A stretch of DNA of 64,000 nt, from positions 298,983 through 362,982 of the forward strand of contig CADEEV010000001.1 of assembly GCA_902826455.1 (NCBI GenBank), in the 5' to 3' direction. The notes under the pieces are model-generated. The model was not told the DNA's origin. It made no database searches and saw only the letters and a program-made list of their open reading frames with translations. The stretch comes from an uncultured Acidobacteriota bacterium (GTDB lineage Bacteria; Acidobacteriota; Vicinamibacteria; Fen-336). Positions within the stretch are counted from its first letter, which is position 1. Each line of letters begins with the position of its first letter. Shown one piece after another: positions 1 through 64,000 of the stretch. A program made the translations under genes and the position numbers.

Positions 1-1477
<1,477 letters not shown>

Positions 1478-1481
<4 letters not shown>

Positions 1482-3526
1482 GCGGTGATCCCCATCTGCC
1501 ACAGCATGAACGCGTAGTCGAACGCGACCTCGCGCAGGTAGTCGTAGCGGCCCGAAGCGCCGCCGTGGCCCGCGGCCATGTTGGTCTTGAGCAGCAGCGG
1601 GTTCGTGTCCGTCTTGAGCGTCCGCAGCCGGGCCGTGTACTTCGCGGGCTCCCAGTACATGACCTGGCTGTCGTTGAACGACGTCGTGATCAGGATCGCG
1701 GGATAGCTCTTCGCCTCCAGGTTGCTGTAGGGGCAATAGCGCCGCATGTAAGCGTAGGCCTCGGGCTCCTTCGGGTTGCCCCACTCCTCGAACTCGCCGA
1801 CCGTGAGCGGCAGCGTCTCGTCGAGCATCGAGTTGATCACGTCGACGAACGGAACCTTCGAGATGACAGCTTTCCACAAGTCGGGCCGCAGGTTCGTGAC
1901 GGCGCCCATGAGCAGTCCGCCGGCGCTGCCGCCCTGCACCACGAGCCGCTCGCGCGCCCCGTACTTCTGGGCGAGCAGGTATTCGCCGCACGCGATGAAG
2001 TCGGTGAACGTGTTCATCTTCTTCAGCATGCGTCCCGAGTCGTGCCAGGGCTTGCCGAGCTCGCCGCCGCCGCGGATGTGGGCGATCGCCACCACGATCC
2101 CGCGATCCAGTAGCGACAGCCGGTTCGACGAGAACGTCACGGTGTTGGGGATGCCGTAGGCACCGTAACCTGAAAGGTACAGGGCCGCCCGGCCGTCGCG
2201 CACCAGGTCCTTGCGGTAGGCGATGGAGATCGGTATCGAGGCACCGTCGGGGGCCGTGGCCTGCAGCCGCTCGGAGACGTACTGCGTCCGGTCGTAGCCG
2301 CCCAGCACCGGCTGCTCCTTGAGGAGCGTCGCCTGGCGCGCGTCCAGGTCGTAGTCGAAGACCGAGGCCGGCGTCACGAAGGACTGGTATGCGTAGCGAT
2401 ACCGCGTGGCATTCCACTCGGCGTTGGCCCCGGGGAAGGCGGAGTACGCCGGCTCGGGAAACGCGACGCGGTGCCAGTCGCCGCTGCGCAGGTCGATCAC
2501 GCGGAACTGGCTGAGGCCGTCCTCGCGCTCGATCACCACGGCATGGCTCTCGAACAGGTCGAGGCCCTCGAGCATCACGTCGGGGCGATGGGCGAGCACC
2601 TCGGTCCAGTTCTCGCGGCCCGGCGCCGCGACCGGCGCCGTCACGAGGCGGTGGTTGCGACCTCGATCGTTGGTGCGGATCCAGAACACGTCGCCGCGGT
2701 GGTCGAGGTCGTACTCCTGCTCGGGGACGCGCGGCGCTACGAGCCGGAACGTGCCCTCCGGCTGGTCGGCCGGCAGGACGCGCGCCTCCGAGGTGGTGTG
2801 GCTGCCGATGCCGAGGATCAGGAAGCCGTCGCTGCGGGTGCGGCCGACGCCGATGTTGAAGGCCTGATCGCCTTCCTCGTAGACGAGCACGTGGTCGGCG
2901 CCGTCGACCGCGTGGCGGTAGAGCCGGTACTGGCGCTTGGTGCCGTCTTCCTCCGTCGTGTAGAAGAGCGTCCGGTTGTCGCGGGCCCAGGCGGCCGTGC
3001 CCGTCTTCTCCACCCGTGTGGCGAGCGGCTCGCCCGTCTCGAGGTCCTTCACGAACAGCGTGTACTCGCGAAAGCCCGTCACGTCCGTGGAGTAGGCCAG
3101 CCGGCGTCCGTCGTCGCTGACGGCGTAGGCGCCGAGGGCCATGAACGCCTCGCCTTGCGCGAGCTCGTTGAGGTCGAGGACCACCTGTTCCGGCGCGTCT
3201 TCAGTGCGCTTCCGGCAGTGGATGGGATACTGCTGGCCGGCCTCGGTCCGCGAGTAGTAGAGCCAGTCGCCCTTGCGCCAGGGAACGCCCATGTCCGTTT
3301 CCTGGATGCGGCCCAGCATCTCGCCGTACAGGTTCTGGGCGAGGGGCATGAAGGGCGCCATCACGGCGCTCGTATAGGCGTTCTCGGCCTCGAGGCACGC
3401 CGCCACCTCGGGGTTCGCCTTGTCGCGCATCCAGAAGTACGGGTCTTCCCGCCGCTCGCCGTGGACGATCTCGACGCGGGGGACCTTCTTCGCGACCGGA
3501 AACGACAGCAGGAGCTCTTCAGTCAT
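1478..3526 (-). CDS. ptrB: Oligopeptidase B (S9 prolyl oligopeptidase family)
   Basis: 682 aa ORF. N-terminal beta-propeller and C-terminal S9 peptidase domain ([11 protein letters not shown] nucleophile motif, catalytic D/H region) are present; composition is non-biased. Confidence 0.9.
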
Positions 3527-3618
3527 GGTCTTGACGGCGGGAATGGCCGAATCCCGAGGCTATCCGCCGCCCGTCCCGACTGTCAAACCTGGCCGGGCCG
3601 TGTGGTACGGTCTGGACC

Positions 3619-4587
3619 GTGAAGCCGCTGACCGTCCTCGTGCTCGCTCCGCCAGCCGATTCGAGCCTGCGCGTCCTCGCTCCCGCTCCCGCCGGCGTCC
3701 GTTTCGTCATCGGGAACCGGCTCGAGGATCTCGAGGAGGCGGCCCCCGAAGCCGAGGCCGCGTGCCTGGTGTTCGGAGGCCGCGGGCTGCTCGAGCCGGT
3801 GTTCGCACGCGCCCCGCGGCTGCGCTGGGTTCACACGGGCTGGGCCGGGCTCGACGGCACGCTGTTCCCCGCGCTCGTCGAGAGCCCCGTCGTCATGACC
3901 AACTCCCGCGGCGTCTTCTCCGCCGCTCTCGCCGAGTTCGCGATGCTGGGAGTCTTGTTCTTCGCGAAGGATCTCCGGCGCATGCTCGCGAGCCAGGCCG
4001 CGGCGCGCTGGGAGCCCTACGAGGTCGAGGAGGTTCGGGAACGGACCCTCGGCATCCTCGGCTACGGCGACATCGGCAAGGCCGTGGCGGAGCGCGCCCG
4101 GGGTCTGGGGCTGCGCGTCCTCGCCGTGCGTCGCGACGCTTCGGCCTCGGAGGGCGACTCCTTCGTCGACGAGGTGATGACCGCGGACCGGCGTGTGGAG
4201 ATGGTGGCGCGCTGCGACTACGTCGTGCTGTCGCTGCCCGGCACGGAGCAGACGCGCGGCCTCTTCGGCGCCGCCGAGATCGCCGCCCTGAAGCCGACCG
4301 CCGTGGTCGTGAACGTCGGCCGCGGCAGCACGGTGGACGAGCCGGCGCTCGTCGATGCGCTCGCCAGGGGGCGGATTCGCGGCGCGGCGCTCGACGTGTT
4401 CGCGGAGGAGCCGCTTCCGGCCGGGCATCCGTTCTGGAGCCTGGGCAACGTGCTGGTGTCGCCCCACACGGCGGACCGCACCGCGACCTGGCGCGACGAG
4501 GCGATGCGCCTGTTCCTCGACAACCTCGGCCGCTTCCGGCGCGGCGAGCGCCTCACGAACGTGGTCGACAAGCGTCGCGGGTACTAG
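3619..4587 (+). CDS. D-isomer-specific 2-hydroxyacid dehydrogenase family (NAD-binding)
   Basis: 322 aa. GILGYGDIGKAV Rossmann motif, catalytic RGS..D..AL and SPH motifs. Confidence 0.85.
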   Translation: MKPLTVLVLAPPADSSLRVLAPAPAGVRFVIGNRLEDLEEAAPEAEAACLVFGGRGLLEPVFARAPRLRWVHTGWAGLDGTLFPALVESPVVMTNSRGVFSAALAEFAMLGVLFFAKDLRRMLASQAAARWEPYEVEEVRERTLGILGYGDIGKAVAERARGLGLRVLAVRRDASASEGDSFVDEVMTADRRVEMVARCDYVVLSLPGTEQTRGLFGAAEIAALKPTAVVVNVGRGSTVDEPALVDALARGRIRGAALDVFAEEPLPAGHPFWSLGNVLVSPHTADRTATWRDEAMRLFLDNLGRFRRGERLTNVVDKRRGY

Positions 4588-5933
4588 GCCGCCGGACTCG
4601 GCCGCGCCGAAGGGCCGCTCGACCAGGTCCGGAAGATCCAGTAGGTGATCGGCCCCGACGTGAAGATCGCGAGATCGAGAAGGGCCTGCGACGGGTTGAA
4701 GACGCCGCCCGGGAACAGGCCCTGGCGGATCACCAGGGCCACGATCAGCACGCTCGGAAGCACCATGAGCGTGAGGCCGGTGGCGCCCACCGGGATCCGG
4801 AAGCCGGGCGCCTGGGACGCTGCCTCGCGGCGTCGCAGCCGGAAGAGCGCCGCGTAGATGAGCAGGTACGAGAGCGACTGCACCAGGGAATAGACGCCCG
4901 CGAGCTCGCTGAAGCTGCGACCGCACAGGGCCGTCAGGATCACGCCGGAGAGCAGCAGCGAGCTCACCGGGGTGCCGAAGCGCGGGTGGCGCCGCTCGAA
5001 GGCCCTCGGGAACAGGCCGTCCTGGGCGAGGACCATCGGCAGGCGCGACTGGCTGAGGATCGTGACCATGAGGATGCCGGCGTTCGAGACGAGGCCGCCG
5101 GCCGCCATCGTCGCGCCGAGGGCCGGCCCGCCGATCTTCGCCGCCGCCGTCATGAAATACGACGGACCCCACTCGCTCCAATCGCCGTTGGCGGCGAGCG
5201 CCGCGAGCGTCGGCAGGATGTAGCTCAAGGCGCACAGCGGCACGGCCATGGCCAGCGCGCGCGGGAACGAGCGCGCCGGGTCCTCGACCTCGGCCGCGTT
5301 CGCGGTCAGCTTCTCGAAGCCTCCGTAGAGCCACATCGCGACCAGGAAGCCGTCGAACAGCGCGAGCGCGAACGGCTTGTCGGGATGGGCGAAGGGCACG
5401 AACGGGCTGTAGTGCCACTGCCACAGGCCCATCACGGTCATCAAGAGGAAGGGCACGAAGACGAGCAGCGTGAAGACGACGGACGCGGTACCGACCAGGC
5501 TGATGCCGCGGTAGTTGAAGAACACGGCGACCCAGACGAGGCTCGCCGCGATCGCGAAGTGGGCGCCCCCGGACAGCTCGGGGACGAAGTACTTCAGGTA
5601 GTTCGCGAAGAGCACCGCGAAGGCGGCGTTGGTCGCGAACATCGTGAGCCACACGAGCCAGCCGGCGCAGTAACCCACCATGTCGCCGAACGCCATCTGG
5701 ACCCAGCGGTAGTAGCCGCCCTCGACGGGGTGGCGCGCCGAGAGCTCGGCGCAGGTGAGCGAGATGGGCGCCGCGTAGATGACCGGCAGCACGAACAGCA
5801 CGAGCATCGACAGGCCGGGCCCCGAGGCGGAAACCATCTCCTCGAGGCCGTAGGCGCCGCTGCAGATGACGCAGTAGGTCATGAAGACGAGCTGGAGGGC
5901 AGTCGCCTTCCGGGGCCCGTCTGCAACCTTCAA
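4584..5933 (-). CDS. APC-superfamily amino acid/polyamine permease
   Basis: Only the C-terminal ~450 aa of the 902 aa track ORF are hydrophobic and APC-like (LQLVFMTYCVICSGAYG, ~12 TM); the upstream part is Arg-rich junk. The start is placed at TTG 5933 (alternative ATG 5882), overlapping the stop of the upstream oxidase. Confidence 0.75.
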   Translation of the reverse strand: MKVADGPRKATALQLVFMTYCVICSGAYGLEEMVSASGPGLSMLVLFVLPVIYAAPISLTCAELSARHPVEGGYYRWVQMAFGDMVGYCAGWLVWLTMFATNAAFAVLFANYLKYFVPELSGGAHFAIAASLVWVAVFFNYRGISLVGTASVVFTLLVFVPFLLMTVMGLWQWHYSPFVPFAHPDKPFALALFDGFLVAMWLYGGFEKLTANAAEVEDPARSFPRALAMAVPLCALSYILPTLAALAANGDWSEWGPSYFMTAAAKIGGPALGATMAAGGLVSNAGILMVTILSQSRLPMVLAQDGLFPRAFERRHPRFGTPVSSLLLSGVILTALCGRSFSELAGVYSLVQSLSYLLIYAALFRLRRREAASQAPGFRIPVGATGLTLMVLPSVLIVALVIRQGLFPGGVFNPSQALLDLAIFTSGPITYWIFRTWSSGPSARPSPAA

Positions 5934-7167
5934 TGGATCCAATCCCGGAGCTTGTACCACAGGCCGACGAAGGGCAGGAACCAGGGCCGTCCGTCGTAGG
6001 CGGGGATGACCGGAAACGGAAGGCCGCGGAAGGGATTGCGGTCCGGACGCCCCAGCATCGCGTCGGCCATGGCGTCGCCCAGGAAGCTCGCGATCCCGAC
6101 GCCGTGAGCGCAGTAGCCCATCGCGTAGGCCATCCCGTCCATCCGGCCCGCATGGGGCGTGAGATCGCGGGTGAACGCGACGCTGCCGCTCCAGGCGTAC
6201 TCGATGCGCGCATCGCCGAGCCCGGGGAAGACCTGGAGCATGCCGCGGCGCAGGATCGCGGCCGCGGTGCGCGTGCTGGAGGCGCTCGACGGCGTGAACT
6301 GCGCGCGACCCCCGAACAGCAGGCGGTTGTCCTCGGAGAGGCGGAAGTAGAAGAGGAAGTTCTTCGAGTCGAAGACCACGCGCCTCCGAGGGAGCAGCGC
6401 CTGCGCCCGGGCCGCGTCGAGGGGCTCCGTGGCGACGATGTACGAGCCGATGGGGATGACGCGTCGGCGCAGCTTCGGGGTCACGGCGCCCGTGTAGCCG
6501 TTGGTCGCGACGAGCACGTCCTTCGCCTCCAGCGCCCCGCGCGGCGTGGCGATGCGGAAGCCGGTCGCGCTCTTCGTCACGTGGAGCGCGGGAGTCAGCT
6601 CGTGGAGCCCGGCGCCGGCGCGCTCGGCGGCCGCCGCGAGACCGTGCACGTATTGCGCCGGTTGCAGCGCGGCACTCCGCTCGTCGAGAAGCGCCCCGTG
6701 GTAGTAGTCGGTGCAGAGCTCGGCGCGCAGCTCGTTCTTGGGCACCAGGCGGACCTCGTGGCCGAACGCGCGGGCGAGCAGCTCCTGGTCGCGGCGGAAG
6801 CGCTCGAAGTGCGCCGGCTTGCAGGCGGCCTCGAGGTGTCCCGAGCGCCTGAAGCCGCAGGCGATGTTCTCCTCGCTCACCAGCCGCTCCACGAAGTCGA
6901 TCGCCTCGAGGGACGAGCGGTACAGCTCGCGGGCCCGCTCGGGCCCGAAGCGGGCGAGGAGCTCCGCCGCGCCGAGCTTCATGCCCGTCAGCACCTGTCC
7001 GCCGTTGCGCGAGCTGGCTCCCCAGCCGATCGTCTCCTTCTCGAGGACGACGACGGAGGCGCCGGCCCGAGCCAGGGTGCGGGCCGCCGAAAGGCCCGTG
7101 TAGCCCGATCCGAGCACGACGACATCCGCGCGCTCCGGCAGCGGCCTCGGGGGGCGCGCCGCCATGG
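5930..7167 (-). CDS. FAD-dependent amine oxidoreductase (PuuB / gamma-glutamylputrescine oxidase-like, DAO family)
   Basis: VVVLGSGYTGLSAARTLARAG FAD-binding fold; FYFRLSEDNRLLFGG and GYCAHGV motifs resemble PuuB. Start moved to MAARPP (codon 141 of the 551 aa track ORF). Confidence 0.8.
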
Positions 7168-7206
7168 GCACGGCGCTCCACCAGTAGGGCGTCTCCGCGA
7201 CCGGGC

Positions 7207-8019
7207 TCACGGCGGCAACATCTCTCGGATGGCCGCGGCGAGATCGCCGGCCTGCGTCTTCTGGATGTTGTGGCCGCCCTCTTCGTACACACGGGTCCGG
7301 GCCCGGGGCATCGCCCGTGCGAGCTCCTCGCCGATCGCGCGCTCGATCAGGCGATCGTCGTTCGCCCAGGCGAGCAGCGTCGGCGGCAAGGGAGCCGCGG
7401 CGGCGCGGCGCAGCGCGGCGAAATCGACCGCGGCGATCGCTCGGAAGTGCCGGGCGAACAGCTCGGGCCCCATGGCTTCGACGTTCGGGAAACGGTTCCT
7501 GCGGTAGCGCTCCCGGGCGACATCGGTGAAGACGCCGCGCAGGCCGGGAATCGCGAACGCATGGCTCAGCAGGCCGAAGCGCCACGGGCTCATGCCGAGG
7601 CCGCGATGCGTCCTGAAGCCGATGCTCGCCGCGAGGACGAGGGCGCGGATCCGTGCGGGGTTCCGCGCGGCCAGGATCAGTGCGGTGCCGCCACCCATCG
7701 AATGGCCGAGGACGCCGAAGCGCGCGAGCCCCAGGTGGTCGGCGAGGGCGAGCACCACGTCCGCGCGCCCCTCCAACGTCGCGATGGCCGCGCGAGAAGG
7801 CGCGCTCGCCCCGAAGCCCGGCAGGTCGACGCGCACGATGCGCCGGTCGCGAGAGAGCTGCGGCGCGAGATAGCGGAAGTCGCGCACGGAGCCCGGCACG
7901 CCGTGCAGGGTGATCAGGGCCGGCGCGTCCCGCGGCCCTTCGTCCACGAACGCGAGCGGCCCGTGCGGAAGCTGGAGGAACTGCGGATCGAGGTCGCTGG
8001 TGGGGAGCGCCTCGGTCAC
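7207..8019 (-). CDS. Alpha/beta-fold hydrolase
   Basis: 270 aa. GHSMGG nucleophile elbow and a HG oxyanion motif near the N-terminus. Confidence 0.8.
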   Translation of the reverse strand: MTEALPTSDLDPQFLQLPHGPLAFVDEGPRDAPALITLHGVPGSVRDFRYLAPQLSRDRRIVRVDLPGFGASAPSRAAIATLEGRADVVLALADHLGLARFGVLGHSMGGGTALILAARNPARIRALVLAASIGFRTHRGLGMSPWRFGLLSHAFAIPGLRGVFTDVARERYRRNRFPNVEAMGPELFARHFRAIAAVDFAALRRAAAAPLPPTLLAWANDDRLIERAIGEELARAMPRARTRVYEEGGHNIQKTQAGDLAAAIREMLPP

Positions 8020-8873
8020 TTCCTGGGCTTCAGCGAGGCCATCAGCTCCTTGGCCATGGCGCGATCGAGATGGGCGAAGCCGGCGAACTGCTGGCCGGAG
8101 AACAGCGCCTCGGCGCCGTCGATCGTGACGAGATCGCCGGTCTGGTACGGGCTCGCGTCGCTCAGCAGGTACGCGAGGAGGTTCGTGAGCTCCCAGTGCT
8201 CGCCGAAACGCCGCGAGGGCACGCGCCGCAGCGCCTGCTTCTCCATCTCGGAGCCGGGAAGCAGCCGGCTGAACGCGCCGTCAGTGGGGAACGGCCCGGG
8301 GGCCACGGCGTTGAGCCGGATGCCGTAGGTGGCCCACTCGACCGCGAGCGAGCGCATCATCGCGAGGACGCCGGCCTTCGCGGCGGCCGAGGGCAGCACG
8401 AACGCCGAGCCGTTCGTGACGTAGCTCGTCACGATCGACACGACCGCGCCCTTCGCCTGGCGCGCGATCAGCCGCTTGCCGAGCTCGATCGTGCAGTGGA
8501 AGGAGCCGTAGAGCACGATCTGGACGACGGAGTTGAACGCGTTCGGCGAGAGATCCTCCGACGGGCAGAGGAAGTTGCCCGCGGCGTTGTTCACGAGCTG
8601 GTTCGCCGCTCCGAGCTCGGCCTCGACCCGGTCGAAGGCCTGGCGCACGGCCTCGGGATCGCGGATGTCGCAGGGCACGGCGAGCGCCGTGCCGCCGGCG
8701 TCGCCGATCGTCTTCACGGTCTCGGCCAGGGGCTCCGGCCGGCGCCCGAGCACCGCGACCTTCGCGCCGAGCGACGCGAGGCGCAGCGCCGTCGAGCGGC
8801 CGAGGCCGCTCCCGCCCCCGGTGACGATCGTCGTCTTGCCCTGCAGCAGGTCGGGACGGAACGGATCGTTCAT
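8016..8873 (-). CDS. SDR-family oxidoreductase (2,4-dienoyl-CoA reductase-like)
   Basis: Start reassigned to MNDPF; TGGGSGLG NAD(P)-binding motif; SDR catalytic region. 4-bp overlap with the downstream hydrolase. Confidence 0.85.
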   Translation of the reverse strand: MNDPFRPDLLQGKTTIVTGGGSGLGRSTALRLASLGAKVAVLGRRPEPLAETVKTIGDAGGTALAVPCDIRDPEAVRQAFDRVEAELGAANQLVNNAAGNFLCPSEDLSPNAFNSVVQIVLYGSFHCTIELGKRLIARQAKGAVVSIVTSYVTNGSAFVLPSAAAKAGVLAMMRSLAVEWATYGIRLNAVAPGPFPTDGAFSRLLPGSEMEKQALRRVPSRRFGEHWELTNLLAYLLSDASPYQTGDLVTIDGAEALFSGQQFAGFAHLDRAMAKELMASLKPRK

Positions 8874-9376
8874 CGCGGCGCTCCTTCGTGTCGCAAGACG
8901 AAACACGTCGTGGTGGCGTGGGCGTACAGCTTCGAGTCGGCGCCCGTGACCTTGCCCGTGGCCGTGATCATGCGCCGGCCGAGGTGGAGGACCTCGGCGA
9001 AGGCGCGCAGGCGACCGGTGGCGCCGGTGACCGCGCGCACGAGGTGCACGTGCAGGTCCGTGGTGGTGTAGCCGACGCCGGCCGGCAGCGTGGAGTGGAC
9101 CGCGCACCCCATGGCCGAGTCCAGGAGCGTCGACAGCAGGCCGCCGTGGACGACGCCGATCGGGTTGTAGTGGAACTCGGCCGGCTCGACCGAGAAGACC
9201 GCGCGGCCCTCCTCCACCTCGTCGAGCCCGAAGGCCATCAGCCGCGCCATGGGCGGCGGCGGGTACTCGCCGCGCATCATCGCCCGCAGGTAGTCGATAC
9301 CGGCGAGGCCGCGGGCGGCCGCGGCCCCCGGCATCGGATCCTCCCAGTCGAACGTCCGCGAGCGCTCCCGGGCCAC
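8870..9376 (-). CDS. PaaI/hotdog-fold acyl-CoA thioesterase
   Basis: 168 aa; GVVHGGLLSTLLDSAMG hotdog signature; ATGA overlap with the SDR start. Confidence 0.75.
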   Translation of the reverse strand: MARERSRTFDWEDPMPGAAAARGLAGIDYLRAMMRGEYPPPPMARLMAFGLDEVEEGRAVFSVEPAEFHYNPIGVVHGGLLSTLLDSAMGCAVHSTLPAGVGYTTTDLHVHLVRAVTGATGRLRAFAEVLHLGRRMITATGKVTGADSKLYAHATTTCFVLRHEGAPR

Positions 9377-9379
9377 GGT

Positions 9380-9745
9380 CTAGCCGCCGGCGCGCTTGGA
9401 TTTGAGGCCGCGGGCCGCAAGGGCCGTCTCGACCTTGTCCCGGTGGTCGCCCTGCAGCTCGAGCGCCCCGTCCTTGACCGTGCCGCCGGCTCCGCACGCG
9501 GACTTCAGGGCCTTCGCGAGCTCCGCGAGCTCTGCCGGACGCCCTGGAAGGCCGGAGACCACGGTCACCACGCGATCCGAGGCGCGGCGGTCGAGCCGGA
9601 TCCGGATGCCGCCCTTGCCCGTGTCGCGAGACGCCTGGGGCCGCGCGTGGCGGTCCGGCCGTCGCTCCGGCTTGGAGTCCGGGACGGGCCCGCCGGTCGA
9701 GTAGGCGAGGCGCGTGTTGTCGTCGGCCACGCGCCCTTCTACCAC
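9380..9745 (-). CDS. yciH: Translation initiation factor SUI1 / YciH
   Basis: 121 aa; SUI1 domain (VSGLPG...LKSACGAGGTV...LQGDHRDKV). Confidence 0.85.
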   Translation of the reverse strand: MVEGRVADDNTRLAYSTGGPVPDSKPERRPDRHARPQASRDTGKGGIRIRLDRRASDRVVTVVSGLPGRPAELAELAKALKSACGAGGTVKDGALELQGDHRDKVETALAARGLKSKRAGG

Positions 9746-9775
9746 ACTCCCGAGTCGTGGACCGCCGGCTCGGTC

Positions 9776-10015
9776 ATGTTAGAATTTGCCGCGTACATGG
9801 GTAACCGCAACCGAGCGACGTTCGCGAAAAGACAAAGAGAGATCGCACGCCAGGAGCACGCCCGCGACAAAGCGGCGAAGCGTGTGGAGCGCACCGAGAC
9901 CAAGGTCAAGGTCGATCGGAAGGCCGTGGACGTCGATCCCGACATCGCGGGGATCGTGCCGGGACCGCAGCCGCTTCCGTACGACATCGAAGAAGAAGAG
10001 CCGACCAAGACCTAG
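9776..10015 (+). CDS. Small basic hypothetical protein (72-79 aa) with an acidic C-terminal tail
   Basis: In-frame ATGs at 9776 and 9797. Composition is K/R/E-rich, not Arg/Pro-biased; the first ~80 nt are locally AT-richer. It is the C-terminal part of track ORF 8888..10015. Confidence 0.4.
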   Translation: MLEFAAYMGNRNRATFAKRQREIARQEHARDKAAKRVERTETKVKVDRKAVDVDPDIAGIVPGPQPLPYDIEEEEPTKT

Positions 10016-10890
10016 GTCAGGACGAAGGCACCATCCGCGAGGATGGCGACCGTGTGTTCGGTCTGGGCCACGGGACGGCCCGAGACTTCGATCAGCGGCG
10101 CATATGCCGAGAGCGCTCCCTGGGCGGCCAGCGCCTCCAGGGCTTCCTCGACCGCTTGCGGCGCGAAGCGCCGCAGCTGGCGTCTCGAGAAGGGCAGCCC
10201 GCGGAAGTCGCGGATGGCGCCCAGCAGGGCGGGCGCTGCCGCTCCATCGGCGCTGCTTCGAGGGTCCATCCGGAACACCTGCGCCGCGCCGCTCTCGCTG
10301 ACGAGGCCCTGGCCCTCGGTCGCGAACGGCTCGATCGCCACCACGGAGCCCTCGCGCAGGACGGCCTTCGAGTGGTCCGGCGCGTTGGGGATGGCGGGAG
10401 CGCAGTGCACTACGTAGCGGCCCACGCCGTGGCCGCCGATGTTGCGCACCGGCTTCACGCCGAGGCCCGTCACGGTCTTCTCGATCTCGGCGGACAGCGT
10501 CTGCACCGGAACGCCCGGGCCGGCCGCCGCGATGGCCGCGCGCAGGGCCGCGTCGGTCGCCTGGATGAGCCGCGCGTTCCTCGGCTTGCCGCCGACGTTG
10601 ACGCTCTGCGCGGTGTCCACGACCCAGCCGTCGACGTGGACGCCCAGGTCGAGCTTCGCGAGATCGCCGTCCTCGTAGAGCGTCTCGTCGCCGGGCCCGG
10701 GACAGTAGTGGGCTGCCACTGCGTTGCGCGAGGTCTGCACGGGGAATGCGAGAGCACCGCCCCGGCGCTCGATCTCGTCCTCGACGGCGGCGCACACGTC
10801 CGCGAGCCGCGCGCCGGCCACGATCCTCGCCGCCCCGAAGCCGCGCGCGGCGGCCGCGATGCGCCCGGCCTCGCGGAGCGCTTCGAGCAC
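10012..10890 (-). CDS. Archaeal/type-2-like methionine aminopeptidase (M24 family)
   Basis: Start reassigned to GTG (VLEALREAGR). AFPVQTSRNAVAAHYCP, GHGVGRYVVHCAPAIPN, EPFAT and EHTV motifs align with Pyrococcus-type MetAP. Confidence 0.8.
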   Translation of the reverse strand: MLEALREAGRIAAAARGFGAARIVAGARLADVCAAVEDEIERRGGALAFPVQTSRNAVAAHYCPGPGDETLYEDGDLAKLDLGVHVDGWVVDTAQSVNVGGKPRNARLIQATDAALRAAIAAAGPGVPVQTLSAEIEKTVTGLGVKPVRNIGGHGVGRYVVHCAPAIPNAPDHSKAVLREGSVVAIEPFATEGQGLVSESGAAQVFRMDPRSSADGAAAPALLGAIRDFRGLPFSRRQLRRFAPQAVEEALEALAAQGALSAYAPLIEVSGRPVAQTEHTVAILADGAFVLT

Positions 10891-10895
10891 GAGCG

Positions 10896-11792
10896 CTAGC
10901 CGTCCTTCTTGAGCTGCTCGATGAGCTCGGCGATCTTGGCGTCCGCCTCGTCGGCCGGCAGCAGGCACGTGCCCGCGCCCTTGTGGCCGCCGCCCCCGTA
11001 CTTGGACATGAGGATGCCCACGGTGGTGCGGCTGGTGCGGTTGAAGATCGAATGCCCGACCGCCGCGGCGACGCTCTGCCGGTTGGGACCCCAATGGACG
11101 CGCAGCGAGACGTTCGCTTCCGGGAACAGCGTGTAGACGAGGAAGCGGTTGCCCACGGGCAACGGGCTCACGTTGCGGAAGTCGGTGAACACGACGTTGC
11201 CGTCGAGGCGCGAATGGGCCTGGGTGAGCTCGCGGAAGCTCTTGTCCTGCTCGCGCAGCTTCGCGGTGCGCTCCATGACGTCGGGGAGCCCGAGTACCGC
11301 CTCGATCGGGTACTTCTTCAGGGCCTCCACGAGCTTCAGGAAGTAGTCGCGCCACGAGCCGAGCCCCGTGCGGGGATCGAGGGTCAGCCCGAGCAGGATG
11401 TACTCCTTCGGGTCGAGCACGTCGTCCATCGTGAGCAGCGCCGCGTCCAGGCGATCCGTCTCGACCAGCAGCTTCTCGTACTTCTTGAGGCCGGGATTCT
11501 TGCCGACGTAGTAGTCGTAGACGACCCGCGCCGCGGACGGCGCCAGGGCGTAGCGGCCGTCGAAGGCCTCGCGCGGGAAGTCGTTGTTGTCGGTCAGCAG
11601 GTGATGGTCGAACCACTTGCCGCAGGCCGGCGAGAACGGCAGGTTGGCGAGGATGTCGTCCTTCGTCACCGTGAAGCGGTTGTCGGTGATGTCCTGGGGG
11701 TGGATCAGCACGACCTCGCTGATCGTCTCGCAGGACGTGATGAAGACGGCGCAGGTGAGCCCGTCCAGGTCGCCTCTGGTCACGAGTCGCAT
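10896..11792 (-). CDS. DHH/DHHA1-family phosphoesterase
   Basis: 298 aa; DHH motif (WFDHH) and a C-terminal GGGH (DHHA1) motif. Confidence 0.75.
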   Translation of the reverse strand: MRLVTRGDLDGLTCAVFITSCETISEVVLIHPQDITDNRFTVTKDDILANLPFSPACGKWFDHHLLTDNNDFPREAFDGRYALAPSAARVVYDYYVGKNPGLKKYEKLLVETDRLDAALLTMDDVLDPKEYILLGLTLDPRTGLGSWRDYFLKLVEALKKYPIEAVLGLPDVMERTAKLREQDKSFRELTQAHSRLDGNVVFTDFRNVSPLPVGNRFLVYTLFPEANVSLRVHWGPNRQSVAAAVGHSIFNRTSRTTVGILMSKYGGGGHKGAGTCLLPADEADAKIAELIEQLKKDG

Positions 11793-11810
11793 GGCGCTGA
11801 TCCTAACTCC

Positions 11811-11855
11811 AAAAAGGGAGCGCCCGGGACCCGTTCGGATGGGTGGCCCGGGCGC
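11811..11855 (-). terminator. Rho-independent terminator for cspA
   Basis: 10-bp GC stem (AGCGCCCGGG / CCCGGGCGCT) with an 18-nt loop, followed on the minus strand by CCCTTTTT, about 25 nt after the cspA stop. Confidence 0.6.
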
Positions 11856-11880
11856 TGCTTGCGCTCGAAATGGTCCGAAG

Positions 11881-12081
11881 CTAGATCTTGCTGACGTTCG
11901 CGGCGCGGGGCCCCTTCGGGCTGTCCACGATCTCGAACCGCACCTTGTCTCCTTCGTTCAGCGTGCGGAACCCCTCCGCGCGGATCTCCGAGTGATGCAC
12001 GAACACGTCGGGACCGCCCTCACGCGAGAGGAACCCGAAACCCTTGGCCTCGTTGAACCACTTCACCGTACCTTCGATCAT
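11881..12081 (-). CDS. cspA: Cold-shock protein (CspA family)
   Basis: 66 aa; [12 protein letters not shown] and [11 protein letters not shown] motifs. Confidence 0.95.
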
Positions 12082-12185
12082 GAACGTTCAGGCCTCCTAA
12101 GCCTTGCCTAGCGCAACGTCAGCCCGCCCACCGTGGGCGGCCCTTCTGCAACGAACGCCGGTGCGACGGCCACTAGTGCACGAAA

Positions 12186-12214
12186 AAGTTAGCAAGCGGG
12201 CCCGCAGGTGTCAA
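12186..12214 (-). promoter_or_regulatory. Putative sigma70-type promoter for cspA, giving a long 5'UTR
   Basis: Minus strand TTGACA (12214-12209), 17-nt spacer, TAACTT (12191-12186). It lies ~105 nt upstream of the cspA ATG, consistent with the long 5'UTR typical of csp genes. Confidence 0.4.
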
Positions 12215-12230
12215 CGGATTTCCTATATCG

Positions 12231-12785
12231 TTGGCGCGCGTGACCCCCGTCCTCATCGTCGCCTTCGCACTCGTGGCGCTCCCGCAGAAGTCGCCCGGTC
12301 CGGATGCCGCGCGGCTCTCCGCTCTCGAGGCGACCTGTCTCGCCGGGCGCGTCGAGAAGTGCCTGGAGGCAGGACGGGCGCGGCTCGTCGCTGGGGACCG
12401 CGACGGCGCCGCCGGCCTCTACGCAAAGGCGTGCAACGGAGGCCTGCCCGAGGGATGCCTCGGCCTCGCGACGCGTTACGCGGGCCTCGCCTACGCGGCC
12501 CGCGGCTCGGACGACCTCGCCGAGGCCGCGTCCCACGCCGACAAGGCCCTCGACCTGCTCCGCCAGGCCGCCAAGACCCGGCCGAACGTCCTCGAGATCG
12601 CCGAGTGCGAGGCGTGGCTGTGCCGGCTCAAGGGCAGCCTCGCCAGGGGACGCGAGGCGGCCGGCTGGAACGCCCGCGCACGCGAGGCGGAGACCCGCGC
12701 CGACGCCTTGCGGGCGGCGCTCGGCGGCGGCTACGCGCCGGACGTCTTCTGGCGCCCGAGTGCCACGACGTCGTCGCGTCCGTGA
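12231..12785 (+). CDS. Secreted Sel1/TPR-like repeat protein (hypothetical)
   Basis: Signal peptide, then Sel1-like spacing (AGLYAKACNGGLPEGCLGLATRYA). Non-canonical start (TTG). Confidence 0.55.
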   Translation: MARVTPVLIVAFALVALPQKSPGPDAARLSALEATCLAGRVEKCLEAGRARLVAGDRDGAAGLYAKACNGGLPEGCLGLATRYAGLAYAARGSDDLAEAASHADKALDLLRQAAKTRPNVLEIAECEAWLCRLKGSLARGREAAGWNARAREAETRADALRAALGGGYAPDVFWRPSATTSSRP

Positions 12786-12809
12786 CCCCATCGACGTAAG
12801 GAGGCTTCC

Positions 12810-13961
12810 TTGATCCGACCGCTGCTCGCCGTGACGCTCGCCGCCTTCGCCACGACCGCGCTCGCCGCGGAGCCGCGCGCCCGCGACCTCGGCATCCCGT
12901 TCGCCTTCGGCACGCCCGGGAAGAACAACGCGATCACGGACGTGCCCGGGGTCGAGGTGGGCCACACGACGCTCATCGAGGGCAAGGACGTGCGCACGGG
13001 CGTCACGGTGGTGCTGCCGCGCGGCAAGTCCGACGAGGCGAAGAAGCCGTGCCTGGGCGGCTACTTCTCGCTCAACGGCAACGGCGAGATGACGGGCGTC
13101 CACTGGATCGAGGAATCGGGGCTCGTCGACGGACCGATCGCCATCACGAACACGAACTCCGTGGGCGTCGTGCGCGATGCGCTCATCTCCTACGCGGCCA
13201 AGCGCTGGCCCCCGAAGACCAACGACTGGGGCTGGACCGTGTGGTCGCTGCCGATCGTCGCGGAGACCTGGGACGGCGACCTCAACGACATCTACGGGAT
13301 GCACGTGAAGCCCGAGCACCTGTTCCAGGCCATCGACGGCGCTTCGGGCGGCGCCGTCGCCGAGGGCGCGGTCGGCGGCGGCACTGGCATGATCTGCTAC
13401 GAGTTCAAGGGTGGCATCGGCACCTCGTCGCGGGTGCTCGACCGCAAGCACGGCGGGTACGCGGTCGGCGTCCTCGTCCAGTCCAACTTCGGCGTGCGCC
13501 ACCAGCTCCGCGTCGCGGGCATTCCGGTGGGCCTCGAGATCCGCGACGGCCTGGTGCGCCCCGAGGACAACGGCTCCATCATCATCGTAGTGGCGACCGA
13601 CGCGCCGCTGCTCCCCAACCAGGTGAAGCGCCTCGCGCGGCGCGCGGCGCTCGGCATCGCGCGCACGGGGTCCACCGCCAGCAACGGCTCGGGTGACATC
13701 TTCCTCGCCTTCTCGACGGCCAACGCCGCCGCCGCGGCGGAGACCGAGAAGGTGGTGCCGGTGCAGATGCTGCCCAACGACCAGATGAGCGCGCTGTTCG
13801 AGGCGACCGTCGGTGCGGCCGAGGAGGCCGTCATCAACGCTCTCGTGGCGGGCCGCACCATGACCGGCCGCGGCGGCAACACCGTGCTCGGCATGCCCCA
13901 CGACAAGGTGCGCGCGATCCTGAAGCGCCACGGCGTGCTGGTCGAAGCGGCCGGGCGCTAG
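12810..13961 (+). CDS. DmpA / P1 (S58) family L-aminopeptidase
   Basis: 383 aa with signal peptide. DmpA/OAT-fold motifs and the GS|T self-processing region (GGGTGMICYEFKGGIGTSS). Confidence 0.85.
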   Translation: MIRPLLAVTLAAFATTALAAEPRARDLGIPFAFGTPGKNNAITDVPGVEVGHTTLIEGKDVRTGVTVVLPRGKSDEAKKPCLGGYFSLNGNGEMTGVHWIEESGLVDGPIAITNTNSVGVVRDALISYAAKRWPPKTNDWGWTVWSLPIVAETWDGDLNDIYGMHVKPEHLFQAIDGASGGAVAEGAVGGGTGMICYEFKGGIGTSSRVLDRKHGGYAVGVLVQSNFGVRHQLRVAGIPVGLEIRDGLVRPEDNGSIIIVVATDAPLLPNQVKRLARRAALGIARTGSTASNGSGDIFLAFSTANAAAAAETEKVVPVQMLPNDQMSALFEATVGAAEEAVINALVAGRTMTGRGGNTVLGMPHDKVRAILKRHGVLVEAAGR

Positions 13962-14953
13962 CGGTAATTGAGGTCGAGCTCGCGGCGCAGGTTGCGGGCG
14001 CGGTCCTTCGCGACCGAGTGGTCGCCGAAGAAGAAGTTCACGGCCTTGTTGTCGTCGCCGTACTTCTTCGCGAAGCGCTCCCACAGCGTCGGGCCCTGCT
14101 CGACGTCGTAGCCCGCCTCGTAGGCGTAGCGCAGGCCCACGCGGTCGGCCTGGTCTTCCTGGTCGCGCCCGTAGCCGCTCGTGAGCGCCGAGCCCAGCAG
14201 CAGCGCTCCGAGCTGGACGCCCAGGCGCTTGCCGGTGCCGTCGATCTCCTCGGCGGCGCCCGCGACCGCGGCGCTCCCGAGCATCACGAGGATCTGCTTC
14301 TTGTAGCCCTTGCGCGAGTGCTCGTGGGTTGCGTGACTCAGCTCGTGGCCGAGCACGATCGCGACCTCGTCGTCGTTCATCTCGTTCAGGAGGCCGCTGT
14401 AGACGTAGATGGAGCGATTGGGCGCCGCCATCGCGTTCCAGTCCTTGTTGTCGACCACGTAGACGCGGAAGTCGCCCGGCGTCAGGTACGGCGGGCACAG
14501 GCGCTCGACGATCGAGCGCACGCGGCGCACGGCCCGGCCCGACTCCTCGAGGCGGCCGAGCTCGACCCGCTCGCCTTCGTCGTCCTCCTCGAACACCGCG
14601 CCCTCGTCCCGGTACTGCTTCTCGGTCTGGTTGAACGACTCCACCAGATCGGACTCGAACAACGCGCTGCCGTTGGGCTTGGCCTCGAGCTCGTCGGCCA
14701 GCAGCGTCCCGTCGCCGAGGCGCGTCCCCGTGACCTTGACCTCGTAGCCGAGAGGGATGCGCGAGAGATCCCGCGTGGCCGAGCCCTTGAAGCGCGTCCG
14801 GGCGCCGACGCGCACGCGTTGCCCGTCGACGATCAGGGCGTCGCCGCGCTGGAACTCGGCGTAGCCCTCGTGCTTCTCGGCCGCCTGCAGGCCAGGCACG
14901 CCGCCCAGGGCGAGCAGGCCGAAAGCGAGCGCCGCAGCGCCCGCGCGCCTCAC
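13958..14953 (-). CDS. M48-family zinc metallopeptidase
   Basis: HELSH zinc motif (LGHELSHATHEH) plus a downstream glutamate; signal peptide. Confidence 0.85.
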   Translation of the reverse strand: MRRAGAAALAFGLLALGGVPGLQAAEKHEGYAEFQRGDALIVDGQRVRVGARTRFKGSATRDLSRIPLGYEVKVTGTRLGDGTLLADELEAKPNGSALFESDLVESFNQTEKQYRDEGAVFEEDDEGERVELGRLEESGRAVRRVRSIVERLCPPYLTPGDFRVYVVDNKDWNAMAAPNRSIYVYSGLLNEMNDDEVAIVLGHELSHATHEHSRKGYKKQILVMLGSAAVAGAAEEIDGTGKRLGVQLGALLLGSALTSGYGRDQEDQADRVGLRYAYEAGYDVEQGPTLWERFAKKYGDDNKAVNFFFGDHSVAKDRARNLRRELDLNYR

Positions 14954-15420
14954 GAGCGGTCGGAGGGAAGCAGGGCGCCCAGGGCCCAGCCGAGCATGCC
15001 CACGATCCCGTTCACGATCATGTTGGTGACGAGGCCGCCGACGCGCCGTCCCAGGGCCTCGCCCAGGGGGATCGCCGCCGCGACGTTCAGGGCCCGCGGG
15101 TTGTTGAAGTACGTGTCGAGGCCGAGGAGGTACGAGGCCAGGGTCGAGAGCAGGATCACCAGCTGGGTCACGAAGGCCAGCGCCGCTCCCATGCTCACGG
15201 CCTGGAGGAGCGTGAAGCCGCGCCAGCGCCGGCCGAAGGCGCCGTAGAAGATGGAGCCGAAGATCGTCAGGGTGACCAGGCTCATCTTGTCCGTGCCGAC
15301 CTCGTACGGCACGCGGAAGCTCAGCATCCAGCGCCCCACGGTCACGATCGCGAGCAGCACGAAGTAGGGGCGGGCAAGGCGCAGGTACTGGGCCATGGAA
15401 GTCTCCTGGGCGCGCATCAT
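14950..15420 (-). CDS. Small integral membrane protein (hypothetical)
   Basis: 156 aa with 4 predicted TM segments; ATGA-coupled to the M48 peptidase gene. Confidence 0.55.
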   Translation of the reverse strand: MMRAQETSMAQYLRLARPYFVLLAIVTVGRWMLSFRVPYEVGTDKMSLVTLTIFGSIFYGAFGRRWRGFTLLQAVSMGAALAFVTQLVILLSTLASYLLGLDTYFNNPRALNVAAAIPLGEALGRRVGGLVTNMIVNGIVGMLGWALGALLPSDRS

Positions 15421-15427
15421 AACCGGA

Positions 15428-15697
15428 TCAGCTCCAGCCCAGCCCGCCGCTCGAGGGATCGACGACGAGGCTGCGCGCGAAGGCCTCGAGGTCGACGAGC
15501 GCCGCTGGTGTCGGAGGCTTCGAAAGGCCGCTCACGCGGATCCCCGTGACTCGCCGGGAGTCCACGGCGTCGCGGACGGCCTCGGCGCTCGCGGCCTTCA
15601 GCAGGACGCGCGCGTAGTCCTCGAGCGCGACCTCGCCCGGCTCGTCGATCGCGTGACCCGTCGAGAGCGGCAGCAGGACGTCGGCCGGCGAAGGCAT
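15428..15697 (-). CDS. Hypothetical protein
   Basis: 89 aa with unbiased composition, packed tightly between the PilZ and membrane-protein genes on the same strand; no recognisable domain. Confidence 0.35.
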   Translation of the reverse strand: MPSPADVLLPLSTGHAIDEPGEVALEDYARVLLKAASAEAVRDAVDSRRVTGIRVSGLSKPPTPAALVDLEAFARSLVVDPSSGGLGWS

Positions 15698-15700
15698 CGG

Positions 15701-16390
15701 CTAGCCCGCCTGGACGAGGCGATCGGGGGCTTCCGCGTCGAGGAAGTGCAGGTTGAGCCGCGGGATCCGGTCCTGGCCGATGTAGACGTTGCAGATCTCG
15801 GCGCGGGTCTTGAAGGGTCCGCCCAGCTCCTCGATCATGACGATCTCGCCCTTGGCGAGCGGCAGCGACGTCATCACGCGCGCGCCGCCCTTGCCGAGGT
15901 TCTCCGCGACGGTGCGCTCCTCCGAGCCGCTTCCCGTGAGCCCGATCCGCTGCAGCTTCAGGTTCACGAACACGTTGTCGAGGCGCGTCCGCAGCCGGCG
16001 TTCCTTCGGCGGGGGAGGCGGATCGCTCGGGAGCAGGTAGAGGCCGCCGGGGTTCTTGTCGTAGCCGCGCGGGGGGGTCTTGCCGAGGAACAGGACGCCC
16101 ACGCGGGATCCCGCGCCCCGGGCCGCGCTCTTCACGTCGCGTACGAGCGCGTACACGTGGTAGGTCGACTCCGCGACGTCGTAGCGTCGGAAGCGCTTGG
16201 GGAGCGGCAGCGACAGCTGGACGGCGCGCCCGACGACCAGGCTCCGCTTGAGAGTGAAGGAAGCCCCGCCGATCGAGGCGTCGTCCGTCGACGTCATCTC
16301 GTCCCACGCGCGCCCGTCCGACTCGGTCCCGTGGACCTGGACGGGCAACGCGAGCGCCATCCGGGGCTCGTTGCGCCGCTCTCTGGACAT
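15701..16390 (-). CDS. Tandem PilZ-domain protein (putative c-di-GMP receptor)
   Basis: RRNEPR...DDASIGGASF motif (RxxxR / D-x-S-x-x-G) and a second PilZ-like half. Start placed at the ATG (MSRERRNEPR); the track ORF begins with TTG 13 codons upstream. Confidence 0.75.
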   Translation of the reverse strand: MSRERRNEPRMALALPVQVHGTESDGRAWDEMTSTDDASIGGASFTLKRSLVVGRAVQLSLPLPKRFRRYDVAESTYHVYALVRDVKSAARGAGSRVGVLFLGKTPPRGYDKNPGGLYLLPSDPPPPPKERRLRTRLDNVFVNLKLQRIGLTGSGSEERTVAENLGKGGARVMTSLPLAKGEIVMIEELGGPFKTRAEICNVYIGQDRIPRLNLHFLDAEAPDRLVQAG

Positions 16391-16411
16391 GGGAACGTCA
16401 GCGAGTCTAAC

Positions 16412-17974
16412 ATGCCGACGGTTTCGCAAATCCCGGAGTCAGAGCCCATGGACCGGCCCGCGCCCGCCTTCTTCGGTCGCTACCAGGTGCTCGAAGAGCT
16501 CGGCTCGGGCGCCATGGGCGTCGTCTACCTGTGCGTGGATCCGCGCCTCGCGCGGCCCGTGGCCGTCAAGGTCCTGAAGGAGTCGGAGTCCATGACGCCC
16601 GCGGACCGCGACCAGTACCACGCGCGCTTCCGGCGCGAGGCCGAGGCCGCCGGCAGTCTCAACCATCCGGGCATCGTCCAGGTCTTCGACATCGGTCCGT
16701 CGTACATGGTGATGGAGTACCTCGAGGGCCGCTCCCTCGCGGCGGCCTTCGCCGCGGGCGCGTCGTTCTCGGTGCGCGACATCGTGAATCTCGTGCAGCT
16801 CGTCGCCGACGCCATCGACCACGCCCACCGCAACGGCATCGTGCATCGCGACGTGAAGCCCGCGAACATCATGCTGACCGAGGGCGGCGGCGTGAAGGTC
16901 CTCGACTTCGGCGTGGCGCGCCTGCCGTCGTCGAATCTCACCGCGATCGGGAGTGTCGTCGGCTCGGTGCGCTACATGTCCCCCGAGCAGATGATGGGTC
17001 ACAAGGTCGACGGCCGCGCCGACGTCTTCTCGATGAGCGCCGTCGCCTACGAGCTGCTGACGGGACGCCCGCCGTTCCCGGGGAAGAGCGTCACCGACAT
17101 CGTCGCGCGCGTGGTCCACGGGCTCCACGTCCCGCCGCGTGAGGTCGACGCGCGGCTCCCCGAGGCGTTGAACGCCGTCTTCGCCCACGCCTTCGCGCCG
17201 CCGCCCCACAAACGCTTCGCGCGCGCCCTCGACCTCGCCCAGGAGCTGGCCACGGTCCTGGCCTCCGTGGCCGATCTCGAGATCCGCCATCCGGGCGAGG
17301 AGCCCGAGACCCTGCCGCCGCATGCCGCGGAGGCCGTGACGCCGCCCGCGGACGCGCCGCCTGCGACGCCCGCTCCGCCGCCGCCCACTCCGCCGCCGCC
17401 GGCGCCGGCGCGTCTCGTTCCCGAGGCGCCGACGACGCATCCCGAGGGGGTGCTGATCCTCGACAGCGATCCGGCCGGGGCCGAGGTGTTTCTCGACAGC
17501 AAGCCGGCCGGTCGTGCACCCCTCGACTCGGTCGACGTGTCGTTCGGCCGACACCTCCTGCGGATGGAGCTGCCGGGCCGCGAGAGCGTCTCGGCGACCA
17601 TCGAGGTGCGACCGGAGCGACCCCTCAAGATCGTGACGTTCACTCTGCCGCTGCCCGGCCCCGGGAGCGGCATGGTGCGGCCCGGTCAGCTCGTGAGCTT
17701 CGGGCCCGACGTGCTGCCGCCCGTGCGCATTTCCGGGCCGGTGCCGCGGCTCCCGGAGAGCGCTCGCGAGCGCGGCCTCGAAGGCACGCCCGCGGCGGAG
17801 GTGTGGGTGAGCGAGACGGGAGAGGTGTTCAACACGGCGCTCGTCGAGTCGGCGGGACGCGTCCTCGACGAGGCGCTCATCGCGGCCGTGTCACGCTGGC
17901 GCTTCGCGCCTGCGACACTGCGCGGCGTGCCGGTGTCGGTGCGGATCGTGATCCAGCACCATTTCCGGCGCTAG
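16412..17974 (+). CDS. Ser/Thr protein kinase fused to a Pro-rich linker, a PEGA domain and a TonB C-terminal domain
   Basis: Hanks kinase motifs (GSGAMGVVY, VAVK, HRDVKPANIM, DFG, SPE). A PEGA-like segment (GVLILDSDPAGAEVFLD), then a TonB_C signature (EVWVSETGEV...AAVSRWRFAPA). The true start is within the 859 aa track ORF at ATG 16412 (alternative 16448). Confidence 0.85.
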   Translation: MPTVSQIPESEPMDRPAPAFFGRYQVLEELGSGAMGVVYLCVDPRLARPVAVKVLKESESMTPADRDQYHARFRREAEAAGSLNHPGIVQVFDIGPSYMVMEYLEGRSLAAAFAAGASFSVRDIVNLVQLVADAIDHAHRNGIVHRDVKPANIMLTEGGGVKVLDFGVARLPSSNLTAIGSVVGSVRYMSPEQMMGHKVDGRADVFSMSAVAYELLTGRPPFPGKSVTDIVARVVHGLHVPPREVDARLPEALNAVFAHAFAPPPHKRFARALDLAQELATVLASVADLEIRHPGEEPETLPPHAAEAVTPPADAPPATPAPPPPTPPPPAPARLVPEAPTTHPEGVLILDSDPAGAEVFLDSKPAGRAPLDSVDVSFGRHLLRMELPGRESVSATIEVRPERPLKIVTFTLPLPGPGSGMVRPGQLVSFGPDVLPPVRISGPVPRLPESARERGLEGTPAAEVWVSETGEVFNTALVESAGRVLDEALIAAVSRWRFAPATLRGVPVSVRIVIQHHFRR

Positions 17975-17975
17975 G

Positions 17976-18242
17976 CTACTTCCGCGCGAGGTACCAGTCG
18001 GCGTCCATCTTCGTGAAGTGGGTCCACTTCTCGGGGACCTCGGCGTCGGGGAAGATCGCCTGGACCGGGCACACCGGCACGCAGGCGCCGCAGTCGATGC
18101 AGGCCTCCGGATCGATGTAGAGCTTGGTCTCGGCCTCGAACTCGGCCTCGTCCTTCTTGGGATGGATGCAGTCGACGGGGCAAACTTCGACGCAGGCCGT
18201 GTCCTTGGTGTTCACGCACGGCTCTGCGATCACGTAGGTCAT
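17976..18242 (-). CDS. fdxA: 7Fe ferredoxin (FdxA type, 3Fe-4S plus 4Fe-4S)
   Basis: 88 aa; CVEVCPVDCI and CIDCGACVPVCP cluster motifs. Confidence 0.85.
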   Translation of the reverse strand: MTYVIAEPCVNTKDTACVEVCPVDCIHPKKDEAEFEAETKLYIDPEACIDCGACVPVCPVQAIFPDAEVPEKWTHFTKMDADWYLARK

Positions 18243-18279
18243 GAGCGGGCCTCCTTGAAGACGCGCCGGAATCCTAACT

Positions 18280-19884
18280 CTACTGGGTGGCCTCGCGCCA
18301 GAGGGCCAGGAGGCGCGCTTCGTTGCCGTTCACCGCGAGTCCCCGACGCAGCTCGGCCTGGGCCGTCTCCTTGTCTCCGCGGTTGAGGGCGGCGCGGGCG
18401 TCCTTGAGCACGCCTTCGATGAGGAGCGAGGCCTCGGCTTCCTCGGCGATCTGCTGGGCCTCCTCGTTGCGCGGCTCACGCACGAGAACGGCGCGGGCCT
18501 CGGCGAGCGCCGCCGCGTAGCGCCCGGCGGCTAGCAGCGCATCGGCGCGCTCGACACGGCCGGCGGCCGGAGCCGGGATCGGCGACGAGCTCGCGCCGAC
18601 GTCGGGTCGCGGCCTCGCGAGGGTCGCCGCCGGCGCGCCCGGAAGGGTCGTCGCGGCGACGACCGGTGCCGCGGCGAGCGTCGTGGTCGGCGGCGGAGTG
18701 ATGGCCGTCGTGACCGGCGGCGCCGCCGCCAGCGACACGGGCGGCGGGGGCGTCGTCCGGCGGGACACGACGACGAAGCCGATCGCCAGGAGCGCCGCGG
18801 CCACGAGGCCCGCCGCGACCGGCCACGGCGATCGGGAGTGCCGCGCGCCGTCCGCCACCGCGAGCATCGGCTCCTCGGCGGTCCCCAGCACCTTCGGCGC
18901 TTCGAACTCCGGCGCCGCCGTGCCGAGGGCGATCGTCTCGCCGGCGAAGTCGTCCACGTGGGGGACCGGAGCCGGCAGAGGCGTGGGCGCCGGCCGCGGA
19001 ACGGCCGCGGTGCGTCCGGCCACCGAGATCTCCGAAGCGAGGGCCCAGTCCGCCGCGCCGCCCAGGTCCGCGAGGGCGCCGGCGAGGTCGGCCGACATGG
19101 TGCGGGCATCGGGATAGCGCGCGTCGGCCTCGCGCTGCAGCGCTCGAGCCAGGACGCCGCGCAGCCGGTCCCACTGGGAGCCCTTGGGAATGAGGCCGAG
19201 GTCGACGTCCTCGTGGGCGATCGAGTACATCAGCGACACCATCGAGTCGCCCGCATGGCCCTTCTCGCCGGTCACGAGCTCGTAGAGGATCAGGCCCACG
19301 GAGAACAGGTCGCTGCGGCCGTCGAGGTCGCCGGCCCGCACCTGCTCGGGCGACATGTAGTGGGGAGTGCCGACCACCATGCCCGCCGTCGTGACGCCGC
19401 CCGCCAGGCGTGCGACGCCGAAGTCCATGATCTTCGCCGGCCGGCGCCGCGGCAGGAAGACGTTCGAGGGCTTGATGTCGCGATGCACGATGCCGCGCTC
19501 GTGGGCGTGGCCGAGGCCCGCGAGGACCTGCAGCACGACCGGCAGCGTCGCCTTGGGATCGGGCCGAACACCGGCTTCGATCGCGCGCTGGAGGTCGAGG
19601 CCCTCGAGGAGCTCGAGAGCCATGAACGGCGAGCCCTGGTGGTCGCCGAGCTCGTAGATGGTGATGATGTTCGGGTGCTGGAGGCGGGCCGCGGCCTGGG
19701 CCTCGCGCTTGAAGCGCGCCCGGGCGTCGGCGTCGCCCCCGTGACCGGCCATCACCTTGAGCGCCACGGGCCGGTCGAGGATCTCGTCGACGCCGCGGTA
19801 GACGACGCCCATCGCCCCGCGTCCGAGCAGCTCCACCACCCGGAAGCGCCCGATCATCGGGGGCAACGGCGCCTCTCGCTTCAC
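18280..19884 (-). CDS. Ser/Thr protein kinase with one TM segment and a C-terminal TPR-like domain
   Basis: Kinase motifs (GRGAMGVVY, HRDIKPSNV, DFG, SPE); TM helix (VAAGLVAAALLAIGFVVV); helical C-terminal repeats. Confidence 0.85.
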   Translation of the reverse strand: MKREAPLPPMIGRFRVVELLGRGAMGVVYRGVDEILDRPVALKVMAGHGGDADARARFKREAQAAARLQHPNIITIYELGDHQGSPFMALELLEGLDLQRAIEAGVRPDPKATLPVVLQVLAGLGHAHERGIVHRDIKPSNVFLPRRRPAKIMDFGVARLAGGVTTAGMVVGTPHYMSPEQVRAGDLDGRSDLFSVGLILYELVTGEKGHAGDSMVSLMYSIAHEDVDLGLIPKGSQWDRLRGVLARALQREADARYPDARTMSADLAGALADLGGAADWALASEISVAGRTAAVPRPAPTPLPAPVPHVDDFAGETIALGTAAPEFEAPKVLGTAEEPMLAVADGARHSRSPWPVAAGLVAAALLAIGFVVVSRRTTPPPPVSLAAAPPVTTAITPPPTTTLAAAPVVAATTLPGAPAATLARPRPDVGASSSPIPAPAAGRVERADALLAAGRYAAALAEARAVLVREPRNEEAQQIAEEAEASLLIEGVLKDARAALNRGDKETAQAELRRGLAVNGNEARLLALWREATQ

Positions 19885-19905
19885 CTCCCGATGATAACCG
19901 GCGCG

Positions 19906-21075
19906 CTAGCGGCCGGCGGCGATCCGGGTCATCGACAGGCACACGGCCCGCGGCACGCGGTAGGGCTCGCCGACCTGGGTGAGCCTGCCCGTCGCCTTCG
20001 CGATCCGGAAGACCACGACGTTGCCGGAGTCGCGGTTCGCGACGAGCAGGTACGTCCCGGTGGGATCGATCGCAAAGTGCCGCGGGTGCTTGCCCTGGGT
20101 CGGCTGATGGCCGACGAGCGTCAGCTTTCCGGTCGCGGCGTCGATCGCGAAGATCGCGAGGCTGTCGTGGCCGCGGTTGGAGCCGTAGAGGAAGCGTCCG
20201 TCCGCGGAGACGGCCACCTCGGCCGTGTAGCTCTTGCCCGTGAAGCCCGCGGGAAGCGTCGAGACGGTCTGGGTCGCCTTGAAGGCGCCGCTCGCGGCGT
20301 CGAAGTCGAGGGCCGTGAGCGTCGAGTCGAGCTCGCTGATCACGTAGGCGTGGCGCCCGTCGGGATGGAACGTGAAGTGGCGCGGTCCCGCGCCGGCCTT
20401 GAGCGAGAGCGTCGCGGCGCTCGTGAGGGCGCCCTTCGCGGCGTCGAAGTCGTAGCTGAACAGCGTGTCGAGCCCGAGGTCGGCGACGATCAGGTGGCGA
20501 TTCGAGGCGTCGAGATCGACCGAGTGGGCGTGGGGCCCGGCATCGGCGTCGACCGCGTTCTTCGGCATCGGGTGTTGCACCAGGGCGGATGCGGCTCCGA
20601 GACGGCCGTCGCCGGCGATCGGGAACACCGAGACGTTGCCGCCCCAGTAGTTCGCGACGAAGGCGTGCCGGCCCTTCGCATCGAGGGTCAGGTGGCAGGG
20701 AGCGGGCCCGCCCGAGGGCAGCGTGTTGAGCCACGTCAGGGCTCCGGTCGCCGTGTCGACGGCGTAGGCGCTGACGCCGCCCGGGGCGTCGGTCCGCGCG
20801 TCGCCCGTCTCCACTACTGAATAAAGATGCGAGCCGTCCGGGCTCAGGGTCACCCAGGAGGGCTGCTTGGCCGGCGTCGGAGCGCCTTCCTCCGCGAGTG
20901 CGCCGGTCGCGAGGTCGAGGCGCAGGCGGTAGATGCCCTTGCTGTCGGTGTCCGTGTACGTGCCGACGTAGACCCGCACCGCGCCAGCGGCCGGAGCCGG
21001 CTCGGCCCGGACGAGACCGGCGGCGGCGACGAGGGGAAGCAGGAGCGACAGGGCGAGTTTCTTCACGGCGCGCAT
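19906..21075 (-). CDS. 7-bladed beta-propeller lactonase (6-phosphogluconolactonase / COG2706 family), secreted
   Basis: Start reassigned to MRAVKKLALS (signal peptide). Repeated propeller motifs, e.g. PRHFAIDPTGTYLLVANRDSGNVVVF. Confidence 0.8.
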   Translation of the reverse strand: MRAVKKLALSLLLPLVAAAGLVRAEPAPAAGAVRVYVGTYTDTDSKGIYRLRLDLATGALAEEGAPTPAKQPSWVTLSPDGSHLYSVVETGDARTDAPGGVSAYAVDTATGALTWLNTLPSGGPAPCHLTLDAKGRHAFVANYWGGNVSVFPIAGDGRLGAASALVQHPMPKNAVDADAGPHAHSVDLDASNRHLIVADLGLDTLFSYDFDAAKGALTSAATLSLKAGAGPRHFTFHPDGRHAYVISELDSTLTALDFDAASGAFKATQTVSTLPAGFTGKSYTAEVAVSADGRFLYGSNRGHDSLAIFAIDAATGKLTLVGHQPTQGKHPRHFAIDPTGTYLLVANRDSGNVVVFRIAKATGRLTQVGEPYRVPRAVCLSMTRIAAGR

Positions 21076-21091
21076 TCTGCCACGTCCCGAC

Positions 21092-22654
21092 GTGCATGAA
21101 ACCCTCCGAGGCCGCACAATCTCGGCCGTGAGTTCCCGCCCCGGAACGATTCCCCTCGAGGCGCAGAGCGGCCTCGATCCCTGGAAGCGCGCGGAGCTGC
21201 CGGCGCCGCCCGACACGCGCGGGCTGCGCATCCTCGGCATCGTGGGTCCGGGGGCGATCGTGCTGGGGGCGTCGATCGGCAGTGGCGAGTGGCTCGTCGG
21301 CCCCTCGACCGTCGTCAAGTACGGCCTGTCGCTGCTCTGGGTCACGGCGCTGGCCGTGACGTTCCAGACGATCTTCAACACCGAGGTCGTGCGCTACACG
21401 CTCTACACCGGCGAGCCCGCCTTCACCGGCTTCATGCGCACGTGGCCCGGGTCGCGGTTCTGGGCGTGGGTCTACGCGTGCCTGTACTTCCTCCAGAACG
21501 GCTGGCCTGGCTGGGCAGGCGCCTCCGCGGGCGCCGTGTTCTTCCTCTGCTTCGCACGGCCCGCGACGGCGGCCGACGCCGGAACGATCTACGCGATCGG
21601 TGTCGTCGCCTATCTGCTGTGCGTCGCGATCCTGCTCCTGGGTGGTCGCCGCATCGAGCGCACCATGGAGCTCCTCAACTGGGCTCTCGTCATCGGCATC
21701 CTGGGTACCCTGACGTTCCTGTGCCTGCGCTTCGCGCCGCCGTCGCGCTGGCTCGCGGCGCTCACGGGCTTCGCCGCCTTCGACATGCCCTCCGGCCAGT
21801 TCCGCCTGCTGCCGCCGGGAGCCGACTGGTTCCTGATCGGAGCGTTCGCGGCGTACTCGGGATGCGGCGGCGTCACGAACATCACGCTCTCGAACTGGGC
21901 TCGCGACAAGGGCTACGGCATGGGCCAGGTCGTCGGCTACATCCCGACCCTCGTCGCCGGGCACAAGGTTCCTCTCGCTCACACGGGCAGCGTGTTCGAG
22001 CCCGATGCCGCGGCCCTCGAGCGCTGGCGCGGCTGGTGGCGCATCGTGCGGGCCGACCAGTGGGGTATTTTCTTTCCGGGAGCGCTGCTCGGCATGGCGC
22101 TCCCGGCCATCCTCTACACGGCCTCGATCCCGTCGGGCACGGACCTGCGCGGCCTGGCGATCGCCTCGGAGCTGGCCCGCGCCCTGGCCGAGCGCGGCGG
22201 CCGGCTCCTGCCCCTCGTGCTCGCGGTGCTGAGCGTGTGGATCCTGTTCAAGGCCCAGCTCGACATCATGGAGGCGACGGTGCGCTCCCTGACCGACATC
22301 CTCTGGAGCGCGAGCCCCCGGGTGCGCCACTGGCGCGGCGGCGACGTGCGCGCGGTGTACTTCACGGTCCTCGCGACCCTCGTGACGTGGGGCCTGTTCG
22401 CCATGACCCTGACCCAGCCGATCGTGCTGCTGCAGCTCGCCGCGAACGTCGCCGGCTGCGTCATGGTGCTGGGCGCCCTCCACATCCGCCACGTGAACGC
22501 GACGCTGCTGCCGCCCGCCCTCAGGCCCTCGGCCCTGCGCCAGGCGGCCCTCGTCGCCATGGCCCTCTTTTACGGCGTGTTCGTCTGGCTCTGGCTGATG
22601 GGCGGCTTCATGCCCGATCCGGCCAAGGGCTTCCTCTTCGTCCTGTTCCGCTGA
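21092..22654 (+). CDS. Nramp-superfamily transporter, a divergent member with a non-canonical first-helix motif
   Basis: 11-12 TM. GPGAIVLGASIGSGEW...LLWV aligns to the Nramp GPG...DPGN...LLWV region, but DPGN is replaced by GSGE. GTG start. Confidence 0.7.
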   Translation: MHETLRGRTISAVSSRPGTIPLEAQSGLDPWKRAELPAPPDTRGLRILGIVGPGAIVLGASIGSGEWLVGPSTVVKYGLSLLWVTALAVTFQTIFNTEVVRYTLYTGEPAFTGFMRTWPGSRFWAWVYACLYFLQNGWPGWAGASAGAVFFLCFARPATAADAGTIYAIGVVAYLLCVAILLLGGRRIERTMELLNWALVIGILGTLTFLCLRFAPPSRWLAALTGFAAFDMPSGQFRLLPPGADWFLIGAFAAYSGCGGVTNITLSNWARDKGYGMGQVVGYIPTLVAGHKVPLAHTGSVFEPDAAALERWRGWWRIVRADQWGIFFPGALLGMALPAILYTASIPSGTDLRGLAIASELARALAERGGRLLPLVLAVLSVWILFKAQLDIMEATVRSLTDILWSASPRVRHWRGGDVRAVYFTVLATLVTWGLFAMTLTQPIVLLQLAANVAGCVMVLGALHIRHVNATLLPPALRPSALRQAALVAMALFYGVFVWLWLMGGFMPDPAKGFLFVLFR

Positions 22655-22712
22655 GGCTCGCTCCCCCCTTGCCGAGCCTGCGCGCCTCGCGATAGTAGGA
22701 TGACGGCATGGA

Positions 22713-23609
22713 GTGGGTCCGCGGTTGAAGACCTCGGTGCTGGACCGCATCGGCAACACGCCCCTGCTCCGTCTCGAGCTGCCGGGCCTGACGCGCCGGG
22801 TCGAAGTGTGGGGCAAGTGCGAATGGCACAACCCCGGCGGTTCCGTGAAGGACCGCACGGCCCTCTCCCTCGTGAACGAAGGCGAGCGCTCCGGCGCCCT
22901 GTATCGAGGCAAGACGATCCTCGACTCGTCGTCGGGGAACACGGCCGTAGGCCTCGCCCTCGTGGGACAGGCGAAGGGCCATCCCGTCGAGCTGCTCATG
23001 CCCGAGAGCGCCGCTGAACACCGCAAGGAGCGCTGCCGCGCGTACGGCGCCACCCTCACCTTCACCGACGCGTTCGCGGGCTCCGACGGAGCCATCCTCG
23101 AAGTGCGGCGCAAGGTGGCGGCCGAGCCGGAGCGCTACTTCTACGCGGACCAGTACCGCAATCCCGCGAACCCCCTGGCGCACTATCGCACCACGGGGCC
23201 CGAGATCTGGGAGCAGACGGGCGGCCGCGTCACGCATTTCGTCGCGGGCCTCGGGACCTCCGGCACGGTGATGGGCACGGGCCGCTTCCTGCGCGAGCGC
23301 AACCCCGCGGTGCGCGTGTGCGCGGTCGAGCCCGACGAGCCGTTGCACGGGCTCGAGGGCCTCAAGCACATGGCCTCGGCGATCGTGCCGGAGATCTACG
23401 ACCCGCGCGGCCACGACGAGCTCCTGACGATCGCGACCGAGGCCGCCTACGCCGAGCGCGAGAGCACACGGGCGCGCTCGGGCCTCGTCGTCGGCCATTC
23501 CGCGGCGGCGGCGATCGTGGCGGCCGGGCGCATCGCCCGGACGCTGACCGAGGGCGTGATCGTCGTCCTGTTGCCCGACCAGGGCGGCCACGAGGAGGGG
23601 CGCGCGTGA
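22713..23609 (+). CDS. cysM: Cysteine synthase (PLP-dependent; CysM type that uses a thiocarboxylated carrier)
   Basis: PLP-lysine region (GGSVKDR) and a GNT-type S(S)GNTA loop. Immediately followed by the mec and cysO homologues. Confidence 0.9.
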   Translation: MGPRLKTSVLDRIGNTPLLRLELPGLTRRVEVWGKCEWHNPGGSVKDRTALSLVNEGERSGALYRGKTILDSSSGNTAVGLALVGQAKGHPVELLMPESAAEHRKERCRAYGATLTFTDAFAGSDGAILEVRRKVAAEPERYFYADQYRNPANPLAHYRTTGPEIWEQTGGRVTHFVAGLGTSGTVMGTGRFLRERNPAVRVCAVEPDEPLHGLEGLKHMASAIVPEIYDPRGHDELLTIATEAAYAERESTRARSGLVVGHSAAAAIVAAGRIARTLTEGVIVVLLPDQGGHEEGRA

Positions 23610-24022
23610 GGATCCCCCGACAGGAAGCCGACGCCATGGTCGCGCGCGCCCTCGAGGGCTACCCCTTCGAGGTCTGCGGCGTGTTCCTCGGCCGGGGCGG
23701 CGACGTGCGGCGTGCCGTCGGCGTCGCGAACCGTGAGACCGAGCGGCCGCGCGTGCGCTATCAGATCGCCCCCGCGGATCTCATCCGTCTCCAGCGCGAG
23801 GGCGAGGCCGAAGGCCTGGAGATCGTGGGCTACTATCATTCCCATCCGGATCATCCCGCGCGGCCCTCGGAGACCGACCGGAGCGTGGCCGCGGGCGGGT
23901 TGTCCGACGGGGTATTCCACGTCGTGATCGGCGTCGAGCAGGGGATCCGGGGCACGCCCACGGCGTGGGTCTTCCGCGACGCGGATCAGGCGTTCCATGC
24001 CGAGCCGCTCGAGATCGAATAG
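23606..24022 (+). CDS. mec: JAMM/MPN+ metalloprotease Mec
   Basis: EVCGVFLG and the HSHPDHPARPSETD (H-x-H-x7-S-x2-D) JAMM zinc motif. The GTG start overlaps the cysM stop (GTGA). Confidence 0.85.
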   Translation: MRIPRQEADAMVARALEGYPFEVCGVFLGRGGDVRRAVGVANRETERPRVRYQIAPADLIRLQREGEAEGLEIVGYYHSHPDHPARPSETDRSVAAGGLSDGVFHVVIGVEQGIRGTPTAWVFRDADQAFHAEPLEIE

Positions 24023-24035
24023 GAGAAGAGAGTCC

Positions 24036-24314
24036 ATGGCGATTCGCGTCCAGGTTCCCGCGCCGTTGCGCTCGTTGACCGGTGGTGCCGCCGAGGTGAG
24101 CGTCGAGGCGAGCGACGTCGCGGGTCTCGTCGACGCCCTCGAGGCCTCCCACAAGGGCCTGCGCGATCGCCTGTACGACGCGAGCGGCGAGCTGCGCAGC
24201 TACGTGCGGGTGTTCGTGAACGAGGAGGACGTGCGCTTCCTGGGCGGCAAGGCGGCGCCGCTCAAGGCCGGTGACGTGGTCGCCATCGTGCCGGCGATCG
24301 CCGGCGGCCTCTAG
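24036..24314 (+). CDS. cysO: MoaD/ThiS-like sulfur carrier protein CysO
   Basis: 92 aa beta-grasp-sized protein ending ...AIAGGL (Gly-Gly plus one residue). AGGAGA RBS lies 8 nt upstream of the ATG. Confidence 0.8.
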   Translation: MAIRVQVPAPLRSLTGGAAEVSVEASDVAGLVDALEASHKGLRDRLYDASGELRSYVRVFVNEEDVRFLGGKAAPLKAGDVVAIVPAIAGGL

Positions 24315-24315
24315 T

Positions 24316-25224
24316 TCAGCGAGCGGGCTTCCGCGTGTACAGCAAGTCGTAGGCGACGCTCCACGTCTTGCCGCCGTCGGTCGAGTTCTCGCCGAGCTGG
24401 CGCACCGTGCCCTTCTGATCGAAGAAGGTCATCTTCTGCTGCGTCTTCGTGAGCTTCCCGTCGGGTCCCGGGATGAGGCTCTCGGCCAGATAGGCCATGG
24501 TGCCGTCAACGAAGCGGCCGTGGTACTCGGTGAGCGTCCCGCTCGAGTCCACCCAGGTCTGCCGCCACTCCTTCGTGGTGCTGTCCCAGATGTTGAAGCT
24601 CTTGCCCGTGACGCCTTGCGAGCCCGTCCAGTTCTCGTAGATGACGCAGTCGCCGAGCATGCGTTCCACGTGGCTCTCGCCCGCGAGCGCGCCGCTCGAC
24701 GTCACGTCCCAGTCTCCGATCCAGAAGTCGAACTGCCGGTGCTCGGGCGCGTACGCGCACGGCCGCGCGTTGCGGTCGGCCGCCTCGCGGACCGCGGCGA
24801 AGCGCTTGTCGGCGCGGAGCGGCGCGAAGTCGGCCTCGGTATCGAGCATGGAGACCTGGCCGAAGCCCCCGGCCGTGGCCTTGGTGAGCAGCGCGAGCGC
24901 GGCCTCCGTGTCGCCGGCACGCGCCAGGGCCCGGGCGGACCAGGCCTGCATCAAGGGTGGCGGAAACCCCAGGCTCGCGGCCGTCTCGAAGCGCGGCACC
25001 GCGTCCTTCGCGCGACCGAGAGCCAGCAGCGAGGCGCCGTGGCGAAACGCGTACATCGGGTTCTTCGGGGACTGGCTCGCGAGGGCCGCGTACGCGTCGG
25101 CCGCGCCCTTCCAGTCCTTCGCTTGATAGAGGCGATTCGCCTCGGAGGCATCCTCGGCACGGGCCGGCACACCCAACGTCATGAGACACACCACGATACC
25201 GAGACCGCCGATCCAGCGCTGCAT
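24316..25224 (-). CDS. Secreted TPR-like/DUF protein (hypothetical)
   Basis: 302 aa. Signal peptide, an N-terminal TPR-like helical region and a C-terminal conserved-looking beta domain. Confidence 0.7.
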   Translation of the reverse strand: MQRWIGGLGIVVCLMTLGVPARAEDASEANRLYQAKDWKGAADAYAALASQSPKNPMYAFRHGASLLALGRAKDAVPRFETAASLGFPPPLMQAWSARALARAGDTEAALALLTKATAGGFGQVSMLDTEADFAPLRADKRFAAVREAADRNARPCAYAPEHRQFDFWIGDWDVTSSGALAGESHVERMLGDCVIYENWTGSQGVTGKSFNIWDSTTKEWRQTWVDSSGTLTEYHGRFVDGTMAYLAESLIPGPDGKLTKTQQKMTFFDQKGTVRQLGENSTDGGKTWSVAYDLLYTRKPAR

Positions 25225-25385
25225 GAGTCCTCCTGAAGGCTCTTGTGGGTCACCGCTGGGGAGACTACGCCCGTGGCCGGGGCGGGACCATGAGCGCGGG
25301 GTGAGCGGTGGGTGAGGTGGGACCGTTGACGCGCCCCGTGGGCATCCCGTAGCGTGGGCGGGACGAACGGCTGGAGAGGGTTTGA

Positions 25386-25835
25386 ATGCGGGCAGTGGTG
25401 CAGCGGGTCAGGGAAGCGTCGGTCACGGTCGACGGCGTCGTCGTGGGGCGCATCGGCGCCGGGCTCCTGGTGCTCCTGGGAGTGGGCCAGGGCGACGCCC
25501 AGGCGGACGTCGAATACATCGCGGACAAGACGGCGAACCTGCGCATCTTCGAGGACGACGGGGGCCACATGAACCGTTCGGTCCGGGACGTGTCCGGCGC
25601 CGTGCTCGTCGTTTCCCAGTTCACGCTCTACGGCGATGCGCGCAACGGCCGCCGGCCCGGGTTCTCCTCGGCCGCGCCGCCGGAGGACGCCAATCGCCTG
25701 TACGAGGCCGTCGTCACGCGGCTGCGCGAGAGCGGTCTGCCCGTGGAAACCGGCAGCTTTCGCACGATGATGGACGTGGCCCTCGTGAACCATGGACCCG
25801 TCACGCTCCTGCTGGACAGCCGCAAGAATTTTTGA
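25386..25835 (+). CDS. dtd: D-aminoacyl-tRNA deacylase
   Basis: 149 aa; SQFTLY and NHGPVT motifs. Confidence 0.9.
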
Positions 25836-25854
25836 CCATGACACGCGTTTGGTC

Positions 25855-25876
25855 TTGACAGTCCTTCATTCTGTCA
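25855..25876 (+). promoter_or_regulatory. Putative promoter/operator upstream of the Rrf2 regulator gene
   Basis: TTGACA at 25855-25860, within the perfect inverted repeat TGACAG-N9-CTGTCA (25856-25876), about 30 nt upstream of the ATG at 25906. The region is locally AT-rich. Confidence 0.4.
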
Positions 25877-25905
25877 TCTAGTCTATCACTTCGATAGGCA
25901 TAGAT

Positions 25906-26355
25906 ATGAAAATTTCGCATCGGGGTCTCTACGCGCTCAAAGCGCTCGTTCACCTGGCCGCGGCCTACGAGCGCGGCCTCGTCAAGATCCACGAGATCGC
26001 CGAGCAGGAGGAGATCCCGGAGAAGTTCCTCGAGGGCATCCTCGTGACGCTCAAGAACGCGCGCGTCGTGAGCAGCCAGCGCGGCCGGGAGGGCGGCTAC
26101 CGCCTGCGCCGGCCTCCCGAGGAAATCGTCATGGGGGAAGTGGTCCGCATCGTGGACGGGCCGCTCGCGCCTTTCGGCGACGCCGTCGAGCTCCAGCATC
26201 GCATCCGCACCGAACCCCGGCAGGCCGGCCTGTTCCAGGTGTTCCTGGACGTGCGCAACGCGGCCTCCGCGATCCTCGACAAGACCACACTCGCCGACCT
26301 CGTCCAGCGCAACGCCCGTGTGCTGGCAGGTCGGGCCGTCAAGGGAGGGGCCTGA
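25906..26355 (+). CDS. Rrf2-family transcriptional regulator (CymR/IscR-like)
   Basis: 149 aa; Rrf2 wHTH (HRGLYALKALVHLA...IHEIAEQEEIPEKFLEGILVTLKNARVVSSQRGREGGYRL). Confidence 0.9.
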   Translation: MKISHRGLYALKALVHLAAAYERGLVKIHEIAEQEEIPEKFLEGILVTLKNARVVSSQRGREGGYRLRRPPEEIVMGEVVRIVDGPLAPFGDAVELQHRIRTEPRQAGLFQVFLDVRNAASAILDKTTLADLVQRNARVLAGRAVKGGA

Positions 26356-26376
26356 CGTCCGGCCGCGCTCGCTTCA

Positions 26377-26646
26377 ATGTCTATTACCCCGCTAGAGGTT
26401 AAAGACACTACGCCCGGCGAACCCCAGCCGGGGGAGAAGCGCGTCCTCGCCGCGCTGCGTGGCCTCCGCTTCGGCTCGGTCGAAGTGGTGGTCCACGACG
26501 GCCGCATCGTGCAGATCGAACGCCGCGAAAAGGTTCGCCTCGAAGACGCGGACCGCCGCTCGCCGGGCGACCGGAAGCGGGAACCGAACCACAACGGCCG
26601 GGCTGACCGGATCTCCGGAGGCGCCGTCCCGGAGACAGAAGAATGA
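26377..26646 (+). CDS. DUF2292 (YezD-like) small protein with a C-terminal extension
   Basis: Core LRGLRFGSVEVVVHDGRIVQIERREKVRL matches YezD/DUF2292. The stop overlaps the porin start (ATGA). Confidence 0.6.
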   Translation: MSITPLEVKDTTPGEPQPGEKRVLAALRGLRFGSVEVVVHDGRIVQIERREKVRLEDADRRSPGDRKREPNHNGRADRISGGAVPETEE

Positions 26647-27905
26647 AGACGTACACGACGTGGCTTGGCGCCGTTGCGGTCGGCTTCCTGCTGGCCAGCG
26701 GCACCGCCGGGGCTCAGGGCAAGCCAAAGGAAGAGGCGCCGAAGCCCGCGGGCGTCAAGGTCGCCGCCGGCTCGGACGGCTTCGCGTTCCAGTCCGAGAG
26801 CGGCGACTTCAAGGTCCAGATCCGTGGTCTCGTCCAGGCCGACGCCCGCTTCTACGCCTCGGACAAGGGCAAGCTGGGGACCGACACGTTCCTGCTCCGG
26901 CGCGCGCGGCCCATCGTCACCGGCTCGGCCGGCAAGTACTTCGAGTTCAACCTCACCCCCGACTTCGGCGGCGGCCAGGCCGTGATCCAGGACGCCTACG
27001 CGGACATCAAGTTCAACGCGGCCGCGCGCCTGCGCGCCGGCAAGTTCAAGCCGCCGATCGGCCTCGAGCATCTCCAGTCCGACCCGATCCTGCCCTTCGT
27101 GGAGCGCGCACTCGCCGCGAGCCTCGTCCCGAACCGCGACGTCGGGCTCCAGCTCTCGGGCGACCTGGGCGGCGGCGTCGTCTCCTACGCCGTGGGCGTC
27201 TTCAACGGCACGGCGGACGGGGGCAGCGTCGATCTCGACGTGAACGACGGCAAGGACGCGGTGGGCCGCTTGCTGTTCACGCCGTTCAAGAAGGGCCAGT
27301 CCCCCGCGAGCGGCCTGAGCTTCGGGATCGCGGGCTCGTCTGGCAAGCAGTCGGGCGCCCCGTCCGCGTATCGCACCGGCGGCCAGCTCTCGTTCTTCAG
27401 CTACGCCACGGGCGTCGTGGCCGAGGGCGATCGCAGCCGCCTCGCGCCTGAGCTCTCGTTCTTCCACGGGCCGGTCGCGATCATCGCGGAGTACGCCCGC
27501 TCGAAGGCCGGGATCAAGAAGACCGCCACCTCCGAGCGCCACTCGATCGAGGCCAGGGGCTGGCAGGCGACGGCGGGCTTCTTCCTCACGGGCGACACCG
27601 CGTCCTTCTCGAGCGTCAAGGTCAAGAAGCCCTTCGATCCGTCGAAGGGCCAGTGGGGCGGCTTCGAGCTCGTGGCCCGCGTCAACGCCCTCGAGATCGA
27701 CGACGACGCCTTCAGCCTGGGCCTCTCGGACATCACGAAGTCCGCGCGCAAGGCGACCGCCTGGGGCGTCGGATTCAACTGGTACGTCAACAACAACATC
27801 CGCCAGGCCATCTCGTACGAGCGGACCAGCTTCGATGGCGGCGCCGCCACGGGCGACCGGCCCGACGAGAACGCCCTCTTCATTCGCACCCAGCTTTCCT
27901 TCTAA
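26643..27905 (+). CDS. OprO/OprP-family anion-selective outer-membrane porin (in the sulfate-uptake operon)
   Basis: 420 aa; signal peptide; beta-barrel alternation; C-terminal F; family motifs shared with the oprP paralogue at 55042. Confidence 0.85.
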
Positions 27906-27927
27906 GGCTCGAAAGGAACCAAGGACC

Positions 27928-28935
27928 ATGAATTCGAATCGCAAGGCTTTCCTGGCCGTCGCGCTCGCCGTCGGCCTCGCACGCTCGGCATACGCCGCGG
28001 ACGCCACGCTCCTCAACGTCTCCTACGATCCCACCCGCGAGCTCTACTCGGAGTACAACGCCGCGTTCGCGAGGTACTGGCAGGGCAAGACCGGCAAGAC
28101 CGTGGAGATCCAGCAGTCCCACGGCGGCTCGGGCAAGCAGGCCCGCGCCGTGATCGACGGACTCGAAGCCGACGTCCTGACCCTCGCCCTCGCCTACGAC
28201 GTCGACGAGGTCGGCAAGAGCGGCCTGTTCGCCGCCGACTGGCAGAAGAAGCTCCCGAACAACAGCGCGCCCTACACCTCGACCATCGTGTTCCTCGTGC
28301 GCAAGGGCAACCCGAAGGGCATCAAGGACTGGAACGACCTCGTGAAGCCGGGCACCTCGGTCGTCACGCCCAACCCGAAGACCTCGGGCGGCGCTCGCTG
28401 GAACTATCTCGCGGCCTGGGGCTACGCGCTGCGTCAGCCCGGCGGCAACGAGCAGAAGGCCCGCGCGTTCGTCACGGCGCTCTTCAAGAACGTGCCGGTG
28501 CTGGACTCCGGCGCCCGCGGCTCGACGAACACGTTCGTGCAGCGCGGCATCGGCGACGTGCTGCTCGCGTGGGAGAACGAGGCCTACCTGTCGGTCAACG
28601 AGCTCGGCCCCGACAAGGTCGAGATCGTGACGCCGTCGGTGAGCATCCTGGCCGAGCCGCCCGTGGCGGTCGTGGACAAGGTCGTCGACAAGAAGGGCAC
28701 GCGCGCCGTGGCCCAGGCCTACCTCGAGTACCTGTACTCGCCCGAGGGCCAGGAGATCGCGGCCAGGCACTACTACCGCCCGCGCCTCGCGGCCGTGGCC
28801 CAGAAGTACGCGGGCCGCTTCGGCAAGGCGCCGCTGTTCACCATCGACGAGGTGTTCGGCGGCTGGGCGAAGGCCCAGAAGGCGCACTTCGACGACGGGG
28901 GAGTCTTCGACCAGATCTATCAGCCCTCGAAGTAA
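27928..28935 (+). CDS. sbp: Periplasmic sulfate/thiosulfate-binding protein
   Basis: Signal peptide; Sbp/CysP fold motifs ([29 protein letters not shown]). Start reassigned to MNSNRKAF. Confidence 0.9.
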
Positions 28936-28995
28936 ACGGAGAATCCGCAGGCTCTCGCGCCCGGCGGGCCTCGCGAAGCCTGCCGGGCCTCTTGT

Positions 28996-29853
28996 GTGTT
29001 GAGTGAGGTCACGGTCTTGTCCAGCGTCGTCCTGAAACGTCACAGCGTCCTCCCCGGCTTCGGGCTCACCGTGGGTTACACGCTGCTCTACCTGAGCCTC
29101 ATCGTCCTGCTGCCGCTCTCGACCCTCGCGTTCAAGAGCAGCTCCCTGGGCTTCGACGCGTTCTGGACCACGGTCAGCTCGGCGCGCGTCGTCGCGTCCT
29201 ACAAGCTGACGTTCGGCGCGTCGCTGGCTGCGGCCACGATCAACGCCTTCTTCGGCTTGATCGTCGCCTGGGTGCTCGCGCGCTACACCTTCCCCGGGCG
29301 CCGCCTCGTCGACGCCATCGTGGACCTGCCCTTCGCGCTGCCCACGGCCGTTGCGGGCATCGCGCTCACCACCCTGTACTCGGAGAACGGCTGGCTGGGC
29401 GCGCCCCTCGCGAGGATGGGCGTCAAGGTGGCGTTCACGCCCCTGGGCATCACCCTGGCCCTGACCTTCATCGGCCTGCCCTTCGTGGTGCGCACGCTGC
29501 AGCCCGTCATCGACGAGCTCGATCCCGAGCTCGAGGAGGCCGCGGCCAGCCTCGGCGCCTCGCGGGCCCAGACGCTGTTCCGCGTCGTGCTCCCGGCGCT
29601 GCTGCCGGCCTGGCTCACGGGCTTCGCCCTCGCCTTCGCGCGCTGCCTCGGCGAGTACGGCTCCGTCGTCTTCATCGCCGGCAACATGCCCATGCGCACC
29701 GAGATCACGCCGCTCCTGATCATCACGAAGCTCGAGCAGTACGACTATCCGGGCGCAACGGCCATCGCGGTGGTGATGCTCGTGGCGTCGTTCGTGCTGC
29801 TGCTCGGCATCAACCTCCTGCAGTCCTGGAGCGGCCGGAGGCTCGCGGCATGA
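28996..29853 (+). CDS. cysT: Sulfate ABC transporter permease CysT
   Basis: 6 TM; EAA-loop region ([21 protein letters not shown]). Confidence 0.9.
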
Positions 29854-30701
29854 AGCGGCGTGTGCTGACGGAGCCGAAGCCCGTGCGCGTGGCCCTGATC
29901 CTCGTGTCCCTCGCGTTCCTCGCCGTGTCCCTCGTGCTGCCCCTGGCGCTGGTGTTCGTCGAGGCCTTCTCCAAGGGTGCTGCCGCCTACGCCGCGGCGA
30001 TCCGCGAGCCCATGGCCCTGTCGGCCCTGAGGCTCACGCTGCTGACGGCCGCGATCGCGGTGCCGGCGAACCTGGTCTTCGGTCTCGCCGCATCGTGGGC
30101 CATCGCGAAGTTCGACTTCTGGGGCAAGAACGCCCTCATCACCCTCATCGACCTGCCGTTCGCCGTCTCGCCCGTGATCTCCGGGATGATCTTCATCCTG
30201 CTGTTCGGGCGACTCGGGACGTTCGGGCCGTTCCTCCAGGGCCACGACATCAAGATCGTCTTCGCGATTCCCGGCATCGTGCTCGCCACGGTCTTCGTGA
30301 CGTTCCCCTTCGTGGCCCGCGAGCTCATCCCTGTGATGCAGGCGAGCGGGTCCGAGGAGGAGGAGGCGGCCCGCGTGCTGGGCGCCAGCGGCTGGCAGCT
30401 GTTCTGGCGCGTCACGCTGCCCAACGTGAAGTGGGGGCTGCTCTACGGCGTGATCCTGTGCAACGCCCGGGCGATGGGCGAGTTCGGCGCGGTCTCCGTC
30501 GTGTCCGGCCACATCCGCGGCAAGACCAACACGCTGCCGCTCCACGTCGAGATCCTCTACAACGAATACCAGTTCCAGGCCGCCTTCGCGGCCGCGTCGC
30601 TCCTGGCGTTCCTGGCCCTCGTCACGCTGCTGGCCAAGAGCTTCATCGAGTGGCAGACCGGCCGGCGCGCGAGCGCCGGCTCCGTGGAGAACGAAGCATG
30701 A
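29850..30701 (+). CDS. cysW: Sulfate ABC transporter permease CysW
   Basis: 6 TM; EAA loop ([21 protein letters not shown]); ATGA-coupled to cysA. Confidence 0.9.
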
Positions 30702-31678
30702 GCATCGAAGCCCGCAACGTCACGAAGCGATTCGGCAGCTTCGTGGCCGTCGACGACGTGAGCCTCGTGTTTCCCGGGGGCGAGCTGACGGCGCTGCTCG
30801 GCCCGTCGGGCTCCGGCAAGACCAGCCTGCTGCGCATCATCGCAGGCCTCGAGCGCGCGGACGCCGGCCAGGTCCTCTTCGAGGGCGAGGACGCCACCGG
30901 GCGCGACGTGCGCCAGCGCGGCGTCGGCTTCGTGTTCCAGCACTACGCCCTGTTCCGGCACATGACGGTCTTCGACAACATCGCGTTCGGCCTGCGCGTG
31001 CGGCCGCGGGCACGCCGTCCCGGCGCCCCCGAGATCCGCGCGAAGGTCATGGACCTCTTGAAGCTGGTCCAGCTCGACTGGCTCGCGAACCGCTACCCGA
31101 GCGAGCTCTCGGGCGGACAGCGCCAGCGCGTGGCGCTCGCGCGCGCCCTGGCCGTCGAGCCCAAGCTTCTCCTGCTCGACGAGCCCTTCGGGTCCCTCGA
31201 CGCCAAGGTGCGCCTCGAGCTGCGGCGCTGGCTGCGCCGGCTCCACGACGAGATCAAGCTGACGAGCGTGTTCGTGACCCACGACCAGGAGGAGGCCCTC
31301 GAGGTGTCCGACCGTGTCGTCGTGATGAACAAGGGCCACGTCGAACAGGTCGGCTCGCCGCAGGAGGTCTTCGACCAGCCGAAGACCTCCTTCGTCATGA
31401 ATTTCCTCGGCCAGGTGAACGCCGTGAAGGGCGGCTACGTGCGGCCCCACGAGTTCGAGCTGGCGCGCTCGGCCGACGCGCCCGAGGGCTCGTGGGCCGA
31501 GGTCCGCCACATCCACATGGCGGGCGCCGTCGTGAAGCTCGAGCTCGTCGACGAGGCGAAGAACGTGCTGCTCGTCGAGATGAGCCGCGACCGCGCCGAC
31601 GCCCTCGCGCCCCGGGTCGGCGAGCGGCTGTTCGCGTGGCCGCGGCGGCTGCGGAGCTTCGAGGCCGCGACCGTCTAG
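30698..31678 (+). CDS. cysA: Sulfate ABC transporter ATP-binding protein CysA
   Basis: Walker [24 protein letters not shown] signature, Walker B LLLDEP, and a C-terminal TOBE-like domain. Confidence 0.9.
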
Positions 31679-32799
31679 CCCAGGGCCTGGGCCAGGTCGT
31701 CGATCAGATCTGCCTCGTTCTCGAGGCCGATCGACGCGCGCAGCAGCGTGTCGGGCGTCGTGGACGTCGGGCCTTCGCTCGAGCGCCGGTGCTCGATCAG
31801 GCTCTCGGTGCCCCCGAGGCTCGTGGCCACGGTGAACACCTTCAGGCGCGAGACGACGTCGACCGCGGCCGCGCGGCCGCCGCGGACGCGGAACGACAGC
31901 ATCCCGCCGAAGGCGCTCATCTGCCGCCGCGCCAGGGCGTGACCCGGGTCGGACGCGAGGCCCGGATAGTGGACGGCCTCGACGTTCGCATGCCCTTCGA
32001 GGGCCCGCGCGACGGCGAGGGCGTTCGCGGCATGGCGATCGACACGGCAGGCGAGGGTGCGCAGGCCGCGCAACACCAGCCAGGAGGCGAAGGGAGCCGC
32101 GACGCCCCCCAGCACCTTGCGGACGTGGAACGCCTCGTCGACCCAGGGGCCGCCCTTGCGGAACACGAGGGCGCCGCCGTGGACGTCGCCGTGGCCCCCG
32201 ATGAATTTCGTGGTCGAGTGCATCACGCAGTCGGCGCCGAGCTCGAGGGGCCGCTGCAGCACCGGCGTCGCGAAGGTGTTGTCGACGATCAGCGACGCGC
32301 CGCCGCCATGGGCGATGTCGGCGAGGGCTGCGATGTCCGCGATCTTCATGAGCGGGTTGGAGGGCGATTCGACGAACAGGAGCTTCGTCTCCTTCCGCAT
32401 CGCGCGCGCCACCGCGTCGAGGTCCGTCACGTCCACGAGGCTCGACGTGCCGCCCCAGCGCGGCAGGAACTCCGTCGCGATCGTGCGCACGTCGTAGTAG
32501 CCGTCGTCGGCCACGATGACGTGGGAGCCCGGCGGCAGCGCCTGCATCGCCGTGGCCGCCGCGGCCAGGCCCGACGCGAACGCGAGGGCCACCTCGCCCG
32601 ACTCCACCGCCGCGAGGGCGGTCTCGAGCCGGGCCTGGGTCGGGTTGCTCTCGCGGATGTAGTAGTGGTCGTGGATCCGCTCGGACTCCGGGCCGTGGAC
32701 GAACGTCGTCGACAGGTGGATCGGGGGCGCGACGGCCCCCGTATCGGGGTCGGGCTCGGCCCCGGCGTGGACTGCGATCGTCTCGAAGCGCTTCACCAT
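31675..32799 (-). CDS. Cys/Met-metabolism PLP enzyme (cystathionine gamma-lyase / gamma-synthase family)
   Basis: Start reassigned to [16 protein letters not shown]-lysine region ([12 protein letters not shown]); family-wide conservation. Confidence 0.85.
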
Positions 32800-33293
32800 G
32801 TGTCGCTCCCGGTGGGCGGAGGCCAGATCCCGAGCATCCGCCGCACGAAGGCCACCTGGCCGAGGTGGTAGCTGTTGTGGACGACCGTCTGGTGCAGCAC
32901 CTCGCGCACGGTCGAGCCCTGGTTCGCGTAGTTCTCGGTGTCGACGCTCGCCACCGTGCGCTCGAGCGCCGCCGGGTCGCGGCTCAAGGCCGCCATCTCG
33001 TCGAGCAGGACGCGGTAGCGGCCGAGCGTCGCGTCCCATTCGCCGGCTCGCGGCACGGCACCTGCCGGCCAGCTCTCCGCGGCATGCTCGGGATAGACCG
33101 GCGCCTGGCCGGCCATGCGCCGCAGCTCGTAGTCGATCCAGTAGTTGATGTGGGCCACGAGCTGGAAGATCGAGTTCGGCGCGCCTGCGGGCAGGGCGCC
33201 CGCGAGCTCGCTGCTCACGCCTTCGACGATCGCGCGGGCGTCGGTGTGAGCGCCGCCGCCGTAGATGAGCTCCGTCAGCACCGGTTCGTTCAC
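32793..33293 (-). CDS. DinB/DinB_2-family metal-dependent protein
   Basis: 166 aa; DinB-like four-helix histidine pattern (H..H..H); 7-bp overlap with the downstream PLP enzyme gene. Confidence 0.7.
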
Positions 33294-33313
33294 CGGGGCA
33301 GTATATTCGCGGG

Positions 33314-33709
33314 ATGACGAGACAGAACTTCGCTACCGGCACTCCCTGGGAGCCCATCGTGGGCTACTCGCGCGCCGTGCGCGTGGGCAACGTCGTGCAC
33401 GTGGCCGGCACGACCGCCACCGCCGAGGACGGGACGATCGTGGGTATCGGGGATGCCTACGCCCAGGCCATCCAGGTCCTGAAGAACATCGACAGCGCCT
33501 TGAAGCGCGCCGGAGCCCGGCTCGAGGACGTGGTCCGGACCCGCATGTTCGTCGTGAACATCGCGGCCGACTGGGAGAAGGTGGGCCGGGCCCACGGCGA
33601 GTACTTCAGCGCCATCCGGCCCGTCACGAGCATGCTCGAAGTCAAGGGTTTGATCTCGCCGGAGATCCTCGTGGAGATCGAGGCCGAGGCGATCGTCGTC
33701 TCCGACTAG
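33314..33709 (+). CDS. ridA: RidA (YjgF/TdcF) reactive enamine/imine deaminase
   Basis: 131 aa; RidA family signature (PAR...VEIEA region, conserved Arg). Confidence 0.9.
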
Positions 33710-33823
33710 GTCCGCCCCGAAGTCGCTGACGGCAGAGCGCTTCGCCGCCTATCGACTGCCGAGGTAGATTCCACCGCGCGTCCATGGAGTTGGGCGTCGC
33801 GGCCGCCCTACATTCGGCGCGAC

Positions 33824-34297
33824 ATGGCAACACTCTGCGCCAACCCCTGGGCGCGCCTCAGGTCTCCCTTCGACGTCGCCGCCGGAGTCCTGGGGGGCCG
33901 ATTGACGGCCCCGATCCTCTGGACCTTGTTCTGGGGTGGTAAACGGTTCTTCCAGATCCTCCGGGATCTGCAGCAGGTCCCCCGTCGCACGCTGGCGGAA
34001 CGCCTCCTCGAGCTCGAGAACGTCGGGCTCGTCGAGCGCCGCTTCGGACGTCTCGACAAGGACGGCGTCGAGTACGCGCTGACCGAGCTGGGTGAGTCGC
34101 TGAAGCCCATCCTCGCGGGCATGTACCACTGGGGACTGACGACGGCGGTTCGGGCCGATGCGGCCCGCCTCTTGACCGCCTGTGAACCGACCCGAGGTCC
34201 GAGAGCCGAGCACACCCGGCCCGACGAGGCTTGCGCCTCGCTCGAGGCTGCTGGCCGGGTCCCGTCGCCGTTCCCGGTGATCGAGACCCACGACTGA
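33824..34297 (+). CDS. HxlR-family wHTH transcriptional regulator
   Basis: C-x..GG.W...ILW.L motif (GGRLTAPILWTLFWGGKRFFQILRDL). Confidence 0.75.
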   Translation: MATLCANPWARLRSPFDVAAGVLGGRLTAPILWTLFWGGKRFFQILRDLQQVPRRTLAERLLELENVGLVERRFGRLDKDGVEYALTELGESLKPILAGMYHWGLTTAVRADAARLLTACEPTRGPRAEHTRPDEACASLEAAGRVPSPFPVIETHD

Positions 34298-34323
34298 CGT
34301 TCCTTTCGATCGGAGCAGTGCTC

Positions 34324-37182
34324 ATGACCAAGAGATTCGGGCCCATCCTGGCCCTGTTGCTGGCCCTCGCGCCGGCGGCCTTCGCGCAGTCGACAGGCAA
34401 CATCTACGGCGCCGTCAACGACGAACAGGGCGCCACCATGCCCGGCGCCAGCATCACGCTCTCGGGCGAGAACATCGCCACCCGCAGCGTCGTCAGCGGT
34501 ACTCAGGGCGAGTTCCGTTTCATCGGCCTCGATCCCGGTACGTACCGTCTCGCCGTCGCCCTCGCCGGCTTCGGCACCGTCAACCGCGACATCGTGGTGA
34601 ACGCCGGCAGCAGCGTCACGCTGTCCTTCCCGCTCAAGGTGGCGACGGTCCAGGAGACCGTCACCGTCACCGCCGAGACCCCGGTCCTCGATCCCAAGAA
34701 GACCGGGACCTCGACGACGCTCTCGCGCGAGGAGCTCGCGCAGATTCCCAACTCCCGCGACCCCTGGGCCGTGCTGCGCACCGTTCCCGGCGTGCTCGTG
34801 GACCGCGTCAACACGGCCGGCACCGAGAGCGGCCAGCAGTCGGGCTTCGTGGGCAAGGGCTCGGTGCAGCAGGACGCCATGTGGACGCTGGACGGCGTCA
34901 CGATCAGCGACCCCGGCGCCGCGGGCTCGAGCCCGACCTACTTCGACTTCGACGCCTTCGACGAGGTGAACGTCACGACGGGCGGCGCCGACGTGCGCGT
35001 CGCCTCGGGCGGCGTCGGCCTCAACCTGATCACGAAGCGCGGCACGAACGCGTTCCACGGCGGAATCTCGGGCTTCTTCGCCCACGACAAGCTGCAGTCG
35101 TCCAACCTGCCCGAGGAGCTCGAGGGCGATGCGCGCCTCCTGGGCGGCGACAAGGCCGACCACGCCGACCAGATCTCCGACTACGGCTTCGACCTCGGCG
35201 GCCCGGTCATCAAGGACAAGATGTGGTTCTGGGGCTCTTACGGGAAGCAGGACCTGCGCATCCGCCGCCTCAACCAGGTCCCCGACAAGACGCTCCTCAA
35301 GAGCCTGTCCGCGAAGCTCAACTGGCAGGTCGCGGAGAACAACACGTTCTCGGTCTACTACTTCAACGGCGCCAAGGAGAAGTTCGGCCGGCCCGCGTCG
35401 GCGCTGTCCGAGGACGCCTCCCACAGCCGCGACCAGGGCAACGCCTATCCCGGCTGGCTCCACGGCTTCGTGAAGGTCGAGGACAACCACGTGCTGAGCT
35501 CGAACTTCATGATGAACCTCAAGTACGCGTACTACGGCTCGGGCTTCAGCCTCGTGCCCCAGGGCGGGACCGACGGCGACGAGTTCCTCGACTCGGTCGC
35601 GGGCGTCGCCCGCGGCTCCTCGAACTTCTACCAGTCCCTGCGGCCGCAGCACACGGCCAACGCCGACTTCAGCTACTTCCGCGGCAAGCACGAGTTCAAG
35701 TTCGGCTTCGGGTACCGCCAGGCCTCGGTCAGCAGCACCACGGCTCCCTCGGGCAGCAAGGTGTCGGCCCAGGTGTCCCCGGTGCTCGGCCGCATCGCCG
35801 TCGTGCAGCGCGACCAGGTCACGGCCTACAGCGGCAAGTACCTGAGCGGCTACGTGGGCGACACGTTCACGACCGATCGCCTGACCCTGAACCTAGGCGT
35901 GCGCTACGACCGGCAGACCGCGAGCAACAAGCCCACGACGGCGATCGCCAACCCGCTGTTCCCGGGCGTGCTCCCGGATCTGACCTATGACGGCAACGGC
36001 ACGGGCATCGAGTGGAGCGACTTCTCGCCGCGCGGCTCGATCACCTACGCCCTCGACGAGGGCCGCAAGACCCTCGTGCGCGCCTCCGTGGCGCGCTTCG
36101 CCGGCCAGCTCGCGTTCTCCGACGCCTCCATGGACAACCCCATCGGCGGCATCGGCTCGCGCACCTACGGCTGGAGCGACCTGAACGGCGACAACTTCGT
36201 GCAGGGCGGCGAGGTGGACCTGTCGGAGGAGCTGGCGCTGCCGGTCAACGCCGAGCTGTTCTCGGTCAACCGCATCGACCCCGACTACAAGGCCACCCAC
36301 GACACGGAGTTCATCGTCGGCCTGGATCGTGAGCTGGCGCCCAACTTCGCGCTCTCCCTCGCGTACACCTACCGCAAGTCCACGAACCAGATCTACGCGC
36401 CGTTCATCGGCCTCTCCAGCAGCGACTGGGTGCCGATCGCCCCGACGTCCGCGAACGGCTACACCGCGACCGGCTTCGACCTGACGCCCGAGGCCTACGC
36501 GCGCCTCCAGGCCAACGACTTCGGACGCATCCTCAAGAACCGTCCCGGCTACTCGCGCAGCTTCAAGGGCGCCGAGGCCACGCTGCTCAAGCGCCTCTCC
36601 AACAAGTGGATGGCGCGCGCGTCGTTCTCGTACAACGACTGGCAGCAGCACTACGACGGCACCGAGGGCCTCTTCAATCCGAACGCCGCGGTCTACGACA
36701 GCTACGGGCTCTCGCCCGTGGGCCAGACGATCGCCTCGGACACGGGCATCGACGGCGACCAGATCGCGATCTACAGCTCGGGCTCGGGGACGTTCTACTG
36801 GGTCAACGGCAAGTGGCAGATGTCCGCCACGGCGCTCTACCAGCTCCCTGCCGGCTTCGAGGTGGCGGCGAACCTGTTCGGCCGCCAGGGCTACGCGCGG
36901 CCGATCAACCTGACCCTCGACAACACGTTCTTCGACACGGTGCTGGCCCAGGGCCGGATCGACTCCAAGCGTCTCGACAACGTGTGGAACCTCGACCTGC
37001 GCCTCAACAAGAACTTCAAGTTCGGAAGCCGCGTGGGGGCCTCGCTCATGGCCGACGTGTTCAACGTCTTCAACGCGAACACGGTGCTGCGTCGCACGGA
37101 CAACGCGGACGGCCGCATCGACCGCGTGCAGCAGATCATGAACCCCCGCATCGCACGCCTCGGCCTGAAGCTGACGTTCTAG
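34324..37182 (+). CDS. TonB-dependent receptor-like outer-membrane protein with an N-terminal CarboxypepD_reg domain
   Basis: Signal peptide, then a CarboxypepD_reg domain (GNIYGAVNDEQGATMPGASITLSG...TQGEFRFIGLDPGTYRL). Plug and barrel motifs follow; the protein ends in the C-terminal Phe-type residue F. Start at ATG 34324 within the 983 aa track ORF. Confidence 0.8.
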   Translation: MTKRFGPILALLLALAPAAFAQSTGNIYGAVNDEQGATMPGASITLSGENIATRSVVSGTQGEFRFIGLDPGTYRLAVALAGFGTVNRDIVVNAGSSVTLSFPLKVATVQETVTVTAETPVLDPKKTGTSTTLSREELAQIPNSRDPWAVLRTVPGVLVDRVNTAGTESGQQSGFVGKGSVQQDAMWTLDGVTISDPGAAGSSPTYFDFDAFDEVNVTTGGADVRVASGGVGLNLITKRGTNAFHGGISGFFAHDKLQSSNLPEELEGDARLLGGDKADHADQISDYGFDLGGPVIKDKMWFWGSYGKQDLRIRRLNQVPDKTLLKSLSAKLNWQVAENNTFSVYYFNGAKEKFGRPASALSEDASHSRDQGNAYPGWLHGFVKVEDNHVLSSNFMMNLKYAYYGSGFSLVPQGGTDGDEFLDSVAGVARGSSNFYQSLRPQHTANADFSYFRGKHEFKFGFGYRQASVSSTTAPSGSKVSAQVSPVLGRIAVVQRDQVTAYSGKYLSGYVGDTFTTDRLTLNLGVRYDRQTASNKPTTAIANPLFPGVLPDLTYDGNGTGIEWSDFSPRGSITYALDEGRKTLVRASVARFAGQLAFSDASMDNPIGGIGSRTYGWSDLNGDNFVQGGEVDLSEELALPVNAELFSVNRIDPDYKATHDTEFIVGLDRELAPNFALSLAYTYRKSTNQIYAPFIGLSSSDWVPIAPTSANGYTATGFDLTPEAYARLQANDFGRILKNRPGYSRSFKGAEATLLKRLSNKWMARASFSYNDWQQHYDGTEGLFNPNAAVYDSYGLSPVGQTIASDTGIDGDQIAIYSSGSGTFYWVNGKWQMSATALYQLPAGFEVAANLFGRQGYARPINLTLDNTFFDTVLAQGRIDSKRLDNVWNLDLRLNKNFKFGSRVGASLMADVFNVFNANTVLRRTDNADGRIDRVQQIMNPRIARLGLKLTF

Positions 37183-37265
37183 GCCGAGTCCGTTCGTCCC
37201 CCTCGTCCGCGTGGTCCCGGCGCTCCGGCGCCGGGGCCGCGCTTTTCGGCTTCCGGAGGCGGCCC

Positions 37266-39317
37266 ATGAGACCTGCCCTCGTGCTCGCGCTGCTCGTGCT
37301 CGCGGGCTGCGCGCCGCAGCGCGCTCCGGCCCGGGGCCAGAACGTCCTCCTCGTCACGATCGACACGCTGCGCCACGACCGGCTCGGGTGCTACGGCGAC
37401 GCCCAGGCCCTGACGCCGGTCCTCGACCGGCTCGCTCGATCCGCGCGCCGCTTCGAGCGCGCCTACGCCCACAACGTCGTGACGCTCCCGTCTCACTGCA
37501 ACATCCTCTCGGGGCGCTATCCCGTCGCTCACGGCGTCCACGACAACGCCGGCGATCGCCTGCCGCGCGACGTCGAGACGCTCGCGACCCTCCTGAATAT
37601 GGCCGGCTATCGCACCGGCGCCTTCGTCAGCGCGTTCCCCCTGGACGCGCGTTTCGGCCTCGCCCGGGGCTTCGACGAGTACGACGACCGTCTCGGCTCG
37701 AGCGAGGCCGCGTTCCGCATCGCGGAGCGACCCGGGAGCGAGACGGTGGCGGCCGCGCGCCGCTTCGTCGCCGCGAACGCGTCGCCCTGGTTCGCCTGGG
37801 TCCACGTCTACGAGCCTCACGCGCCCTACGCGCCCCCGGCCCCGCTCGCGGCACGCTTCGCGTCCGACCCGTACCGTGGGGAGGTGGCGGCGGCCGACGC
37901 GGCCCTCGCCCCGCTCCTGAACCCGATCCTCGACCAGGGCGCCGCCGCCCGCACCGTCGTCATCGTCACCGCCGACCACGGCGAGGCGCTGGGCGAGCAC
38001 GGCGAGCGCACCCACGGCGTCTTCGCGTACGACGCGACGCTGCGCGTGCCGCTGCTCCTCTACGCGCCGGGCGTCGTCGCCGCGGGCGTCGACACGCGGC
38101 TCGCGCGGCACGTGGACCTGCTGCCGACCGTCGCCGACCTGCTCGGGCTCGCGACGCCCGCCGGCCTGCCGGGCCGATCCCTGCTGCGCAGCGTCCCGGC
38201 GGATCCCGACAGCTACTTCGAGGCGCTGACCGCCTCGCGCAACCGCGGCTGGGCGCCGCTCCACGGGCTCGTCGCCGGGGGCCTCAAGTACTTCGACCTT
38301 CCCGAGCGCGAGCTCTACGATCTGGCTCGCGACCCGGGCGAGACCGACAACCGGATCGCCTCCGGCGACGTGGAGCGGCTGCAGCAGCGCCTCGACCGGG
38401 AGCGGGCCGGCGAGCGCGCCGCGGAGCCGCAGGCCGAGTCGGTCGAGACGCGGGAGCGCCTGGCGAGCCTCGGCTACGTCGTGGCGCCGCGGGCGTCGAG
38501 TCCGGGCGCCCCCGACCCCAAGCGGATGATCTGGTTCGAGAGCGCACTCGACGCGGTGATCGAGCGCGAGCAGTCCGGAGACTCCCGCGGCGCGCTCGCC
38601 CTGGCGGAAGCGCTGCTCGCGCGGGCGCCGGCCACGCCGCTCGCCCTGCAGTACGCCGGCTACTTCCGCCGCGCCGACGGGGACCTCGCGGGAGCGGCGC
38701 GGGCCCTGGAGCAGGCCTTCGCCATGGCGCCCTCCGACCCCCAGATCGCGGCGCTCGCCGGCCAGTACCTCACGGAGGCGGGTCGCGCGGCTGAAGCCGC
38801 ACAGCTCCTAGAGCCTCTCGCCGCGCGCGCGGACCCCGACGTCGACGTCCTCGTCGCGCGCGGCGCTGCCCTGGCCCAGTCGGGGCAGCTCGACGCGGCG
38901 CTCGGGGAGCTCGGGCGGGCGCGGGACCTCGATCCCGAGAACGCCCTGGTCGTGGCGAACCAGGGCACGGCGCATCTCCTCGCCGGCGACCGAACCACGG
39001 CGCGCGCCGCGTTCGAGGAGGCCCTTCGCCTCGAGCCCGGGCTCGCCCGCGCGGAGAACGCGCTCGCGGTGATCGCGGCCGAGTCGGGCCGGACCGACGA
39101 AGCGGCGCAGCGCTGGGAACGCGCGCTGCGCTCTCACCCCGGGGACCTGGACATGCGGCTCAACCTGGCCCGGCTCCTCCTGGGGGAGGGCAGGCTGGAC
39201 GAGGCGCGTCCCCACCTGGAGCGCTTCCGGCGCGAGGCCCCGGCCGCCCTCTACGCCGCGGATCTGCGCCACGTCGACGCCTGGCTCCGATCGAAAGGCG
39301 GCGGCCATGGCCGCTGA
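37266..39317 (+). CDS. Sulfatase-family (alkaline-phosphatase superfamily) lipoprotein with a C-terminal TPR domain
   Basis: Lipobox LAGC; sulfatase-fold motifs (LLVTIDTLRHDRLG, VIVTADHGEALGEHGE). The active-site region reads TLPSHCNILSGRYP, with no C-x-P-x-R formylglycine motif. TPR repeats occupy the C-terminal 300 aa. Confidence 0.8.
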   Translation: MRPALVLALLVLAGCAPQRAPARGQNVLLVTIDTLRHDRLGCYGDAQALTPVLDRLARSARRFERAYAHNVVTLPSHCNILSGRYPVAHGVHDNAGDRLPRDVETLATLLNMAGYRTGAFVSAFPLDARFGLARGFDEYDDRLGSSEAAFRIAERPGSETVAAARRFVAANASPWFAWVHVYEPHAPYAPPAPLAARFASDPYRGEVAAADAALAPLLNPILDQGAAARTVVIVTADHGEALGEHGERTHGVFAYDATLRVPLLLYAPGVVAAGVDTRLARHVDLLPTVADLLGLATPAGLPGRSLLRSVPADPDSYFEALTASRNRGWAPLHGLVAGGLKYFDLPERELYDLARDPGETDNRIASGDVERLQQRLDRERAGERAAEPQAESVETRERLASLGYVVAPRASSPGAPDPKRMIWFESALDAVIEREQSGDSRGALALAEALLARAPATPLALQYAGYFRRADGDLAGAARALEQAFAMAPSDPQIAALAGQYLTEAGRAAEAAQLLEPLAARADPDVDVLVARGAALAQSGQLDAALGELGRARDLDPENALVVANQGTAHLLAGDRTTARAAFEEALRLEPGLARAENALAVIAAESGRTDEAAQRWERALRSHPGDLDMRLNLARLLLGEGRLDEARPHLERFRREAPAALYAADLRHVDAWLRSKGGGHGR

Positions 39318-41262
39318 GCGGACCCTGGCGGCGGCGGCCCTCGCCCTGGCGCTGGCCGGGTGCGACGTCGCACCGCGACCGTCTCCGCCGCCCGTCGTGC
39401 TCGTGACGATCGACACGCTGCGGGCGGACCGACTCCCGGCCTACGGTTACTCCGCCGTCTCGACGCCGGCCCTCGACGCCCTGCGCCGGGATGCGATCCA
39501 GTTCGACAACGCCTACAGCCACTGCCCGCTGACGTTGCCGTCCCACGCGTCGCTCTTCACGGGACTGCTGCCGCCCCAGCACGGCGTGCGGAGCAACATC
39601 GGGTATCGCCTCGAGCCGACGCACCGGACGATCGCCGCGGCGCTCTCGAAGCGCGGCTATGCCACCGGCGGCTTCGTGTCGTCGTACGTGCTGCGGGCCG
39701 CCACCGGGATCGCCGCCGGCTTCGACCGCTACGACGAGGTGCCGGCAGCCGCCACGACGGCGATCGGCGACGTGCAGCGGCCGGGCCGCGAGACCGTGGC
39801 GCGCGCCACCGAGTGGCTCGCGGGCGTCGGCGCCCGCCCGTTCTTCCTGTTCGTGCATCTCTACGAGCCCCACTCGCCGTACACGCCGCCGGAGCGGCTC
39901 CGCCTCCGCTACGGCGCGACGTACGACGGCGAGATCGCCGAGGCCGACGCGGCCTTCGGCGGCCTGATCGCGGCTCTCCAGGCGCGCGGGCTCTACGACG
40001 AGGCCCTGATCGTGGTCACGTCCGATCACGGCGAGGGGCTCTCGCAGCACGGGGAGGACGAGCACGGCATCCTGCTGTACCGCGAGGTCCTCCACGTGCC
40101 GCTGTTCGTGAAGCTGCCCGGCCGGGCGCGGGCCGGCGAGCGCGTCACGGCGCCGGTCGGGCTCGATCAGGTGTTTCCCACGCTCACCGCCGCCCGGGAG
40201 GCGTCGCTGCTGGGTGCGCTCCCCGAGCGTCCCATCTATTCCGAGACGTTCTATCCCCGCCTGCATCTCGGCTGGAGCGAGCTGCGGTCGCTCGTGGACG
40301 CGCGACGCCACTACATCAACGGCCCCCGTCCCGAGCTCTACGACCTCGAAGCGGATCCCGGCGAAACGAACGACGTCGCCCCCGGGGCGGGCGCGGCCGC
40401 GGCGTCGTATGGCGCGCGCCTGGCCACGATCGAGTCCCGTTTGGGCGCGCCAGGCAACGCCACGGACGAGGAACGCGAGCGGCTCGCGGCCCTGGGCTAC
40501 GTGGGGACGACCGTCGCCGTCGGTCAGGACGCCGTCCTTCCGAATCCCCGCGAGCGCCTGCGTGTGCGCGACCGGATGAAGAGCGCCCTCGTCCTGTCCC
40601 GCGCCGGTATGGACGAGCGCGCCGCGGCCGCGCTCCGGGGCGTGATGGTGAGCGAGCCAGGGTTCTTCGACGCCCATGTCGAGCTGGCCGCGGTCCTCGC
40701 GCGTCTCGAGCGTCCGGCCGAGGCGCTCGCGGAGTATCGCGCCGCCGCGGCGCTCTCGCCCGTGCTGGCGGGATCCCTCGCGCTGCCGATGGCGAGGCTG
40801 GCCATCGAAACACGCGATCTCGCGGAGGCCGAGAGGCTCGTGGCCGCGGCGCGCGCAGCCCCCGGCGCGGGGCCCGAGGTCCAGGTCGTGACAGGGGAGA
40901 TCCTGCTGGCGCGCGGGCGGCCACGGGAGGCCCTCGCAGTCGTGGGCCGGGACGCGCCGAAGGCGCCCGTCCCTGGCCTCGAGTTCGTGCGCGGCGACGC
41001 CCTCGCTCGCCTCGAGCGCACGGCCGAGGCGCGGCAGGCCCTCGCCGCGGAGGTCGCGGCCAATCCGGGCCACCTGCGCGCCTGGGCGAGCCTGGCGCTC
41101 GTCACGGCGCTCGAGACGCGCCAGCCCACGGACGCGTCGGCGGTGCTCGAGTCGATGTACCGCGCGAACCCGCGTCCGGCCACGGCGGCGCTCGCCGTGC
41201 GGACGCTGCGCTTCATGGGGGAAACGGCCGCAGCGGCGGCCTGGAAGGGGAGGCTCCACTAG
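39307..41262 (+). CDS. Second sulfatase-family TPR lipoprotein, a tandem paralogue
   Basis: Lipobox LAGC; the same architecture. The active-site region reads LTLPSHASLFTGLLP, again with no C-x-P-x-R. 11-nt overlap with the upstream paralogue. Confidence 0.8.
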   Translation: MAAERTLAAAALALALAGCDVAPRPSPPPVVLVTIDTLRADRLPAYGYSAVSTPALDALRRDAIQFDNAYSHCPLTLPSHASLFTGLLPPQHGVRSNIGYRLEPTHRTIAAALSKRGYATGGFVSSYVLRAATGIAAGFDRYDEVPAAATTAIGDVQRPGRETVARATEWLAGVGARPFFLFVHLYEPHSPYTPPERLRLRYGATYDGEIAEADAAFGGLIAALQARGLYDEALIVVTSDHGEGLSQHGEDEHGILLYREVLHVPLFVKLPGRARAGERVTAPVGLDQVFPTLTAAREASLLGALPERPIYSETFYPRLHLGWSELRSLVDARRHYINGPRPELYDLEADPGETNDVAPGAGAAAASYGARLATIESRLGAPGNATDEERERLAALGYVGTTVAVGQDAVLPNPRERLRVRDRMKSALVLSRAGMDERAAAALRGVMVSEPGFFDAHVELAAVLARLERPAEALAEYRAAAALSPVLAGSLALPMARLAIETRDLAEAERLVAAARAAPGAGPEVQVVTGEILLARGRPREALAVVGRDAPKAPVPGLEFVRGDALARLERTAEARQALAAEVAANPGHLRAWASLALVTALETRQPTDASAVLESMYRANPRPATAALAVRTLRFMGETAAAAAWKGRLH

Positions 41263-41263
41263 A

Positions 41264-43390
41264 ATGAAACCAGTGGAAGAACAGCCCGCACTCGCCGGCG
41301 CCGACGGCGTCCGGCGCGTGCGCTTCGGCATCTTCGAGATGGACTTCGCGAGCGGCGAGCTCCTGAAGGGCGGTCGGCTCGTGCGCCTGCCGCCCCAGCC
41401 GTTCCGCCTGCTCGAGATGCTGGTGCGCCGACCGGGGCAGGTCGTGACCCGGGAGGAGATCAAGGAGCAGCTCTGGAACGACGGCACGGTCGTCGACTTC
41501 GACCAGGGCCTGAACTCCTGCATCTACACGATTCGCGGCGTGCTCTCCGACGACGCCGAGGTGCCCCGCTACGTGGAGACCCTGCCGCGCCGCGGGTATC
41601 GCTGGGTCGGCCCGGTCGAGGCCGTCGCCGGCGCGCGGCCCTCGCTCCATCTGGTGACGCCCGGGGAGCCGGCACTGCGCATCGAGCCCGAGCCGCCCGT
41701 GACGCCGCCGTCCTTTCCTCGCGTGCCGGTCTCGCAGCGGGAGCGCTGGCTGGCGGCGCTCGTTCTCGTCACCGCCGGCACGGCCGCCTACGCCTGGTGG
41801 CCGCGCCCGGTCCCCGCCGTGTCCGAGCCGCGCTGGACGCGGGCGTCCTACGAGCGCGGGCTGGTGCGCGGCGCCCGCTTCGCGCCCGGCGGCGATCTCC
41901 TCGAGCTCGCGGCGTGGGGCGGCGGCGTCCCCCGCCTCCATCGCTCCCGGCCCCCGGCGCCCGGCACCGAGCCGGTCGAAGCCACGCTCACGCCGGTGTG
42001 GATCGCCGGCATCGGTCCCGACGGGGAGATCGCGTACGTCCGCACCCAGGCGAACGGCCCCCGCCAGCTGGTGCGTCAGTCCCGCAGCAGCGCGGCCAAG
42101 GTCGTCGCGGAGCGGATCACGGTCGCCGACTGGGACGGCAAGGACACCTTCGCGGCGATCCGTTTCACGGACCGGCCGCGCCTGGAGTTCCCCCTCGGCC
42201 AGGTCCTGGGCGGCGAGAGGCCCTACGTGTCGGACCTGCGCATCTCCCCCGACGGGCGCCACGTCGCGGCGATCGTCCAGGAGCGCACCAACGACGACGG
42301 CGGCCACGTGTCCGTCTTCGACCGCCGCGGTGCCGAGACCCGGATCCCCGGCGTGTTCGCGAGCATCGTGGGCCTCGCCTGGTCTCCTGCGGGCGAGGAG
42401 GTCTGGTTCACCGCCTCGGACCATGGCGCCGACCGCGCCTTGCTCGGCGCGCGCCTCGACGGGCGCATCCGCGTCATCCTCCCCGCCACCGAGCCCCTCG
42501 TCCTGCTCGACGTGGCGAGGGACGGGCGGGTGCTTCTCGACCGCGGAACCCAGCGACAGGGAGTCGTGGTCGGTGGGCCGGGCCTGACGGAGCGCGACGT
42601 GTCCATCTACGACTCGACCTTCGGCAGCGCGTTCTCGGCCGACGGCCGCCAGCTCGTGATGATCGAGAGCGGCGAGGCCGGCGGCGAGAACTACTCGACC
42701 TACGTGCGGGGCATCGACGGTTCTCCCGCGATCCGCGTGGGCCCGGGCGCGGGGCTCGACATCAGCCCCGACGGCCGGACGATCGTGTCGCTGCCGCCGC
42801 GACAGCCGGACCGCCTGCTCCTCCTGCCGGTGGGGCCGGGAGTCGTGAGGACCCTGAGCGATCCGCGCATCGAGGCTTACGAGTGGGCCGGCTTCCGCGA
42901 CGACGACACCCTGGTGTTCTCGGCGCGCGCCAAGGGTGCCGCGAAGCACGCGCTGTACCGCCAGGACTTCGACGCGCCCGAGGCGACCCTGGTGTCGGCG
43001 GGGTTCTCGAGCATCGACCGGGAGAGCGCGCTCACGGCCGACCGGCGCTTCATCTTCGGGTTCTGCGACGAGACCAAGGGCATCACGTGCCTCCAGCCCA
43101 CGGACGGCGGCGCGCCGCGCGAGGTCAAGATCCTCGACGACATGCTGCCCGTGTGGTGGCACCCGAGCGGCACCAAGGTCTACGCCCGCGGCTACGACCA
43201 GCCGCCGCTCCTGATCGAGGAGGTGGACCTCGAGCGCCAGACGAAGCGCCCGTTCCTCGTCCTGGCAGCCGCCGACCCCGCGGGCATCGGCTTCCTGTCG
43301 AACCCGATCGGCTCGCCGTCGACCGGACGCTACGCCTACACGTACACGCGCCGGCTGTCCGAGCTGTTCGTCGCCACCGGGCTGCGATGA
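41264..43390 (+). CDS. CadC/ToxR-like membrane-anchored transcriptional regulator (OmpR-type winged helix + TM + periplasmic TolB-like beta-propeller)
   Basis: Trans_reg_C domain (LLEMLVRRPGQVVTREEIKEQLW...TLPRRGYRW); one TM (WLAALVLVTAGTAAYAWW); WD40/TolB-like repeats C-terminally. Confidence 0.8.
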   Translation: MKPVEEQPALAGADGVRRVRFGIFEMDFASGELLKGGRLVRLPPQPFRLLEMLVRRPGQVVTREEIKEQLWNDGTVVDFDQGLNSCIYTIRGVLSDDAEVPRYVETLPRRGYRWVGPVEAVAGARPSLHLVTPGEPALRIEPEPPVTPPSFPRVPVSQRERWLAALVLVTAGTAAYAWWPRPVPAVSEPRWTRASYERGLVRGARFAPGGDLLELAAWGGGVPRLHRSRPPAPGTEPVEATLTPVWIAGIGPDGEIAYVRTQANGPRQLVRQSRSSAAKVVAERITVADWDGKDTFAAIRFTDRPRLEFPLGQVLGGERPYVSDLRISPDGRHVAAIVQERTNDDGGHVSVFDRRGAETRIPGVFASIVGLAWSPAGEEVWFTASDHGADRALLGARLDGRIRVILPATEPLVLLDVARDGRVLLDRGTQRQGVVVGGPGLTERDVSIYDSTFGSAFSADGRQLVMIESGEAGGENYSTYVRGIDGSPAIRVGPGAGLDISPDGRTIVSLPPRQPDRLLLLPVGPGVVRTLSDPRIEAYEWAGFRDDDTLVFSARAKGAAKHALYRQDFDAPEATLVSAGFSSIDRESALTADRRFIFGFCDETKGITCLQPTDGGAPREVKILDDMLPVWWHPSGTKVYARGYDQPPLLIEEVDLERQTKRPFLVLAAADPAGIGFLSNPIGSPSTGRYAYTYTRRLSELFVATGLR

Positions 43391-44580
43391 GCGCCCTGGC
43401 GCTCGTCGGGCTCGCGGCCGCCCTGGGGGCCGGCCAGGAGACGCCCACGTTCGAGGCGCGTGTGAGCCTGGTGACGGTGGACGCCGTCGTCGTCGGAGCC
43501 GACGGCGAGCCCATGGCCGGTCTTCCCCAGGGCGCGTTCCAGATCCTCGAGGACGGCGTCGCCCAGCCGGTCGTCAGCTTCAGCGCGATCGGTGGGGCGC
43601 CCATGGTCCGAGCCGAGGCCGTCGCGGTCCCCGGAGCGGCCGCGGCGGCGGCGCCAACCCCGGCGCGGACCTTCGCCCTGGTCTTCGACGACGAGCACCT
43701 GACGAAGCCCCAGGCCGAGCGCGTGAAGGCGGCGCTCGCGTCGTTCCTCACGAAGCACGCCGAGCCGGGGGACGTGATCGCGCTGTTCGCGCCCTCGAAC
43801 CAGGTGTCGCGGGTCACGCGCCTCCCCGAGGGCCGGACGGCGCTCCTGGCCCTCGTCGCGAAGCTGCGCGGCTTCGCGCGGCGCGAGGGCTCGCCGCCGC
43901 GCGTCTCCGAACAGGAGGCCTACGAGATGGAGGTGCACCGGGACCAGCGCGTCGAGGACGCCCTCGTCGTGCGGTTCCTGGCGTACGACGCGCAGCCGAG
44001 CGACAAGGACGTCGAAGGGGCCCGGCTCATGGTGCGGGCGCGCGCCGCGGAGGTTCACGCCTACGCGTCGCAGGCGCGGGCCGAGACCCTCGGGCTCCTG
44101 GAGCGCACGCTCGGCTGGCTCGGCTCGCTGCCGGGCCGCCGCGTCCTCGTCCTCGCGTCGGCCGGATTCGCGTACGACGAGACCGAGCAGCGCCTGCGGA
44201 GCCTCGCCGCGGCGTCGCTCCTGGCGAACGCGCCCATCCACCTGCTCGACGCGCGCGGCCTCGAGAGCGCCCACCCCTTCAAGGACGTCGAGTTCGAGGC
44301 CGGCTCGAGCGTCCGGGAATCGGCCACGAGCCTCGCCGAGCGCCTCTCCGCCGCGGCCGGGGCCGACAGCCTCGCCCTGGACAGCGGCGGCATCGTGGTG
44401 CGGAACGCGAACGACCTCGAGGCGGGCCTGCGGCGCGTGGCGGCGACGGCGCGCGTCTACTACCTGCTCGGATATCAGCCGCCGGCCGGAAGGAGAGAGG
44501 GCCGCTTCCGGAAGATCGAGGTACGGGTGAGCCTTCCCGGAGCGCGGGTGCGGGCGCGCCGCGGATACTTCGGCGGCTAG
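43387..44580 (+). CDS. VWFA-related (TIGR03436-type, Acidobacteria-typical) domain protein
   Basis: TFEARVSLVTVDAVVVGADGEPMAGLPQGAFQILEDGVAQPV matches the characteristic N-terminal motif. ATGA-coupled to the upstream regulator gene. Confidence 0.75.
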   Translation: MSALALVGLAAALGAGQETPTFEARVSLVTVDAVVVGADGEPMAGLPQGAFQILEDGVAQPVVSFSAIGGAPMVRAEAVAVPGAAAAAAPTPARTFALVFDDEHLTKPQAERVKAALASFLTKHAEPGDVIALFAPSNQVSRVTRLPEGRTALLALVAKLRGFARREGSPPRVSEQEAYEMEVHRDQRVEDALVVRFLAYDAQPSDKDVEGARLMVRARAAEVHAYASQARAETLGLLERTLGWLGSLPGRRVLVLASAGFAYDETEQRLRSLAAASLLANAPIHLLDARGLESAHPFKDVEFEAGSSVRESATSLAERLSAAAGADSLALDSGGIVVRNANDLEAGLRRVAATARVYYLLGYQPPAGRREGRFRKIEVRVSLPGARVRARRGYFGG

Positions 44581-44582
44581 CG

Positions 44583-45980
<1,398 letters not shown>

Positions 45981-46032
45981 GCCGCGATTATCCCTTCGTC
46001 CCGGCGCCGCGTACACTGCGATCCAGACTCCC

Positions 46033-48543
46033 ATGGCCGACCTGCGCACCCTGCGCTACGCGCGTCTCGCGTCCGCCGCGATCGTGCTCGCGTTCCTCCT
46101 CGCGCTCGAGTTCTCGGCGGCGTCGCGGCCCACGCTGCAGCTCGCGAGCGACGCCTTCCAGCTCGGGCTGTGCCTGGTCTCCGGCGTGTTGTGCCTGGCC
46201 GCCGCGCGCCGGGGAAGCGTGCCGGCCCGCCGCTTCTGGCGCCTGCTCGGGGCCGGCGCGCTCACGTGGACCGCCGCCCAGGCGCTCTGGACGTGGCGCC
46301 TCGTGGGCCTCGATCCCCAGAAGCTCCCGCTCCTCGACGACCTGCTGTTCTGGCTCGCCCTCGTGCCCTGGCTGCTCGCCGTGGTGGCGCGCCCCGACCG
46401 TCCGCGCGTCCGCGCCACGGGCCTGTGGTTCGACGCGACCCTCGTCGCCGTCCTGGCGCTCCACGTCTACGCGTACGCCATGGCCGGCAGCCTCCAGGCC
46501 GGGCGTGGCGCCATCTTCGTCGCCTGGCCGCCGGAGTTCTGGTACGTCCGCGACGGGGCGTTGATCGGCTCCTACGTCTGGCTGGTCGTCACCGCGGCGC
46601 CGCCCTGGCGCGCCGTCTTTGCCCAGGTGCTCGCGGCGATGGCGATCCTGCACGGCGGCGACACGTTCAGCAGCCTCTTCATCCGCGAGGGCTCGTACCA
46701 CCCCGGCCTGCTGGACCTCCCCTGGACCGCGCCCTTCCTGATCCTGGCCCACGCGGCCGCATCCTTCCGCCCGGGTCCGGGCTTCGACGTTGCGCCCTGG
46801 GAGCCCGACTGGCGCCGGACCCGCCGCGGCATGCTCACGGCCACGGTCATCGTCGTGCTCGTGCCCGGGACGCACCTCGCATACCGCTCGTGGATCGAGG
46901 CCGGCGCGGGCCCGTTCGCCCTCCAGGGCGCCCTCGCGCTCGGCACCACGCTGCTGATCGGAGGCTTGCTGGCGCTGCGCCAGTGGCAGCTGCTGCGCGC
47001 GTTCCAGGAGGCGCAGGAGGAGCGCGAGAAGGCGCTGCGGCGCTCCGAGGAGCGTTTCCAGAAGGCCTTCGAGGCGAGTCCCGCCGCCCTCAGCCTCAGG
47101 ACGCGCGCCGACGGCCGCTACCTCGACGTCAACGAGCGGGGCCTCGCCTTGCTCGGCTACGCGCGCGCGGAGATCGTGGGCCACGCGGCGGAGGAGCTCG
47201 GCATCTGGATCGAGCCGGCCGCGCGGGTGGCTCTCGAGCAGCTGGCGCGGGAGGAAGGCAGCGTCCGCGACTTTCCGGCGCGCTTCCGCACCCGCTCGGG
47301 GGAGGTGCGCGAGGTCATCAGCTCCGTGGAGACCCTGGAGATCGACGGCGTCCCATGCCTGCTCGAGCTCACCGAGGACGTCACCGAGCGTCGCAAGCTC
47401 GAGGAGCGCCTGGTCCAGTCCCAGCGCCTCGAGTCCATGGGCCGCCTGGCTGGCGGCATCGCCCACGACTTCAACAACCTCCTGGGCGTCATCCTCGGCT
47501 ACTCGTCGCTGGTGCTGAGCCGCCTGCCCGAGGACCACCCCGTGACGGGGAAGGTCGCGCAGATCCAGCGCGCCGGCGAGCGGGCGGCGGGCCTGACGCG
47601 GCAGCTTCTCGCCTTCAGTTCCCGCCAGGTCCTCGTGCCGACCGTCGTGGACCTCGCGGTCCTGCTCCACGACACGGAGAAGATGCTCGGGCGCCTCATC
47701 GGCGAGGACATCGAGCTCGCGACCTCGGTGGCGCCGGGACTGGGCCGCGTGAAGGCCGACCCGAGCCAGATCGAGCAGGTCCTGATGAACCTCGTCGTCA
47801 ACGCGCGCGACGCGATGCCCGAAGGCGGCCGCCTCGGCATCGACCTCCGCGACGTGACCGTCGAGAGCCCGCTACCCCTCGAACGGGGCGTCCTGCCGCC
47901 CGGGGCCTACGTCGTGCTGGCCGTCCGCGACTCCGGCGTCGGCATCAGCGACGATGTGCGCGATCACCTCTTCGAGCCGTTCTTCACCACCAAGGAGCGC
48001 GGCAAGGGCACCGGCCTCGGCCTCGCGACCGTCCACGGCATCGTGGAGCAGAGCGGCGGCCGCATCTCGGTCGAGACGACGCTGGGGGCCGGCACCACGT
48101 TCCGGGTCTACCTGCCGCGTGTCGACGACGCCGCCTCGGATGCGGGCCGGGCGCCCGCTGCAGCCACCCCGCGCGGATCCGAGACGCTGCTGCTCGTCGA
48201 GGACGAGGATCCGCTCCGCGAGATGACCCGCGAGATCCTGACCGAGGGCGGCTACGTGGTCCTCGAGGCCGAGAACGGGAGCCGCGCCCTCGAGGTCGCG
48301 GCGGCCCACGCGGGCCCGATCCACCTGCTGCTGACCGACGTGGTCATGCCCGGTCTGAGCGGCCCGAAGACGGCCGAGCGCCTCACGGCGCTGCGGCCCG
48401 GGACCCGCGTGTTGTTCGCTTCGGGCTACACGGCGGGGGAGCTGGGGCCCCACGGCGTGCTCGACCCCAGCGTCGAATTCCTGCAGAAACCCTACACGCC
48501 CGACGATCTGCTGGCGCGCATCCGCGACGTCCTCGATCGCTGA
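46033..48543 (+). CDS. Hybrid sensor histidine kinase/response regulator (multi-TM N-terminus, PAS, HisKA, HATPase, REC)
   Basis: H-box (IAHDFNNLL), N/G1/G2 boxes ([22 protein letters not shown]), receiver domain with the phospho-acceptor Asp motif ([10 protein letters not shown]). Start at ATG 46033 within the 1051 aa track ORF. Confidence 0.85.
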
Positions 48544-48562
48544 CGCGCGCCAGCGGTCTCGC

Positions 48563-48904
48563 TCAGGCGCGCACGACGGACGGCTGGGCCGCGGGCACGA
48601 GCTGCTGCAGCTTCTCGAAGGAGACGAGGCCCACGCTCTGCTCCACGAGGGCTCCCTTGCGGAACACGAGCAGCGTCGGGATGCTCGAGATCCCGAAGCG
48701 GCCGGCGATGTCCTGGCTCTCGTCGACGTTGAGCTTGCCCACCACCACGTCGGGCCGCGCCTCGGCGAAGCGCTCGACGGTCGGGGTGAGCAGCCGGCAC
48801 GGCGCGCACCACTGGGCCCAGAAGTCGACGAGGACGGTCTTGTCGGACTTGAGCACCAGGGCATCGAAGTTCTGGGACGTCAGGGTCACGGTCTTGTCGG
48901 ACAT
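48563..48904 (-). CDS. trxA: Thioredoxin
   Basis: WCAPCR active site (FWAQWCAPCRLL). Start reassigned to MSDKTV. Confidence 0.9.
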   Translation of the reverse strand: MSDKTVTLTSQNFDALVLKSDKTVLVDFWAQWCAPCRLLTPTVERFAEARPDVVVGKLNVDESQDIAGRFGISSIPTLLVFRKGALVEQSVGLVSFEKLQQLVPAAQPSVVRA

Positions 48905-48948
48905 CGGATCACCTCGAATGGAAATTGGAATGAGAACGGCCGAACGGC

Positions 48949-49281
48949 TCAACGCGACTGGCGGAACACCAGCTCCAGCAATTCCTCGTAGACCCGGTCG
49001 GCACGCTGGGTGCCGTGGGCCTGATCGACGCAATGCTTCAGGTGATTCCGCATCAGCCCGCGCGCCACGCTGCGGAGGGCCTCCTGGACCGCGGCCATCT
49101 GGGTGAGGATCTCGGGGCAGTAGCGCTCTTCCTCCAGCATCCGCTGCAGGCCGCGCAGCTGGCCCTCGATCCGCCGCAGGGATCCCTGGCTCTTCGCCTT
49201 GATCTCCGCGTCCACCACCGAGCGGGCGCTCCCGTCGCGGACCTCGCAGGCGCAGGCCGAGCCCGCCCCCAGGTCCACCAC
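48949..49281 (-). CDS. CsoR/RcnR/FrmR-family (DUF156) metal/stress-sensing transcriptional repressor
   Basis: RIEGQLRGLQRML...YCPEIL...NHLKHC gives a C-H-x3-C sensing triad (CsoR-like). Start moved from the track ATG 49320 to GTG 49281, which is preceded by AGGAGG at 9-nt spacing; this also frees the upstream operator palindromes from the coding region. Confidence 0.75.
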   Translation of the reverse strand: MVDLGAGSACACEVRDGSARSVVDAEIKAKSQGSLRRIEGQLRGLQRMLEEERYCPEILTQMAAVQEALRSVARGLMRNHLKHCVDQAHGTQRADRVYEELLELVFRQSR

Positions 49282-49320
49282 CGGCGCTTTCCTCCTCGCC
49301 CGCCTGGCCGCTTCCTTCAT

Positions 49321-49357
49321 ACCCTCCAGGGGTAATATAGGTACCCCTCAGGGGTAT
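49321..49357 (-). promoter_or_regulatory. Two tandem CsoR-type GC-rich palindromic operators upstream of csoR-trxA
   Basis: ACCCTCCAGGGGT (49321-49333) and TACCCCTCAGGGGTA (49342-49356) resemble described CsoR operators (ATACCC-N-GGGTAT-type). Confidence 0.5.
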
Positions 49358-49358
49358 G

Positions 49359-50576
49359 TCAAGGGGCCAAGGGGAGGCGCTTCACGATCACGGCCGTGGT
49401 GTCGTCCTCCCAGGGCGCGCCTCGCCCGAAGGCCTGCACGGTGTCGAACAGCGCCTCCAGGATCTGCTCGGCGCTGCCCTCGGCGTGGCTGCGCACCACG
49501 GCCTTGATGCCGTCCTCGCCGAAGAACTCCCCGGCGGCGTTGCGCCGCTCCAGGACGCCGTCGGTGCACAGCACCAGGATCGCGCCCGGCTCGAAGCGCG
49601 TGTAACCGCGCCGGAAGCGCACCTCCGGCAGCGGGCCGATCACGGTGCCCCCGGTCTCCAGGGAATGGACGCCCTCGCGGTCGAACAGGAGCGGCGGCGG
49701 ATGGCCCGCGTTGACGTAGATGAGCGTGCCGTTCACCTCGAGCTCGCCGTAGAAGACCGAGATGAAGCGGCTCGACAGGTTGCTGCGATGGATGACGCGG
49801 TTGAGCCGCTCGAAGACGTGGGCGACCTTGAACTCCTTCTCGATGCCCATGCGCAGGCCGGTGACGACGTCGCGCACGAGCAGGGCGGCCGGCAATCCGT
49901 GGCCGCTCGCGTCGCCGATCGCGAGGCCCAGCATCTCGTCGTCGAAGGGGTGGAAGTCGTAGAAGTCGCCGCCCACCTCCTCGGTGGCCTCGGAACGGCA
50001 CGCGATGTCGAAGCCGGGGAAGTCGGGCGGGTCCTCGACGAGCAGGCTCTGCTGGATCTCCGCGGCCTGGCGCAGGCTGCCGCGCGTGCGCTCGTCCAGC
50101 AGCCGCGAGCCGAGCGCCGCACGCACCGTGTTGAGGGCGAAGTCGAGCTCCTCCATGGCCCAGCCGTCGGCCAGCAGGAAGAACAGCACGTGACGCCGGG
50201 GCCGGCGGCCCACCACGATCGCCGCCGCGGGGCCCGCGGGCAGAATGCCGGTGGAGAAGGGCGCGTCGGGCTCCGTCGGGCGATTGAAGACGTAGACCCG
50301 ATGCCGGAACACGAGCTGCAGCGTCGGGTTCGTGGGATCGAGGGTCTCCGCGGCGCCGCCCGGGTCGCCCAGGCTGCGCAGCAGCGTCAGGTCGTCGCGC
50401 TGCTCGGCGTAGAGGAACGCCGCGCGCAGCCGGAGATCCTCGCGGAGGGTGCGGAAGAAGTCCTCCACGAATGCCTCCAGCACGCGGCTCTGGGGCTGGC
50501 TGGTGTCGAGGCCGCTGAAGAGGCTGTCGAGGCGGCGATAGAGCGGCTTGGCCTCGAGGCGTGGCGGTGTGGCCAT
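49359..50576 (-). CDS. PP2C/SpoIIE-family Ser/Thr phosphatase with an N-terminal sensor (GAF-like) region
   Basis: PP2C motifs (GGDFYDF, GDASGHG, DGVLE). Start reassigned to MATPPRLEAK. Confidence 0.8.
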   Translation of the reverse strand: MATPPRLEAKPLYRRLDSLFSGLDTSQPQSRVLEAFVEDFFRTLREDLRLRAAFLYAEQRDDLTLLRSLGDPGGAAETLDPTNPTLQLVFRHRVYVFNRPTEPDAPFSTGILPAGPAAAIVVGRRPRRHVLFFLLADGWAMEELDFALNTVRAALGSRLLDERTRGSLRQAAEIQQSLLVEDPPDFPGFDIACRSEATEEVGGDFYDFHPFDDEMLGLAIGDASGHGLPAALLVRDVVTGLRMGIEKEFKVAHVFERLNRVIHRSNLSSRFISVFYGELEVNGTLIYVNAGHPPPLLFDREGVHSLETGGTVIGPLPEVRFRRGYTRFEPGAILVLCTDGVLERRNAAGEFFGEDGIKAVVRSHAEGSAEQILEALFDTVQAFGRGAPWEDDTTAVIVKRLPLAP

Positions 50577-50590
50577 GGGGCCTGATCGTA

Positions 50591-51775
50591 TCAGGGAGAC
50601 GGCGTCAGGCCCCGCGCGCCGATCTCGGCCACCACGATCTCGAGGATCTCGTACACCGCCCGGTTCGCCGGAAGCGCCGCGAGGCGGGCGCGCGTCGCGC
50701 CGCTCGCCGCTTCCTCGCGGGCGAAGGCGGCGGCGGCCGCGGGGATCTCCCGCCACGACCGCACGACGACCCCCATTCCCTGCTGGCGGACGAAATGCGC
50801 GTTGTAGCGCTCCTGGGGAATCGTCCTCGCGTCGCACGTCACGACGACCGGGAGGCGCTGATGGAAGGCCTCGGCCAGCGAGCCGGGCCCCGGCTTCGTC
50901 GCCAGCAGATCCGCGGCTGCCATCAGATCGGCGACGCGATCCGTGTAGCCGAACGTCCGCAGCCGGCCACGGGCGCGTCCTTCGAGCGCCGAGAGCTGCG
51001 CGACCAGCTCGGGGTTTTCGCCGCAGACGGCGACGACGCGGAACCCGGCGGGCGCCGCCAGCAGCTGCCCGGCGAGCGGCTCCATCTCGGGCGCGCCCTT
51101 GCCGCCGAAGAGCATCAGGACCACGAAGTCCTCGTCCACGAAACCGAGCTCGTGGCGCACGCGGGCCCGCGCCTCGGCGCCGCCGCCGCGGTGGAAGGCG
51201 GGCCGCAGCGGCATGCCCGAGGTCCGCGAGATGCGGTCGCGGGCGAGCCCCGCCTGGGCGGCCTGCTCGACGGCATGGGCGCCGCCGACGATCGCCCGGT
51301 CGATGCCCGGCTCGATCCAGAAGTGCGGCGGGTAGTCGGCATAGTCGGTGAGGCTGACGAGGAACGGGACGCCGGGATGGCTCAGTCGCACGGCATCGCG
51401 GAGCACCGCGTTGAAGTTCGGCAGCACGGAGACGACCGCCGCGGGCCGCCAGGCGCCGAGGGCGCGTGCGACGGCGCCGGTGAAGGCGCGCTGCCGCACG
51501 CGGATCACGGCGTGGAGCACGTGGAGCATGGCCGGGAGGAACCGGGTCTGGCCGCGCCGGATCAGCCCGTTGTAGGTGTCCTCGGAGGATCGGCCCGTCA
51601 GGCGCTTCATGAAGTCGAGGGGCTCGAGGACGTCCTGCAGGCTCACCAGGCGGATCGCGAACGGGAGATCCTGTTCCTCGGCCGCCGCCGCCAGTGCCCG
51701 CGCCGCGGCGCGATGCCCACCGCCCGCGTCCATGTAGAAGATGACGATCTCCGGCCGCCCGGTCGTGCCTGGCAT
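50591..51775 (-). CDS. GT28 diacylglycerol glycosyltransferase (UgtP / MGDG-synthase family)
   Basis: IVIFYMDAGGGHRAAARAL and TKPGPGSLAEA match UgtP/MGDG-synthase N- and C-terminal motifs. Start taken as ATG 51775 (MPGTTGRPEIV); a further upstream in-frame ATG at 51868 (MKTTETF) would add 31 non-homologous residues. Confidence 0.8.
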   Translation of the reverse strand: MPGTTGRPEIVIFYMDAGGGHRAAARALAAAAEEQDLPFAIRLVSLQDVLEPLDFMKRLTGRSSEDTYNGLIRRGQTRFLPAMLHVLHAVIRVRQRAFTGAVARALGAWRPAAVVSVLPNFNAVLRDAVRLSHPGVPFLVSLTDYADYPPHFWIEPGIDRAIVGGAHAVEQAAQAGLARDRISRTSGMPLRPAFHRGGGAEARARVRHELGFVDEDFVVLMLFGGKGAPEMEPLAGQLLAAPAGFRVVAVCGENPELVAQLSALEGRARGRLRTFGYTDRVADLMAAADLLATKPGPGSLAEAFHQRLPVVVTCDARTIPQERYNAHFVRQQGMGVVVRSWREIPAAAAAFAREEAASGATRARLAALPANRAVYEILEIVVAEIGARGLTPSP

Positions 51776-51797
51776 CGGCAGATGGTCGCGGGCCCGC

Positions 51798-51824
51798 TCG
51801 ACGGCGCCGTGACGGCGCGATGAC
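51798..51824 (-). promoter_or_regulatory. Pho-box-like 11-bp-phased direct repeats upstream of the GT28 gene
   Basis: Minus-strand GTCATCGCGCC-GTCACGGCGCC-GTCGAGCGGGCC, three repeats at 11-nt spacing, ending ~23 nt before ATG 51775. Confidence 0.35.
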
Positions 51825-51940
51825 GCCGCCGCCTCGCCTGCGTCATCGAATGTTTCCGTTGTCTTCATGTTCCCGTCGTTTCGGCGCGCTCCAATAGCCT
51901 CGGACCTCAAGAAGTCCGTGAGGTCCGAGAGGAGGGCGCC

Positions 51941-52834
51941 ATGGAAGACGGCATGCGCTGCGACCTTCACGTCCACTCGCTGTGCTCGGGTCCGCTCGAG
52001 TGCTACTCGACACCGCGGGAGGTCTACGACACCGCGCGGGCCCGCGGCATGACCCTCGTGACCCTCACCGACCACGATTCCATCGAGGGCGCCCTGAGCC
52101 TCGCCCATCTCCGGGACTTCTTCGTGAGCGAGGAGGTGACCTGCCTCCTCCCCGGAGGCCGCCAGCTGCACCTCGGCGTCTTCGGGATCGACGAGGCGCG
52201 GCATGCCGCGATCCAGGAGCGGCGGAAGGACGCCGAGTCGCTGTTCGCCTACCTGGCGGAGGCGCGCATTCCCACGGCCGTCAACCACCTCTTCTCGGCC
52301 CTGACCGGCCGCAGGCGCCTCGCCGACTTCGAGCTGGCCCTGCGCCACGCGCGGCTGATCGAGACGCGCAACGGGATGATGCCCGAGAGCACCAACCACT
52401 TCGCGGCGCGAGTCGGTCGCCGGGCCCGGCTGCCCGGGGTGGGCGGCAGCGACGCCCACACGCTCGCGTCGGTGGCGCGCGCGTTCACTATCGTTCCCGG
52501 CGCCTCGGACCGCGACGGCTTTCTCGACGGCCTGCGGCGGGGCATGACGATCCCGGCCGGGGGCTCGGGCAGCTACGCCCGGCTCACCGCCGACGTGGCC
52601 CGGCTCTTCGCCGGCGGCTACGCCGAGAACGCGCGCCGCGCCCGCTCCGGCCTGGTTCCGGCCCTGCGCTTCACGGCCCTTCTCGCCGCGCTGCCGCTCC
52701 TGCCCCTGCTGCCGCTCATCACCGCCGGCATCTACGCCGACGAGGTCTTCTTCGGCGCGCGCCAACACCGGCTCTACGAAGCCGCCCAGGCGACGCTCGA
52801 CGCCGCCGCGCCGGGCGCCGTGGTGTCGCGATGA
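51941..52834 (+). CDS. PHP-domain metal-dependent phosphoesterase
   Basis: CDLHVHS...LTDHDS PHP motifs; 297 aa. Confidence 0.8.
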   Translation: MEDGMRCDLHVHSLCSGPLECYSTPREVYDTARARGMTLVTLTDHDSIEGALSLAHLRDFFVSEEVTCLLPGGRQLHLGVFGIDEARHAAIQERRKDAESLFAYLAEARIPTAVNHLFSALTGRRRLADFELALRHARLIETRNGMMPESTNHFAARVGRRARLPGVGGSDAHTLASVARAFTIVPGASDRDGFLDGLRRGMTIPAGGSGSYARLTADVARLFAGGYAENARRARSGLVPALRFTALLAALPLLPLLPLITAGIYADEVFFGARQHRLYEAAQATLDAAAPGAVVSR

Positions 52835-53373
52835 GCCCGGTGCTCGCCTACGTCAACGACTCGGACTTTCGCGCCTTCGGCCGCATCCAGCAGTGGCGTC
52901 CGCCGCGCTGGTTCCGTCTCTGGATGCTGTGGGCCACGCGCCTGGGCGACGGCTGGCTGCAGGTCGCCATCGGCCTCGCGCTCTTCGCCGGCGGCTCCGA
53001 GTCCCAGCGGGTGCTCGCGGCGAGCGTCGTCGCCACCGGGATCGCGAGCGGACTGCTCGTCGTCCTGAAGCGGCGCTTCCGTCGCCAGCGGCCCTGCGAC
53101 TACGCCCGTCACCCCCTGTACGACGTCAAGCCGCTCGAGTACGTGGCCGCGGACCACTTCTCCTTTCCCTCGGGGCACTCCATGAACGCCTTCGCCGTGT
53201 CCACCGTCGTCGCGCTGTCGTTCCCCTGGACGACTCCAGTCGGCCTGCTCCTCGCGACGAGCGTGGCCGCGTCCCGGGTCCTCCTCGGCCTCCACTTCGT
53301 GAGCGACGTGATCGTGGGCTCCGTGCTCGGCGCCGGCATCGCTGCGATCATCTTCCTTGTGCTGCTCGCCTAG
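52831..53373 (+). CDS. PAP2-family (phosphatidic acid phosphatase type 2) membrane phosphatase
   Basis: KRRFRRQRP...PSGHS...SRVLLGLHFVSDV, the three PAP2 signature motifs; 4-5 TM. ATGA-coupled to the PHP gene. Confidence 0.8.
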   Translation: MSPVLAYVNDSDFRAFGRIQQWRPPRWFRLWMLWATRLGDGWLQVAIGLALFAGGSESQRVLAASVVATGIASGLLVVLKRRFRRQRPCDYARHPLYDVKPLEYVAADHFSFPSGHSMNAFAVSTVVALSFPWTTPVGLLLATSVAASRVLLGLHFVSDVIVGSVLGAGIAAIIFLVLLA

Positions 53374-53388
53374 CCTAGACTCGGCGCC

Positions 53389-54699
53389 ATGCTCGCCCTG
53401 CTACTGGCCGCGGCCCTTGCGCCCGCGCCTCCCGTCGTGCTGATCTCGATCGACGGGATGCGACCCGACTACGTGCTCGAGGCCGATCGCTACGGTCTCC
53501 AGATTCCCGAGCTGCGGCGGCTGCTGAAGGAGGGCGCCCACGCCGCCGCCGTGACCGGGGTGATGCCCACCGTCACCTATCCGAGCCACACCACGCTGGT
53601 GACGGGCGTGTCGCCGGCGAAGCATGGCCTCGTCGCCAACGAGACCTTCGATCCGCTCGGGAAGAACCACGACGGCTGGGCCTGGTACGCCGAGGACATC
53701 CGCGTCGAGACGCTGTGGGATGCGGCCGCTAAGGCAGGCCTCGTGGTGTCCAACGCGGATTGGCCCGCGACCGTGGGCGCGCGCATCCCGTTCAACATCG
53801 CGCAGATCTGGCGCGCCAGCACCCCCGACGACGCGAAGCTGCTGCGGGCGGTCTCGACGCCCGGGCTGCTGCGGGAGATGGAAGCGAGCCTCGGGCCGTA
53901 CCCGAGCGGCTACTCGTACACCGTGAGCGACGACGAGAAGAAGGTGCCCTTCACCGCATGGCTGCTGGAGAGGAAGCGCCCGCGCTTGCACCTGTGCTAC
54001 TTCTCCGGTCTCGACGAGGAGTCCCACGCCAGCGGGCCGGGCAGCCCCGAGACGCTCGCGGTCCTCGAGCGACTGGACGCCGTGATCGGCCGGGTGCGTG
54101 CCGCGGCCGAGCGCGCGGGTGGCGGCAAGGCCATCGTGGCCGTCGTTTCAGACCACGGGCACCAACGCACGGACCGTGAGCTCCACCTGAACGAGGCGCT
54201 GCGCGAAGAAGGCCTCCTGACGCTGGACGGTGCCGGCAAGCTCACGGACTGGCGGGCCTTCTCCTGGGATGCTGGCGGGTCGGCCGCAGTCTTCCTCAAG
54301 GACCCCGCCGACGTGGACGGGGGACAACGCGTGACGGCGCTCCTGAAGCGGCTCGCGGCCGATCCGGGGAGTGGCATCGAGCGGATCGTCGGGTCCGATG
54401 CGGTGCCGGCGACCGGCGGCTTTCCGGGCGCTCTCTTCGTGGTCGGCTTGAAGGCCGGGTACCGGTTCGGGAGCTCTCTCGAGGCCCCCGTGACCCGCCA
54501 AGGTCTCGTCCACGGCACCCACGGCTACCCGCCGGACCTGCAGACGATGGACGCCTCGTTCTTCATCGCGGGCCCGGGTATTCCGGCGGGCCTCGATCTC
54601 GGCCGCATCGACATGCGGGACATCGCGCCGACCCTGGCGGGCCGCCTCGGTCTCGTGCTGCCGGCGGCCGAAGGCCGCGACCGGCTCAGCGCTCGCTGA
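53389..54699 (+). CDS. Type I phosphodiesterase / nucleotide pyrophosphatase (NPP, alkaline-phosphatase superfamily)
   Basis: LISIDGMRPDY and TVTYPSHTTLVTG (Thr nucleophile motif), plus VVSDHGH; signal peptide. Confidence 0.85.
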   Translation: MLALLLAAALAPAPPVVLISIDGMRPDYVLEADRYGLQIPELRRLLKEGAHAAAVTGVMPTVTYPSHTTLVTGVSPAKHGLVANETFDPLGKNHDGWAWYAEDIRVETLWDAAAKAGLVVSNADWPATVGARIPFNIAQIWRASTPDDAKLLRAVSTPGLLREMEASLGPYPSGYSYTVSDDEKKVPFTAWLLERKRPRLHLCYFSGLDEESHASGPGSPETLAVLERLDAVIGRVRAAAERAGGGKAIVAVVSDHGHQRTDRELHLNEALREEGLLTLDGAGKLTDWRAFSWDAGGSAAVFLKDPADVDGGQRVTALLKRLAADPGSGIERIVGSDAVPATGGFPGALFVVGLKAGYRFGSSLEAPVTRQGLVHGTHGYPPDLQTMDASFFIAGPGIPAGLDLGRIDMRDIAPTLAGRLGLVLPAAEGRDRLSAR

Positions 54700-54960
54700 C
54701 GCGCCGGTCGTCCCCGCCGAGACCGGCCTCGGTGAGGATCTCGTCGATCACGGTGCGACCCGTATCGGCGCTTCCCGGCCCGAGGCGCATCCAGGCGGGA
54801 GGCCGTCCCGGCGGGGCGTGACGGCCACGCCGCCGCCGGGCGGCTCGTTGGCTGGCGAGACGTCCAAAGGGACGCTTCTGTCGAGACATGCTTGAGGGAA
54901 AGGTTAGGCCCGGGCCATGACGGTCGCGTGGCGCTCGCGCGATGGTCCGGCCACTCTTTC

Positions 54961-55000
54961 TTAACGTCCCGTTCACGCGTCCGTCACGCCGGCGTCACGC
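54961..55000 (+). promoter_or_regulatory. Pho-box-like direct repeat array upstream of oprP
   Basis: TTAACgtcccg-TTCACgcgtcc-GTCACgccggc-GTCACgc, four pentamer cores at exact 11-bp phasing, 40-80 nt upstream of the oprP ATG (55042), which has an AAGGAGG RBS. Confidence 0.45.
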
Positions 55001-55041
55001 ACCCCTCCTAAGTTGACGGCATCTCAAGGAGGCGTGTTTTG

Positions 55042-56517
55042 ATGACAGCCAAGGCGATCCGGCGCGGTCTCGCGACGGCAGCAGCGGTTCTGATCGGCGT
55101 GGGACTCACGGCCAGTGCCTGGGCCCAGAATTTCTTCTATCGCGAGATCGTGAAGGACGGGCGCATCTACGTCTTCGCCATCGCGAAGGAAGCGGAGCAG
55201 TTCGAGAAGTCGGGCGAGGTCGGCCGCGCGATCACGAAGCTCGGCTACGGCCCGAACGGCGAGACCATGGTCTTCGACAGCGAGGACGCCATCGGCCTCT
55301 ACAACATGAAGCACGACCGGCCCGGCGACGTCACCGCGGTCGCGAAGCCCGTCGTCGCGCCCAAGCAGCTCCTCACCTACAAGGACGGGCAGCTCACGGC
55401 CGAGTTCGACAAGGCACAGGTGAGCTTCACGAATCGCCTCCAGCTGCGCTTCACCCAGCAGATGCCCGACGAGACGGTGCAGCTCGCCGGGACGTCGGCG
55501 AAGGGCGACGGCAAGGGCTCCTTCCGCATCCGCCGCTACGAGCCCCAGTTCCAGGGCTGGCTCTACACGAAGGACCTCACCTTCAAGCTCGAGTTCGCGT
55601 TCCAGGACCTGCAGGGCAACACGAACTCCGGCGCCATCAACGACGCCTACTTCAACTACGACCTCACGAAGGGCAAGAAGGCGTTCCGCCTGCAGTTCGG
55701 TCAGTTCAAGGTGCCCTTCGGCCGCCAGGAGCTGACCTCGTCCTTCAACCAGACCTTCGTCGACCGCTCGATCGTGGCGGGCGAGTTCGAGCGCGGCCGT
55801 GACCTGGGCTTCCAGGTGGACGGCCTGCTCGCCTCCAACAAGGTCGAGTACCGCGCCGGCATCTTCAACGGCCGCGCCAGCAACACGGGCCGCAACCAGA
55901 CCGCGAACGACAACGACAAGTACCAGTACGACGCGCGTCTCATGTGGCAGCCCTTCGGCGACGTCCGCTACTCGGAGAGCGACTTCGAATCGGTGGACAA
56001 GCCGCTCCTCGCGATCGCCGGCGGGTTCGAGAGCCTCGACCTCGGGCTGACGGTGCCGCAGCCTGCGGCCACCGTGCCGCCCGCGCCGCCCGCGACGCCG
56101 CTGCCGAAGATCTCGGCCTGCCCGTGCGCGGCCGGCAACTACAAGTGGACGATCTTCGCCACCGACGTGGTCTTCAAGTACAAGGGCTTCTCCGCGATGG
56201 GCGAGCTCTTCAACCGCGAGATCAAGCCCTCGGACGGCGCGACGCCGGACTCGCCGACGTTCAAGTCGAACGGCTATCACGTCCAGGCGGGCTACCTGCT
56301 CAACAAGAAGCGGACCTGGGAAGTGGCGTTCCGCTACGCCTCGTTCGATCCCACGAACGCCGTCTCGGGCAACGACCGCACGGAGATCGGCGGCGGACTG
56401 AACTGGTTCTACAACAAGCACTTCGCGAAGATCCAGGCCGACTGGCGTCAGCTCGAGGACAAGGCGAAGAAGACGAAGGACCAGGAAGTCCGCATCCAGA
56501 CGCAGCTCTACTTCTAG
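55042..56517 (+). CDS. oprP: Phosphate-selective porin OprO/OprP
   Basis: 492 aa; signal peptide; beta-barrel; C-terminal F. Immediately upstream of pstSCAB. The track ORF starts at TTG 55039; ATG 55042 is preferred. Confidence 0.85.
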   Translation: MTAKAIRRGLATAAAVLIGVGLTASAWAQNFFYREIVKDGRIYVFAIAKEAEQFEKSGEVGRAITKLGYGPNGETMVFDSEDAIGLYNMKHDRPGDVTAVAKPVVAPKQLLTYKDGQLTAEFDKAQVSFTNRLQLRFTQQMPDETVQLAGTSAKGDGKGSFRIRRYEPQFQGWLYTKDLTFKLEFAFQDLQGNTNSGAINDAYFNYDLTKGKKAFRLQFGQFKVPFGRQELTSSFNQTFVDRSIVAGEFERGRDLGFQVDGLLASNKVEYRAGIFNGRASNTGRNQTANDNDKYQYDARLMWQPFGDVRYSESDFESVDKPLLAIAGGFESLDLGLTVPQPAATVPPAPPATPLPKISACPCAAGNYKWTIFATDVVFKYKGFSAMGELFNREIKPSDGATPDSPTFKSNGYHVQAGYLLNKKRTWEVAFRYASFDPTNAVSGNDRTEIGGGLNWFYNKHFAKIQADWRQLEDKAKKTKDQEVRIQTQLYF

Positions 56518-56576
56518 TCCGGCAGGCGGGGGCGGGCGCGTGGCGCCCGCGCCCCGCATCTCTCGAATCCCATCGA

Positions 56577-56613
56577 ATTAACGCGGAGTTAACAGAGGCG
56601 AAACGTCCCGTTC
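56577..56613 (+). promoter_or_regulatory. Pho-box-like repeats upstream of pstS, sharing a 12-mer with the oprP upstream region
   Basis: TTAAC-N7-TTAAC-N7-AACGTCCCGTTC. The 12-mer AACGTCCCGTTC is identical to 54963-54974. Confidence 0.4.
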
Positions 56614-56671
56614 CCAGGCCCTCGCTAGATTGAGGGACATGGAAAAGCGGTTCGCCCCGGAGGTAGGTCTC

Positions 56672-57637
56672 ATGAAGCGTATCGTCGCTGCCGTCGCTCT
56701 CGTCGCGGCCGGTGCGGCCACGGCCGGCGCCCAGCAGGTGAAGGTCGATGCCGCGATCACGTCGTACCAGAAGACGTCGGGTGTCTCGGGGAACCTGAAC
56801 AGCGTCGGTTCCGACACCATGAACAACCTGATGACGCTCTGGGCCGAGGCGTTCCTCAAGATGTACCCGAACGTGAAGGTGCAGGTCGAGGGCAAGGGCT
56901 CCTCGACGGCGCCGCCCTCGCTGATCGCGGGCACGTCGCAGTTCGGCCCCATGTCCCGCGCGATGCGTCCGACGGAGATCGACCAGTTCGAGACGAAGTA
57001 CGGCTACAAGCCGACGCAGCTCCGCACGTCCTACGACGCCCTCGCGATCTACGTGAACAAGGACAACCCCCTCGACAAGCTGACCCTGGCCCAGGCCGAC
57101 GCGGTCTTCTCGAAGACGCGCCGCCGCGGCTTCAAGCAGAACGTCACGACCTGGGGCCAGCTCGGTCTCACGGGCGACTGGGCGAACCGGCCGATCAGCA
57201 TCTACGGCCGCAACTCGGCCTCGGGCACCTACGGCTTCTTCAAGGAGCACACCCTCGGCAACGGCGACTTCAAGGACACGGTCAAGGAGCAGCCCGGTTC
57301 GGCGTCGGTGGTGCAGGGCGTGACCGAGGACCGCTTCGGCATCGGCTACTCGGGCATCGGCTACAAGACCTCCGGCGTCAAGGTCGTGACGCTCGCCGAG
57401 AAGGACGGCTCGGCCTACTCCGACGGCAACTACGAGGACGTGAAGAGCGGCAAGTACCCGCTCAACCGCTTCCTCTACCTCTACATCAACCGCGCGCCGG
57501 GCAAGCCCCTCGACCCCGTCGTGAAGGAGTTCTGCAAGCTGATCTTCAGCAAGGAAGGCCAGGACGTCGTGCTCAAGGACGGGTACCTGCCGCTTCCGGC
57601 CGAGATCGTGCGCCAGGAACTCGCGAAGCTCGAGTAG
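56672..57637 (+). CDS. pstS: Phosphate ABC transporter substrate-binding protein PstS
   Basis: Signal peptide; PstS family motifs (SGNLNSVGSDTM, GTYGFF). Start at MKRIVAAV with a GGAGG RBS. Confidence 0.9.
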   Translation: MKRIVAAVALVAAGAATAGAQQVKVDAAITSYQKTSGVSGNLNSVGSDTMNNLMTLWAEAFLKMYPNVKVQVEGKGSSTAPPSLIAGTSQFGPMSRAMRPTEIDQFETKYGYKPTQLRTSYDALAIYVNKDNPLDKLTLAQADAVFSKTRRRGFKQNVTTWGQLGLTGDWANRPISIYGRNSASGTYGFFKEHTLGNGDFKDTVKEQPGSASVVQGVTEDRFGIGYSGIGYKTSGVKVVTLAEKDGSAYSDGNYEDVKSGKYPLNRFLYLYINRAPGKPLDPVVKEFCKLIFSKEGQDVVLKDGYLPLPAEIVRQELAKLE

Positions 57638-57647
57638 CTCTCCCTGT

Positions 57648-57674
57648 CCGGGAGCGGGGCTGCCCCGCTCCCGG
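57648..57674 (+). terminator. Strong intra-operon stem-loop between pstS and pstC (attenuator/partial terminator)
   Basis: Perfect 12-bp stem CCGGGAGCGGGG-ctg-CCCCGCTCCCGG, 10 nt after the pstS stop. The downstream tail is only weakly U-rich. Confidence 0.4.
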
Positions 57675-57715
57675 ATCTCTTCCAGCCGCAGCTCCCCGGA
57701 GATCGAAGAAGCCCC

Positions 57716-60013
57716 ATGGCCGCAGCCGCTCCAGCCCCCCTCAGCATCCGGCAGCGCGTCAAGGAACAGGCGTTCCGCATCAAGCGCGTGAAGCAGATGG
57801 ACCGCCTGGCGGTCGGGTTCATCACCTTCGGCGGGCTCTTCATCATCGTCGCGGTCCTCTTCATCTTCGTCTTCATCCTGTCGGAAGCGCTGCCGCTGTT
57901 CCGGCCGGCCACTGGCCAGGCCCGCGGCGTCGTGAACCTGGCCGCCGTGCCGCCGCCGACCCTCCCGCCGGCGACCGTGGCGACGGCGCCCGCGCCCAAG
58001 GCCGCCAGCCCCGGCGAGCTGGGCAAGCCCCTGGTGATGGGCACCGACGAGTACCAGCTCTACTTCTACGAGCTGCTGTCGGACGGCCGCACGGCGTTCT
58101 TCAAGACCGACGGCACGTTCGCCAAGGAGGTCACGTCGACGGCCCTGGCTCCGTCCAAGGTCGCCTCGGCGTCCCGCAGCCTCACCGACAACTTCGTGGC
58201 GATCGGCACCGACGACGGTCGCGTGCTCCTGCAACAGGTGCGCTTCCGTCCGCGCTACGAGAACCAGAAGCTCGTCGACCTCGAGACCGAGGTGAGCGAG
58301 CGCGGCGTGGTCGAGCTCGACGCCGCGAAGCGGCCGATCCGCGAGATCGCCTACGACGAGAAGGACGGCCGCAAGACGGCGATCGCGGTGGCGGGAGACG
58401 ACGACATCCTCGTCTACCGCACGGACGACGACGGCACCGAGCACCGCGAGGCCCTGAAGACCCGGGACGGCGAGAAGGTCACGCGGGTCCGCATCGGCCG
58501 CAGCGACACCCTGATCGCGGCGACCGACAGGGGTCACCTGTACCACTGGGAGCTCCTGCCCGAGGTGCGCCTCACCGAGGTGGTGAAGGTCTCGAACGAG
58601 CCGATCACCGCGGTCGAGTACGTGCTCGGGGGCATCACGGCCATCGTGGGCGACGCCAAGGGGAACCTGAGCGCGTGGTTCCGCGTGCGCCTGCGCGAGG
58701 ACGACACCGACCTCAAGTTCGTGAAGGCTCACGAGTACGCGCCGCAGGGCGTCGTCATCGCCGCGATCGGCCCGTCGACCCGCGACAAGAGCTTCGTGAG
58801 CGCCGGCTCCGACGGCTCCCTGGTGCTGCGCCACATGACCTCGGAGCGCAGCCTGCTCGAGTTCCCGTCGACCCAGGCGCCCGTGGACTCCGTCCTGCTG
58901 ACGCCCAAGATGGACGGGATCCTCGCGAAGCAGGCCGATGGCAAGGTGGCCCGCTACGAGATCTCGAGCCCGCATCCCGAGGTGTCCTGGCGCGCGCTCT
59001 TCGGCAAGGTCTGGTACGAGGGCTACACGAAGCCCGAGTACGTCTGGCAGTCGACCGGCGGCACCGACGACTTCGAGACCAAGTTCTCGCTGGTGCCGCT
59101 CGTCTTCGGCACGATCAAGGGCACGCTGTATGCGCTGCTCTTCGCGATACCCCTGGCGATCCTGGGGGCGCTCTACACGTCGCAGTTCATGCACCCGTCG
59201 ATCAAGGCGCGGGTCAAGCCGACGGTCGAGATCATGGCCGCCCTGCCCAGCGTCGTGGTGGGCTTCATCGCGGGCCTCTGGCTCGCCTCGCGGGTGGAGC
59301 GCGAGATCGTGCCCGTGCTCCTGATGATGGTCCTGCTGCCGTTGTTCGGGACGCTCGGCATCCTGCTGTGGGATCGGCTGCCGCGCGCCTTCCGCGACCG
59401 TCTGCGGCCCGGCATGGAGATCGCGCTGATCGTGCCCCTCGTCTGCCTGGGCGGGGTGGTGGCCGTCTGGATCGGCCCGCTCACGGAGGCCGCGCTCTTC
59501 GGAGGCGACTTCCGGCTCTGGGTGAAGAGCGCCCTCGACGTGGTCTACGACCAGCGCAACTGCCTGGTCGTCGGCATCGCGATGGGCTTCGCGGTGATCC
59601 CCATCATCTTCACGATCGCCGAGGACTCGTTCTCGAGCGTGCCCCAGCACCTGACGGCGGCCTCGCTCGCCCTCGGGGCCAGCCGCTGGCAGACCGCGAT
59701 GCGGGTGGTCCTGCCGACCGCGAGCCCGGGCCTGTTCTCCGCCGTGATGATCGGCTTCGGCCGCGCCGTCGGCGAGACCATGATCGTGCTGATGGCCACC
59801 GGCAACACGCCGGTCCTCGACTGGTCGATCTTCAACGGCATGCGCACGCTCTCGGCGAACATCGCCGTGGAGATCCCCGAGGCGCCCTACGGCGGCACGC
59901 TCTACCGCACGCTGTTCCTCGCGGCCCTCGCGCTCTTCCTCATGACCTTCTTCGTCAACACGATCGCGGAGCTGATCCGCCAGCGGCTGCGCGACCGCTA
60001 CCGGGCCATCTGA
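57716..60013 (+). CDS. pstC: Phosphate ABC transporter permease PstC (long form with a large N-terminal periplasmic domain)
   Basis: 765 aa; the C-terminal ~300 aa carry the PstC TMs and EAA loop; the N-terminal ~450 aa are an extra domain, as in long-form PstC proteins. Confidence 0.9.
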   Translation: MAAAAPAPLSIRQRVKEQAFRIKRVKQMDRLAVGFITFGGLFIIVAVLFIFVFILSEALPLFRPATGQARGVVNLAAVPPPTLPPATVATAPAPKAASPGELGKPLVMGTDEYQLYFYELLSDGRTAFFKTDGTFAKEVTSTALAPSKVASASRSLTDNFVAIGTDDGRVLLQQVRFRPRYENQKLVDLETEVSERGVVELDAAKRPIREIAYDEKDGRKTAIAVAGDDDILVYRTDDDGTEHREALKTRDGEKVTRVRIGRSDTLIAATDRGHLYHWELLPEVRLTEVVKVSNEPITAVEYVLGGITAIVGDAKGNLSAWFRVRLREDDTDLKFVKAHEYAPQGVVIAAIGPSTRDKSFVSAGSDGSLVLRHMTSERSLLEFPSTQAPVDSVLLTPKMDGILAKQADGKVARYEISSPHPEVSWRALFGKVWYEGYTKPEYVWQSTGGTDDFETKFSLVPLVFGTIKGTLYALLFAIPLAILGALYTSQFMHPSIKARVKPTVEIMAALPSVVVGFIAGLWLASRVEREIVPVLLMMVLLPLFGTLGILLWDRLPRAFRDRLRPGMEIALIVPLVCLGGVVAVWIGPLTEAALFGGDFRLWVKSALDVVYDQRNCLVVGIAMGFAVIPIIFTIAEDSFSSVPQHLTAASLALGASRWQTAMRVVLPTASPGLFSAVMIGFGRAVGETMIVLMATGNTPVLDWSIFNGMRTLSANIAVEIPEAPYGGTLYRTLFLAALALFLMTFFVNTIAELIRQRLRDRYRAI

Positions 60014-61650
60014 TGAACGCCCTCGTGAAGTCCTGGCGGCGCGGCGATCCGATGGTGTGGTTCACCGGCAGCGCCCTGGGCATCTGCATCCTGATGATCG
60101 TGGGGCTCGTCCTCGTCATCCTCACCAACGGCTTGAGCTTCTTCTGGCCGAAGGCGCTGACGCAGCTCACCTTGAAGGACGGCAGCGTCCTCATGGGCGA
60201 GCTCGCGTCGAGCGAGCCCATCCCGAACCCGGGCCACCCCGACCACCTCCAGAAGCAGCGCCTGCTCGTGCGCGTGGGCAACCGCGACGTCTACGGCTTC
60301 GACTTCAAGTGGGTGCCCGAAGGCGACATCGCGAAGCAGGAGCGGCCTCGCGACGCCTACTTCGTGGAGCGCCGCGAGTACGGGCCGTTACTCGGGACGC
60401 CGGTCCGGGTGAAGCAGGGCGACAAGATCCTGGCCGAGGGCGCGGCCGCCGTCGAGCTCGCCCTCCCGGGCCTGATCGCCCGTGCTGCGGAGGACCGCTC
60501 CGCCATCGAGCGCATCGAGAAGCACGAGATCGGCGACATCAACTACGAGATCGAGCGTCTGCGGCTCGAGTCCCGCGCCCTCGACCTCGCGGCCAGCCGC
60601 GGCCAGGACGTGGCCGAGAAGCGCGCCGACGTCGAGCGCGCCACGGCGGCCCAGAAGGCGCTGTTCCAGACGAAGACCGACGAGCTCGCCCAGCTCACCG
60701 AGCGCGTCGCCGGCACCTGGGTCGCCTTCGTCACCGCCGACGGCCAGGAAAAGGAGCTGCGGTCCCTCGACATCTACCGCTCCTACGCCGCGAACCAGCT
60801 CACCCTCCTCGGACGGCTCTCGGTCTACGGCGGCCGGCTCTGGGCCTTCTTCATCGAGGGTCCGCGCGAGTCGAACACCGAGGGCGGCATCTTCCCGGCC
60901 ATCTTCGGCACCGTGATGATGGTGATCATCATGAGCATCATCGTGGTGCCCCTGGGCGTGCTGGCCGCGCTCTACCTGCGCGAGTACGCGAAGCAGGGCC
61001 TGCTCGTCCGGATCGTCCGGATCGCGGTCAACAACCTGGCCGGCGTGCCGTCCATCGTCTTCGGCGTGTTCGGCCTCGGCTTCTTCGTGTACACCGTCGG
61101 CGGCACGATCGACGCATTGTTCTTCCCCGAGGCGCTCCCGACGCCGACTTTCGGCACCGGAGGCATCCTCTGGGCGGCCTTGACCCTGGCGCTCCTCACG
61201 GTGCCCGTCGTGATCGTGTCCTCGGAGGAGGCGCTCGCCGCCGTGCCGCGCTCGATGCGCGAGGCGTCCCTCGCCATGGGCGCCACGAAGTTCCAGACCA
61301 TCCTGCGCGTGGTGCTGCCGGCGGCCGCGCCCGGCATCCTCACGGGACTGATCCTCGCCATGGCGCGCGGCGCGGGCGAGGTGGCGCCGCTGATGCTGAC
61401 GGGCGTCGTCAAGCTGGCGCCCGAGCTGCCCGTCGACGGCTTCTTCCCGTTCTTCCACTTCGACCGGAAGTTCATGCACCTGGGCTTCCACATCTACGAC
61501 GTGGGCTTCCAGAGCCCGAACGTCGAGGCGGCGAAGCCCATGGTCTACACGACGACGATCTTCCTGCTCCTGATCGTGGTGCTCCTGAACCTCACCGCGA
61601 TCGTGGTCCGCAACCGGCTTCGCGAGAAGTACAAGACCGGCGCCTTCTAG
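60013..61650 (+). CDS. pstA: Phosphate ABC transporter permease PstA (long form)
   Basis: 545 aa; PstA TMs and EAA loop (EASLAMGATKFQTILRVVLP). The ATG overlaps the pstC stop (TGATG). Confidence 0.9.
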   Translation: MNALVKSWRRGDPMVWFTGSALGICILMIVGLVLVILTNGLSFFWPKALTQLTLKDGSVLMGELASSEPIPNPGHPDHLQKQRLLVRVGNRDVYGFDFKWVPEGDIAKQERPRDAYFVERREYGPLLGTPVRVKQGDKILAEGAAAVELALPGLIARAAEDRSAIERIEKHEIGDINYEIERLRLESRALDLAASRGQDVAEKRADVERATAAQKALFQTKTDELAQLTERVAGTWVAFVTADGQEKELRSLDIYRSYAANQLTLLGRLSVYGGRLWAFFIEGPRESNTEGGIFPAIFGTVMMVIIMSIIVVPLGVLAALYLREYAKQGLLVRIVRIAVNNLAGVPSIVFGVFGLGFFVYTVGGTIDALFFPEALPTPTFGTGGILWAALTLALLTVPVVIVSSEEALAAVPRSMREASLAMGATKFQTILRVVLPAAAPGILTGLILAMARGAGEVAPLMLTGVVKLAPELPVDGFFPFFHFDRKFMHLGFHIYDVGFQSPNVEAAKPMVYTTTIFLLLIVVLLNLTAIVVRNRLREKYKTGAF

Positions 61651-61656
61651 AAGGAA

Positions 61657-62511
61657 ATGAGCGCAATGTCCCAGGGAACGACGAAAGCGCCGCCCGACAG
61701 CGGGCTGCGCATCCGCACCGAGGTCAAGGCCGCCGTGGCGCCCGCCGCGGACAAGGGCGAGCCCGACATCACGATCGACGCGGTGAACCTGAGCTACGGC
61801 GACAACCACGTCCTCCACGACATCACCATGGCCATCGACGACCGGCGCGTGACCGCGTTCATCGGACCGTCGGGGTGCGGCAAGTCGACGCTGCTGCGTT
61901 GCCTCAACCGGATGAACGACCTCATCGACAACGTGAGGATCACCGGCAAGATCACGGTCAAGGGCCTCGACATCAACGCCGCCACGACCGACGTGATCGA
62001 GGTGCGGCGCCGCATCGGCATGGTCTTCCAGAAGTCGAACCCGTTCCCGAAGTCGATCTACGAGAACGTGGTGTACGGCCTGCGCATCGCCGGCATCAAC
62101 GACAAGGCGACCCTCGACGAGGCCTGCGAGCGCAGCCTCAAGGGCGCGGCACTGTGGGAAGAGGTGAAGGACCGCCTCGACGAGAGCGGGCTCGGGCTCT
62201 CCGGGGGACAGATGCAGCGGCTCTGCATCGCCCGCGCCATCGCCGTCGAGCCCGAGGTGATCCTGATGGACGAGCCCTGCTCGGCCCTGGACCCGATCGC
62301 CACCCTCAAGATCGAGGAGCTGATCTACGGCCTCAAGGACAAGTACACGATCGTGATCGTGACCCACAACCTGCAGCAGGCCGCCCGGGTCTCGGACAAG
62401 ACGGCGTTCTTCTGGCTCGGCAGGCTCGTGGAGTACAGCCCGACGGCCGACATGTTCACGAAGCCCGGGGACAAGCTGACGGAGGACTACATCACTGGCC
62501 GGTTCGGTTAG
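61657..62511 (+). CDS. pstB: Phosphate ABC transporter ATP-binding protein PstB
   Basis: Walker [25 protein letters not shown] signature, Walker B ILMDEP. Confidence 0.95.
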
Positions 62512-62566
62512 AGCGCGGGCGGAGAGCGCGGGGACGCCGTCGATCGCGGACACATAGGAAAGAGTC

Positions 62567-63244
62567 ATGGAACGCCATCATTTCGAAGACGACCTGCAGG
62601 CCCTGAAGCAGCGCCTGCTGACGATGGGCGCCCTCGTCGAGGAGCGCGCGCACCAGGCGATCGCGGCGCTCATCCACCGGCGCCTGGACGAGGCGGAGGC
62701 GGTGATCGCGGCCGACAAGGAGGTCAACGACTTCCAGATCGAGATCGACGACCGCTGTCTCAAGCTCCTGGCCCTGCAGCAGCCCATGGCCACGGACCTG
62801 CGCCTCATCACGTCGGCCATGAAGATCAACGCCGATCTCGAGCGCATCGGCGACCAGGCCGTGAACATCGCCGAGAACACGATCAAGCTCCTGCCCCAGC
62901 CCCCGCTCAAGCCGCTCATCGACATTCCGCGGATGGCCGACATCGCGGAGAAGATGACGCGCGACTCCCTCGACGCCTTCGTGCGCAAGGACGCCGAGCT
63001 CGCGAGGAGCGTGCTCACGCGAGACGACGAGGTGGACCAGCTCAAGGACCAGGTCTTCCGCGAGCTGCTCACCTACATGATGGCGGACCCCGGCACGATC
63101 CAGCGGGCCCTCGCCCTGATCCTCATCAGCCGCAACGTGGAGCGCATCGCCGACCACGCCACCAACATCGCCGAGGACGTGATCTTCCTGGTGGAAGCGA
63201 AGGACGTGCGCCACGGCCGTGAGAACGAGGAGGTGGAGAAGTGA
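62567..63244 (+). CDS. phoU: Phosphate signalling complex protein PhoU
   Basis: 225 aa; two PhoU repeats (ERIGDQAVNIAE / ERIADHATNIAE). Confidence 0.9.
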   Translation: MERHHFEDDLQALKQRLLTMGALVEERAHQAIAALIHRRLDEAEAVIAADKEVNDFQIEIDDRCLKLLALQQPMATDLRLITSAMKINADLERIGDQAVNIAENTIKLLPQPPLKPLIDIPRMADIAEKMTRDSLDAFVRKDAELARSVLTRDDEVDQLKDQVFRELLTYMMADPGTIQRALALILISRNVERIADHATNIAEDVIFLVEAKDVRHGRENEEVEK

Positions 63245-63966
63245 AGGAGATCGACACGCGCCGCCGCGTCGTCCTCATCGAGGACGATCACGACATCGCC
63301 GAGGCCATCACCTACCACCTCGAGAAGGCCGGTCTGCAGGTGAAGGTCGCCCGGACCGGCGAGGAGGGCCTGGACGCCGTGCGCAAGGGAGTCGACCTGG
63401 TGCTCCTCGACCTCAACCTCCCGGGCATGGACGGCCTCGAGGTGTGCCGCCTGATCCGGCGCCAGGCCACGACGGCCCACGTGCCCATCATTATTGTTTC
63501 GGCCCGCGCCGACGAGGTGGACCGCGTCCTGGGCCTCGAGATGGGCGCCGACGACTACGTCGTCAAGCCGTTCAGCCTGAAGGAGCTCGCGGCGCGCTGC
63601 CGCGTCGCGCTGCGGCGCGCCGATGGCGGCGGGGAGGCTCCCCAAGGCTACCGGGACGAGAACTTCGAGGTCGAGTTCGACGCCTTCACCGTGCGCTACC
63701 GCGGCAGCGAGATCCGCCTGACGCCCAAGGAGTTCGAGCTGTTCCGCTACATGGTCGAGCGGGCCGGCCGGGTGCTCACGCGCGAGCGCCTTCTCGAGCG
63801 CGTGTGGGGCTACGAGAGCGACGTCGAGAGCCGCAGCATCGACGCCCACATCCGGCGCCTGCGCATGAAGCTGGGGGCGGCGCGCCACCACGTGGAGACG
63901 GTCGTGGGCATCGGCTACCGGTTCGTCAAGGACGCGAGCGCCGGCTCGTCGGCGCGCTCGGCCTGA
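63241..63966 (+). CDS. phoB: OmpR-family response regulator PhoB
   Basis: REC domain (LLDLNLPGMDG) plus winged-helix trans_reg_C (LTPKEFELFRYMV...GIGYRF). ATGA-type overlap with phoU. Confidence 0.9.
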   Translation: MKEIDTRRRVVLIEDDHDIAEAITYHLEKAGLQVKVARTGEEGLDAVRKGVDLVLLDLNLPGMDGLEVCRLIRRQATTAHVPIIIVSARADEVDRVLGLEMGADDYVVKPFSLKELAARCRVALRRADGGGEAPQGYRDENFEVEFDAFTVRYRGSEIRLTPKEFELFRYMVERAGRVLTRERLLERVWGYESDVESRSIDAHIRRLRMKLGAARHHVETVVGIGYRFVKDASAGSSARSA

Positions 63967-64000
63967 CGCACTTCGTCTAAGCTCTCGGGCGTGTCCGACC

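Follow-up and report, generated by a model that had tools for sequence, protein, structure and literature searches.

Carrier-dependent cysteine synthesis has its precedent in Mycobacterium tuberculosis, where CysO, CysM, Mec and MoeZR form the pathway (PMC3227635). Reviews still state that this route is restricted to Actinobacteria (PMC9547175). In 2006, Iyer, Burroughs and Aravind catalogued, by comparative genomics alone and without biochemistry, an operon type combining ThiS/MoaD, E1-rhodanese, JAB and cysteine synthase genes in Solibacter usitatus, Chloroflexus, Salinibacter, Rubrobacter, P. aeruginosa and R. palustris (PMC1779556, Table 1 row 4c). Two other systems are relevant here. JAMM proteases trim the residues that follow the Gly-Gly of the carrier in QbsE/QbsD and CxnE/CxnF (PMC5925218); these pairs feed secondary metabolites (thioquinolobactin for QbsD/QbsE, chuangxinmycin for CxnF/CxnE) and operate without a cysteine synthase. 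The CysM of E. coli/Salmonella (O-acetylserine sulfhydrylase B) is the best solved relative of the enzyme described below, with which it shares fold and PLP-binding residues.

The window, i.e. the whole 64-kb stretch of DNA analysed here, belongs to a soil-type Acidobacteriota (Vicinamibacteria) genome and carries adjacent cysM-like, JAMM and carrier ORFs on the + strand (22713-24314). With a probability of about 0.7, we read them as a sulfur-carrier-protein-dependent cysteine synthase cassette, similar to CysO/CysM/Mec of M. tuberculosis and built on a different CysM clade. In M. tuberculosis, Mec+(Rv1334)-CysO(Rv1335)-CysM(Rv1336), working with MoeZR (EC 2.5.1.113/3.13.1.6), likewise brings these three protein families together in one cluster. 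Likeness extends to the carrier (43% identical to CysO), to the intact JAMM motif, to the link with sulfur assimilation and to the activating enzyme (E1), presumably encoded away from the cluster in both; on the M. tuberculosis H37Rv map, moeZ lies away from Mec-CysO-CysM. Gene order differs (cysM-mec-cysO in the window, mec-cysO-cysM in M. tuberculosis), and the window cassette lacks the adjoining ClpS and helical-protein genes that mark the actinobacterial type (PMC1779556, row 4d).

The cassette falls in the same class and the same phylum as operon type 4c and for the most part re-identifies it; it is real but fairly ordinary. The original prediction had pointed to the occurrence outside Actinobacteria; this is not new, the 2006 catalogue already listing the operon type in Acidobacteria among other phyla (PMC1779556). 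Genomic context, non-actinobacterial recurrence and fusions support the prediction's proposal that cysteine is made via a CysO thiocarboxylate outside Actinobacteria.

Layout of the cassette and its surroundings

The features considered are the following:

21092..22654, + strand: Nramp-family-like membrane transporter, 520 aa (NCBIfam NF037982 Nramp_1, 169 bits vs cutoff 50)
22713..23609, + strand: CysM-type PLP-dependent cysteine synthase, 298 aa (Pfam PALP, E=3e-63)
23346..23372, + strand: clade signature HGLEGLKHM of the CysM-type enzyme, residues 212-220 (alignment)
23606..24022, + strand: JAMM/MPN+ zinc metalloprotease, Mec-like, 138 aa (Prok-JAB, E=1.4e-23)
23837..23878, + strand: JAMM metal-binding motif HSHPDHPARPSETD, H78-S-H80-x7-S88-x2-D91 (regular-expression match on translation)
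24036..24314, + strand: CysO-like ubiquitin-fold sulfur-carrier precursor, 92 aa (Pfam ThiS, E=6e-16)
25906-26355, + strand: Rrf2/CymR-like regulator (CymR 97 bits, below cutoff)
26377-26646, + strand: OscA-like protein (56 bits, below cutoff)
26643-27905, + strand: O/P-type porin (Pfam/NCBIfam match)
27925-28935, + strand: Sbp (557 bits)
28996-29853, + strand: CysT (415 bits)
29850-30701, + strand: CysW (406 bits)
30698-31678, + strand: CysA (CysA-type, 387-402 bits)

The three cassette ORFs announced by the original prediction were all found at their coordinates on the + strand. Translational coupling had been claimed throughout: it stands for cysM and the JAMM gene, where GTGA combines the cysM stop with the JAMM start in a 4-nt overlap, and fails for the JAMM and carrier genes, which are separated without overlap by 13 nt containing an RBS-like AGGAGAAGAGAG. 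The overlapping GTG start gives the 138-aa JAMM and, with the same 4-nt overlap, is the form taken by gene callers in the relatives L003, L084 and L085. An alternative ATG at 23636, yielding 128 aa, was taken by one gene caller in L001, whose DNA is identical.

The Nramp-like gene, whose product has no Pfam match, lies 58 nt upstream of cysM on the same strand and is also directly upstream of cysM in L084 and L085. No terminator-like site was found between the two genes, and the Nramp-like gene could belong to the transcription unit as its fourth gene; the transporter may have been recruited into it in the window's lineage. Scanning for promoters and terminators around the cassette gave nothing informative, and the Rfam scan of the window returned no riboswitch and no other RNA family.

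A sulfur-starvation/sulfate-uptake locus (25906..31678, +) begins 1.6 kb downstream of the cassette; the sulfate-uptake genes expected there were identified by Pfam/NCBIfam as those of Sbp, CysT, CysW and CysA. The earlier assignment to Acidobacteriota agrees with the organism-named close homologues of the window FumC (83-85% identity), all of them labelled 'Vicinamibacteria bacterium'. As to the markers invoked for it, the CarboxypepD_reg TonB-dependent receptor is present (34186-37182) and the TIGR03436 VWFA protein is absent from the ~40 window ORFs scanned.

The three cassette proteins

The PALP domain of the CysM-type enzyme spans residues 10-289 and is full length (Pfam). The PLP lysine is K46 in GSVKDR, the Asn loop SSGNT occupies positions 73-77, the PLP-phosphate loop GLGTSGT positions 179-185, and Ser263, facing PLP N1, lies in GHSAA (261-265). 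With all key residues present, the protein is predicted to be a fold-type II PLP cysteine synthase of the CysK/CysM superfamily. Its top NCBIfam family is TIGR01138 cysM (298 bits, under the equivalog cutoff of 394), and its homologues are annotated by JGI as cysteine synthase B or S-sulfocysteine synthase. Among PDB entries, E. coli CysM is the best match (218 bits), M. tuberculosis CysM scoring 170 bits. The original prediction had taken a best match to an ordinary O-acetylserine sulfhydrylase as evidence against itself; such a match was formally obtained and is non-discriminating, because M. tuberculosis CysM itself matches E. coli CysM at 220 bits.

Identity amounts to 37% with M. tuberculosis CysM (the sequence used agrees with PDB 3dwg_A at every residue) and to 38% with E. 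coli CysM. In a neighbour-joining tree the cassette-linked CysMs form their own clade, apart from M. tuberculosis CysM, and E. coli CysM is likewise in a different clade. From identity and tree position we judge that the enzyme is not an Rv1336 orthologue and belongs to a distinct clade. This clade has the motif consensus HG(L/M)EG(L/M)KH, and we know of no characterised member of it. Within the motif, K218 aligns with Arg220 of M. tuberculosis CysM and with Arg210 of E. coli CysM. Arg220 is reportedly implicated in recognising the phosphate of O-phosphoserine; this position alone does not set specificity, because E. coli CysM also has an Arg there. The substrate-determinant check suggested earlier therefore ends with a Lys at the Arg220 position, the distinction between O-phosphoserine and O-acetylserine not being readable from sequence. 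The window enzyme also ends ~25 residues before M. tuberculosis CysM, and its PDB alignment with 3dwg/3dki stops at query residue 272. The C-terminal tail, absent here, is said to shield the aminoacrylate in the M. tuberculosis enzyme and to influence the choice of sulfur donor. A frameshift as the source of the short C-terminus was rejected, because the identical protein (P0001) occurs in independent assemblies (a 538-kb NCBI contig and two Logan assemblies) and relatives are of similar length.

In the JAMM protein, the metal-binding motif aligns with solved JAMM proteins, and the catalytic Glu22 lies upstream of it, in YPFEVCG; the catalytic and zinc motif, within its Prok-JAB domain, is intact. 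The best PDB match is 2kcq_A (Mov34/MPN/PAD-1 family, 5.8e-18), and among NCBIfam families 'desampylase' ranks first with 78 bits (cutoff 130).

The carrier matches M. tuberculosis CysO best among PDB entries (3dwg_C, 69.4 bits, 2.6e-18, 43% identity end to end over 91 residues). The Amycolatopsis carrier 4n6e_B reaches 69 bits, the nearest MoaD 33 bits and ThiS 15.7 bits. We classify it as CysO-type, not MoaD- or ThiS-type, and the possibility that the small protein is a MoaD, which the original prediction had wanted checked, was settled in favour of CysO (69 vs 33 bits). A role as MoaD for molybdopterin was rejected because the carrier is CysO-like and neither MoaE nor Moco genes are adjacent. 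The top NCBIfam family is SAMP1 (54 bits, under the cutoff of 60).

M. tuberculosis CysO ends in GG; the window carrier has an extra residue and ends in AIAGG-L, with Gly-Gly (residues 90-91) at nt 24303-24308, Leu92 at 24309-24311 and the stop at 24312-24314. Carriers of close relatives are conserved through AIAGG and then diverge completely (L, R, RR, RSH, TSPSSLGS). Unconstrained tails of this kind would be expected if the segment is a propeptide that is cleaved off. Because Leu92 comes after the GG, the latter would be usable for adenylation/thiocarboxylation only once trimmed. An adjacent JAMM and the variability of the tails in relatives make trimming of Leu92 plausible. Maturation of the carrier, by putative cleavage after GG, is probably a further function of the JAMM, since the post-GG tails of relatives are hypervariable or replaced by in-frame E1 fusions. 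The arrangement recalls QbsD/QbsE and CxnF/CxnE, in which a carrier with post-GG residues also has its JAMM encoded next to it; the window carrier differs in having a tail of just one Leu, and the freeing of cysteine would be an additional task for its JAMM.

Linkage, fusions and the activating enzyme

Homologous cassettes, usually with a ThiF+rhodanese E1, were found in Acidobacteriota, Chloroflexota, Gemmatimonadota, Rubrobacteraceae, Thermodesulfobacteriota and an archaeon. Named genomes with the gene set are Bryocella, Granulicella, Thermoanaerobaculia, Nitrolancea, Anaerolineae, Gemmatimonadetes, Rubrobacteraceae, Caldimicrobium and a Thermoplasmata archaeon. The peptide-pattern scan of genome contigs missed the closest genomes, its best match being 58% identical. 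Among the genome loci retrieved, Mec, CysO or MoeZ lies at most 8 kb from CysM in 16/20 motif-positive loci vs 3/66 motif-negative ones (ThiF only; Fisher p=4e-11), the motif-negative set consisting of the other CysK/CysM genes among these loci. When Mec or CysO alone are counted, the figures are 14/20 and 0/66 (p=9e-12). The proteobacterial CysM loci L024, L033, L042 and L064 have no JAMM, carrier or E1 genes, and the gene of E. coli CysM is unlinked to any of these. The window CysM is linked to cysO and mec genes, and this linkage, E1 included, is conserved across phyla. In soil metagenomes the cassette occurs very frequently, all 8000 candidates scored (hence at least 8000) matching at E<=1e-20.

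Fusions join the same partners. A natural CysM-JAMM fusion (P0031, 429 aa) has three database members, and in-frame CysO-MoeZ (carrier-E1) fusions occur in six loci. For the predicted hydrolysis of the carrier-Cys adduct by the JAMM (EC 3.13.1.6), the support consists of synteny and of the fusion P0031.

The E1 was reported by the original prediction as missing from the window. We confirm this: no ThiF-type E1 was detected in the 64 kb at E<=1e-3 with a cassette-linked MoeZ as phmmer query and every six-frame ORF of 50 aa or more as target. The three closest relatives likewise have none at 10 kb or less from the cassette, and a search of the protein database with the L003 E1 gave no E1 on the 538-kb contig among the best 120 matches listed. 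L003 (CysM 71% identical) is the nearest relative with an E1 in cis; its ThiF+rhodanese, PALP, Prok-JAB and ThiS proteins are encoded by four contiguous overlapping genes. Type 4c is matched exactly by L003, L013, L015, L017 and others; three of its four genes are present in the window, from which the E1 is absent, and in the window, L084 and L085 the Nramp-like gene stands upstream in place of the E1. The E1 gene has, to judge from these gene maps, left the cluster in the window and its closest relatives. The E1s encoded in cis in relatives carry rhodanese domains and also score against the model of the SAMP-activating E1 UbaA.

Proposed pathway and alternative readings

In the carrier-dependent pathway that we propose, the 92-aa carrier would be made as a GG-Leu precursor, from which the JAMM would remove Leu92 and expose Gly91. 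A ThiF+rhodanese E1 of MoeZ type, encoded elsewhere in the genome, would adenylate Gly91 and convert it to the thiocarboxylate. The CysM-type enzyme would form an aminoacrylate from activated serine (O-phosphoserine or O-acetylserine), and attack by the carrier thiocarboxylate would give a carrier-cysteine adduct, rearranging to a Gly-Cys peptide bond. The same JAMM would then hydrolyse this bond to yield L-cysteine and the regenerated carrier. What the sequences themselves show is that the three proteins are of the named families and intact, that their genes are linked to one another and to the E1 across phyla, that fusions join them and that the tails after GG vary freely; we infer every chemical step by homology, from the reconstituted M. 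tuberculosis pathway and from processing of the QbsD/QbsE type. Several points count against the proposal. The best solved relative, E. coli CysM, is an O-acetylserine/thiosulfate enzyme; identity to M. tuberculosis CysM is only 37%, with Lys for Arg220, no C-terminal tail and no E1 located; and the sub-cutoff SAMP1/desampylase names of the small proteins are compatible with a role in protein conjugation.

The alternative that survives best, although we regard it as unlikely, is a conventional CysM (O-acetylserine sulfhydrylase B/S-sulfocysteine synthase) using free sulfide or thiosulfate, with the JAMM and carrier serving another sulfur transfer (molybdopterin, tRNA thiolation or thiamine). 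E. coli CysM as the best solved homologue (218 bits) speaks for it, but M. tuberculosis CysM is equally E. coli-CysM-like. The NCBIfam name cysM, the JGI labels and the sulfate/thiosulfate-type ABC importer nearby also favour it; against them stand the tight, clade-specific linkage to carrier genes across phyla, the CysM-JAMM fusion proteins and a carrier nearest to CysO, not to MoaD/ThiS. Moreover, no MoaE, ThiG or tRNA-thiolation genes were seen beside the cassette in the window or in close relatives.

Carrier and JAMM could instead be a ubiquitin-like conjugation/deconjugation pair of the archaeal SAMP/HvJAMM1 type, the cysteine synthase being its target or an unrelated neighbour. We hold this to be quite improbable. 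The SAMP1 and desampylase families, which would suggest it, are both matched below cutoff (54 bits vs 60 and 78 vs 130), and the CysO match is stronger; the cis E1s of relatives score against the UbaA model but have rhodanese domains, typical of sulfur transfer; and the pair is linked to a cysteine synthase and sulfur genes rather than to genes of E2-like or proteasome type. Delivery of sulfur to a product other than cysteine, either a thio-secondary metabolite or homocysteine (thioquinolobactin, 2-thiosugar, chuangxinmycin, HcyS/MetY), has very little to recommend it: JAMM and carrier pairs with post-GG tails do serve such pathways (PMC5925218), but the PLP enzyme is CysM-type and not MetY-type, no NRPS, CoA ligase, P450 or sugar-enzyme neighbours are annotated in the window or close relatives, and the abundance of the cassette in soil metagenomes is as expected of primary metabolism.

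Returning to the carrier-dependent cysteine cassette, a broader reading can be put forward tentatively, at somewhat less than even odds: this CysM clade, the post-GG-extended or E1-fused carriers and an obligatorily bifunctional JAMM may together constitute a biochemically uncharacterised, soil-abundant cysteine pathway, distinct from the E. coli and M. tuberculosis enzymes. Such a pathway would be placed in Acidobacteriota, Chloroflexota, Gemmatimonadota and some archaea, and its JAMM would combine precursor processing, like that of ubiquitin-processing enzymes, with cysteine release.

If the cassette works as proposed, the statement that the carrier route is found in Actinobacteria only (PMC9547175) would be corrected. 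In many abundant soil bacteria, at least some of the cysteine would then arise via a protein-bound thiocarboxylate and not from free sulfide. In M. tuberculosis, the carrier-dependent cysteine route has been linked to oxidative-stress tolerance. The cassette would also provide a simple system in bacteria for studying how a JAMM protease processes ubiquitin-like precursors.

Cassette genes and host

The three genes claimed by the original prediction were all found at 22713-24314 on the plus strand:

22713-23609 (+), cysM-like PLP enzyme, 298 aa; Pfam PALP full-length, E=3e-63
23606-24022 (+), JAMM (Mec-like) protease, 138 aa; Prok-JAB, E=1.4e-23
24036-24314 (+), CysO-like carrier, 92 aa; Pfam ThiS, E=6e-16

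The cysM stop overlaps the GTG start of the JAMM gene (GTGA), and the 13 nt between JAMM and carrier genes contain an AGGAG-type ribosome-binding site. The 138-aa overlapping form of the JAMM is also called in the relative loci L003, L084 and L085; in L001, identical in DNA, it is called from an ATG at 23636, giving 128 aa. The expected JAMM motif is present as H78-S-H80-x7-S88-x2-D91, together with Glu22. For the cysM-like protein, the top NCBIfam family is TIGR01138 cysM; its 298 bits fall short of the 394-bit equivalog cutoff. The carrier is the last gene of the unit, since a convergent TPR/DUF1579 gene (24316-25224, -) ends 1 nt from its stop (24314-24318), a gap too small for an intergenic terminator. 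A search around the cassette for an Rfam family, a promoter-like site or a convincing terminator found none.

The predicted Acidobacteriota host was borne out by FumC, whose organism-named close homologues (83-85% identity) are all 'Vicinamibacteria bacterium', a class of this phylum. A single NCBI contig of 538,330 bp encodes 100% identical copies of both FumC and CysM. G+C content is about 70%, and the outer-membrane proteins encoded in the window include a porin of the O/P type as well as a CarboxypepD_reg-containing TonB-dependent receptor. The latter had been put forward as a host marker; the other proposed marker, TIGR03436 VWFA, was not found in any scanned ORF of the window.

A CysM clade linked to carrier genes

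The original prediction took a best match to an ordinary O-acetylserine sulfhydrylase as evidence against it. Among solved structures such a match was formally obtained (E. coli CysM, 218 bits; M. tuberculosis CysM, 170 bits), yet it is non-discriminating, because M. tuberculosis CysM itself, its query sequence first matched residue for residue to 3dwg_A, aligns with E. coli CysM at 220 bits. Identity of the window enzyme is 37% to the former and 38% to the latter. Its catalytic residues are intact (K46, SSGNT loop, GLGTSGT loop, Ser263).

We then aligned the enzyme with M. tuberculosis and E. coli CysM and with 33 homologues, drawn from named genomes and from two retrieved contigs. Cassette-linked CysMs have in common an HG(L/M)EG(L/M)KH signature with a one-residue insertion, and all those aligned lack the ~25-residue C-terminal tail of M. 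tuberculosis CysM. Neighbour joining placed them in a single clade, distinct both from M. tuberculosis CysM and from the clade of proteobacterial CysMs. The motif lysine (K218 in the window) aligns with Arg220 of M. tuberculosis CysM and Arg210 of E. coli CysM, so that positive charge is retained at the Arg220 position; E. coli CysM uses O-acetylserine yet has Arg there, so sequence alone does not tell O-phosphoserine from O-acetylserine as the acceptor substrate.

Linkage was counted in 80 genome loci, scoring a Mec, CysO or MoeZ homologue within 8 kb of the CysM gene. Such a neighbour accompanied 16/20 motif-positive genes vs 3/66 motif-negative ones (Fisher p=4e-11), the latter three having ThiF only. 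With Mec or CysO alone as neighbour, the counts were 14/20 and 0/66 (p=9e-12). Of the four motif-positive exceptions, three are on contigs whose downstream flank is shorter than 1.5 kb. P0031, a homologous protein of 429 aa with three database members (JGI, NCBI and ENA contigs), is a natural in-frame CysM-JAMM fusion; its CysM part belongs to the cassette clade (73% identical to window CysM), which strengthens the link between protease and synthase. Beside these data, a conventional sulfide- or thiosulfate-using CysM next to an unrelated carrier pair appears less likely, even with homologues annotated by JGI as S-sulfocysteine synthase.

In a Terracidiphilus MAG (L021:9836-10915), a cassette-clade CysM has Ile for the motif Lys (HGLEGLIH). 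Its only cassette-like neighbour is a rhodanese-like fragment, with neither JAMM nor carrier nearby; this CysM could be a paralogue that is decaying or has taken on another role.

Carrier tails, fusions and the activating enzyme

A molybdopterin MoaD, the identity named as adverse for the carrier, was not what we found: the protein is CysO-like, scoring 69 bits against both M. tuberculosis CysO (3dwg_C) and an Amycolatopsis ThiS/MoaD carrier (4n6e_B) vs 33 bits against the best MoaD structure, and is 43% identical to CysO end to end (BLASTP). The top solved relative of the JAMM is 2kcq_A, of the Mov34/MPN/PAD-1 family. The top NCBIfam names of the two small proteins, SAMP1 and desampylase, would fit a SAMP-like conjugation system; both are sub-threshold, and this reading is less likely.

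The window carrier ends in AIAGG-L. Carriers of close relatives are near-invariant through AIAGG and then end in L, R, RR, RSH, TSPSSLGS or longer tails; more distant loci have Q, R, RAM, SSCCR, CCRPSDGCCR or VAVVR. Among carriers of genome loci only that of Caldimicrobium ends in GG, as does M. tuberculosis CysO. In six loci of different phyla (Acidobacteriota, Gemmatimonadota and one Thermoplasmata archaeon), the carrier continues in frame after the GG motif into a MoeZ-type (ThiF+rhodanese) activating enzyme, or E1:

L007:10500-12119, carrier-E1 fusion
L016:6260-7900, carrier-E1 fusion
L018:4658-6976, carrier-E1 fusion
L020:11072-12571, carrier-E1 fusion
L025:11336-12832, carrier-E1 fusion
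L031:11362-12855, carrier-E1 fusion

These fused carriers would need cutting to be released, with the adjacent JAMM the presumed cutter. Judged from sequence, conservation up to GG followed by an unconstrained tail is the pattern expected for a removed propeptide, and the adjacent JAMM is the obvious candidate for processing the precursor. Processing of post-GG carrier tails has precedents in QbsD/QbsE and CxnF/CxnE (PMC5925218).

In L003 (CysM 71% identical), ThiF+rhodanese, CysM, JAMM and carrier are four contiguous overlapping genes; named homologues of its E1, among the matches listed, are from Vicinamibacteria. The same gene set occurs in Acidobacteriota (Bryocella elongata, Granulicella, two Thermoanaerobaculia MAGs, three other MAGs), in Chloroflexota (Nitrolancea hollandica, an Anaerolineae MAG), and in a Gemmatimonadetes MAG, a Rubrobacteraceae MAG, Caldimicrobium and a Thermoplasmata archaeon. 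The 64 kb of the window hold no ThiF-family ORF, and the three closest relatives (CysM 84%, 74% and 73% identical), which retain the three-gene form, have no E1 within 10 kb of the cassette. An E1 in trans would thus be the normal state of this sub-lineage. On the M. tuberculosis H37Rv map, moeZ is likewise remote from the mec-cysO-cysM cluster. The rhodanese domain is N-terminal (PRK08762-type) in the E1 of L003 (L003:8820-10004), the closest cis-complete cassette, and C-terminal (MoeZ-type) in those of L013 and L007.

The proposed CysO-type cysteine cassette is supported by the CysO-like carrier, the intact motifs, the clade linkage, the fusions and the recurrence across phyla. In the cycle we infer, the JAMM would cut Leu92 from the carrier, a step modelled on the tail pattern and the Qbs and Cxn precedents. 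Gly91 would then be adenylated and thiocarboxylated by a MoeZ-type E1 encoded elsewhere, CysM would make the aminoacrylate and capture the carrier thiocarboxylate, and the JAMM would hydrolyse the Gly-Cys bond to release cysteine, by analogy with the reconstituted M. tuberculosis pathway (summarised in PMC3227635). Sulfur supply to another product is less likely.

Neighbourhood and earlier descriptions

The surroundings contain the following features:

16439-17974 (+), Ser/Thr protein kinase with PEGA and C-terminal TonB_C domains
18280-19884 (-), second kinase, with a long Pro/Ala-rich linker
21092-22654 (+), divergent Nramp-family-like transporter; NCBIfam Nramp_1, 169 bits, no Pfam match
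25906-31678, sulfur-starvation/sulfate-uptake locus, preceded by dtd
31675-33709, directly after cysA: cystathionine-gamma-synthase-family PLP gene (-), DinB/MST-like gene (-), RidA-family deaminase (+)
53374-63966 (+), phosphate-starvation cluster: alkaline-phosphatase/PhnA-like hydrolase, porin, PstS, PstC-like permease (unusually long, 791 aa), PstB, PhoU, one further gene

The Nramp-like gene, 58 nt upstream of cysM, is possibly transcribed together with the cassette. Its position is kept in L084 and L085, which are without the cis E1 of other relatives. Two of the three closest relatives share the upstream synteny (ferredoxin, Ser/Thr kinase, lactonase, 510-aa Nramp-like transporter), the transporter gene directly preceding cysM.

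The sulfate-uptake locus announced downstream is indeed there, with Sbp, CysT, CysW and CysA. Before this ABC importer, 25906-27905 (+) encodes three proteins: a regulator resembling Rrf2/CymR, a small sulfur-starvation protein of OscA-like (DUF2292) type, and a 'phosphate-selective' porin of the O/P type. This arrangement suggests that the outer membrane has an anion channel reserved for sulfate. In L085, which has no sulfate locus, dtd is followed directly by transsulfuration, DinB, RidA and FumC genes; the adjacency of that locus to the cassette is therefore lineage-specific, and in the lineage of the window it appears to have been inserted.

The overall novelty of the cassette is low. It belongs to an operon class already described bioinformatically: type 4c, with examples in Solibacter usitatus (Acidobacteria), Chloroflexus, Salinibacter, Rubrobacter, P. 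aeruginosa and R. palustris, is listed apart from the actinobacterial type 4d with ClpS, which includes M. tuberculosis (Iyer et al. 2006, PMC1779556). EC 2.5.1.113 and 3.13.1.6 are routinely annotated outside Actinobacteria in MAG studies (PMC12717711); a 2022 review has mycobacterial CysM 'found only in actinobacteria' (PMC9547175). Enzymology is demonstrated for the sister actinobacterial type only. Mildly new are the motif-defined CysM clade with its statistical linkage to carrier genes, the presence in nearly all carriers of sequence beyond GG, as a tail or a fused E1, and, in this Vicinamibacteria sub-lineage, the Nramp-like gene in place of a cis E1.

Follow-up and report, generated by a model that had tools for sequence, protein, structure and literature searches.

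How does an outer-membrane porin of the OprO/P family come to be encoded among the genes of a sulfate ABC transporter, and is the resulting unit a dedicated sulfate-acquisition system with its own regulator? The question arises from a locus in a stretch of 64,000 nucleotides (the window, analysed at its full 64 kb) from the genome of a soil-type, Vicinamibacteria-like Acidobacteriota. Here we consider the gene layout, the porin and its companions, and the sites through which the unit may be controlled.

Organisation of the locus

Seven genes lie on the forward strand in the order rrf2, DUF2292, Porin_O_P, sbp, cysT, cysW and cysA, spanning positions 25906-31678, as read from the open reading frame list and from Pfam and NCBIfam matches. 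Stop and start codons overlap as an exact ATGA at three junctions (DUF2292/porin, 26643-26646; cysT/cysW, 29850-29853; cysW/cysA, 30698-30701), and the remaining gaps are short (21 nt between rrf2 and DUF2292, 22 nt between porin and sbp, 60 nt between sbp and cysT). An independent public gene call, made on an identical contig, agrees on dtd, Rrf2 (149 aa), DUF2292 (89 aa) and the porin (420 aa). The initial annotation had described a compact rrf2-to-cysA operon in this order, with overlaps at these three junctions, and both descriptions hold: all seven genes are present on one strand, separated by 21-60 nt or overlapping, which supports a single compact sulfate-acquisition unit. An Rfam search found no element in the locus. 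Besides a standard sulfate importer, the operon encodes a repressor, an anion channel of the outer membrane and a small sulfur-starvation protein; its seven genes would be co-transcribed from a single promoter.

The porin and its association with sulfate uptake

The porin gene (26643-27905, forward strand) encodes a 420-aa member of the OprO/P family (PF07396, 128 bits), which is predicted to be a sulfate channel. By eye, the protein starts with a signal peptide that ends AGA-QG, and its last residue is Phe. Its AlphaFold model (pLDDT 79) contains 16 long strands, and its best fold matches are OprP (2o4v) and OprO (4rjw), the phosphate- and diphosphate-specific porins of Pseudomonas aeruginosa, with a TM score of 0.7. 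The likeness extends to a barrel of 16 strands whose loop 3 folds inward and to 46 Arg and Lys residues in the mature protein, against 47 quoted for OprP/O, although sequence identity is only ~20%. When compared with the list of OprP channel residues in PMC5877670, the porin keeps equivalents of R59, R60, D94, S124 and R133, but not of R34 and K126. At OprP positions 62 and 114, which are Tyr62 and Tyr114 in OprP and Phe62 and Asp114 in OprO, the porin clade carries near-invariant Arg89 and Lys136; the same two positions were mutated together in a deposited OprO structure (4rjx, F62Y/D114Y). Since 14 of the 16 clade porins that do not adjoin sbp also have both residues, Arg89 and Lys136 mark the clade and not sulfate linkage specifically.

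Gene order in related genomes, a comparison proposed in the initial annotation, proved informative. Among 80 related loci fetched, 72 had a near-full-length porin match, and in 51 of these 72 sbp lies directly 3′ of the porin gene, an arrangement far beyond chance; in three loci (L041, L051 and L056) the porin stands beside sbp-cysTWA in another gene order. The linked loci come from Acidobacteriota (three classes), Latescibacterota, Verrucomicrobiota, Kiritimatiellia, Elusimicrobia, Binatia, Myxococcota (including the isolate Corallococcus terminator), Gammaproteobacteria (Luteimonas, Methylococcaceae) and others. Porin relatives with at least 45% identity are all linked to sbp wherever the contig extends, and a neighbour-joining tree of the porins broadly tracks taxonomy, with sbp linkage throughout. 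Since about 16 of the 72 members are found in other contexts, the family is not exclusively sulfate-linked.

Amino acid composition points in the same direction. After the initiator, neither Met nor Cys occurs in the porin (0/419), in Sbp (0/334) or in the DUF2292 protein (0/88), whereas neighbouring proteins, including another outer-membrane protein, contain 1.2-3.3% Met and Cys. Absence of these residues is the usual signature of sulfur-starvation proteins. Sulfur residues have a median of 0.49% in sbp-linked porins, with none in 14 of 51, as against 1.01% in unlinked porins, with none in 0 of 16; the linked porins are thus sulfur-poorer (Mann-Whitney p = 2e-4, a statistic that ignores shared ancestry).

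Could the porin nevertheless be an OprO/P-type channel of the ordinary kind, for phosphate or for anions in general, that adjoins the sulfate transporter by chance and plays no particular part in sulfur uptake? Such a channel would account for the full-length PF07396 match, for OprP and OprO as best fold matches and for the retained equivalents of R59, R60, D94 and R133, and OprP itself has been reported to conduct several anions (review table, PMC12653301). Public sources, moreover, label relatives of the porin "phosphate-selective porin", which bears out the earlier remark that a sulfate-linked porin is rarely annotated as such. We consider this reading improbable, given that all close relatives and many lineages at phylum level keep the order porin-then-sbp, that the porin shares translational coupling and presumably a promoter with the sulfate genes, and that it is sulfur-free like Sbp, with linked porins significantly sulfur-poorer than unlinked ones. 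Furthermore, a scan of ten genes flanking unlinked clade members found no phosphate-related one, and the porin studied here adjoins sbp-cysTWA and not phosphate genes.

A second possibility concerns breadth of substrate. Sulfate ABC systems and Sbp-type proteins handle related oxyanions, and the channel might admit a wider, or another, range of tetrahedral oxyanions (thiosulfate, selenate, molybdate, chromate), sulfate being only one of them. The sole NCBIfam match of the porin, a weak one, is ExtI, a porin implicated in selenite/tellurite reduction in Geobacter sulfurreducens; ExtI is likewise a distant OprO/P-like protein labelled a phosphate porin, which context and genetics tie to a group-16 oxyanion instead of phosphate (PMC5877670). 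In addition, relatives of OscA, the family nearest to the DUF2292 protein, are linked to chromate stress (PMC2996968, PMC3596284). However, the ExtI match reaches 26.7 bits against a cut-off of 150, and ExtI belongs to a cytochrome cluster of respiration or detoxification, whereas the present porin belongs to an assimilatory uptake operon. The binding protein encoded next to it scores 556 bits as Sbp against 351 as the thiosulfate protein CysP, and the locus contains no pointer to selenium or molybdenum metabolism. A broader oxyanion channel therefore seems to us a doubtful, if tenable, alternative.

Cross-phylum synteny with sbp and the sulfur-free composition of porin, Sbp and DUF2292 protein uphold the original proposal that this OprO/P porin belongs to sulfate uptake. 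It is very probably a sulfate channel, predicted on these grounds, of an uncharacterised kind found in many bacterial phyla, and a preference for sulfate in the channel itself would be in keeping with this assignment.

The DUF2292 protein

The small gene preceding the porin (26377-26646, forward strand) encodes an 89-aa DUF2292/YezD/OscA-like protein (PF10055, 62.3 bits). The initial annotation regarded DUF2292 as having no known function; its nearest NCBIfam model, however, is OscA (55.6 bits, below the cut-off of 85), a characterised relative that belongs to the sulfur-starvation response of Pseudomonas. An oscA-sbp unit has been published for Pseudomonas corrugata (Viti 2009, as cited in PMC2996968, PMC3596284); its small DUF2292 gene lies directly 5′ of sbp in an oscA-sbp-cysTWA arrangement, the two genes are co-transcribed, and the unit is not reported to include a porin. 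The present operon differs in that the porin gene stands between the DUF2292 gene and sbp, and in that an rrf2 gene leads the operon. An AlphaFold model of the protein shows a core of a helix and a beta-hairpin (pLDDT ~88), followed by a disordered basic tail of 35 residues which, like the sub-threshold score, sets it apart from OscA; structure and fold searches with it gave no match. By-eye inspection shows no signal peptide or membrane segment, and the protein is therefore taken as cytoplasmic. A role as an envelope or porin accessory, as had been suggested from the coupling of the two genes, was rejected, since the protein lacks an evident signal peptide, since many close orthologous operons retain the porin without it, and since it occurs without a porin in Pseudomonas.

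The sulfate importer

The four remaining genes, all on the forward strand, encode a standard importer. The sbp gene (27928-28935; its ATG is at 27928, not 27925) specifies a periplasmic sulfate-binding protein of 335 aa (NCBIfam PRK10752, 556.6 bits against a cut-off of 288). The permease subunits are encoded by cysT (28996-29853; TIGR02139, 414.9 bits against 246) and cysW (29850-30701; TIGR02140, 405.7 bits against 329), and the ATPase by cysA (30698-31678). CysA exceeds the cut-off of its subfamily model (TIGR00968, 386.9 bits against 342.75) and carries a C-terminal TOBE-like domain (PF12857, TOBE_3). Sbp, CysT, CysW and CysA are orthologous to those of the CysB-regulated sbp/cysPTWA system of E. 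coli and Salmonella and follow the same order; in contrast to that system, the locus has no CysB-type LysR activator, and its transcription unit also includes genes for an Rrf2 repressor, a DUF2292 protein and a channel of the outer membrane.

Between sbp and cysT, a GC-rich hairpin of 11 pairs followed by CTCTTGTGTGTT (28959-28988, forward strand) is the sole terminator-like site on the forward strand of the operon. Its minimum free energy is -32.3 kcal/mol, with a weak z of -1.8, and hairpins after sbp are seen again among relatives, 10 of 37 with z below -2, their sequence not being conserved. The hairpin could possibly act as a partial terminator or mRNA stabiliser that raises porin and Sbp output over that of the permease genes.

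Predicted promoter and operators

The promoter of the operon is predicted upstream of rrf2, with a -35 hexamer TTGACA at 25855-25860 on the forward strand; TTGACA(G) is kept at constant spacing from the operator in orthologous rrf2 upstream regions (L002-L010, L057, L068-L070). The -10 hexamer, TAGTCT (25879-25884), is weak, and a generic promoter scan reported nothing.

The initial annotation had proposed the palindrome TGACAG-N9-CTGTCA as the operator. It exists (25856-25876, forward strand), but it occurs once in the 64 kb even at two mismatches, where shuffled sequences lead one to expect 1.24 matches, and is therefore not above chance. It was rejected as an operator: its left half is the -35 box, and no orthologous promoter contains its right arm. 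The conserved operator is instead CCTATC-N5-GATAGG over the -10 and start region, as identified by sequence comparison. This predicted operator, O1 (TAGTCTATCACTTCGATAGGCAT, 25879-25901, forward strand, with its core CTATC-N5-GATAG at 25883-25897), overlaps the -10 hexamer and the transcript start, ~5 nt 5′ of the rrf2 ATG. The palindrome is conserved in position in at least 11 orthologous promoters, with the symmetric consensus TATCCTATCGAATCGATAGGATA, and in a matrix built from 11 orthologous O1 operators only, it scores 27.8 bits, the top match in the window.

The second-best match, O2 (ATGTCTATTACCCCGCTAGAGGT, 26377-26399, forward strand; 12.3 bits), starts at the initiation codon of DUF2292, 21 nt past the rrf2 stop. 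The third match scores 6.4 bits, and under the null 0.07 hits are expected per 64 kb; O1 and O2 are the only two matrix sites in the window, both within the operon. O2 lies in coding sequence, and conservation of the N-terminal peptide, or 5′ codons kept AT-rich in favour of translation, could contribute.

These features might even explain O2 altogether, as a conserved peptide (MS-x-x-S/T-V/I-D) or as unstructured, AT-rich 5′ codons that bind no protein, leaving O1 as the only regulatory site. Public DUF2292 homologues often start MSI/MSS..VD, AT-rich codons also open rrf2, and the score of the site is modest. Nevertheless, the matrix, although made from O1 sites alone, finds an element (aATGTCTAsTA-N5-AGTAGA) at the matching place directly after rrf2 in 11 rrf2-linked relatives, including loci without a DUF2292 reading frame; it persists at L009, L068 and L004, where the frame spans just 9-16 codons or is interrupted by stops. 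The element is also palindromic, shares its half-site type with O1, and uses codons that are almost never used in this genome (0-3% usage, at a GC3 of 94.5%). On this balance, the absence of a protein site at O2 deserves serious thought but is the less probable reading, and we retain O2 as a candidate second operator.

Elsewhere, an operator-like site (25.8 bits) lies 5′ of DUF2292-porin-sbp at one locus with no rrf2 nearby (L042), and in Verrucomicrobiota and Kiritimatiellia such sites precede cysH-cysD-cysN beside a second rrf2. Within the window, neither type of site is found near the cysM-mec-cysO and cystathionine-lyase genes, and the best matrix scores upstream of them are negative. The suggestion that Rrf2 governs these genes as a local master regulator is therefore unsupported.

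The Rrf2 regulator

The first gene of the operon, rrf2 (25906-26355, forward strand), encodes a predicted winged-helix repressor of 149 aa (PF02082, 113.9 bits). Like its orthologues it contains no cysteine, and cluster ligation through Cys residues is therefore precluded. A motif of four cysteines (C-x8-C-x2-C-x5/6-C) is carried by the operon-linked counterparts in other phyla, so that loss of the cysteines in this lineage was probably independent of CymR. Among solved structures, Thermincola IscR (4cic) and CymR (3t8r and 2y75) are the closest. Of the label "CymR-type" given to the protein, the Cys-free character stands, as does CymR as the best-scoring named NCBIfam subfamily model, but the score (97.4 bits) falls well below the equivalog cut-off of 195. 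[quoted passage not shown] The Bacillus CymR box has 27 bp, and O1 differs from it.

Does the protein also work as CymR does? In Bacillus, an established mechanism has CymR acting with CysK and O-acetylserine (PMC3828012, PMC9239247); Rrf2 would then repress only together with a cysteine synthase (CysK/CysM), and O-acetylserine would release it in sulfur shortage. Besides the affinities just described, the second, Cys-poor rrf2 of Verrucomicrobiota and Kiritimatiellia lies beside a cysK-like PLP enzyme, with an operator before cysHDN. Against this stand the low score, the unlike operator, the lack of an adjacent cysK in the window, and a nearby cysM that is of the CysO-type pathway and has no operator. 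A CymR-like mechanism is accordingly a tentative proposal that we think unlikely to hold in this form.

An integrated view of the operon

The explanation that we favour, and hold to be probable as a whole, is a single-promoter, Rrf2-repressed sulfate-acquisition operon with its own outer-membrane sulfate channel. The Cys-free Rrf2 made from the first gene would bind O1, covering the -10 box and the transcript start, and so shut off rrf2 and the six downstream genes; the weaker O2 at the rrf2/DUF2292 junction would probably act as a roadblock or through looping, so that the uptake genes are repressed more tightly. We infer that the signal sensed by Rrf2 reflects sulfur supply: when sulfur is scarce, repression would lift, and the OscA-like cytoplasmic protein, an OprO/P-type trimeric anion channel, Sbp and CysTWA would be made. 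Sulfate would then pass the outer membrane through the channel, be captured by Sbp in the periplasm and be imported by CysTWA. Porin, Sbp and DUF2292 protein are the products expected in quantity, and because they contain no sulfur amino acids, their synthesis would cost no sulfur.

The arrangement parallels that of OprP and OprO, in that a channel is encoded together with the high-affinity ABC system that presumably takes up the same substrate, starvation for which presumably induces it. Taken together, the locus adds two predicted novelties to a known transporter: a functional subtype of OprO/P porin and an operator for Rrf2.

A predicted sulfate uptake operon that includes a porin gene

Seven genes lie on the forward strand between positions 25906 and 31678 of the window, which has a base composition of ~70% G+C. 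They are rrf2 (25906-26355), a DUF2292 gene (26377-26646), a Porin_O_P gene (26643-27905), sbp (27928-28935), cysT (28996-29853), cysW (29850-30701) and cysA (30698-31678). This gene set and order, proposed in the initial annotation, are confirmed by open reading frames, Pfam and NCBIfam, and the same genes come out of an independent public gene call made on an identical short contig. The annotated gene boundaries stand except for the start of sbp, which was 3 nt off. The ATGA overlaps at the DUF2292/porin, cysT/cysW and cysW/cysA junctions are exact; the other intergenic gaps are 21, 22 and 60 nt. All four transporter proteins exceed curated NCBIfam cut-offs: Sbp with 556.6 bits against 288, CysT with 414.9 against 246.1, CysW with 405.7 against 329.1, and CysA, which has a TOBE-like C-terminus, with 386.9 against 342.75 for its subfamily. 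CysA scores 401.9 bits with the enterobacterial equivalog model, under its cut-off of 502, and Sbp scores 351 bits with the thiosulfate CysP model, below its score as a sulfate-binding protein. The transporter part of the operon is canonical, and the locus is very probably a sulfate uptake operon.

Downstream, cysA meets a convergent cystathionine gamma-synthase/lyase-family gene on the reverse strand, which ends within the cysA stop codon. The two stop codons overlap at 31675-31678, leaving no intergenic room for terminators on either strand. On the upstream side the neighbour is dtd (D-Tyr-tRNA deacylase, 25386-25835). This gene is conserved directly upstream of the rrf2 promoter in several Vicinamibacteria (the window, L004, L010, L057 and L070), a linkage with no obvious tie to sulfur.

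A hairpin is predicted on the forward strand between sbp and cysT (28959-28988, -32 kcal/mol, z = -1.8). It is the only terminator-like site on the forward strand of the operon, and no known RNA element (Rfam) was found in 22000-34500 at E <= 0.1. A hairpin 3′ of sbp is seen repeatedly among relatives (z < -2 in 10 of 37), but its sequence is not conserved. Making the binding protein in excess over the permease is a common device, and the hairpin is weakly consistent with an output of porin and binding protein above that of the permease; it is a minor and uncertain feature. Four Vicinamibacteria relatives (L002, L003, L005, L006) carry a conserved hairpin of their own directly 3′ of the sbp stop, GGGGGCGC-TGTGCC-GCGCCCCC, which is unlike the window hairpin in sequence.

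Structure and channel residues of the porin

Both sequence and fold place the porin firmly in the OprO/P family. It matches PF07396 with 128.1 bits (cut-off 20.9) over model positions 1-370 of 370, and a signal peptide and a terminal Phe are apparent by eye. Its AlphaFold model (mean pLDDT 79) has 16 long strands and an N-terminal hairpin. The best Foldseek matches are OprP (2o4v) and OprO (4rjw), with E = 4e-20, TM 0.69-0.70 and ~20% identity; general porins rank far lower. The mature protein contains 22 Arg and 24 Lys, a richness similar to the 47 Arg and Lys quoted for OprP/O in PMC5877670. Among OprO/P-like proteins, the closest precedent for a link to a group-16 oxyanion is Geobacter ExtI (PMC5877670); with the ExtI equivalog model (NF040900) the window porin scores 26.7 bits, under the cut-off of 150.

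Pore-lining positions can be proposed by homology. PMC5877670 lists D94, Y62, S124, S125, K121, K126, R34 and R133 as the binding residues of OprP. We mapped OprP residues onto 50 sbp-linked relatives through HMMER alignments, that is, by sequence alignment at ~20% identity. In this mapping R59 and R60 correspond to window R86 and R87 (kept in 47/50 and 45/50 linked relatives), D94 to D117 (48/50), S124 to S146 (43/50) and R133 to R155 (46/50). OprP K121 aligns with window H143, where 47 of the 50 relatives have Arg. Three further residues, S125, K126 and R34, are not kept: they align with D147, P148 and L63 in the window, and in this ~20%-identity alignment the changes are to Ala/Gly/Asp, Thr/Pro and Tyr/Leu, respectively, the last with an Arg two residues earlier.

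Two tyrosines of OprP are replaced by basic residues, Y62 by window R89 (49/50) and Y114 by K136 (48/50). Positions 62 and 114 are those mutated together in the OprO structure 4rjx ("F62Y/D114Y"), and a review table summarises a double mutation as inverting phosphate/diphosphate specificity (PMC12653301). The extra basic side chains R89 and K136 would suit a channel adapted to a dianion that is fully ionised and not protonated. As a signature of sbp linkage they were rejected: Arg89 and Lys136 also occur in 14 of 16 clade members without sbp directly downstream, and hence mark the clade and not the linkage.

Residues 192-205 (window 27216-27257) form a near-invariant Asp-rich loop (D192, D197, D199, D202, K204), modelled with low confidence, that is similar to calcium-binding DxDxDG loops. 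The aligned stretch of OprP and OprO is likewise rich in Asp.

Association of the porin with sbp across genomes

For the comparison of gene order in related genomes, 24 porin homologues were aligned and one genome per species of bacteria and archaea was scanned. This yielded 80 loci, in which the seven window proteins were placed by tblastn. Among the 72 loci with a near-full-length porin match, 51 have porin then sbp, directly adjacent. In three more (L041, L051, L056) the porin and sbp-cysTWA are neighbours but differently arranged, and four with like gene order (L040, L057, L069, L070) went uncounted as their porin match was frameshifted or truncated. Relatives of at least 45% identity are all sbp-linked where the contig extends far enough.

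Among Acidobacteriota, the linkage is found in Vicinamibacteria, Thermoanaerobaculia and Holophagales; beyond them it is found in Latescibacterota, Verrucomicrobiota, Kiritimatiellia, Myxococcota (with the isolate Corallococcus terminator among them), Luteimonas, Methylococcaceae, Elusimicrobia, Binatia and further groups. A neighbour-joining tree of the porins has a broadly taxonomic topology with sbp linkage spread through the clade, which argues for an old, maintained association over a local accident. The clade is large, with 1738 clusters at 50% identity (E <= 1e-30).

About 16 clade members are located away from sbp. A phosphate context for these unlinked porins was considered and rejected: of the ten flanking genes scanned, none was phosphate-related. 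These ten genes encode an amidase, Rieske/FMN reductase, MacB-type permease, AAA ATPase or P-II, or have no match, a heterogeneous and uninformative set. Phosphate selectivity is the defining function of the OprO/P family. For the window porin, its place in a sulfate operon is a context that argues against selectivity for phosphate or diphosphate and against induction by phosphate starvation.

Several loci depart from the common arrangement. Two from Omnitrophota (L038 and L048, 7700-12000) encode a same-clade porin and then, in place of sbp, an amidase and a Rieske/FMN-reductase protein; this porin may have been recruited for another small solute. Nitrospira/Nitrospirae metagenome-assembled genomes carry two or three porin paralogues in tandem, head to tail (L061, 8001-12357; L062, 8001-10651), with no sulfate transporter nearby. 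In Thermoanaerobaculia/Holophagales (L013-L026 and others), a CysA-like ATPase of 624-638 aa fused to a universal-stress-protein domain is encoded at ~5500-7400, upstream of DUF2292-porin-sbp-cysTW, and a HAMP-PAS histidine kinase at ~12000-14100, downstream of cysW.

Absence of sulfur-containing residues

Proteins produced in bulk under sulfur starvation tend toward depletion of Met and Cys. After the initiator, neither residue occurs in the porin (419 residues), Sbp (334) or the DUF2292 protein (88). The 92-aa CysO-like carrier encoded nearby is also free of Met and Cys after its initiator; apart from it, Met and Cys make up 0.7-3.3% of the 14 other neighbourhood proteins counted. One of these, a TonB-dependent outer-membrane receptor of 953 residues, contains 11 Met. 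The probability of finding no Met or Cys in 419 residues is 0.008 at the rate of this receptor and 2e-4 at a rate of 2%.

The same tendency distinguishes porins with sbp directly downstream from those without. Median sulfur-residue content is 0.49% in linked and 1.01% in unlinked porins (Mann-Whitney p = 2.3e-4, uncorrected for shared ancestry), and sulfur residues are absent altogether from 14/51 linked against 0/16 unlinked porins (Fisher p = 0.013, likewise uncorrected). The sulfur-free composition of the window porin and the contrast between linked and unlinked members support the porin as a sulfur-starvation protein, like Sbp.

The initial proposal that the porin takes part in sulfate uptake is supported by cross-phylum adjacency to sbp and by composition. 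The porin is likely to be a dedicated outer-membrane component of the sulfate operon; that it prefers sulfate over phosphate is predicted with about even confidence.

Promoter and operators

The initial annotation had pointed to TGACAG-N9-CTGTCA as the operator of the Rrf2 protein. This palindrome occurs once in the window, at 25856-25876, and shuffled sequences yield 1.24 such matches. Orthologous rrf2 promoters keep only TTGACA(G), as a -35 box. The palindrome was accordingly rejected as an operator, being an unconserved single copy at chance level.

A different palindrome is conserved 17-18 nt downstream of the -35 box. This site, O1 (25879-25901), reads TAGTCTATCACTTCGATAGGCAT in the window, and its symmetric consensus over 11 loci is TATCCTATCGAATCGATAGGATA. 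The site covers part of the -10 hexamer, and its 3′ end lies ~5 nt before the rrf2 ATG. A generic sigma-70 scan did not find the promoter, and the predicted position is taken from cross-species conservation alone. With a matrix built from O1 sites, only two matches in the 64-kb window exceed 7 bits, O1 itself (27.8 bits) and a second site, O2 (12.3 bits); the next best scores 6.4, and under a first-order Markov null 0.07 hits per 64 kb are expected at the threshold. Repression of the operon by Rrf2 at O1 is a prediction that we consider probable.

The second site (26377-26399) starts on the ATG of the DUF2292 gene, 21 nt past the rrf2 stop. Its element, aATGTCTAsTA-N5-AGTAGA, stands directly 3′ of rrf2 in 11 rrf2-linked acidobacterial relatives, and in a twelfth locus (L001) upstream of the porin, where rrf2 was not detected. 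The element could owe its conservation to the coding sequence that begins within it. However, it is kept where the frame behind it spans 9-16 codons or is broken by stops (L009, L068, L004), and in the window it uses codons chosen 0-3% of the time (TCT 1/133, CTA 0/246, ACT 0/114) among reference genes with a GC3 of 94.5%. It is for these reasons read as a DNA element, and a second operator is, by a modest margin of confidence, what we would predict it to be.

The Rrf2 protein had also been cast as candidate master regulator of this locus, of cysM-mec-cysO and of the cystathionine-lyase gene. The best matrix scores near cysM, mec, cysO, the cystathionine-lyase-like gene, dinB/ridA and hxlR are negative, and CTATC-N5-GATAG with one mismatch has one other match in the window, at 24479, inside a coding region. 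In the absence of sites near these or any other window gene outside the operon, the idea of a local master regulator is unsupported.

Elsewhere the operator type extends to further sulfur genes. In L042, where rrf2 is absent nearby, a site of this type (25.8 bits) precedes DUF2292-porin-sbp-cysTWA. In Verrucomicrobiota and Kiritimatiellia it is found between a second rrf2 and cysH-cysD-cysN, beside a cysK-like PLP enzyme, and genes for sulfate uptake and reduction appear to share one operator type in these groups. Three loci have such an arrangement downstream of cysA (L028, 12937-17167; L031, 13083-17172; L036, 13201-17179): a cysK-like PLP enzyme, a second, Cys-poor rrf2 paralogue, an operator-like palindrome (18-24 bits) and cysH, followed in L036 by cysD and cysN. 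No Rrf2 operator was found in the porin-sbp loci of Thermoanaerobaculia/Holophagales; the porin-sbp core is regulated otherwise in other lineages, for example Thermoanaerobaculia.

The Rrf2 regulator

The regulator is an Rrf2 protein by PF02082 (113.9 bits against 30) and TIGR00738 (115.5 bits against 73.3), and its closest solved relatives are Thermincola IscR and two CymR structures. It had been described as CymR-like. CymR is indeed its best-scoring named subfamily model and the protein has no Cys, but with 97.4 bits against a cut-off of 195 (NF047409) it is not a CymR equivalog.

Cysteine is absent from the window protein and from 16 of the 17 Vicinamibacteria-type orthologues listed, the other (L010) having one. 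Operon-linked Rrf2 proteins of Latescibacterota, Verrucomicrobiota, Kiritimatiellia, Binatia and a Rickettsiales metagenome-assembled genome carry the motif C-x8-C-x2-C-x5/6-C, and exactly at this place the window protein reads FGDAVELQHRIRTEPRQAGLF. In the nine four-Cys loci (L015, L019, L025, L027, L028, L031, L036, L053, L054), rrf2 is directly upstream of DUF2292 or the porin, divergently in L053. The motif suggests a metal- or Fe-S-sensing form of the same sulfate-operon regulator. A cysteine-liganded sensor, possibly Fe-S, has likely lost its cysteines in this acidobacterial lineage.

DNA binding by Bacillus CymR is stimulated by CysK and relieved by O-acetylserine (PMC3828012). By analogy, the Cys-free Rrf2 might sense sulfur through a CymR-like partnership with cysteine synthase and O-acetylserine (PMC3828012, PMC9239247), a tentative idea that we hold to be rather improbable.

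The DUF2292 protein

The small protein encoded between rrf2 and the porin gene is a member of PF10055 (YezD family; 62.3 bits against 22). Its nearest NCBIfam model is OscA, "sulfur starvation response protein" (NF033785), and at 55.6 bits against a cut-off of 85 it is not an OscA equivalog. The initial annotation gave the family no known function. According to PMC2996968 and PMC3596284, oscA and sbp of Pseudomonas corrugata form one transcription unit (Viti 2009); chromate as well as sulfur starvation induces oscA, and Cr(VI) resistance depends on it. Given this relative, the family is not wholly unknown.

The conserved core, L-x-A-L-x-G-L-R-F-G-S-V-E-I-V-V-H-D-G-R-I-V-Q-I-E-R-R-E-K-V-R, is predicted by AlphaFold as a helix and beta-hairpin, with a disordered tail. 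A PDB sequence search found no solved relative, and the best Foldseek matches, MazE and AbrB, are at E > 3 and not evidence of a shared fold. No domain fusions were found: all 268 homologues detected are stand-alone. One public gene call of 541 aa (P0106) has both DUF2292 and Porin_O_P domains and is probably a read-through call across overlapping genes, not a true fusion.

Recurrence of DUF2292 beside sulfur-uptake genes, noted at the outset, is seen in 27/80 loci, in each of which the gene directly precedes the porin gene or, in L041, sbp. The further suggestion of an envelope or porin accessory fares less well. Many close Vicinamibacteria operons keep rrf2-porin-sbp-cysTWA but have no DUF2292 gene, and neither a signal peptide nor a membrane segment is visible in the protein by eye. 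A frame hidden from tblastn was considered for one such locus (L004) and rejected, since stops lie in frame from the O2 ATG; a profile search there found a degenerate remnant at most. In the Pseudomonas unit an OscA-type gene accompanies sbp, with no porin reported in that unit. The absence of DUF2292 from operons that keep the porin, together with the Pseudomonas pairing, indicates that the ATGA coupling reflects co-expression and not a specific porin partnership. Our best guess, held with low confidence, is that this small protein acts in the cytoplasm to modulate either the transporter or sulfur-starvation regulation.

Neighbouring sulfur genes

Upstream of the operon, a cysM-like PLP enzyme, a JAB/Mec-type protease (PF14464) and a MoaD/ThiS-like carrier (CysO/SAMP-like) are encoded at 22713-24314 on the forward strand. 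Together they make up a cluster for cysteine synthesis through a sulfur-carrier protein, as known from Mycobacterium. Immediately upstream of it (21092-22654, forward strand) is the gene for a 520-aa multi-pass membrane protein with no Pfam family at E <= 1, possibly an uncharacterised transporter that belongs with the CysO-type cysteine pathway. A 302-aa protein is encoded on the reverse strand between the cysO-like gene and dtd (24316-25224), with weak N-terminal TPR and weak C-terminal DUF1579 matches, all under Pfam cut-offs.

Implications

Sulfate is usually assumed to cross the outer membrane through "general porins". The full-text literature searched holds no description of an OprO/P-like porin in a sulfate operon or of a "sulfate porin"; subscription literature lay outside its scope, so an earlier mention is possible. 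The interpretation first placed on this locus is partly supported: the role of the porin in sulfate uptake is upheld, and the proposed palindrome, the local master regulator and the DUF2292-porin partnership are not. What is new here is a subtype, predicted to be dedicated to sulfate, within a known porin family, and a new Rrf2 operator and regulon design; the kind of system itself is known.

Taken more broadly, the findings may point to an unrecognised class of sulfate-selective OprO/P-fold channels of very broad phylogenetic range, with Arg/Lys at the positions mutated in 4rjx, free of sulfur residues and co-expressed with Sbp-CysTWA. It would be joined to a new dual-operator Rrf2 sulfate regulon, whose sensor would have four cysteines in Verrucomicrobiota, Latescibacterota and others and would be secondarily cysteine-free in Vicinamibacteria. 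We give this combined prediction equal odds of being right or wrong.

Sulfur-free composition is a simple marker, readable from sequence alone, that could be used to find other sulfur-starvation proteins. The conserved operator gives a means to map the sulfur regulons of Acidobacteriota and Verrucomicrobiota, two groups in which no CysB-type control is evident. If the clade is sulfate-selective, the label "phosphate-selective porin" would be a widespread mis-annotation to correct, one that distorts inferences on both phosphorus and sulfur from soil and freshwater metagenomes. The clade would then be the sulfur counterpart of OprP, and a natural experiment in the retuning of an arginine-ladder channel from phosphate to sulfate.

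Follow-up and report, generated by a model that had tools for sequence, protein, structure and literature searches.

An OprO/OprP-family porin subfamily encoded with sulfate uptake genes: a candidate outer-membrane component of sulfate acquisition in an uncultured acidobacterium

Introduction

It is textbook knowledge that Sbp-CysTWA carries sulfate through the inner membrane with high affinity. For passage of the outer membrane in Gram-negative bacteria, general porins are usually given the credit, and our literature searches turned up no report of a porin specific for sulfate. The 64,000-nucleotide stretch of DNA analysed here (the window), from an uncultured member of the Acidobacteriota, encodes two porins of the family best known for phosphate selectivity, one within a sulfate locus and one within a phosphate locus, and we ask whether the first of these, porin A, serves sulfate. 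The initial annotation had read the pair as paralogues of 420 and 492 residues, each heading an anion ABC-uptake operon and each specialised for its own anion. We focus here on the fold and ancestry of the two proteins, on their genomic surroundings and on the residues that line the pore, and we then weigh what porin A is likely to transport.

Two porins of the OprP fold

Porin A (26643-27905, + strand, 420 aa) was assigned from PF07396, AlphaFold, Foldseek and synteny. Its open reading frame begins with ATG; as read from the sequence, the product starts with a Sec-type leader and ends in Phe, and the Porin_O_P family model PF07396 covers residues 58-420 with an E-value of 6e-37 and 128 bits (cutoff 20.9 bits). 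The AlphaFold model (pLDDT 91.5, pTM 0.86) contains 16 barrel strands, the top Foldseek matches are OprO (3e-23) and OprP (7e-23) with a TM-score of 0.71, the best sequence match is OprO (phmmer 4e-9) and profile-profile comparison with OprP returns a probability of 99.4%. Porin A is thus modelled as a 16-strand barrel of the OprP fold. Porin B, the pst-linked member (55042-56517, + strand), matches PF07396 with an E-value of 1.6e-23 and 84 bits against the same 20.9-bit cutoff; it has a Sec-type leader and F as its final residue, its AlphaFold model (pLDDT 89.5) also has 16 barrel strands, and its top Foldseek match is OprP (1e-19, TM-scores 0.57-0.67). For both porins the Foldseek E-values for OprO/OprP beat those for every other porin by six to ten orders of magnitude, and by AlphaFold, Foldseek and the sequences themselves each has a fold of the OprP type, starts with a signal peptide and ends in Phe. 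Porin B carries, in addition, a conserved N-terminal periplasmic domain at residues ~30-95. The length first given for porin A stands; that for porin B is 491 residues when counted from the ATG at 55042, identical to the product in public gene calls, and the figure of 492 corresponds to a TTG at 55039. Pfam finds these two Porin_O_P genes only, and tblastn revealed no third family member in the window.

The two proteins are far apart. BLASTP aligns them over only 149 residues, at 33.6% identity (E 4e-13), and over trimmed alignment columns the identity is ~24%. Using full-length OprP/OprO sequences recovered from metagenome contigs, we find three clades (A, B and OprP/OprO) with identities of at least 39% within each and 16-26% between them, so that porin A, the copy at the sulfate locus, falls outside the clade of OprP and OprO. 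Clades A and B are each ~21% identical to OprP/OprO, and phmmer and tblastn place porin A closer to OprP/OprO than porin B is. A recent duplication within the genome was ruled out because the two porins share only 24% identity and each belongs to a separate deep clade. The term paralogues therefore applies in a deep family sense only and not to close copies, and judging from these sequences the specialisation of A and B would be ancient, a property of two widespread subfamilies and not of a lineage-specific duplication.

The sulfate operon around porin A

Seven genes, all on the + strand, follow one another in the order rrf2, oscA-like, porin A, sbp, cysT, cysW and cysA. The uptake genes do lie downstream of the porin, as first proposed, but porin A does not head the operon; it is the third gene. 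Upstream of rrf2, sequence reading and locus comparison delineate a promoter/operator region within an AT-rich island (25853-25905, + strand), comprising TTGACA at 25853, a -10-like box TAGTCT and the palindrome CTATC-N5-GATAG at 25883-25897. The palindrome occurs once in the 64 kb window, with 0.01 occurrences expected, and the layout TTGACA-N17-19-TAnnCTAT(C)-N5-(G)ATAGG precedes rrf2 again at related loci of several phyla. It is solely through this locus comparison that the promoter is recognised; a sigma-70 consensus scan gave nothing above shuffle expectation.

The first gene (25906-26355, + strand) encodes a regulator of the Rrf2 family (Pfam Rrf2 E 8e-33; TIGR00738 115 bits, cutoff 73). 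Among the specific Rrf2 models of NCBIfam, CymR (NF047409) scores best, at 97 bits, although this is under its 195-bit cutoff; IscR scores 62 bits. An rrf2 gene is also found 5' of many porin A relatives. The second gene (26377-26646, + strand) encodes an 89-residue DUF2292/OscA-like sulfur-starvation protein that has no signal peptide and matches Pfam DUF2292 (E 3e-17, 62 bits, cutoff 22) and, below cutoff, NCBIfam OscA (55.6 bits, cutoff 85). By a conservative count, 26 or more of the 80 related loci have a DUF2292 gene 5' of the porin; an iterated HMM for this gene drifted to unrelated open reading frames and was discarded. A single protein in which DUF2292 and the porin are fused (P0106) is also on record.

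Immediately downstream of porin A lies sbp (27928-28935, + strand, ATG start verified), whose product scores above cutoff with both sulfate-binding models (NF008022, 556 bits against a cutoff of 288; TIGR00971, 499 bits) and lower, at 351 bits, with the CysP thiosulfate model. The stop of the oscA-like gene overlaps the porin A start by 4 nt (ATGA) and 22 nt separate porin A from sbp, an arrangement that fits co-transcription of porin A. Three further genes complete the transporter: the permease genes cysT (28996-29853, + strand; TIGR02139, 415 bits, cutoff 246) and cysW (29850-30701, + strand; TIGR02140, 406 bits, cutoff 329), and the ATPase gene cysA (30698-31678, + strand, start verified; TIGR00968, 387 bits, cutoff 343), whose start overlaps the end of cysW (ATGA). 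Sbp, CysT, CysW and CysA each score above the cutoff of a curated equivalog or subfamily model. Between sbp and cysT, a scan for terminator-like structures picked out a GC-rich hairpin (28959-28988, + strand; 11 pairs, 10 of them G-C), possibly an intra-operon attenuator or mRNA stabiliser; it is a weak feature because the total of such sites in the scan is not above shuffle expectation. Pfam and NCBIfam identify no sulfonate, sulfatase or molybdate genes within the porin A operon.

The phosphate operon around porin B

Porin B, on the other hand, is preceded by a Pho-box-like element, TTCAC-N6-GTCAC-N6-GTCAC (54972-54998, + strand, from sequence reading), whose three direct repeats have an 11-nt period and lie 45-70 nt 5' of the gene. 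The pattern has no other match in the window (0.2 expected), and similar repeats occur at about -95 to -103 in three ortholog loci (L084-L086). At porin A there are no such repeats and an Rrf2-type operator is found instead. As the initial annotation stated for this locus, and as NCBIfam models bear out for both transporters, the ABC genes follow the porin; all are on the + strand. They encode a PstS-family phosphate-binding protein (56630-57637; TIGR02136, 255 bits), a long form of the permease PstC (57716-60013, 765 aa; TIGR02138, 205 bits) with a beta-propeller-like insert that gives weak WD40/beta-propeller Pfam matches, a long form of the permease PstA (60013-61650, start verified; TIGR00974, 252 bits) and the ATPase PstB (61657-62511; TIGR00972, 399 bits), followed by PhoU (62567-63244; Pfam PhoU E 1e-49) and a PhoB-type response regulator (63241-63966; Response_reg and Trans_reg_C domains). 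Porin B orthologs always lie 5' of pstSCAB, with phoU, phoB and phoR nearby. From this gene context and the Pho-box-like repeats, we infer that porin B is the phosphate counterpart, a predicted Pho-regulon porin.

Conservation of the sulfate context

We surveyed 80 relatives of porin A (39-55% identity), 76 of which had enough flanking sequence to be assessed. Sulfate ABC genes (sbp-cysTW(A)) flank the porin in 70/76; sbp lies directly 3' in 66/80 and four more relatives sit inside cys loci. In the controls, sulfate ABC neighbours were found in 0/78 OprP/OprO loci and 0/5 porin B loci (0/83 in total). The assessable loci represent at least 12 phylum-level lineages, including Acidobacteriota, Verrucomicrobiota and Gemmatimonadota, which are the main carriers of the clade, as well as Latescibacterota, Myxococcota, Planctomycetota, Nitrospirota, Elusimicrobiota, Methylomirabilota, Desulfuromonadales and Gammaproteobacteria. 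Cultured Myxococcota with orthologs include Citreicoccus inhibens M34 and Vitiosangium sp. GDMCC 1.1324. Clustered at 50% identity, the clade as a whole comprises no fewer than 150 representatives, possibly ~1,900; the porin family in its entirety counts 13,061 representative clusters.

In six close relatives the flanks hold no sulfur genes, and these porins are treated here as stray copies. The neighbours of two of these (L049 and L066) include no alternative anion transporter except an MFS gene in L066, and the flanks of the other four (L041, L044, L065 and L080) were screened by tblastn with the window's proteins only. The contrast between 70/76 and 0/83, together with the distinct regulatory signals of the two operons, supports the specialisation originally proposed. 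Synteny with sulfate genes, however, shows co-function and not specificity.

The pore: a shared basic scaffold and a divergent central site

Comparison with the phosphate-specific OprP of Pseudomonas aeruginosa (PDB 2O4V), which belongs to the same Pfam family and has the same 16-strand barrel and N-terminal strand extension, was made in a register on which HMMER and MAFFT agree, with QAD and RF matched; the global hhalign register misaligned strand 1 by a 5-residue gap and was set aside. Lumen orientation was assigned by homology and strand periodicity. The equivalents of OprP R59, R60, R133, R186 and R337 (R86, R87, R155, R209 and R346 in porin A) show conservation of 95% or more in each of the three clades, and S124 is kept throughout (S146 in porin A, S233 in porin B). 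The long periplasmic turn T7 is common to OprP and porin A and absent from porin B. Loop L5 is ~22 residues shorter in porin A than in OprP. The part of the OprP arginine ladder contributed by this loop, which we take to be R218, R220, R226 and R242, has no alignable Arg in clade A or B, the loop lengths being different; conserved Arg residues near L5 in porin A are R244, R264 and R266.

Against this common background, porin A has replaced R34, Y62, D94, T123, S125 and K126 of OprP. The R34 position holds L/Y63 in porin A and its clade but R132 in porin B and its clade; Y62 corresponds to an invariant Arg (R89) in clade A and to E/K167 in clade B; D94 corresponds to Q116 and N/E200, respectively; and S125 corresponds to D/A147 in clade A but S234 in clade B. 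At K121, the porin A of the window has His143 where its clade has Arg, while porin B and its clade have Glu (E230). The OprP motif T123-S124-S125 thus reads Gln-Ser-(Ala/Gly/Asp) in the sulfate-linked clade, whereas porin B keeps R34, T123, S124, S125 and R133. R34, T123 and S125 are invariant in both phosphate-linked clades and lost from the sulfate-linked one. Among 150 representatives at 36-50% identity, R89, K136 and Q145 occur in 95%, 96% and 84%, respectively, and Arg is not among the four commonest residues at position 63. At position 270 the window's porin A has Glu and its clade Gln.

The eight residues published as the central phosphate-binding site of OprP are D94, Y62, S124, S125, K121, K126, R34 and R133 (PMC5877670). 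Porin A is identical at two of them (S124 and R133) and porin B at four (R34, S124, S125 and R133), with D94 replaced by Asn in porin B and by Glu in its clade. The two porins of the window do not, then, have identical constriction residues, nor does the sulfate-linked copy fall among OprP/OprO; of the two outcomes that the initial annotation named as counting against specialisation, neither is seen. The diphosphate-preferring OprO of P. aeruginosa (PDB 4RJW/4RJX) shows that specificity in this family is set by a few constriction residues, those at positions 62 and 114, and the structure of the F62Y/D114Y mutant has been solved (4rjx; PMC12653301). OprO has F62 and D114; the corresponding residues are R89 and an invariant Lys (K136) in porin A, and E/K167 and K223 in porin B. 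Where OprP has D94, presumably the sole acidic residue in its constriction, an acidic residue never occurs in the sulfate-linked clade. The argument from a lost carboxylate may nonetheless be wrong because strand periodicity, which is ambiguous for several strands, puts Q116 in the outward-facing phase, contrary to the expected orientation, and the position is often hydrophobic in distant members.

What porin A may transport

Taking these lines of evidence together, we think it rather likely that porin A forms the outer-membrane part of an operon for sulfate uptake under sulfur starvation, with a rebuilt central site and under Rrf2 control; the large, widespread and uncharacterised subfamily to which it belongs would, as far as sequence and context allow, probably provide the outer-membrane step of sulfate uptake. 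In the mechanism that we propose, sulfate, and possibly thiosulfate, would enter from the medium, bind to the positive track and hop along it into the periplasm, where Sbp would capture sulfate and CysTWA import it. Periplasmic sulfate- and phosphate-binding proteins illustrate the principle by which a fully ionised anion is told from a protonatable one, and by analogy the central-site changes may turn the preference of the pore away from phosphate, which can be protonated, and towards sulfate, which is fully ionised. Transcription would probably start from a sigma-70-type promoter overlapped by the CTATC-N5-GATAG palindrome, and the co-encoded CymR-like Rrf2 protein is probably a sulfur-status repressor that acts when the cell is sulfur replete. 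Porin B would feed PstS-PstCAB. The stronger proposal, that the channels of the porin A clade are truly selective for sulfate and would be the first porins dedicated to it in diderm bacteria, stands in our view at an even chance. Their filter would have arisen from the OprP design by a few substitutions (Tyr/Leu for R34, Arg for Y62, Gln for T123 and Ala/Gly/Asp for S125), coupled with control by a conserved CymR-like Rrf2 operator and an OscA-like protein.

One rival reading is that porin A could be a sulfur-starvation-induced but non-specific anion channel, open to sulfate, thiosulfate, phosphate and chloride, with specificity residing in Sbp only. The basic scaffold common to phosphate porins is intact in porin A, the Arg and Lys gained at 62 and 114 might do no more than raise anion affinity, and clade B, though linked to phosphate, likewise has Lys at 114. 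Yet strong conservation of the central-site substitutions extends through more than 150 representative clusters, as far down as 36% identity, and suggests that a defined binding site is under selection; the residues lost, moreover, are precisely those kept in both independently phosphate-linked clades. We regard such a channel as unlikely. Far less credible still is that the database label is right and that porin A is phosphate- or polyphosphate-selective like OprP/OprO, its sulfate neighbours being without functional meaning. JGI does name its relatives 'phosphate-selective porin OprO/OprP', porin A is nearer to these proteins by sequence than porin B is, and it retains R59, R60, S124, R133 and the T7 turn. 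That reading has to contend, however, with the sulfate synteny across many phyla, the translational-coupling-type overlap with an OscA-like sulfur-starvation gene, the Rrf2/CymR-like operator in place of Pho-box-like repeats, the match at only two of the eight central-site residues and a Pho-linked porin already present in the same genome. OprP itself belongs to the Pho regulon, whereas porin A belongs to a sulfate operon.

Sulfate might also not be the main substrate, the channel serving instead thiosulfate, sulfonates, sulfate esters or the analogues selenate, chromate or molybdate. Sulfate ABC systems are generally known to transport thiosulfate, selenate and chromate as well, which favours such a role, as does the name of OscA, which refers to the use of organosulfur compounds and to resistance against chromate (PMC2996968). 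More remotely related within the family, ExtI of Geobacter sulfurreducens is a PF07396 porin annotated as phosphate-selective that is linked to selenite and tellurite by context and phenotype and is not induced by phosphate limitation (PMC5877670). Like porin A, ExtI ties a Porin_O_P member to an oxyanion other than the one in its label; the NCBIfam ExtI model, however, gives only 27-50 bits here (cutoff 150), and the context of ExtI consists of cytochromes. The adjoining binding protein, moreover, scores far better as Sbp than as the thiosulfate-binding CysP, and the operon lacks genes for sulfonates, sulfatases or molybdate. A principal substrate other than sulfate appears improbable to us.

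Relation to known sulfur-starvation systems and implications

The operon has a partial parallel in the oscA-sbp-cysTWA genes of Pseudomonas corrugata, where a small DUF2292/OscA gene lies directly 5' of the sulfate ABC genes, as it does in the window. The Pseudomonas oscA-sbp unit has, to our knowledge, no porin gene; in the window's operon, by comparison, the porin separates the oscA-like gene from sbp, and the gene of an Rrf2 regulator comes first. As summarised in PMC2996968, citing Viti 2009, the oscA-sbp unit of P. corrugata is co-expressed and induced by sulfur starvation. A functional analogue of the role proposed for porin A is PE22/PPE36 of Mycobacterium tuberculosis, a sulfate-limitation-induced outer-membrane sulfate conduit (2026 preprint 10.64898/2026.06.04.730267), although it belongs to an unrelated protein family and to a different type of outer membrane.

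If the porin A clade is sulfate-selective, thousands of entries named 'phosphate-selective porin OprO/OprP' are mislabelled, and in soil metagenomics and metaproteomics this would distort readouts of phosphorus versus sulfur limitation. The locus would represent a conserved sulfur-starvation module, made up of the Rrf2 operator, the OscA-like gene, the porin and sbp, in poorly studied phyla. Furthermore, porin A would be a natural counterpart of OprP for understanding how narrow basic pores discriminate between two tetrahedral oxyanions, and the family as a whole would constitute a natural three-way experiment on sulfate/phosphate discrimination, since the opposite residues recur in two clades that are independently linked to phosphate.

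Two members of the OprO/OprP family

The window holds two Porin_O_P-family genes, as the initial annotation had stated and as ORF listing, translation and Pfam matches bear out: one linked to sulfate-uptake genes (porin A; Porin_O_P score of 128 bits, full length) and one linked to the pst operon (porin B; 84 bits), both well over the gathering score. Porin A (26643-27905, forward strand) starts with ATG and encodes the 420 aa originally given; its leader is of the Sec type (…AGA/QG) and its last residue is Phe. Porin B (55042-56517, forward strand) encodes 491 aa from the ATG at 55042, which is preceded by an AGGAGG ribosome-binding site, and public gene calls record the 491-aa product; the previous figure of 492 aa is the count from a TTG at 55039. 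A tblastn search found no third family member in the window, whose G+C is ~70%. The closest relatives of porin A and of porin B both come from Vicinamibacteria (Acidobacteriota) assemblies, and this class is probably where the window originates.

AlphaFold models of the two proteins (pLDDT 91.5 and pTM 0.86 for porin A; 89.5 and 0.77 for porin B) each have 16 barrel strands with short N-terminal strands in front. OprO and OprP are the top Foldseek matches for both (3e-23 and TM 0.71 for porin A; 1e-19 for porin B), with the next-ranked porins at ~1e-12 to 1e-13, and in profile-profile comparison porin A and porin B each match a set of 26 OprP/OprO sequences with 99.4% probability. By HMM, fold and scaffold, both porins are thus members of the OprO/OprP family, and porin A is an OprP-fold barrel that keeps the long periplasmic turn T7 of OprP, its loop L5 being ~22 residues shorter. 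Porin B has no T7, and its L5 is long, Pro-rich and modelled with low confidence. NCBIfam has no model for the relatives of either porin (clades A and B), and only weak matches to ExtI are found there.

When 135 sequences are aligned jointly, clade A, clade B and OprP/OprO separate as three groups, with 39-100% identity within and 16-26% between them, which places the sulfate-locus copy outside the OprP/OprO clade, a point on which the proposed specialisation had been made to depend. A recent duplication giving rise to porins A and B can be rejected, as the two share 24% identity (each is ~20-21% identical to OprP) and fall in separate groups; both represent ancient subfamilies. Searched with a profile, 1.84 billion representatives gave 13,061 family clusters, 1,903 of them at E<=1e-30; the best 150 of the 13,061 all score >398 bits and are 36-50% identical to porin A.

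The sulfate operon and its conservation

Each porin had been proposed to head an anion ABC operon. ABC transporter genes do lie downstream of both; porin A, on the other hand, is not an operon head, because it comes third in a sulfur-assimilation operon, after genes on the same, forward strand for a regulator of the Rrf2 family (25906-26355) and for a DUF2292 protein of 89 aa (26377-26646). The DUF2292 stop codon overlaps the porin ATG by 4 nt, and downstream follow sbp (27928-28935, forward strand), cysT, cysW and cysA, so that porin A is co-oriented with the sulfate-uptake genes and tightly packed against them. All four exceed the curated NCBIfam cutoffs for a sulfate ABC importer; with the Sbp model the binding protein reaches 556 bits, versus 351 bits with the thiosulfate CysP model. 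The best specific NCBIfam models for the two upstream genes, each scoring below cutoff, are CymR (cysteine-metabolism regulator) for the Rrf2 protein and OscA (sulfur-starvation response protein) for the DUF2292 protein; a cystathionine gamma-synthase-like gene is convergent with the operon end. In Pseudomonas corrugata, sulfur starvation or chromate induces an oscA-sbp transcription unit (PMC2996968).

Of 80 related loci, at least 26 have a DUF2292/OscA-like gene 5' of the porin, and in one database protein (P0106) DUF2292 and the porin are fused. The small protein has no signal peptide, and it is therefore not obvious that it would interact directly with a protein of the outer membrane. Between sbp and cysT is a strong, GC-rich hairpin of 11 pairs (28959-28988), which could determine how much binding protein is made relative to the membrane components.

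The synteny is conserved. Using aligned porin A relatives as the query, we scanned a single genome for each species and kept 80 loci (39-55% identity; numbered with the prefix L) from Acidobacteriota (three or four classes), Latescibacterota, Myxococcota, Verrucomicrobiota, Gemmatimonadota, Planctomycetota, Nitrospirota, Elusimicrobiota, Methylomirabilota, Desulfuromonadales, Gammaproteobacteria and others. By tblastn with the window proteins, sbp is directly 3' of the porin in 66 of the 80; in two loci the porin sits just 3' of cysA, in one cysTWA directly follows it, and in one, counted as sulfate-linked, the porin junction is masked by read-through or a frameshift. With four loci set aside because the flank is too short, sulfate linkage holds in 70 of 76 assessable loci. 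The six relatives without sulfur genes in their flanks (L041, L044, L049, L065, L066 and L080) are regarded as stray copies. As controls, sbp, cysT and cysW occur in the flanks of 0/78 OprP/OprO-type loci from metagenomes and 0/5 porin B-type loci.

The verrucomicrobial L041, L066 and L080, with no sulfur-uptake gene in their flanks, group together, and in L066 an MFS transporter gene is upstream of the porin. In Thermoanaerobaculia/Holophagales loci (L009-L014, L016, L017, L020-L023, L025-L029 and others) the order is cysA, an unassigned position, porin, sbp, cysT and cysW, with the cysA-like ATPase gene ~1.5 kb 5' of the porin; no Rrf2 gene was detected in these loci.

Regulatory signals upstream of rrf2

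An AT-rich island occupies the 70 nt upstream of rrf2, where positions 25853-25905 (forward strand) contain TTGACA, a -10-like TAGTCT and the palindrome CTATC-N5-GATAG, which occurs once in the 64 kb window against 0.01 expected. The layout TTGACA-N17-19-TAnnCTAT(C)-N5-(G)ATAGG recurs just 5' of rrf2 in related loci of Acidobacteriota, Latescibacterota, Nitrospirota and Planctomycetota (L002, L004, L007, L008, L015, L024, L050, L052, L056 and L075). We infer from this arrangement that the promoter with its overlapping palindrome has the look of an autoregulated Rrf2 repressor site, and the palindrome may serve a CymR-like sulfur regulator as operator; the Rrf2 protein would then repress the sulfate operon under sulfur sufficiency. 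The element stops 5-10 nt short of the rrf2 start codon, and the mRNA may thus be leaderless or nearly so.

The pst locus of porin B

PAP2 phosphatase and phosphodiesterase genes, then a 340-nt spacer, lead up to porin B; downstream come pstS, pstC and pstA in long form, pstB, phoU and a gene for a PhoB-type regulator. All three orthologs from long contigs show the order porin-pstS-pstC(long)-pstA(long)-pstB, with phoU, phoB or phoR close by. Upstream of porin B lie three direct repeats, TTCAC-N6-GTCAC-N6-GTCAC (54972-54998, forward strand), a pattern matched nowhere else in the window; similar repeats precede the orthologs L084-L086 at about -95 to -103, the common form being KTCAY-N6-KTCAY-N6-KTCAY with an 11-nt period. 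Pho boxes, the sites of PhoB, show 11-nt periodicity, and the repeats are a candidate acidobacterial Pho box. From its context, porin B would act as a phosphate porin of the Pho regulon.

PstC (765 aa, 57716-60013) and PstA (546 aa, 60013-61650) are ~2x the usual length, and the long forms are kept in every porin B-type locus examined (L082, L084 and L085); the PstC insert gives weak WD40/beta-propeller matches. Porin B itself carries an extra N-terminal domain of ~65 residues (~30-95), conserved throughout clade B, missing from OprP and porin A, and presumably periplasmic. AlphaFold predicts a beta-beta-alpha-beta-beta-alpha arrangement (pLDDT mostly >85), and searches of Pfam and of PDB sequences gave no match.

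Constriction residues

The comparison with OprP at the constriction, suggested by the initial annotation, was made by sequence and profile mapping onto full-length P. aeruginosa OprP (from locus L088; mature numbering follows the 411-residue chain of 2O4V), with HMMER, MAFFT and hhalign concordant save hhalign in strand 1. The central phosphate-binding residues of OprP are D94, Y62, S124, S125, K121, K126, R34 and R133 (PMC5877670), of which porin A has two of eight identical and porin B four of eight, so that neither carries the full central site. S124 and R133 are retained in clades A and B, and K126 is gone from both. R34 is L63 in porin A (clade A: Tyr 73%, Leu 21%, Arg not among the commonest) and R132 in porin B (100%); Y62 is R89 (100%) and E167 (clade B: Lys 77%); D94 is Q116 (clade A: Gln, Phe, Leu or Tyr, the commonest residues being non-acidic) and N200 (clade B: Glu 77%); K121 is H143 (clade A: Arg 83%) and E230; and S125 is D147 (clade A: Ala/Gly/Asp) and S234 (100%). 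At position 114, where OprP has Tyr and OprO has Asp, both clades have Lys (A 100%, B 96%). The L5 arginines of OprP have no alignable counterparts.

Five columns, R34, T123, S125, G50 and G296, reach >=90% identity in each of the two phosphate-linked clades and are present in <=5% of the sulfate-linked clade, on a scaffold common to the clades (R59, R60, S124, R133, R186 and R337). Mapping and column screen agree that the constriction residues of the two paralogues differ, as specialisation had been expected to require, and the central site of porin A is both distinct and conserved: in the 150 distant representatives the clade A signature persists as R89 (95%), K136 (96%), R69 (92%), R266 (96%) and Q145 (84%). 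Porin A is atypical at a single signature column, residue 270 (27450-27452), where it has Glu and 94% of clade A has Gln; in the two phosphate-linked clades this residue is Asp or Glu.

A putative route for sulfate

Sulfate would pass through porin A along the common basic track to Sbp. Replacement of R34, T123 and S125, together with Arg at position 62 and no carboxylate at the D94 position, may shift the preference from phosphate to sulfate. Hydrogen-bond donation to an acceptor is open to phosphate but not to sulfate, which is fully ionised, and loss of the carboxylate would on that account favour sulfate; periplasmic phosphate- and sulfate-binding proteins discriminate by the same hydrogen-bond-donor logic. 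Strand periodicity, however, puts the D94 equivalent of porin A in the outward phase, a weak point of the carboxylate argument. The Glu at residue 270 of porin A, the L5 arginines that do not align and the six stray relatives likewise weaken the sulfate reading.

We found no description of a sulfate-specific porin in the literature covered, which includes a minority of subscription journals, so that an earlier mention is possible. Mycobacteria are reported to have a dedicated sulfate route across the outer membrane, using unrelated proteins (2026 preprint, 10.64898/2026.06.04.730267). ExtI of Geobacter, a Porin_O_P member linked to a non-phosphate oxyanion (PMC5877670), provides a precedent for a porin of this family serving an anion other than phosphate, although its similarity to the window porins is weak. 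Synteny, regulatory signals and residue patterns together support the reading of the two paralogues as specialised for sulfate and phosphate, with selectivity as a prediction; on this evidence, porin A would appear to work like a sulfate-uptake porin.
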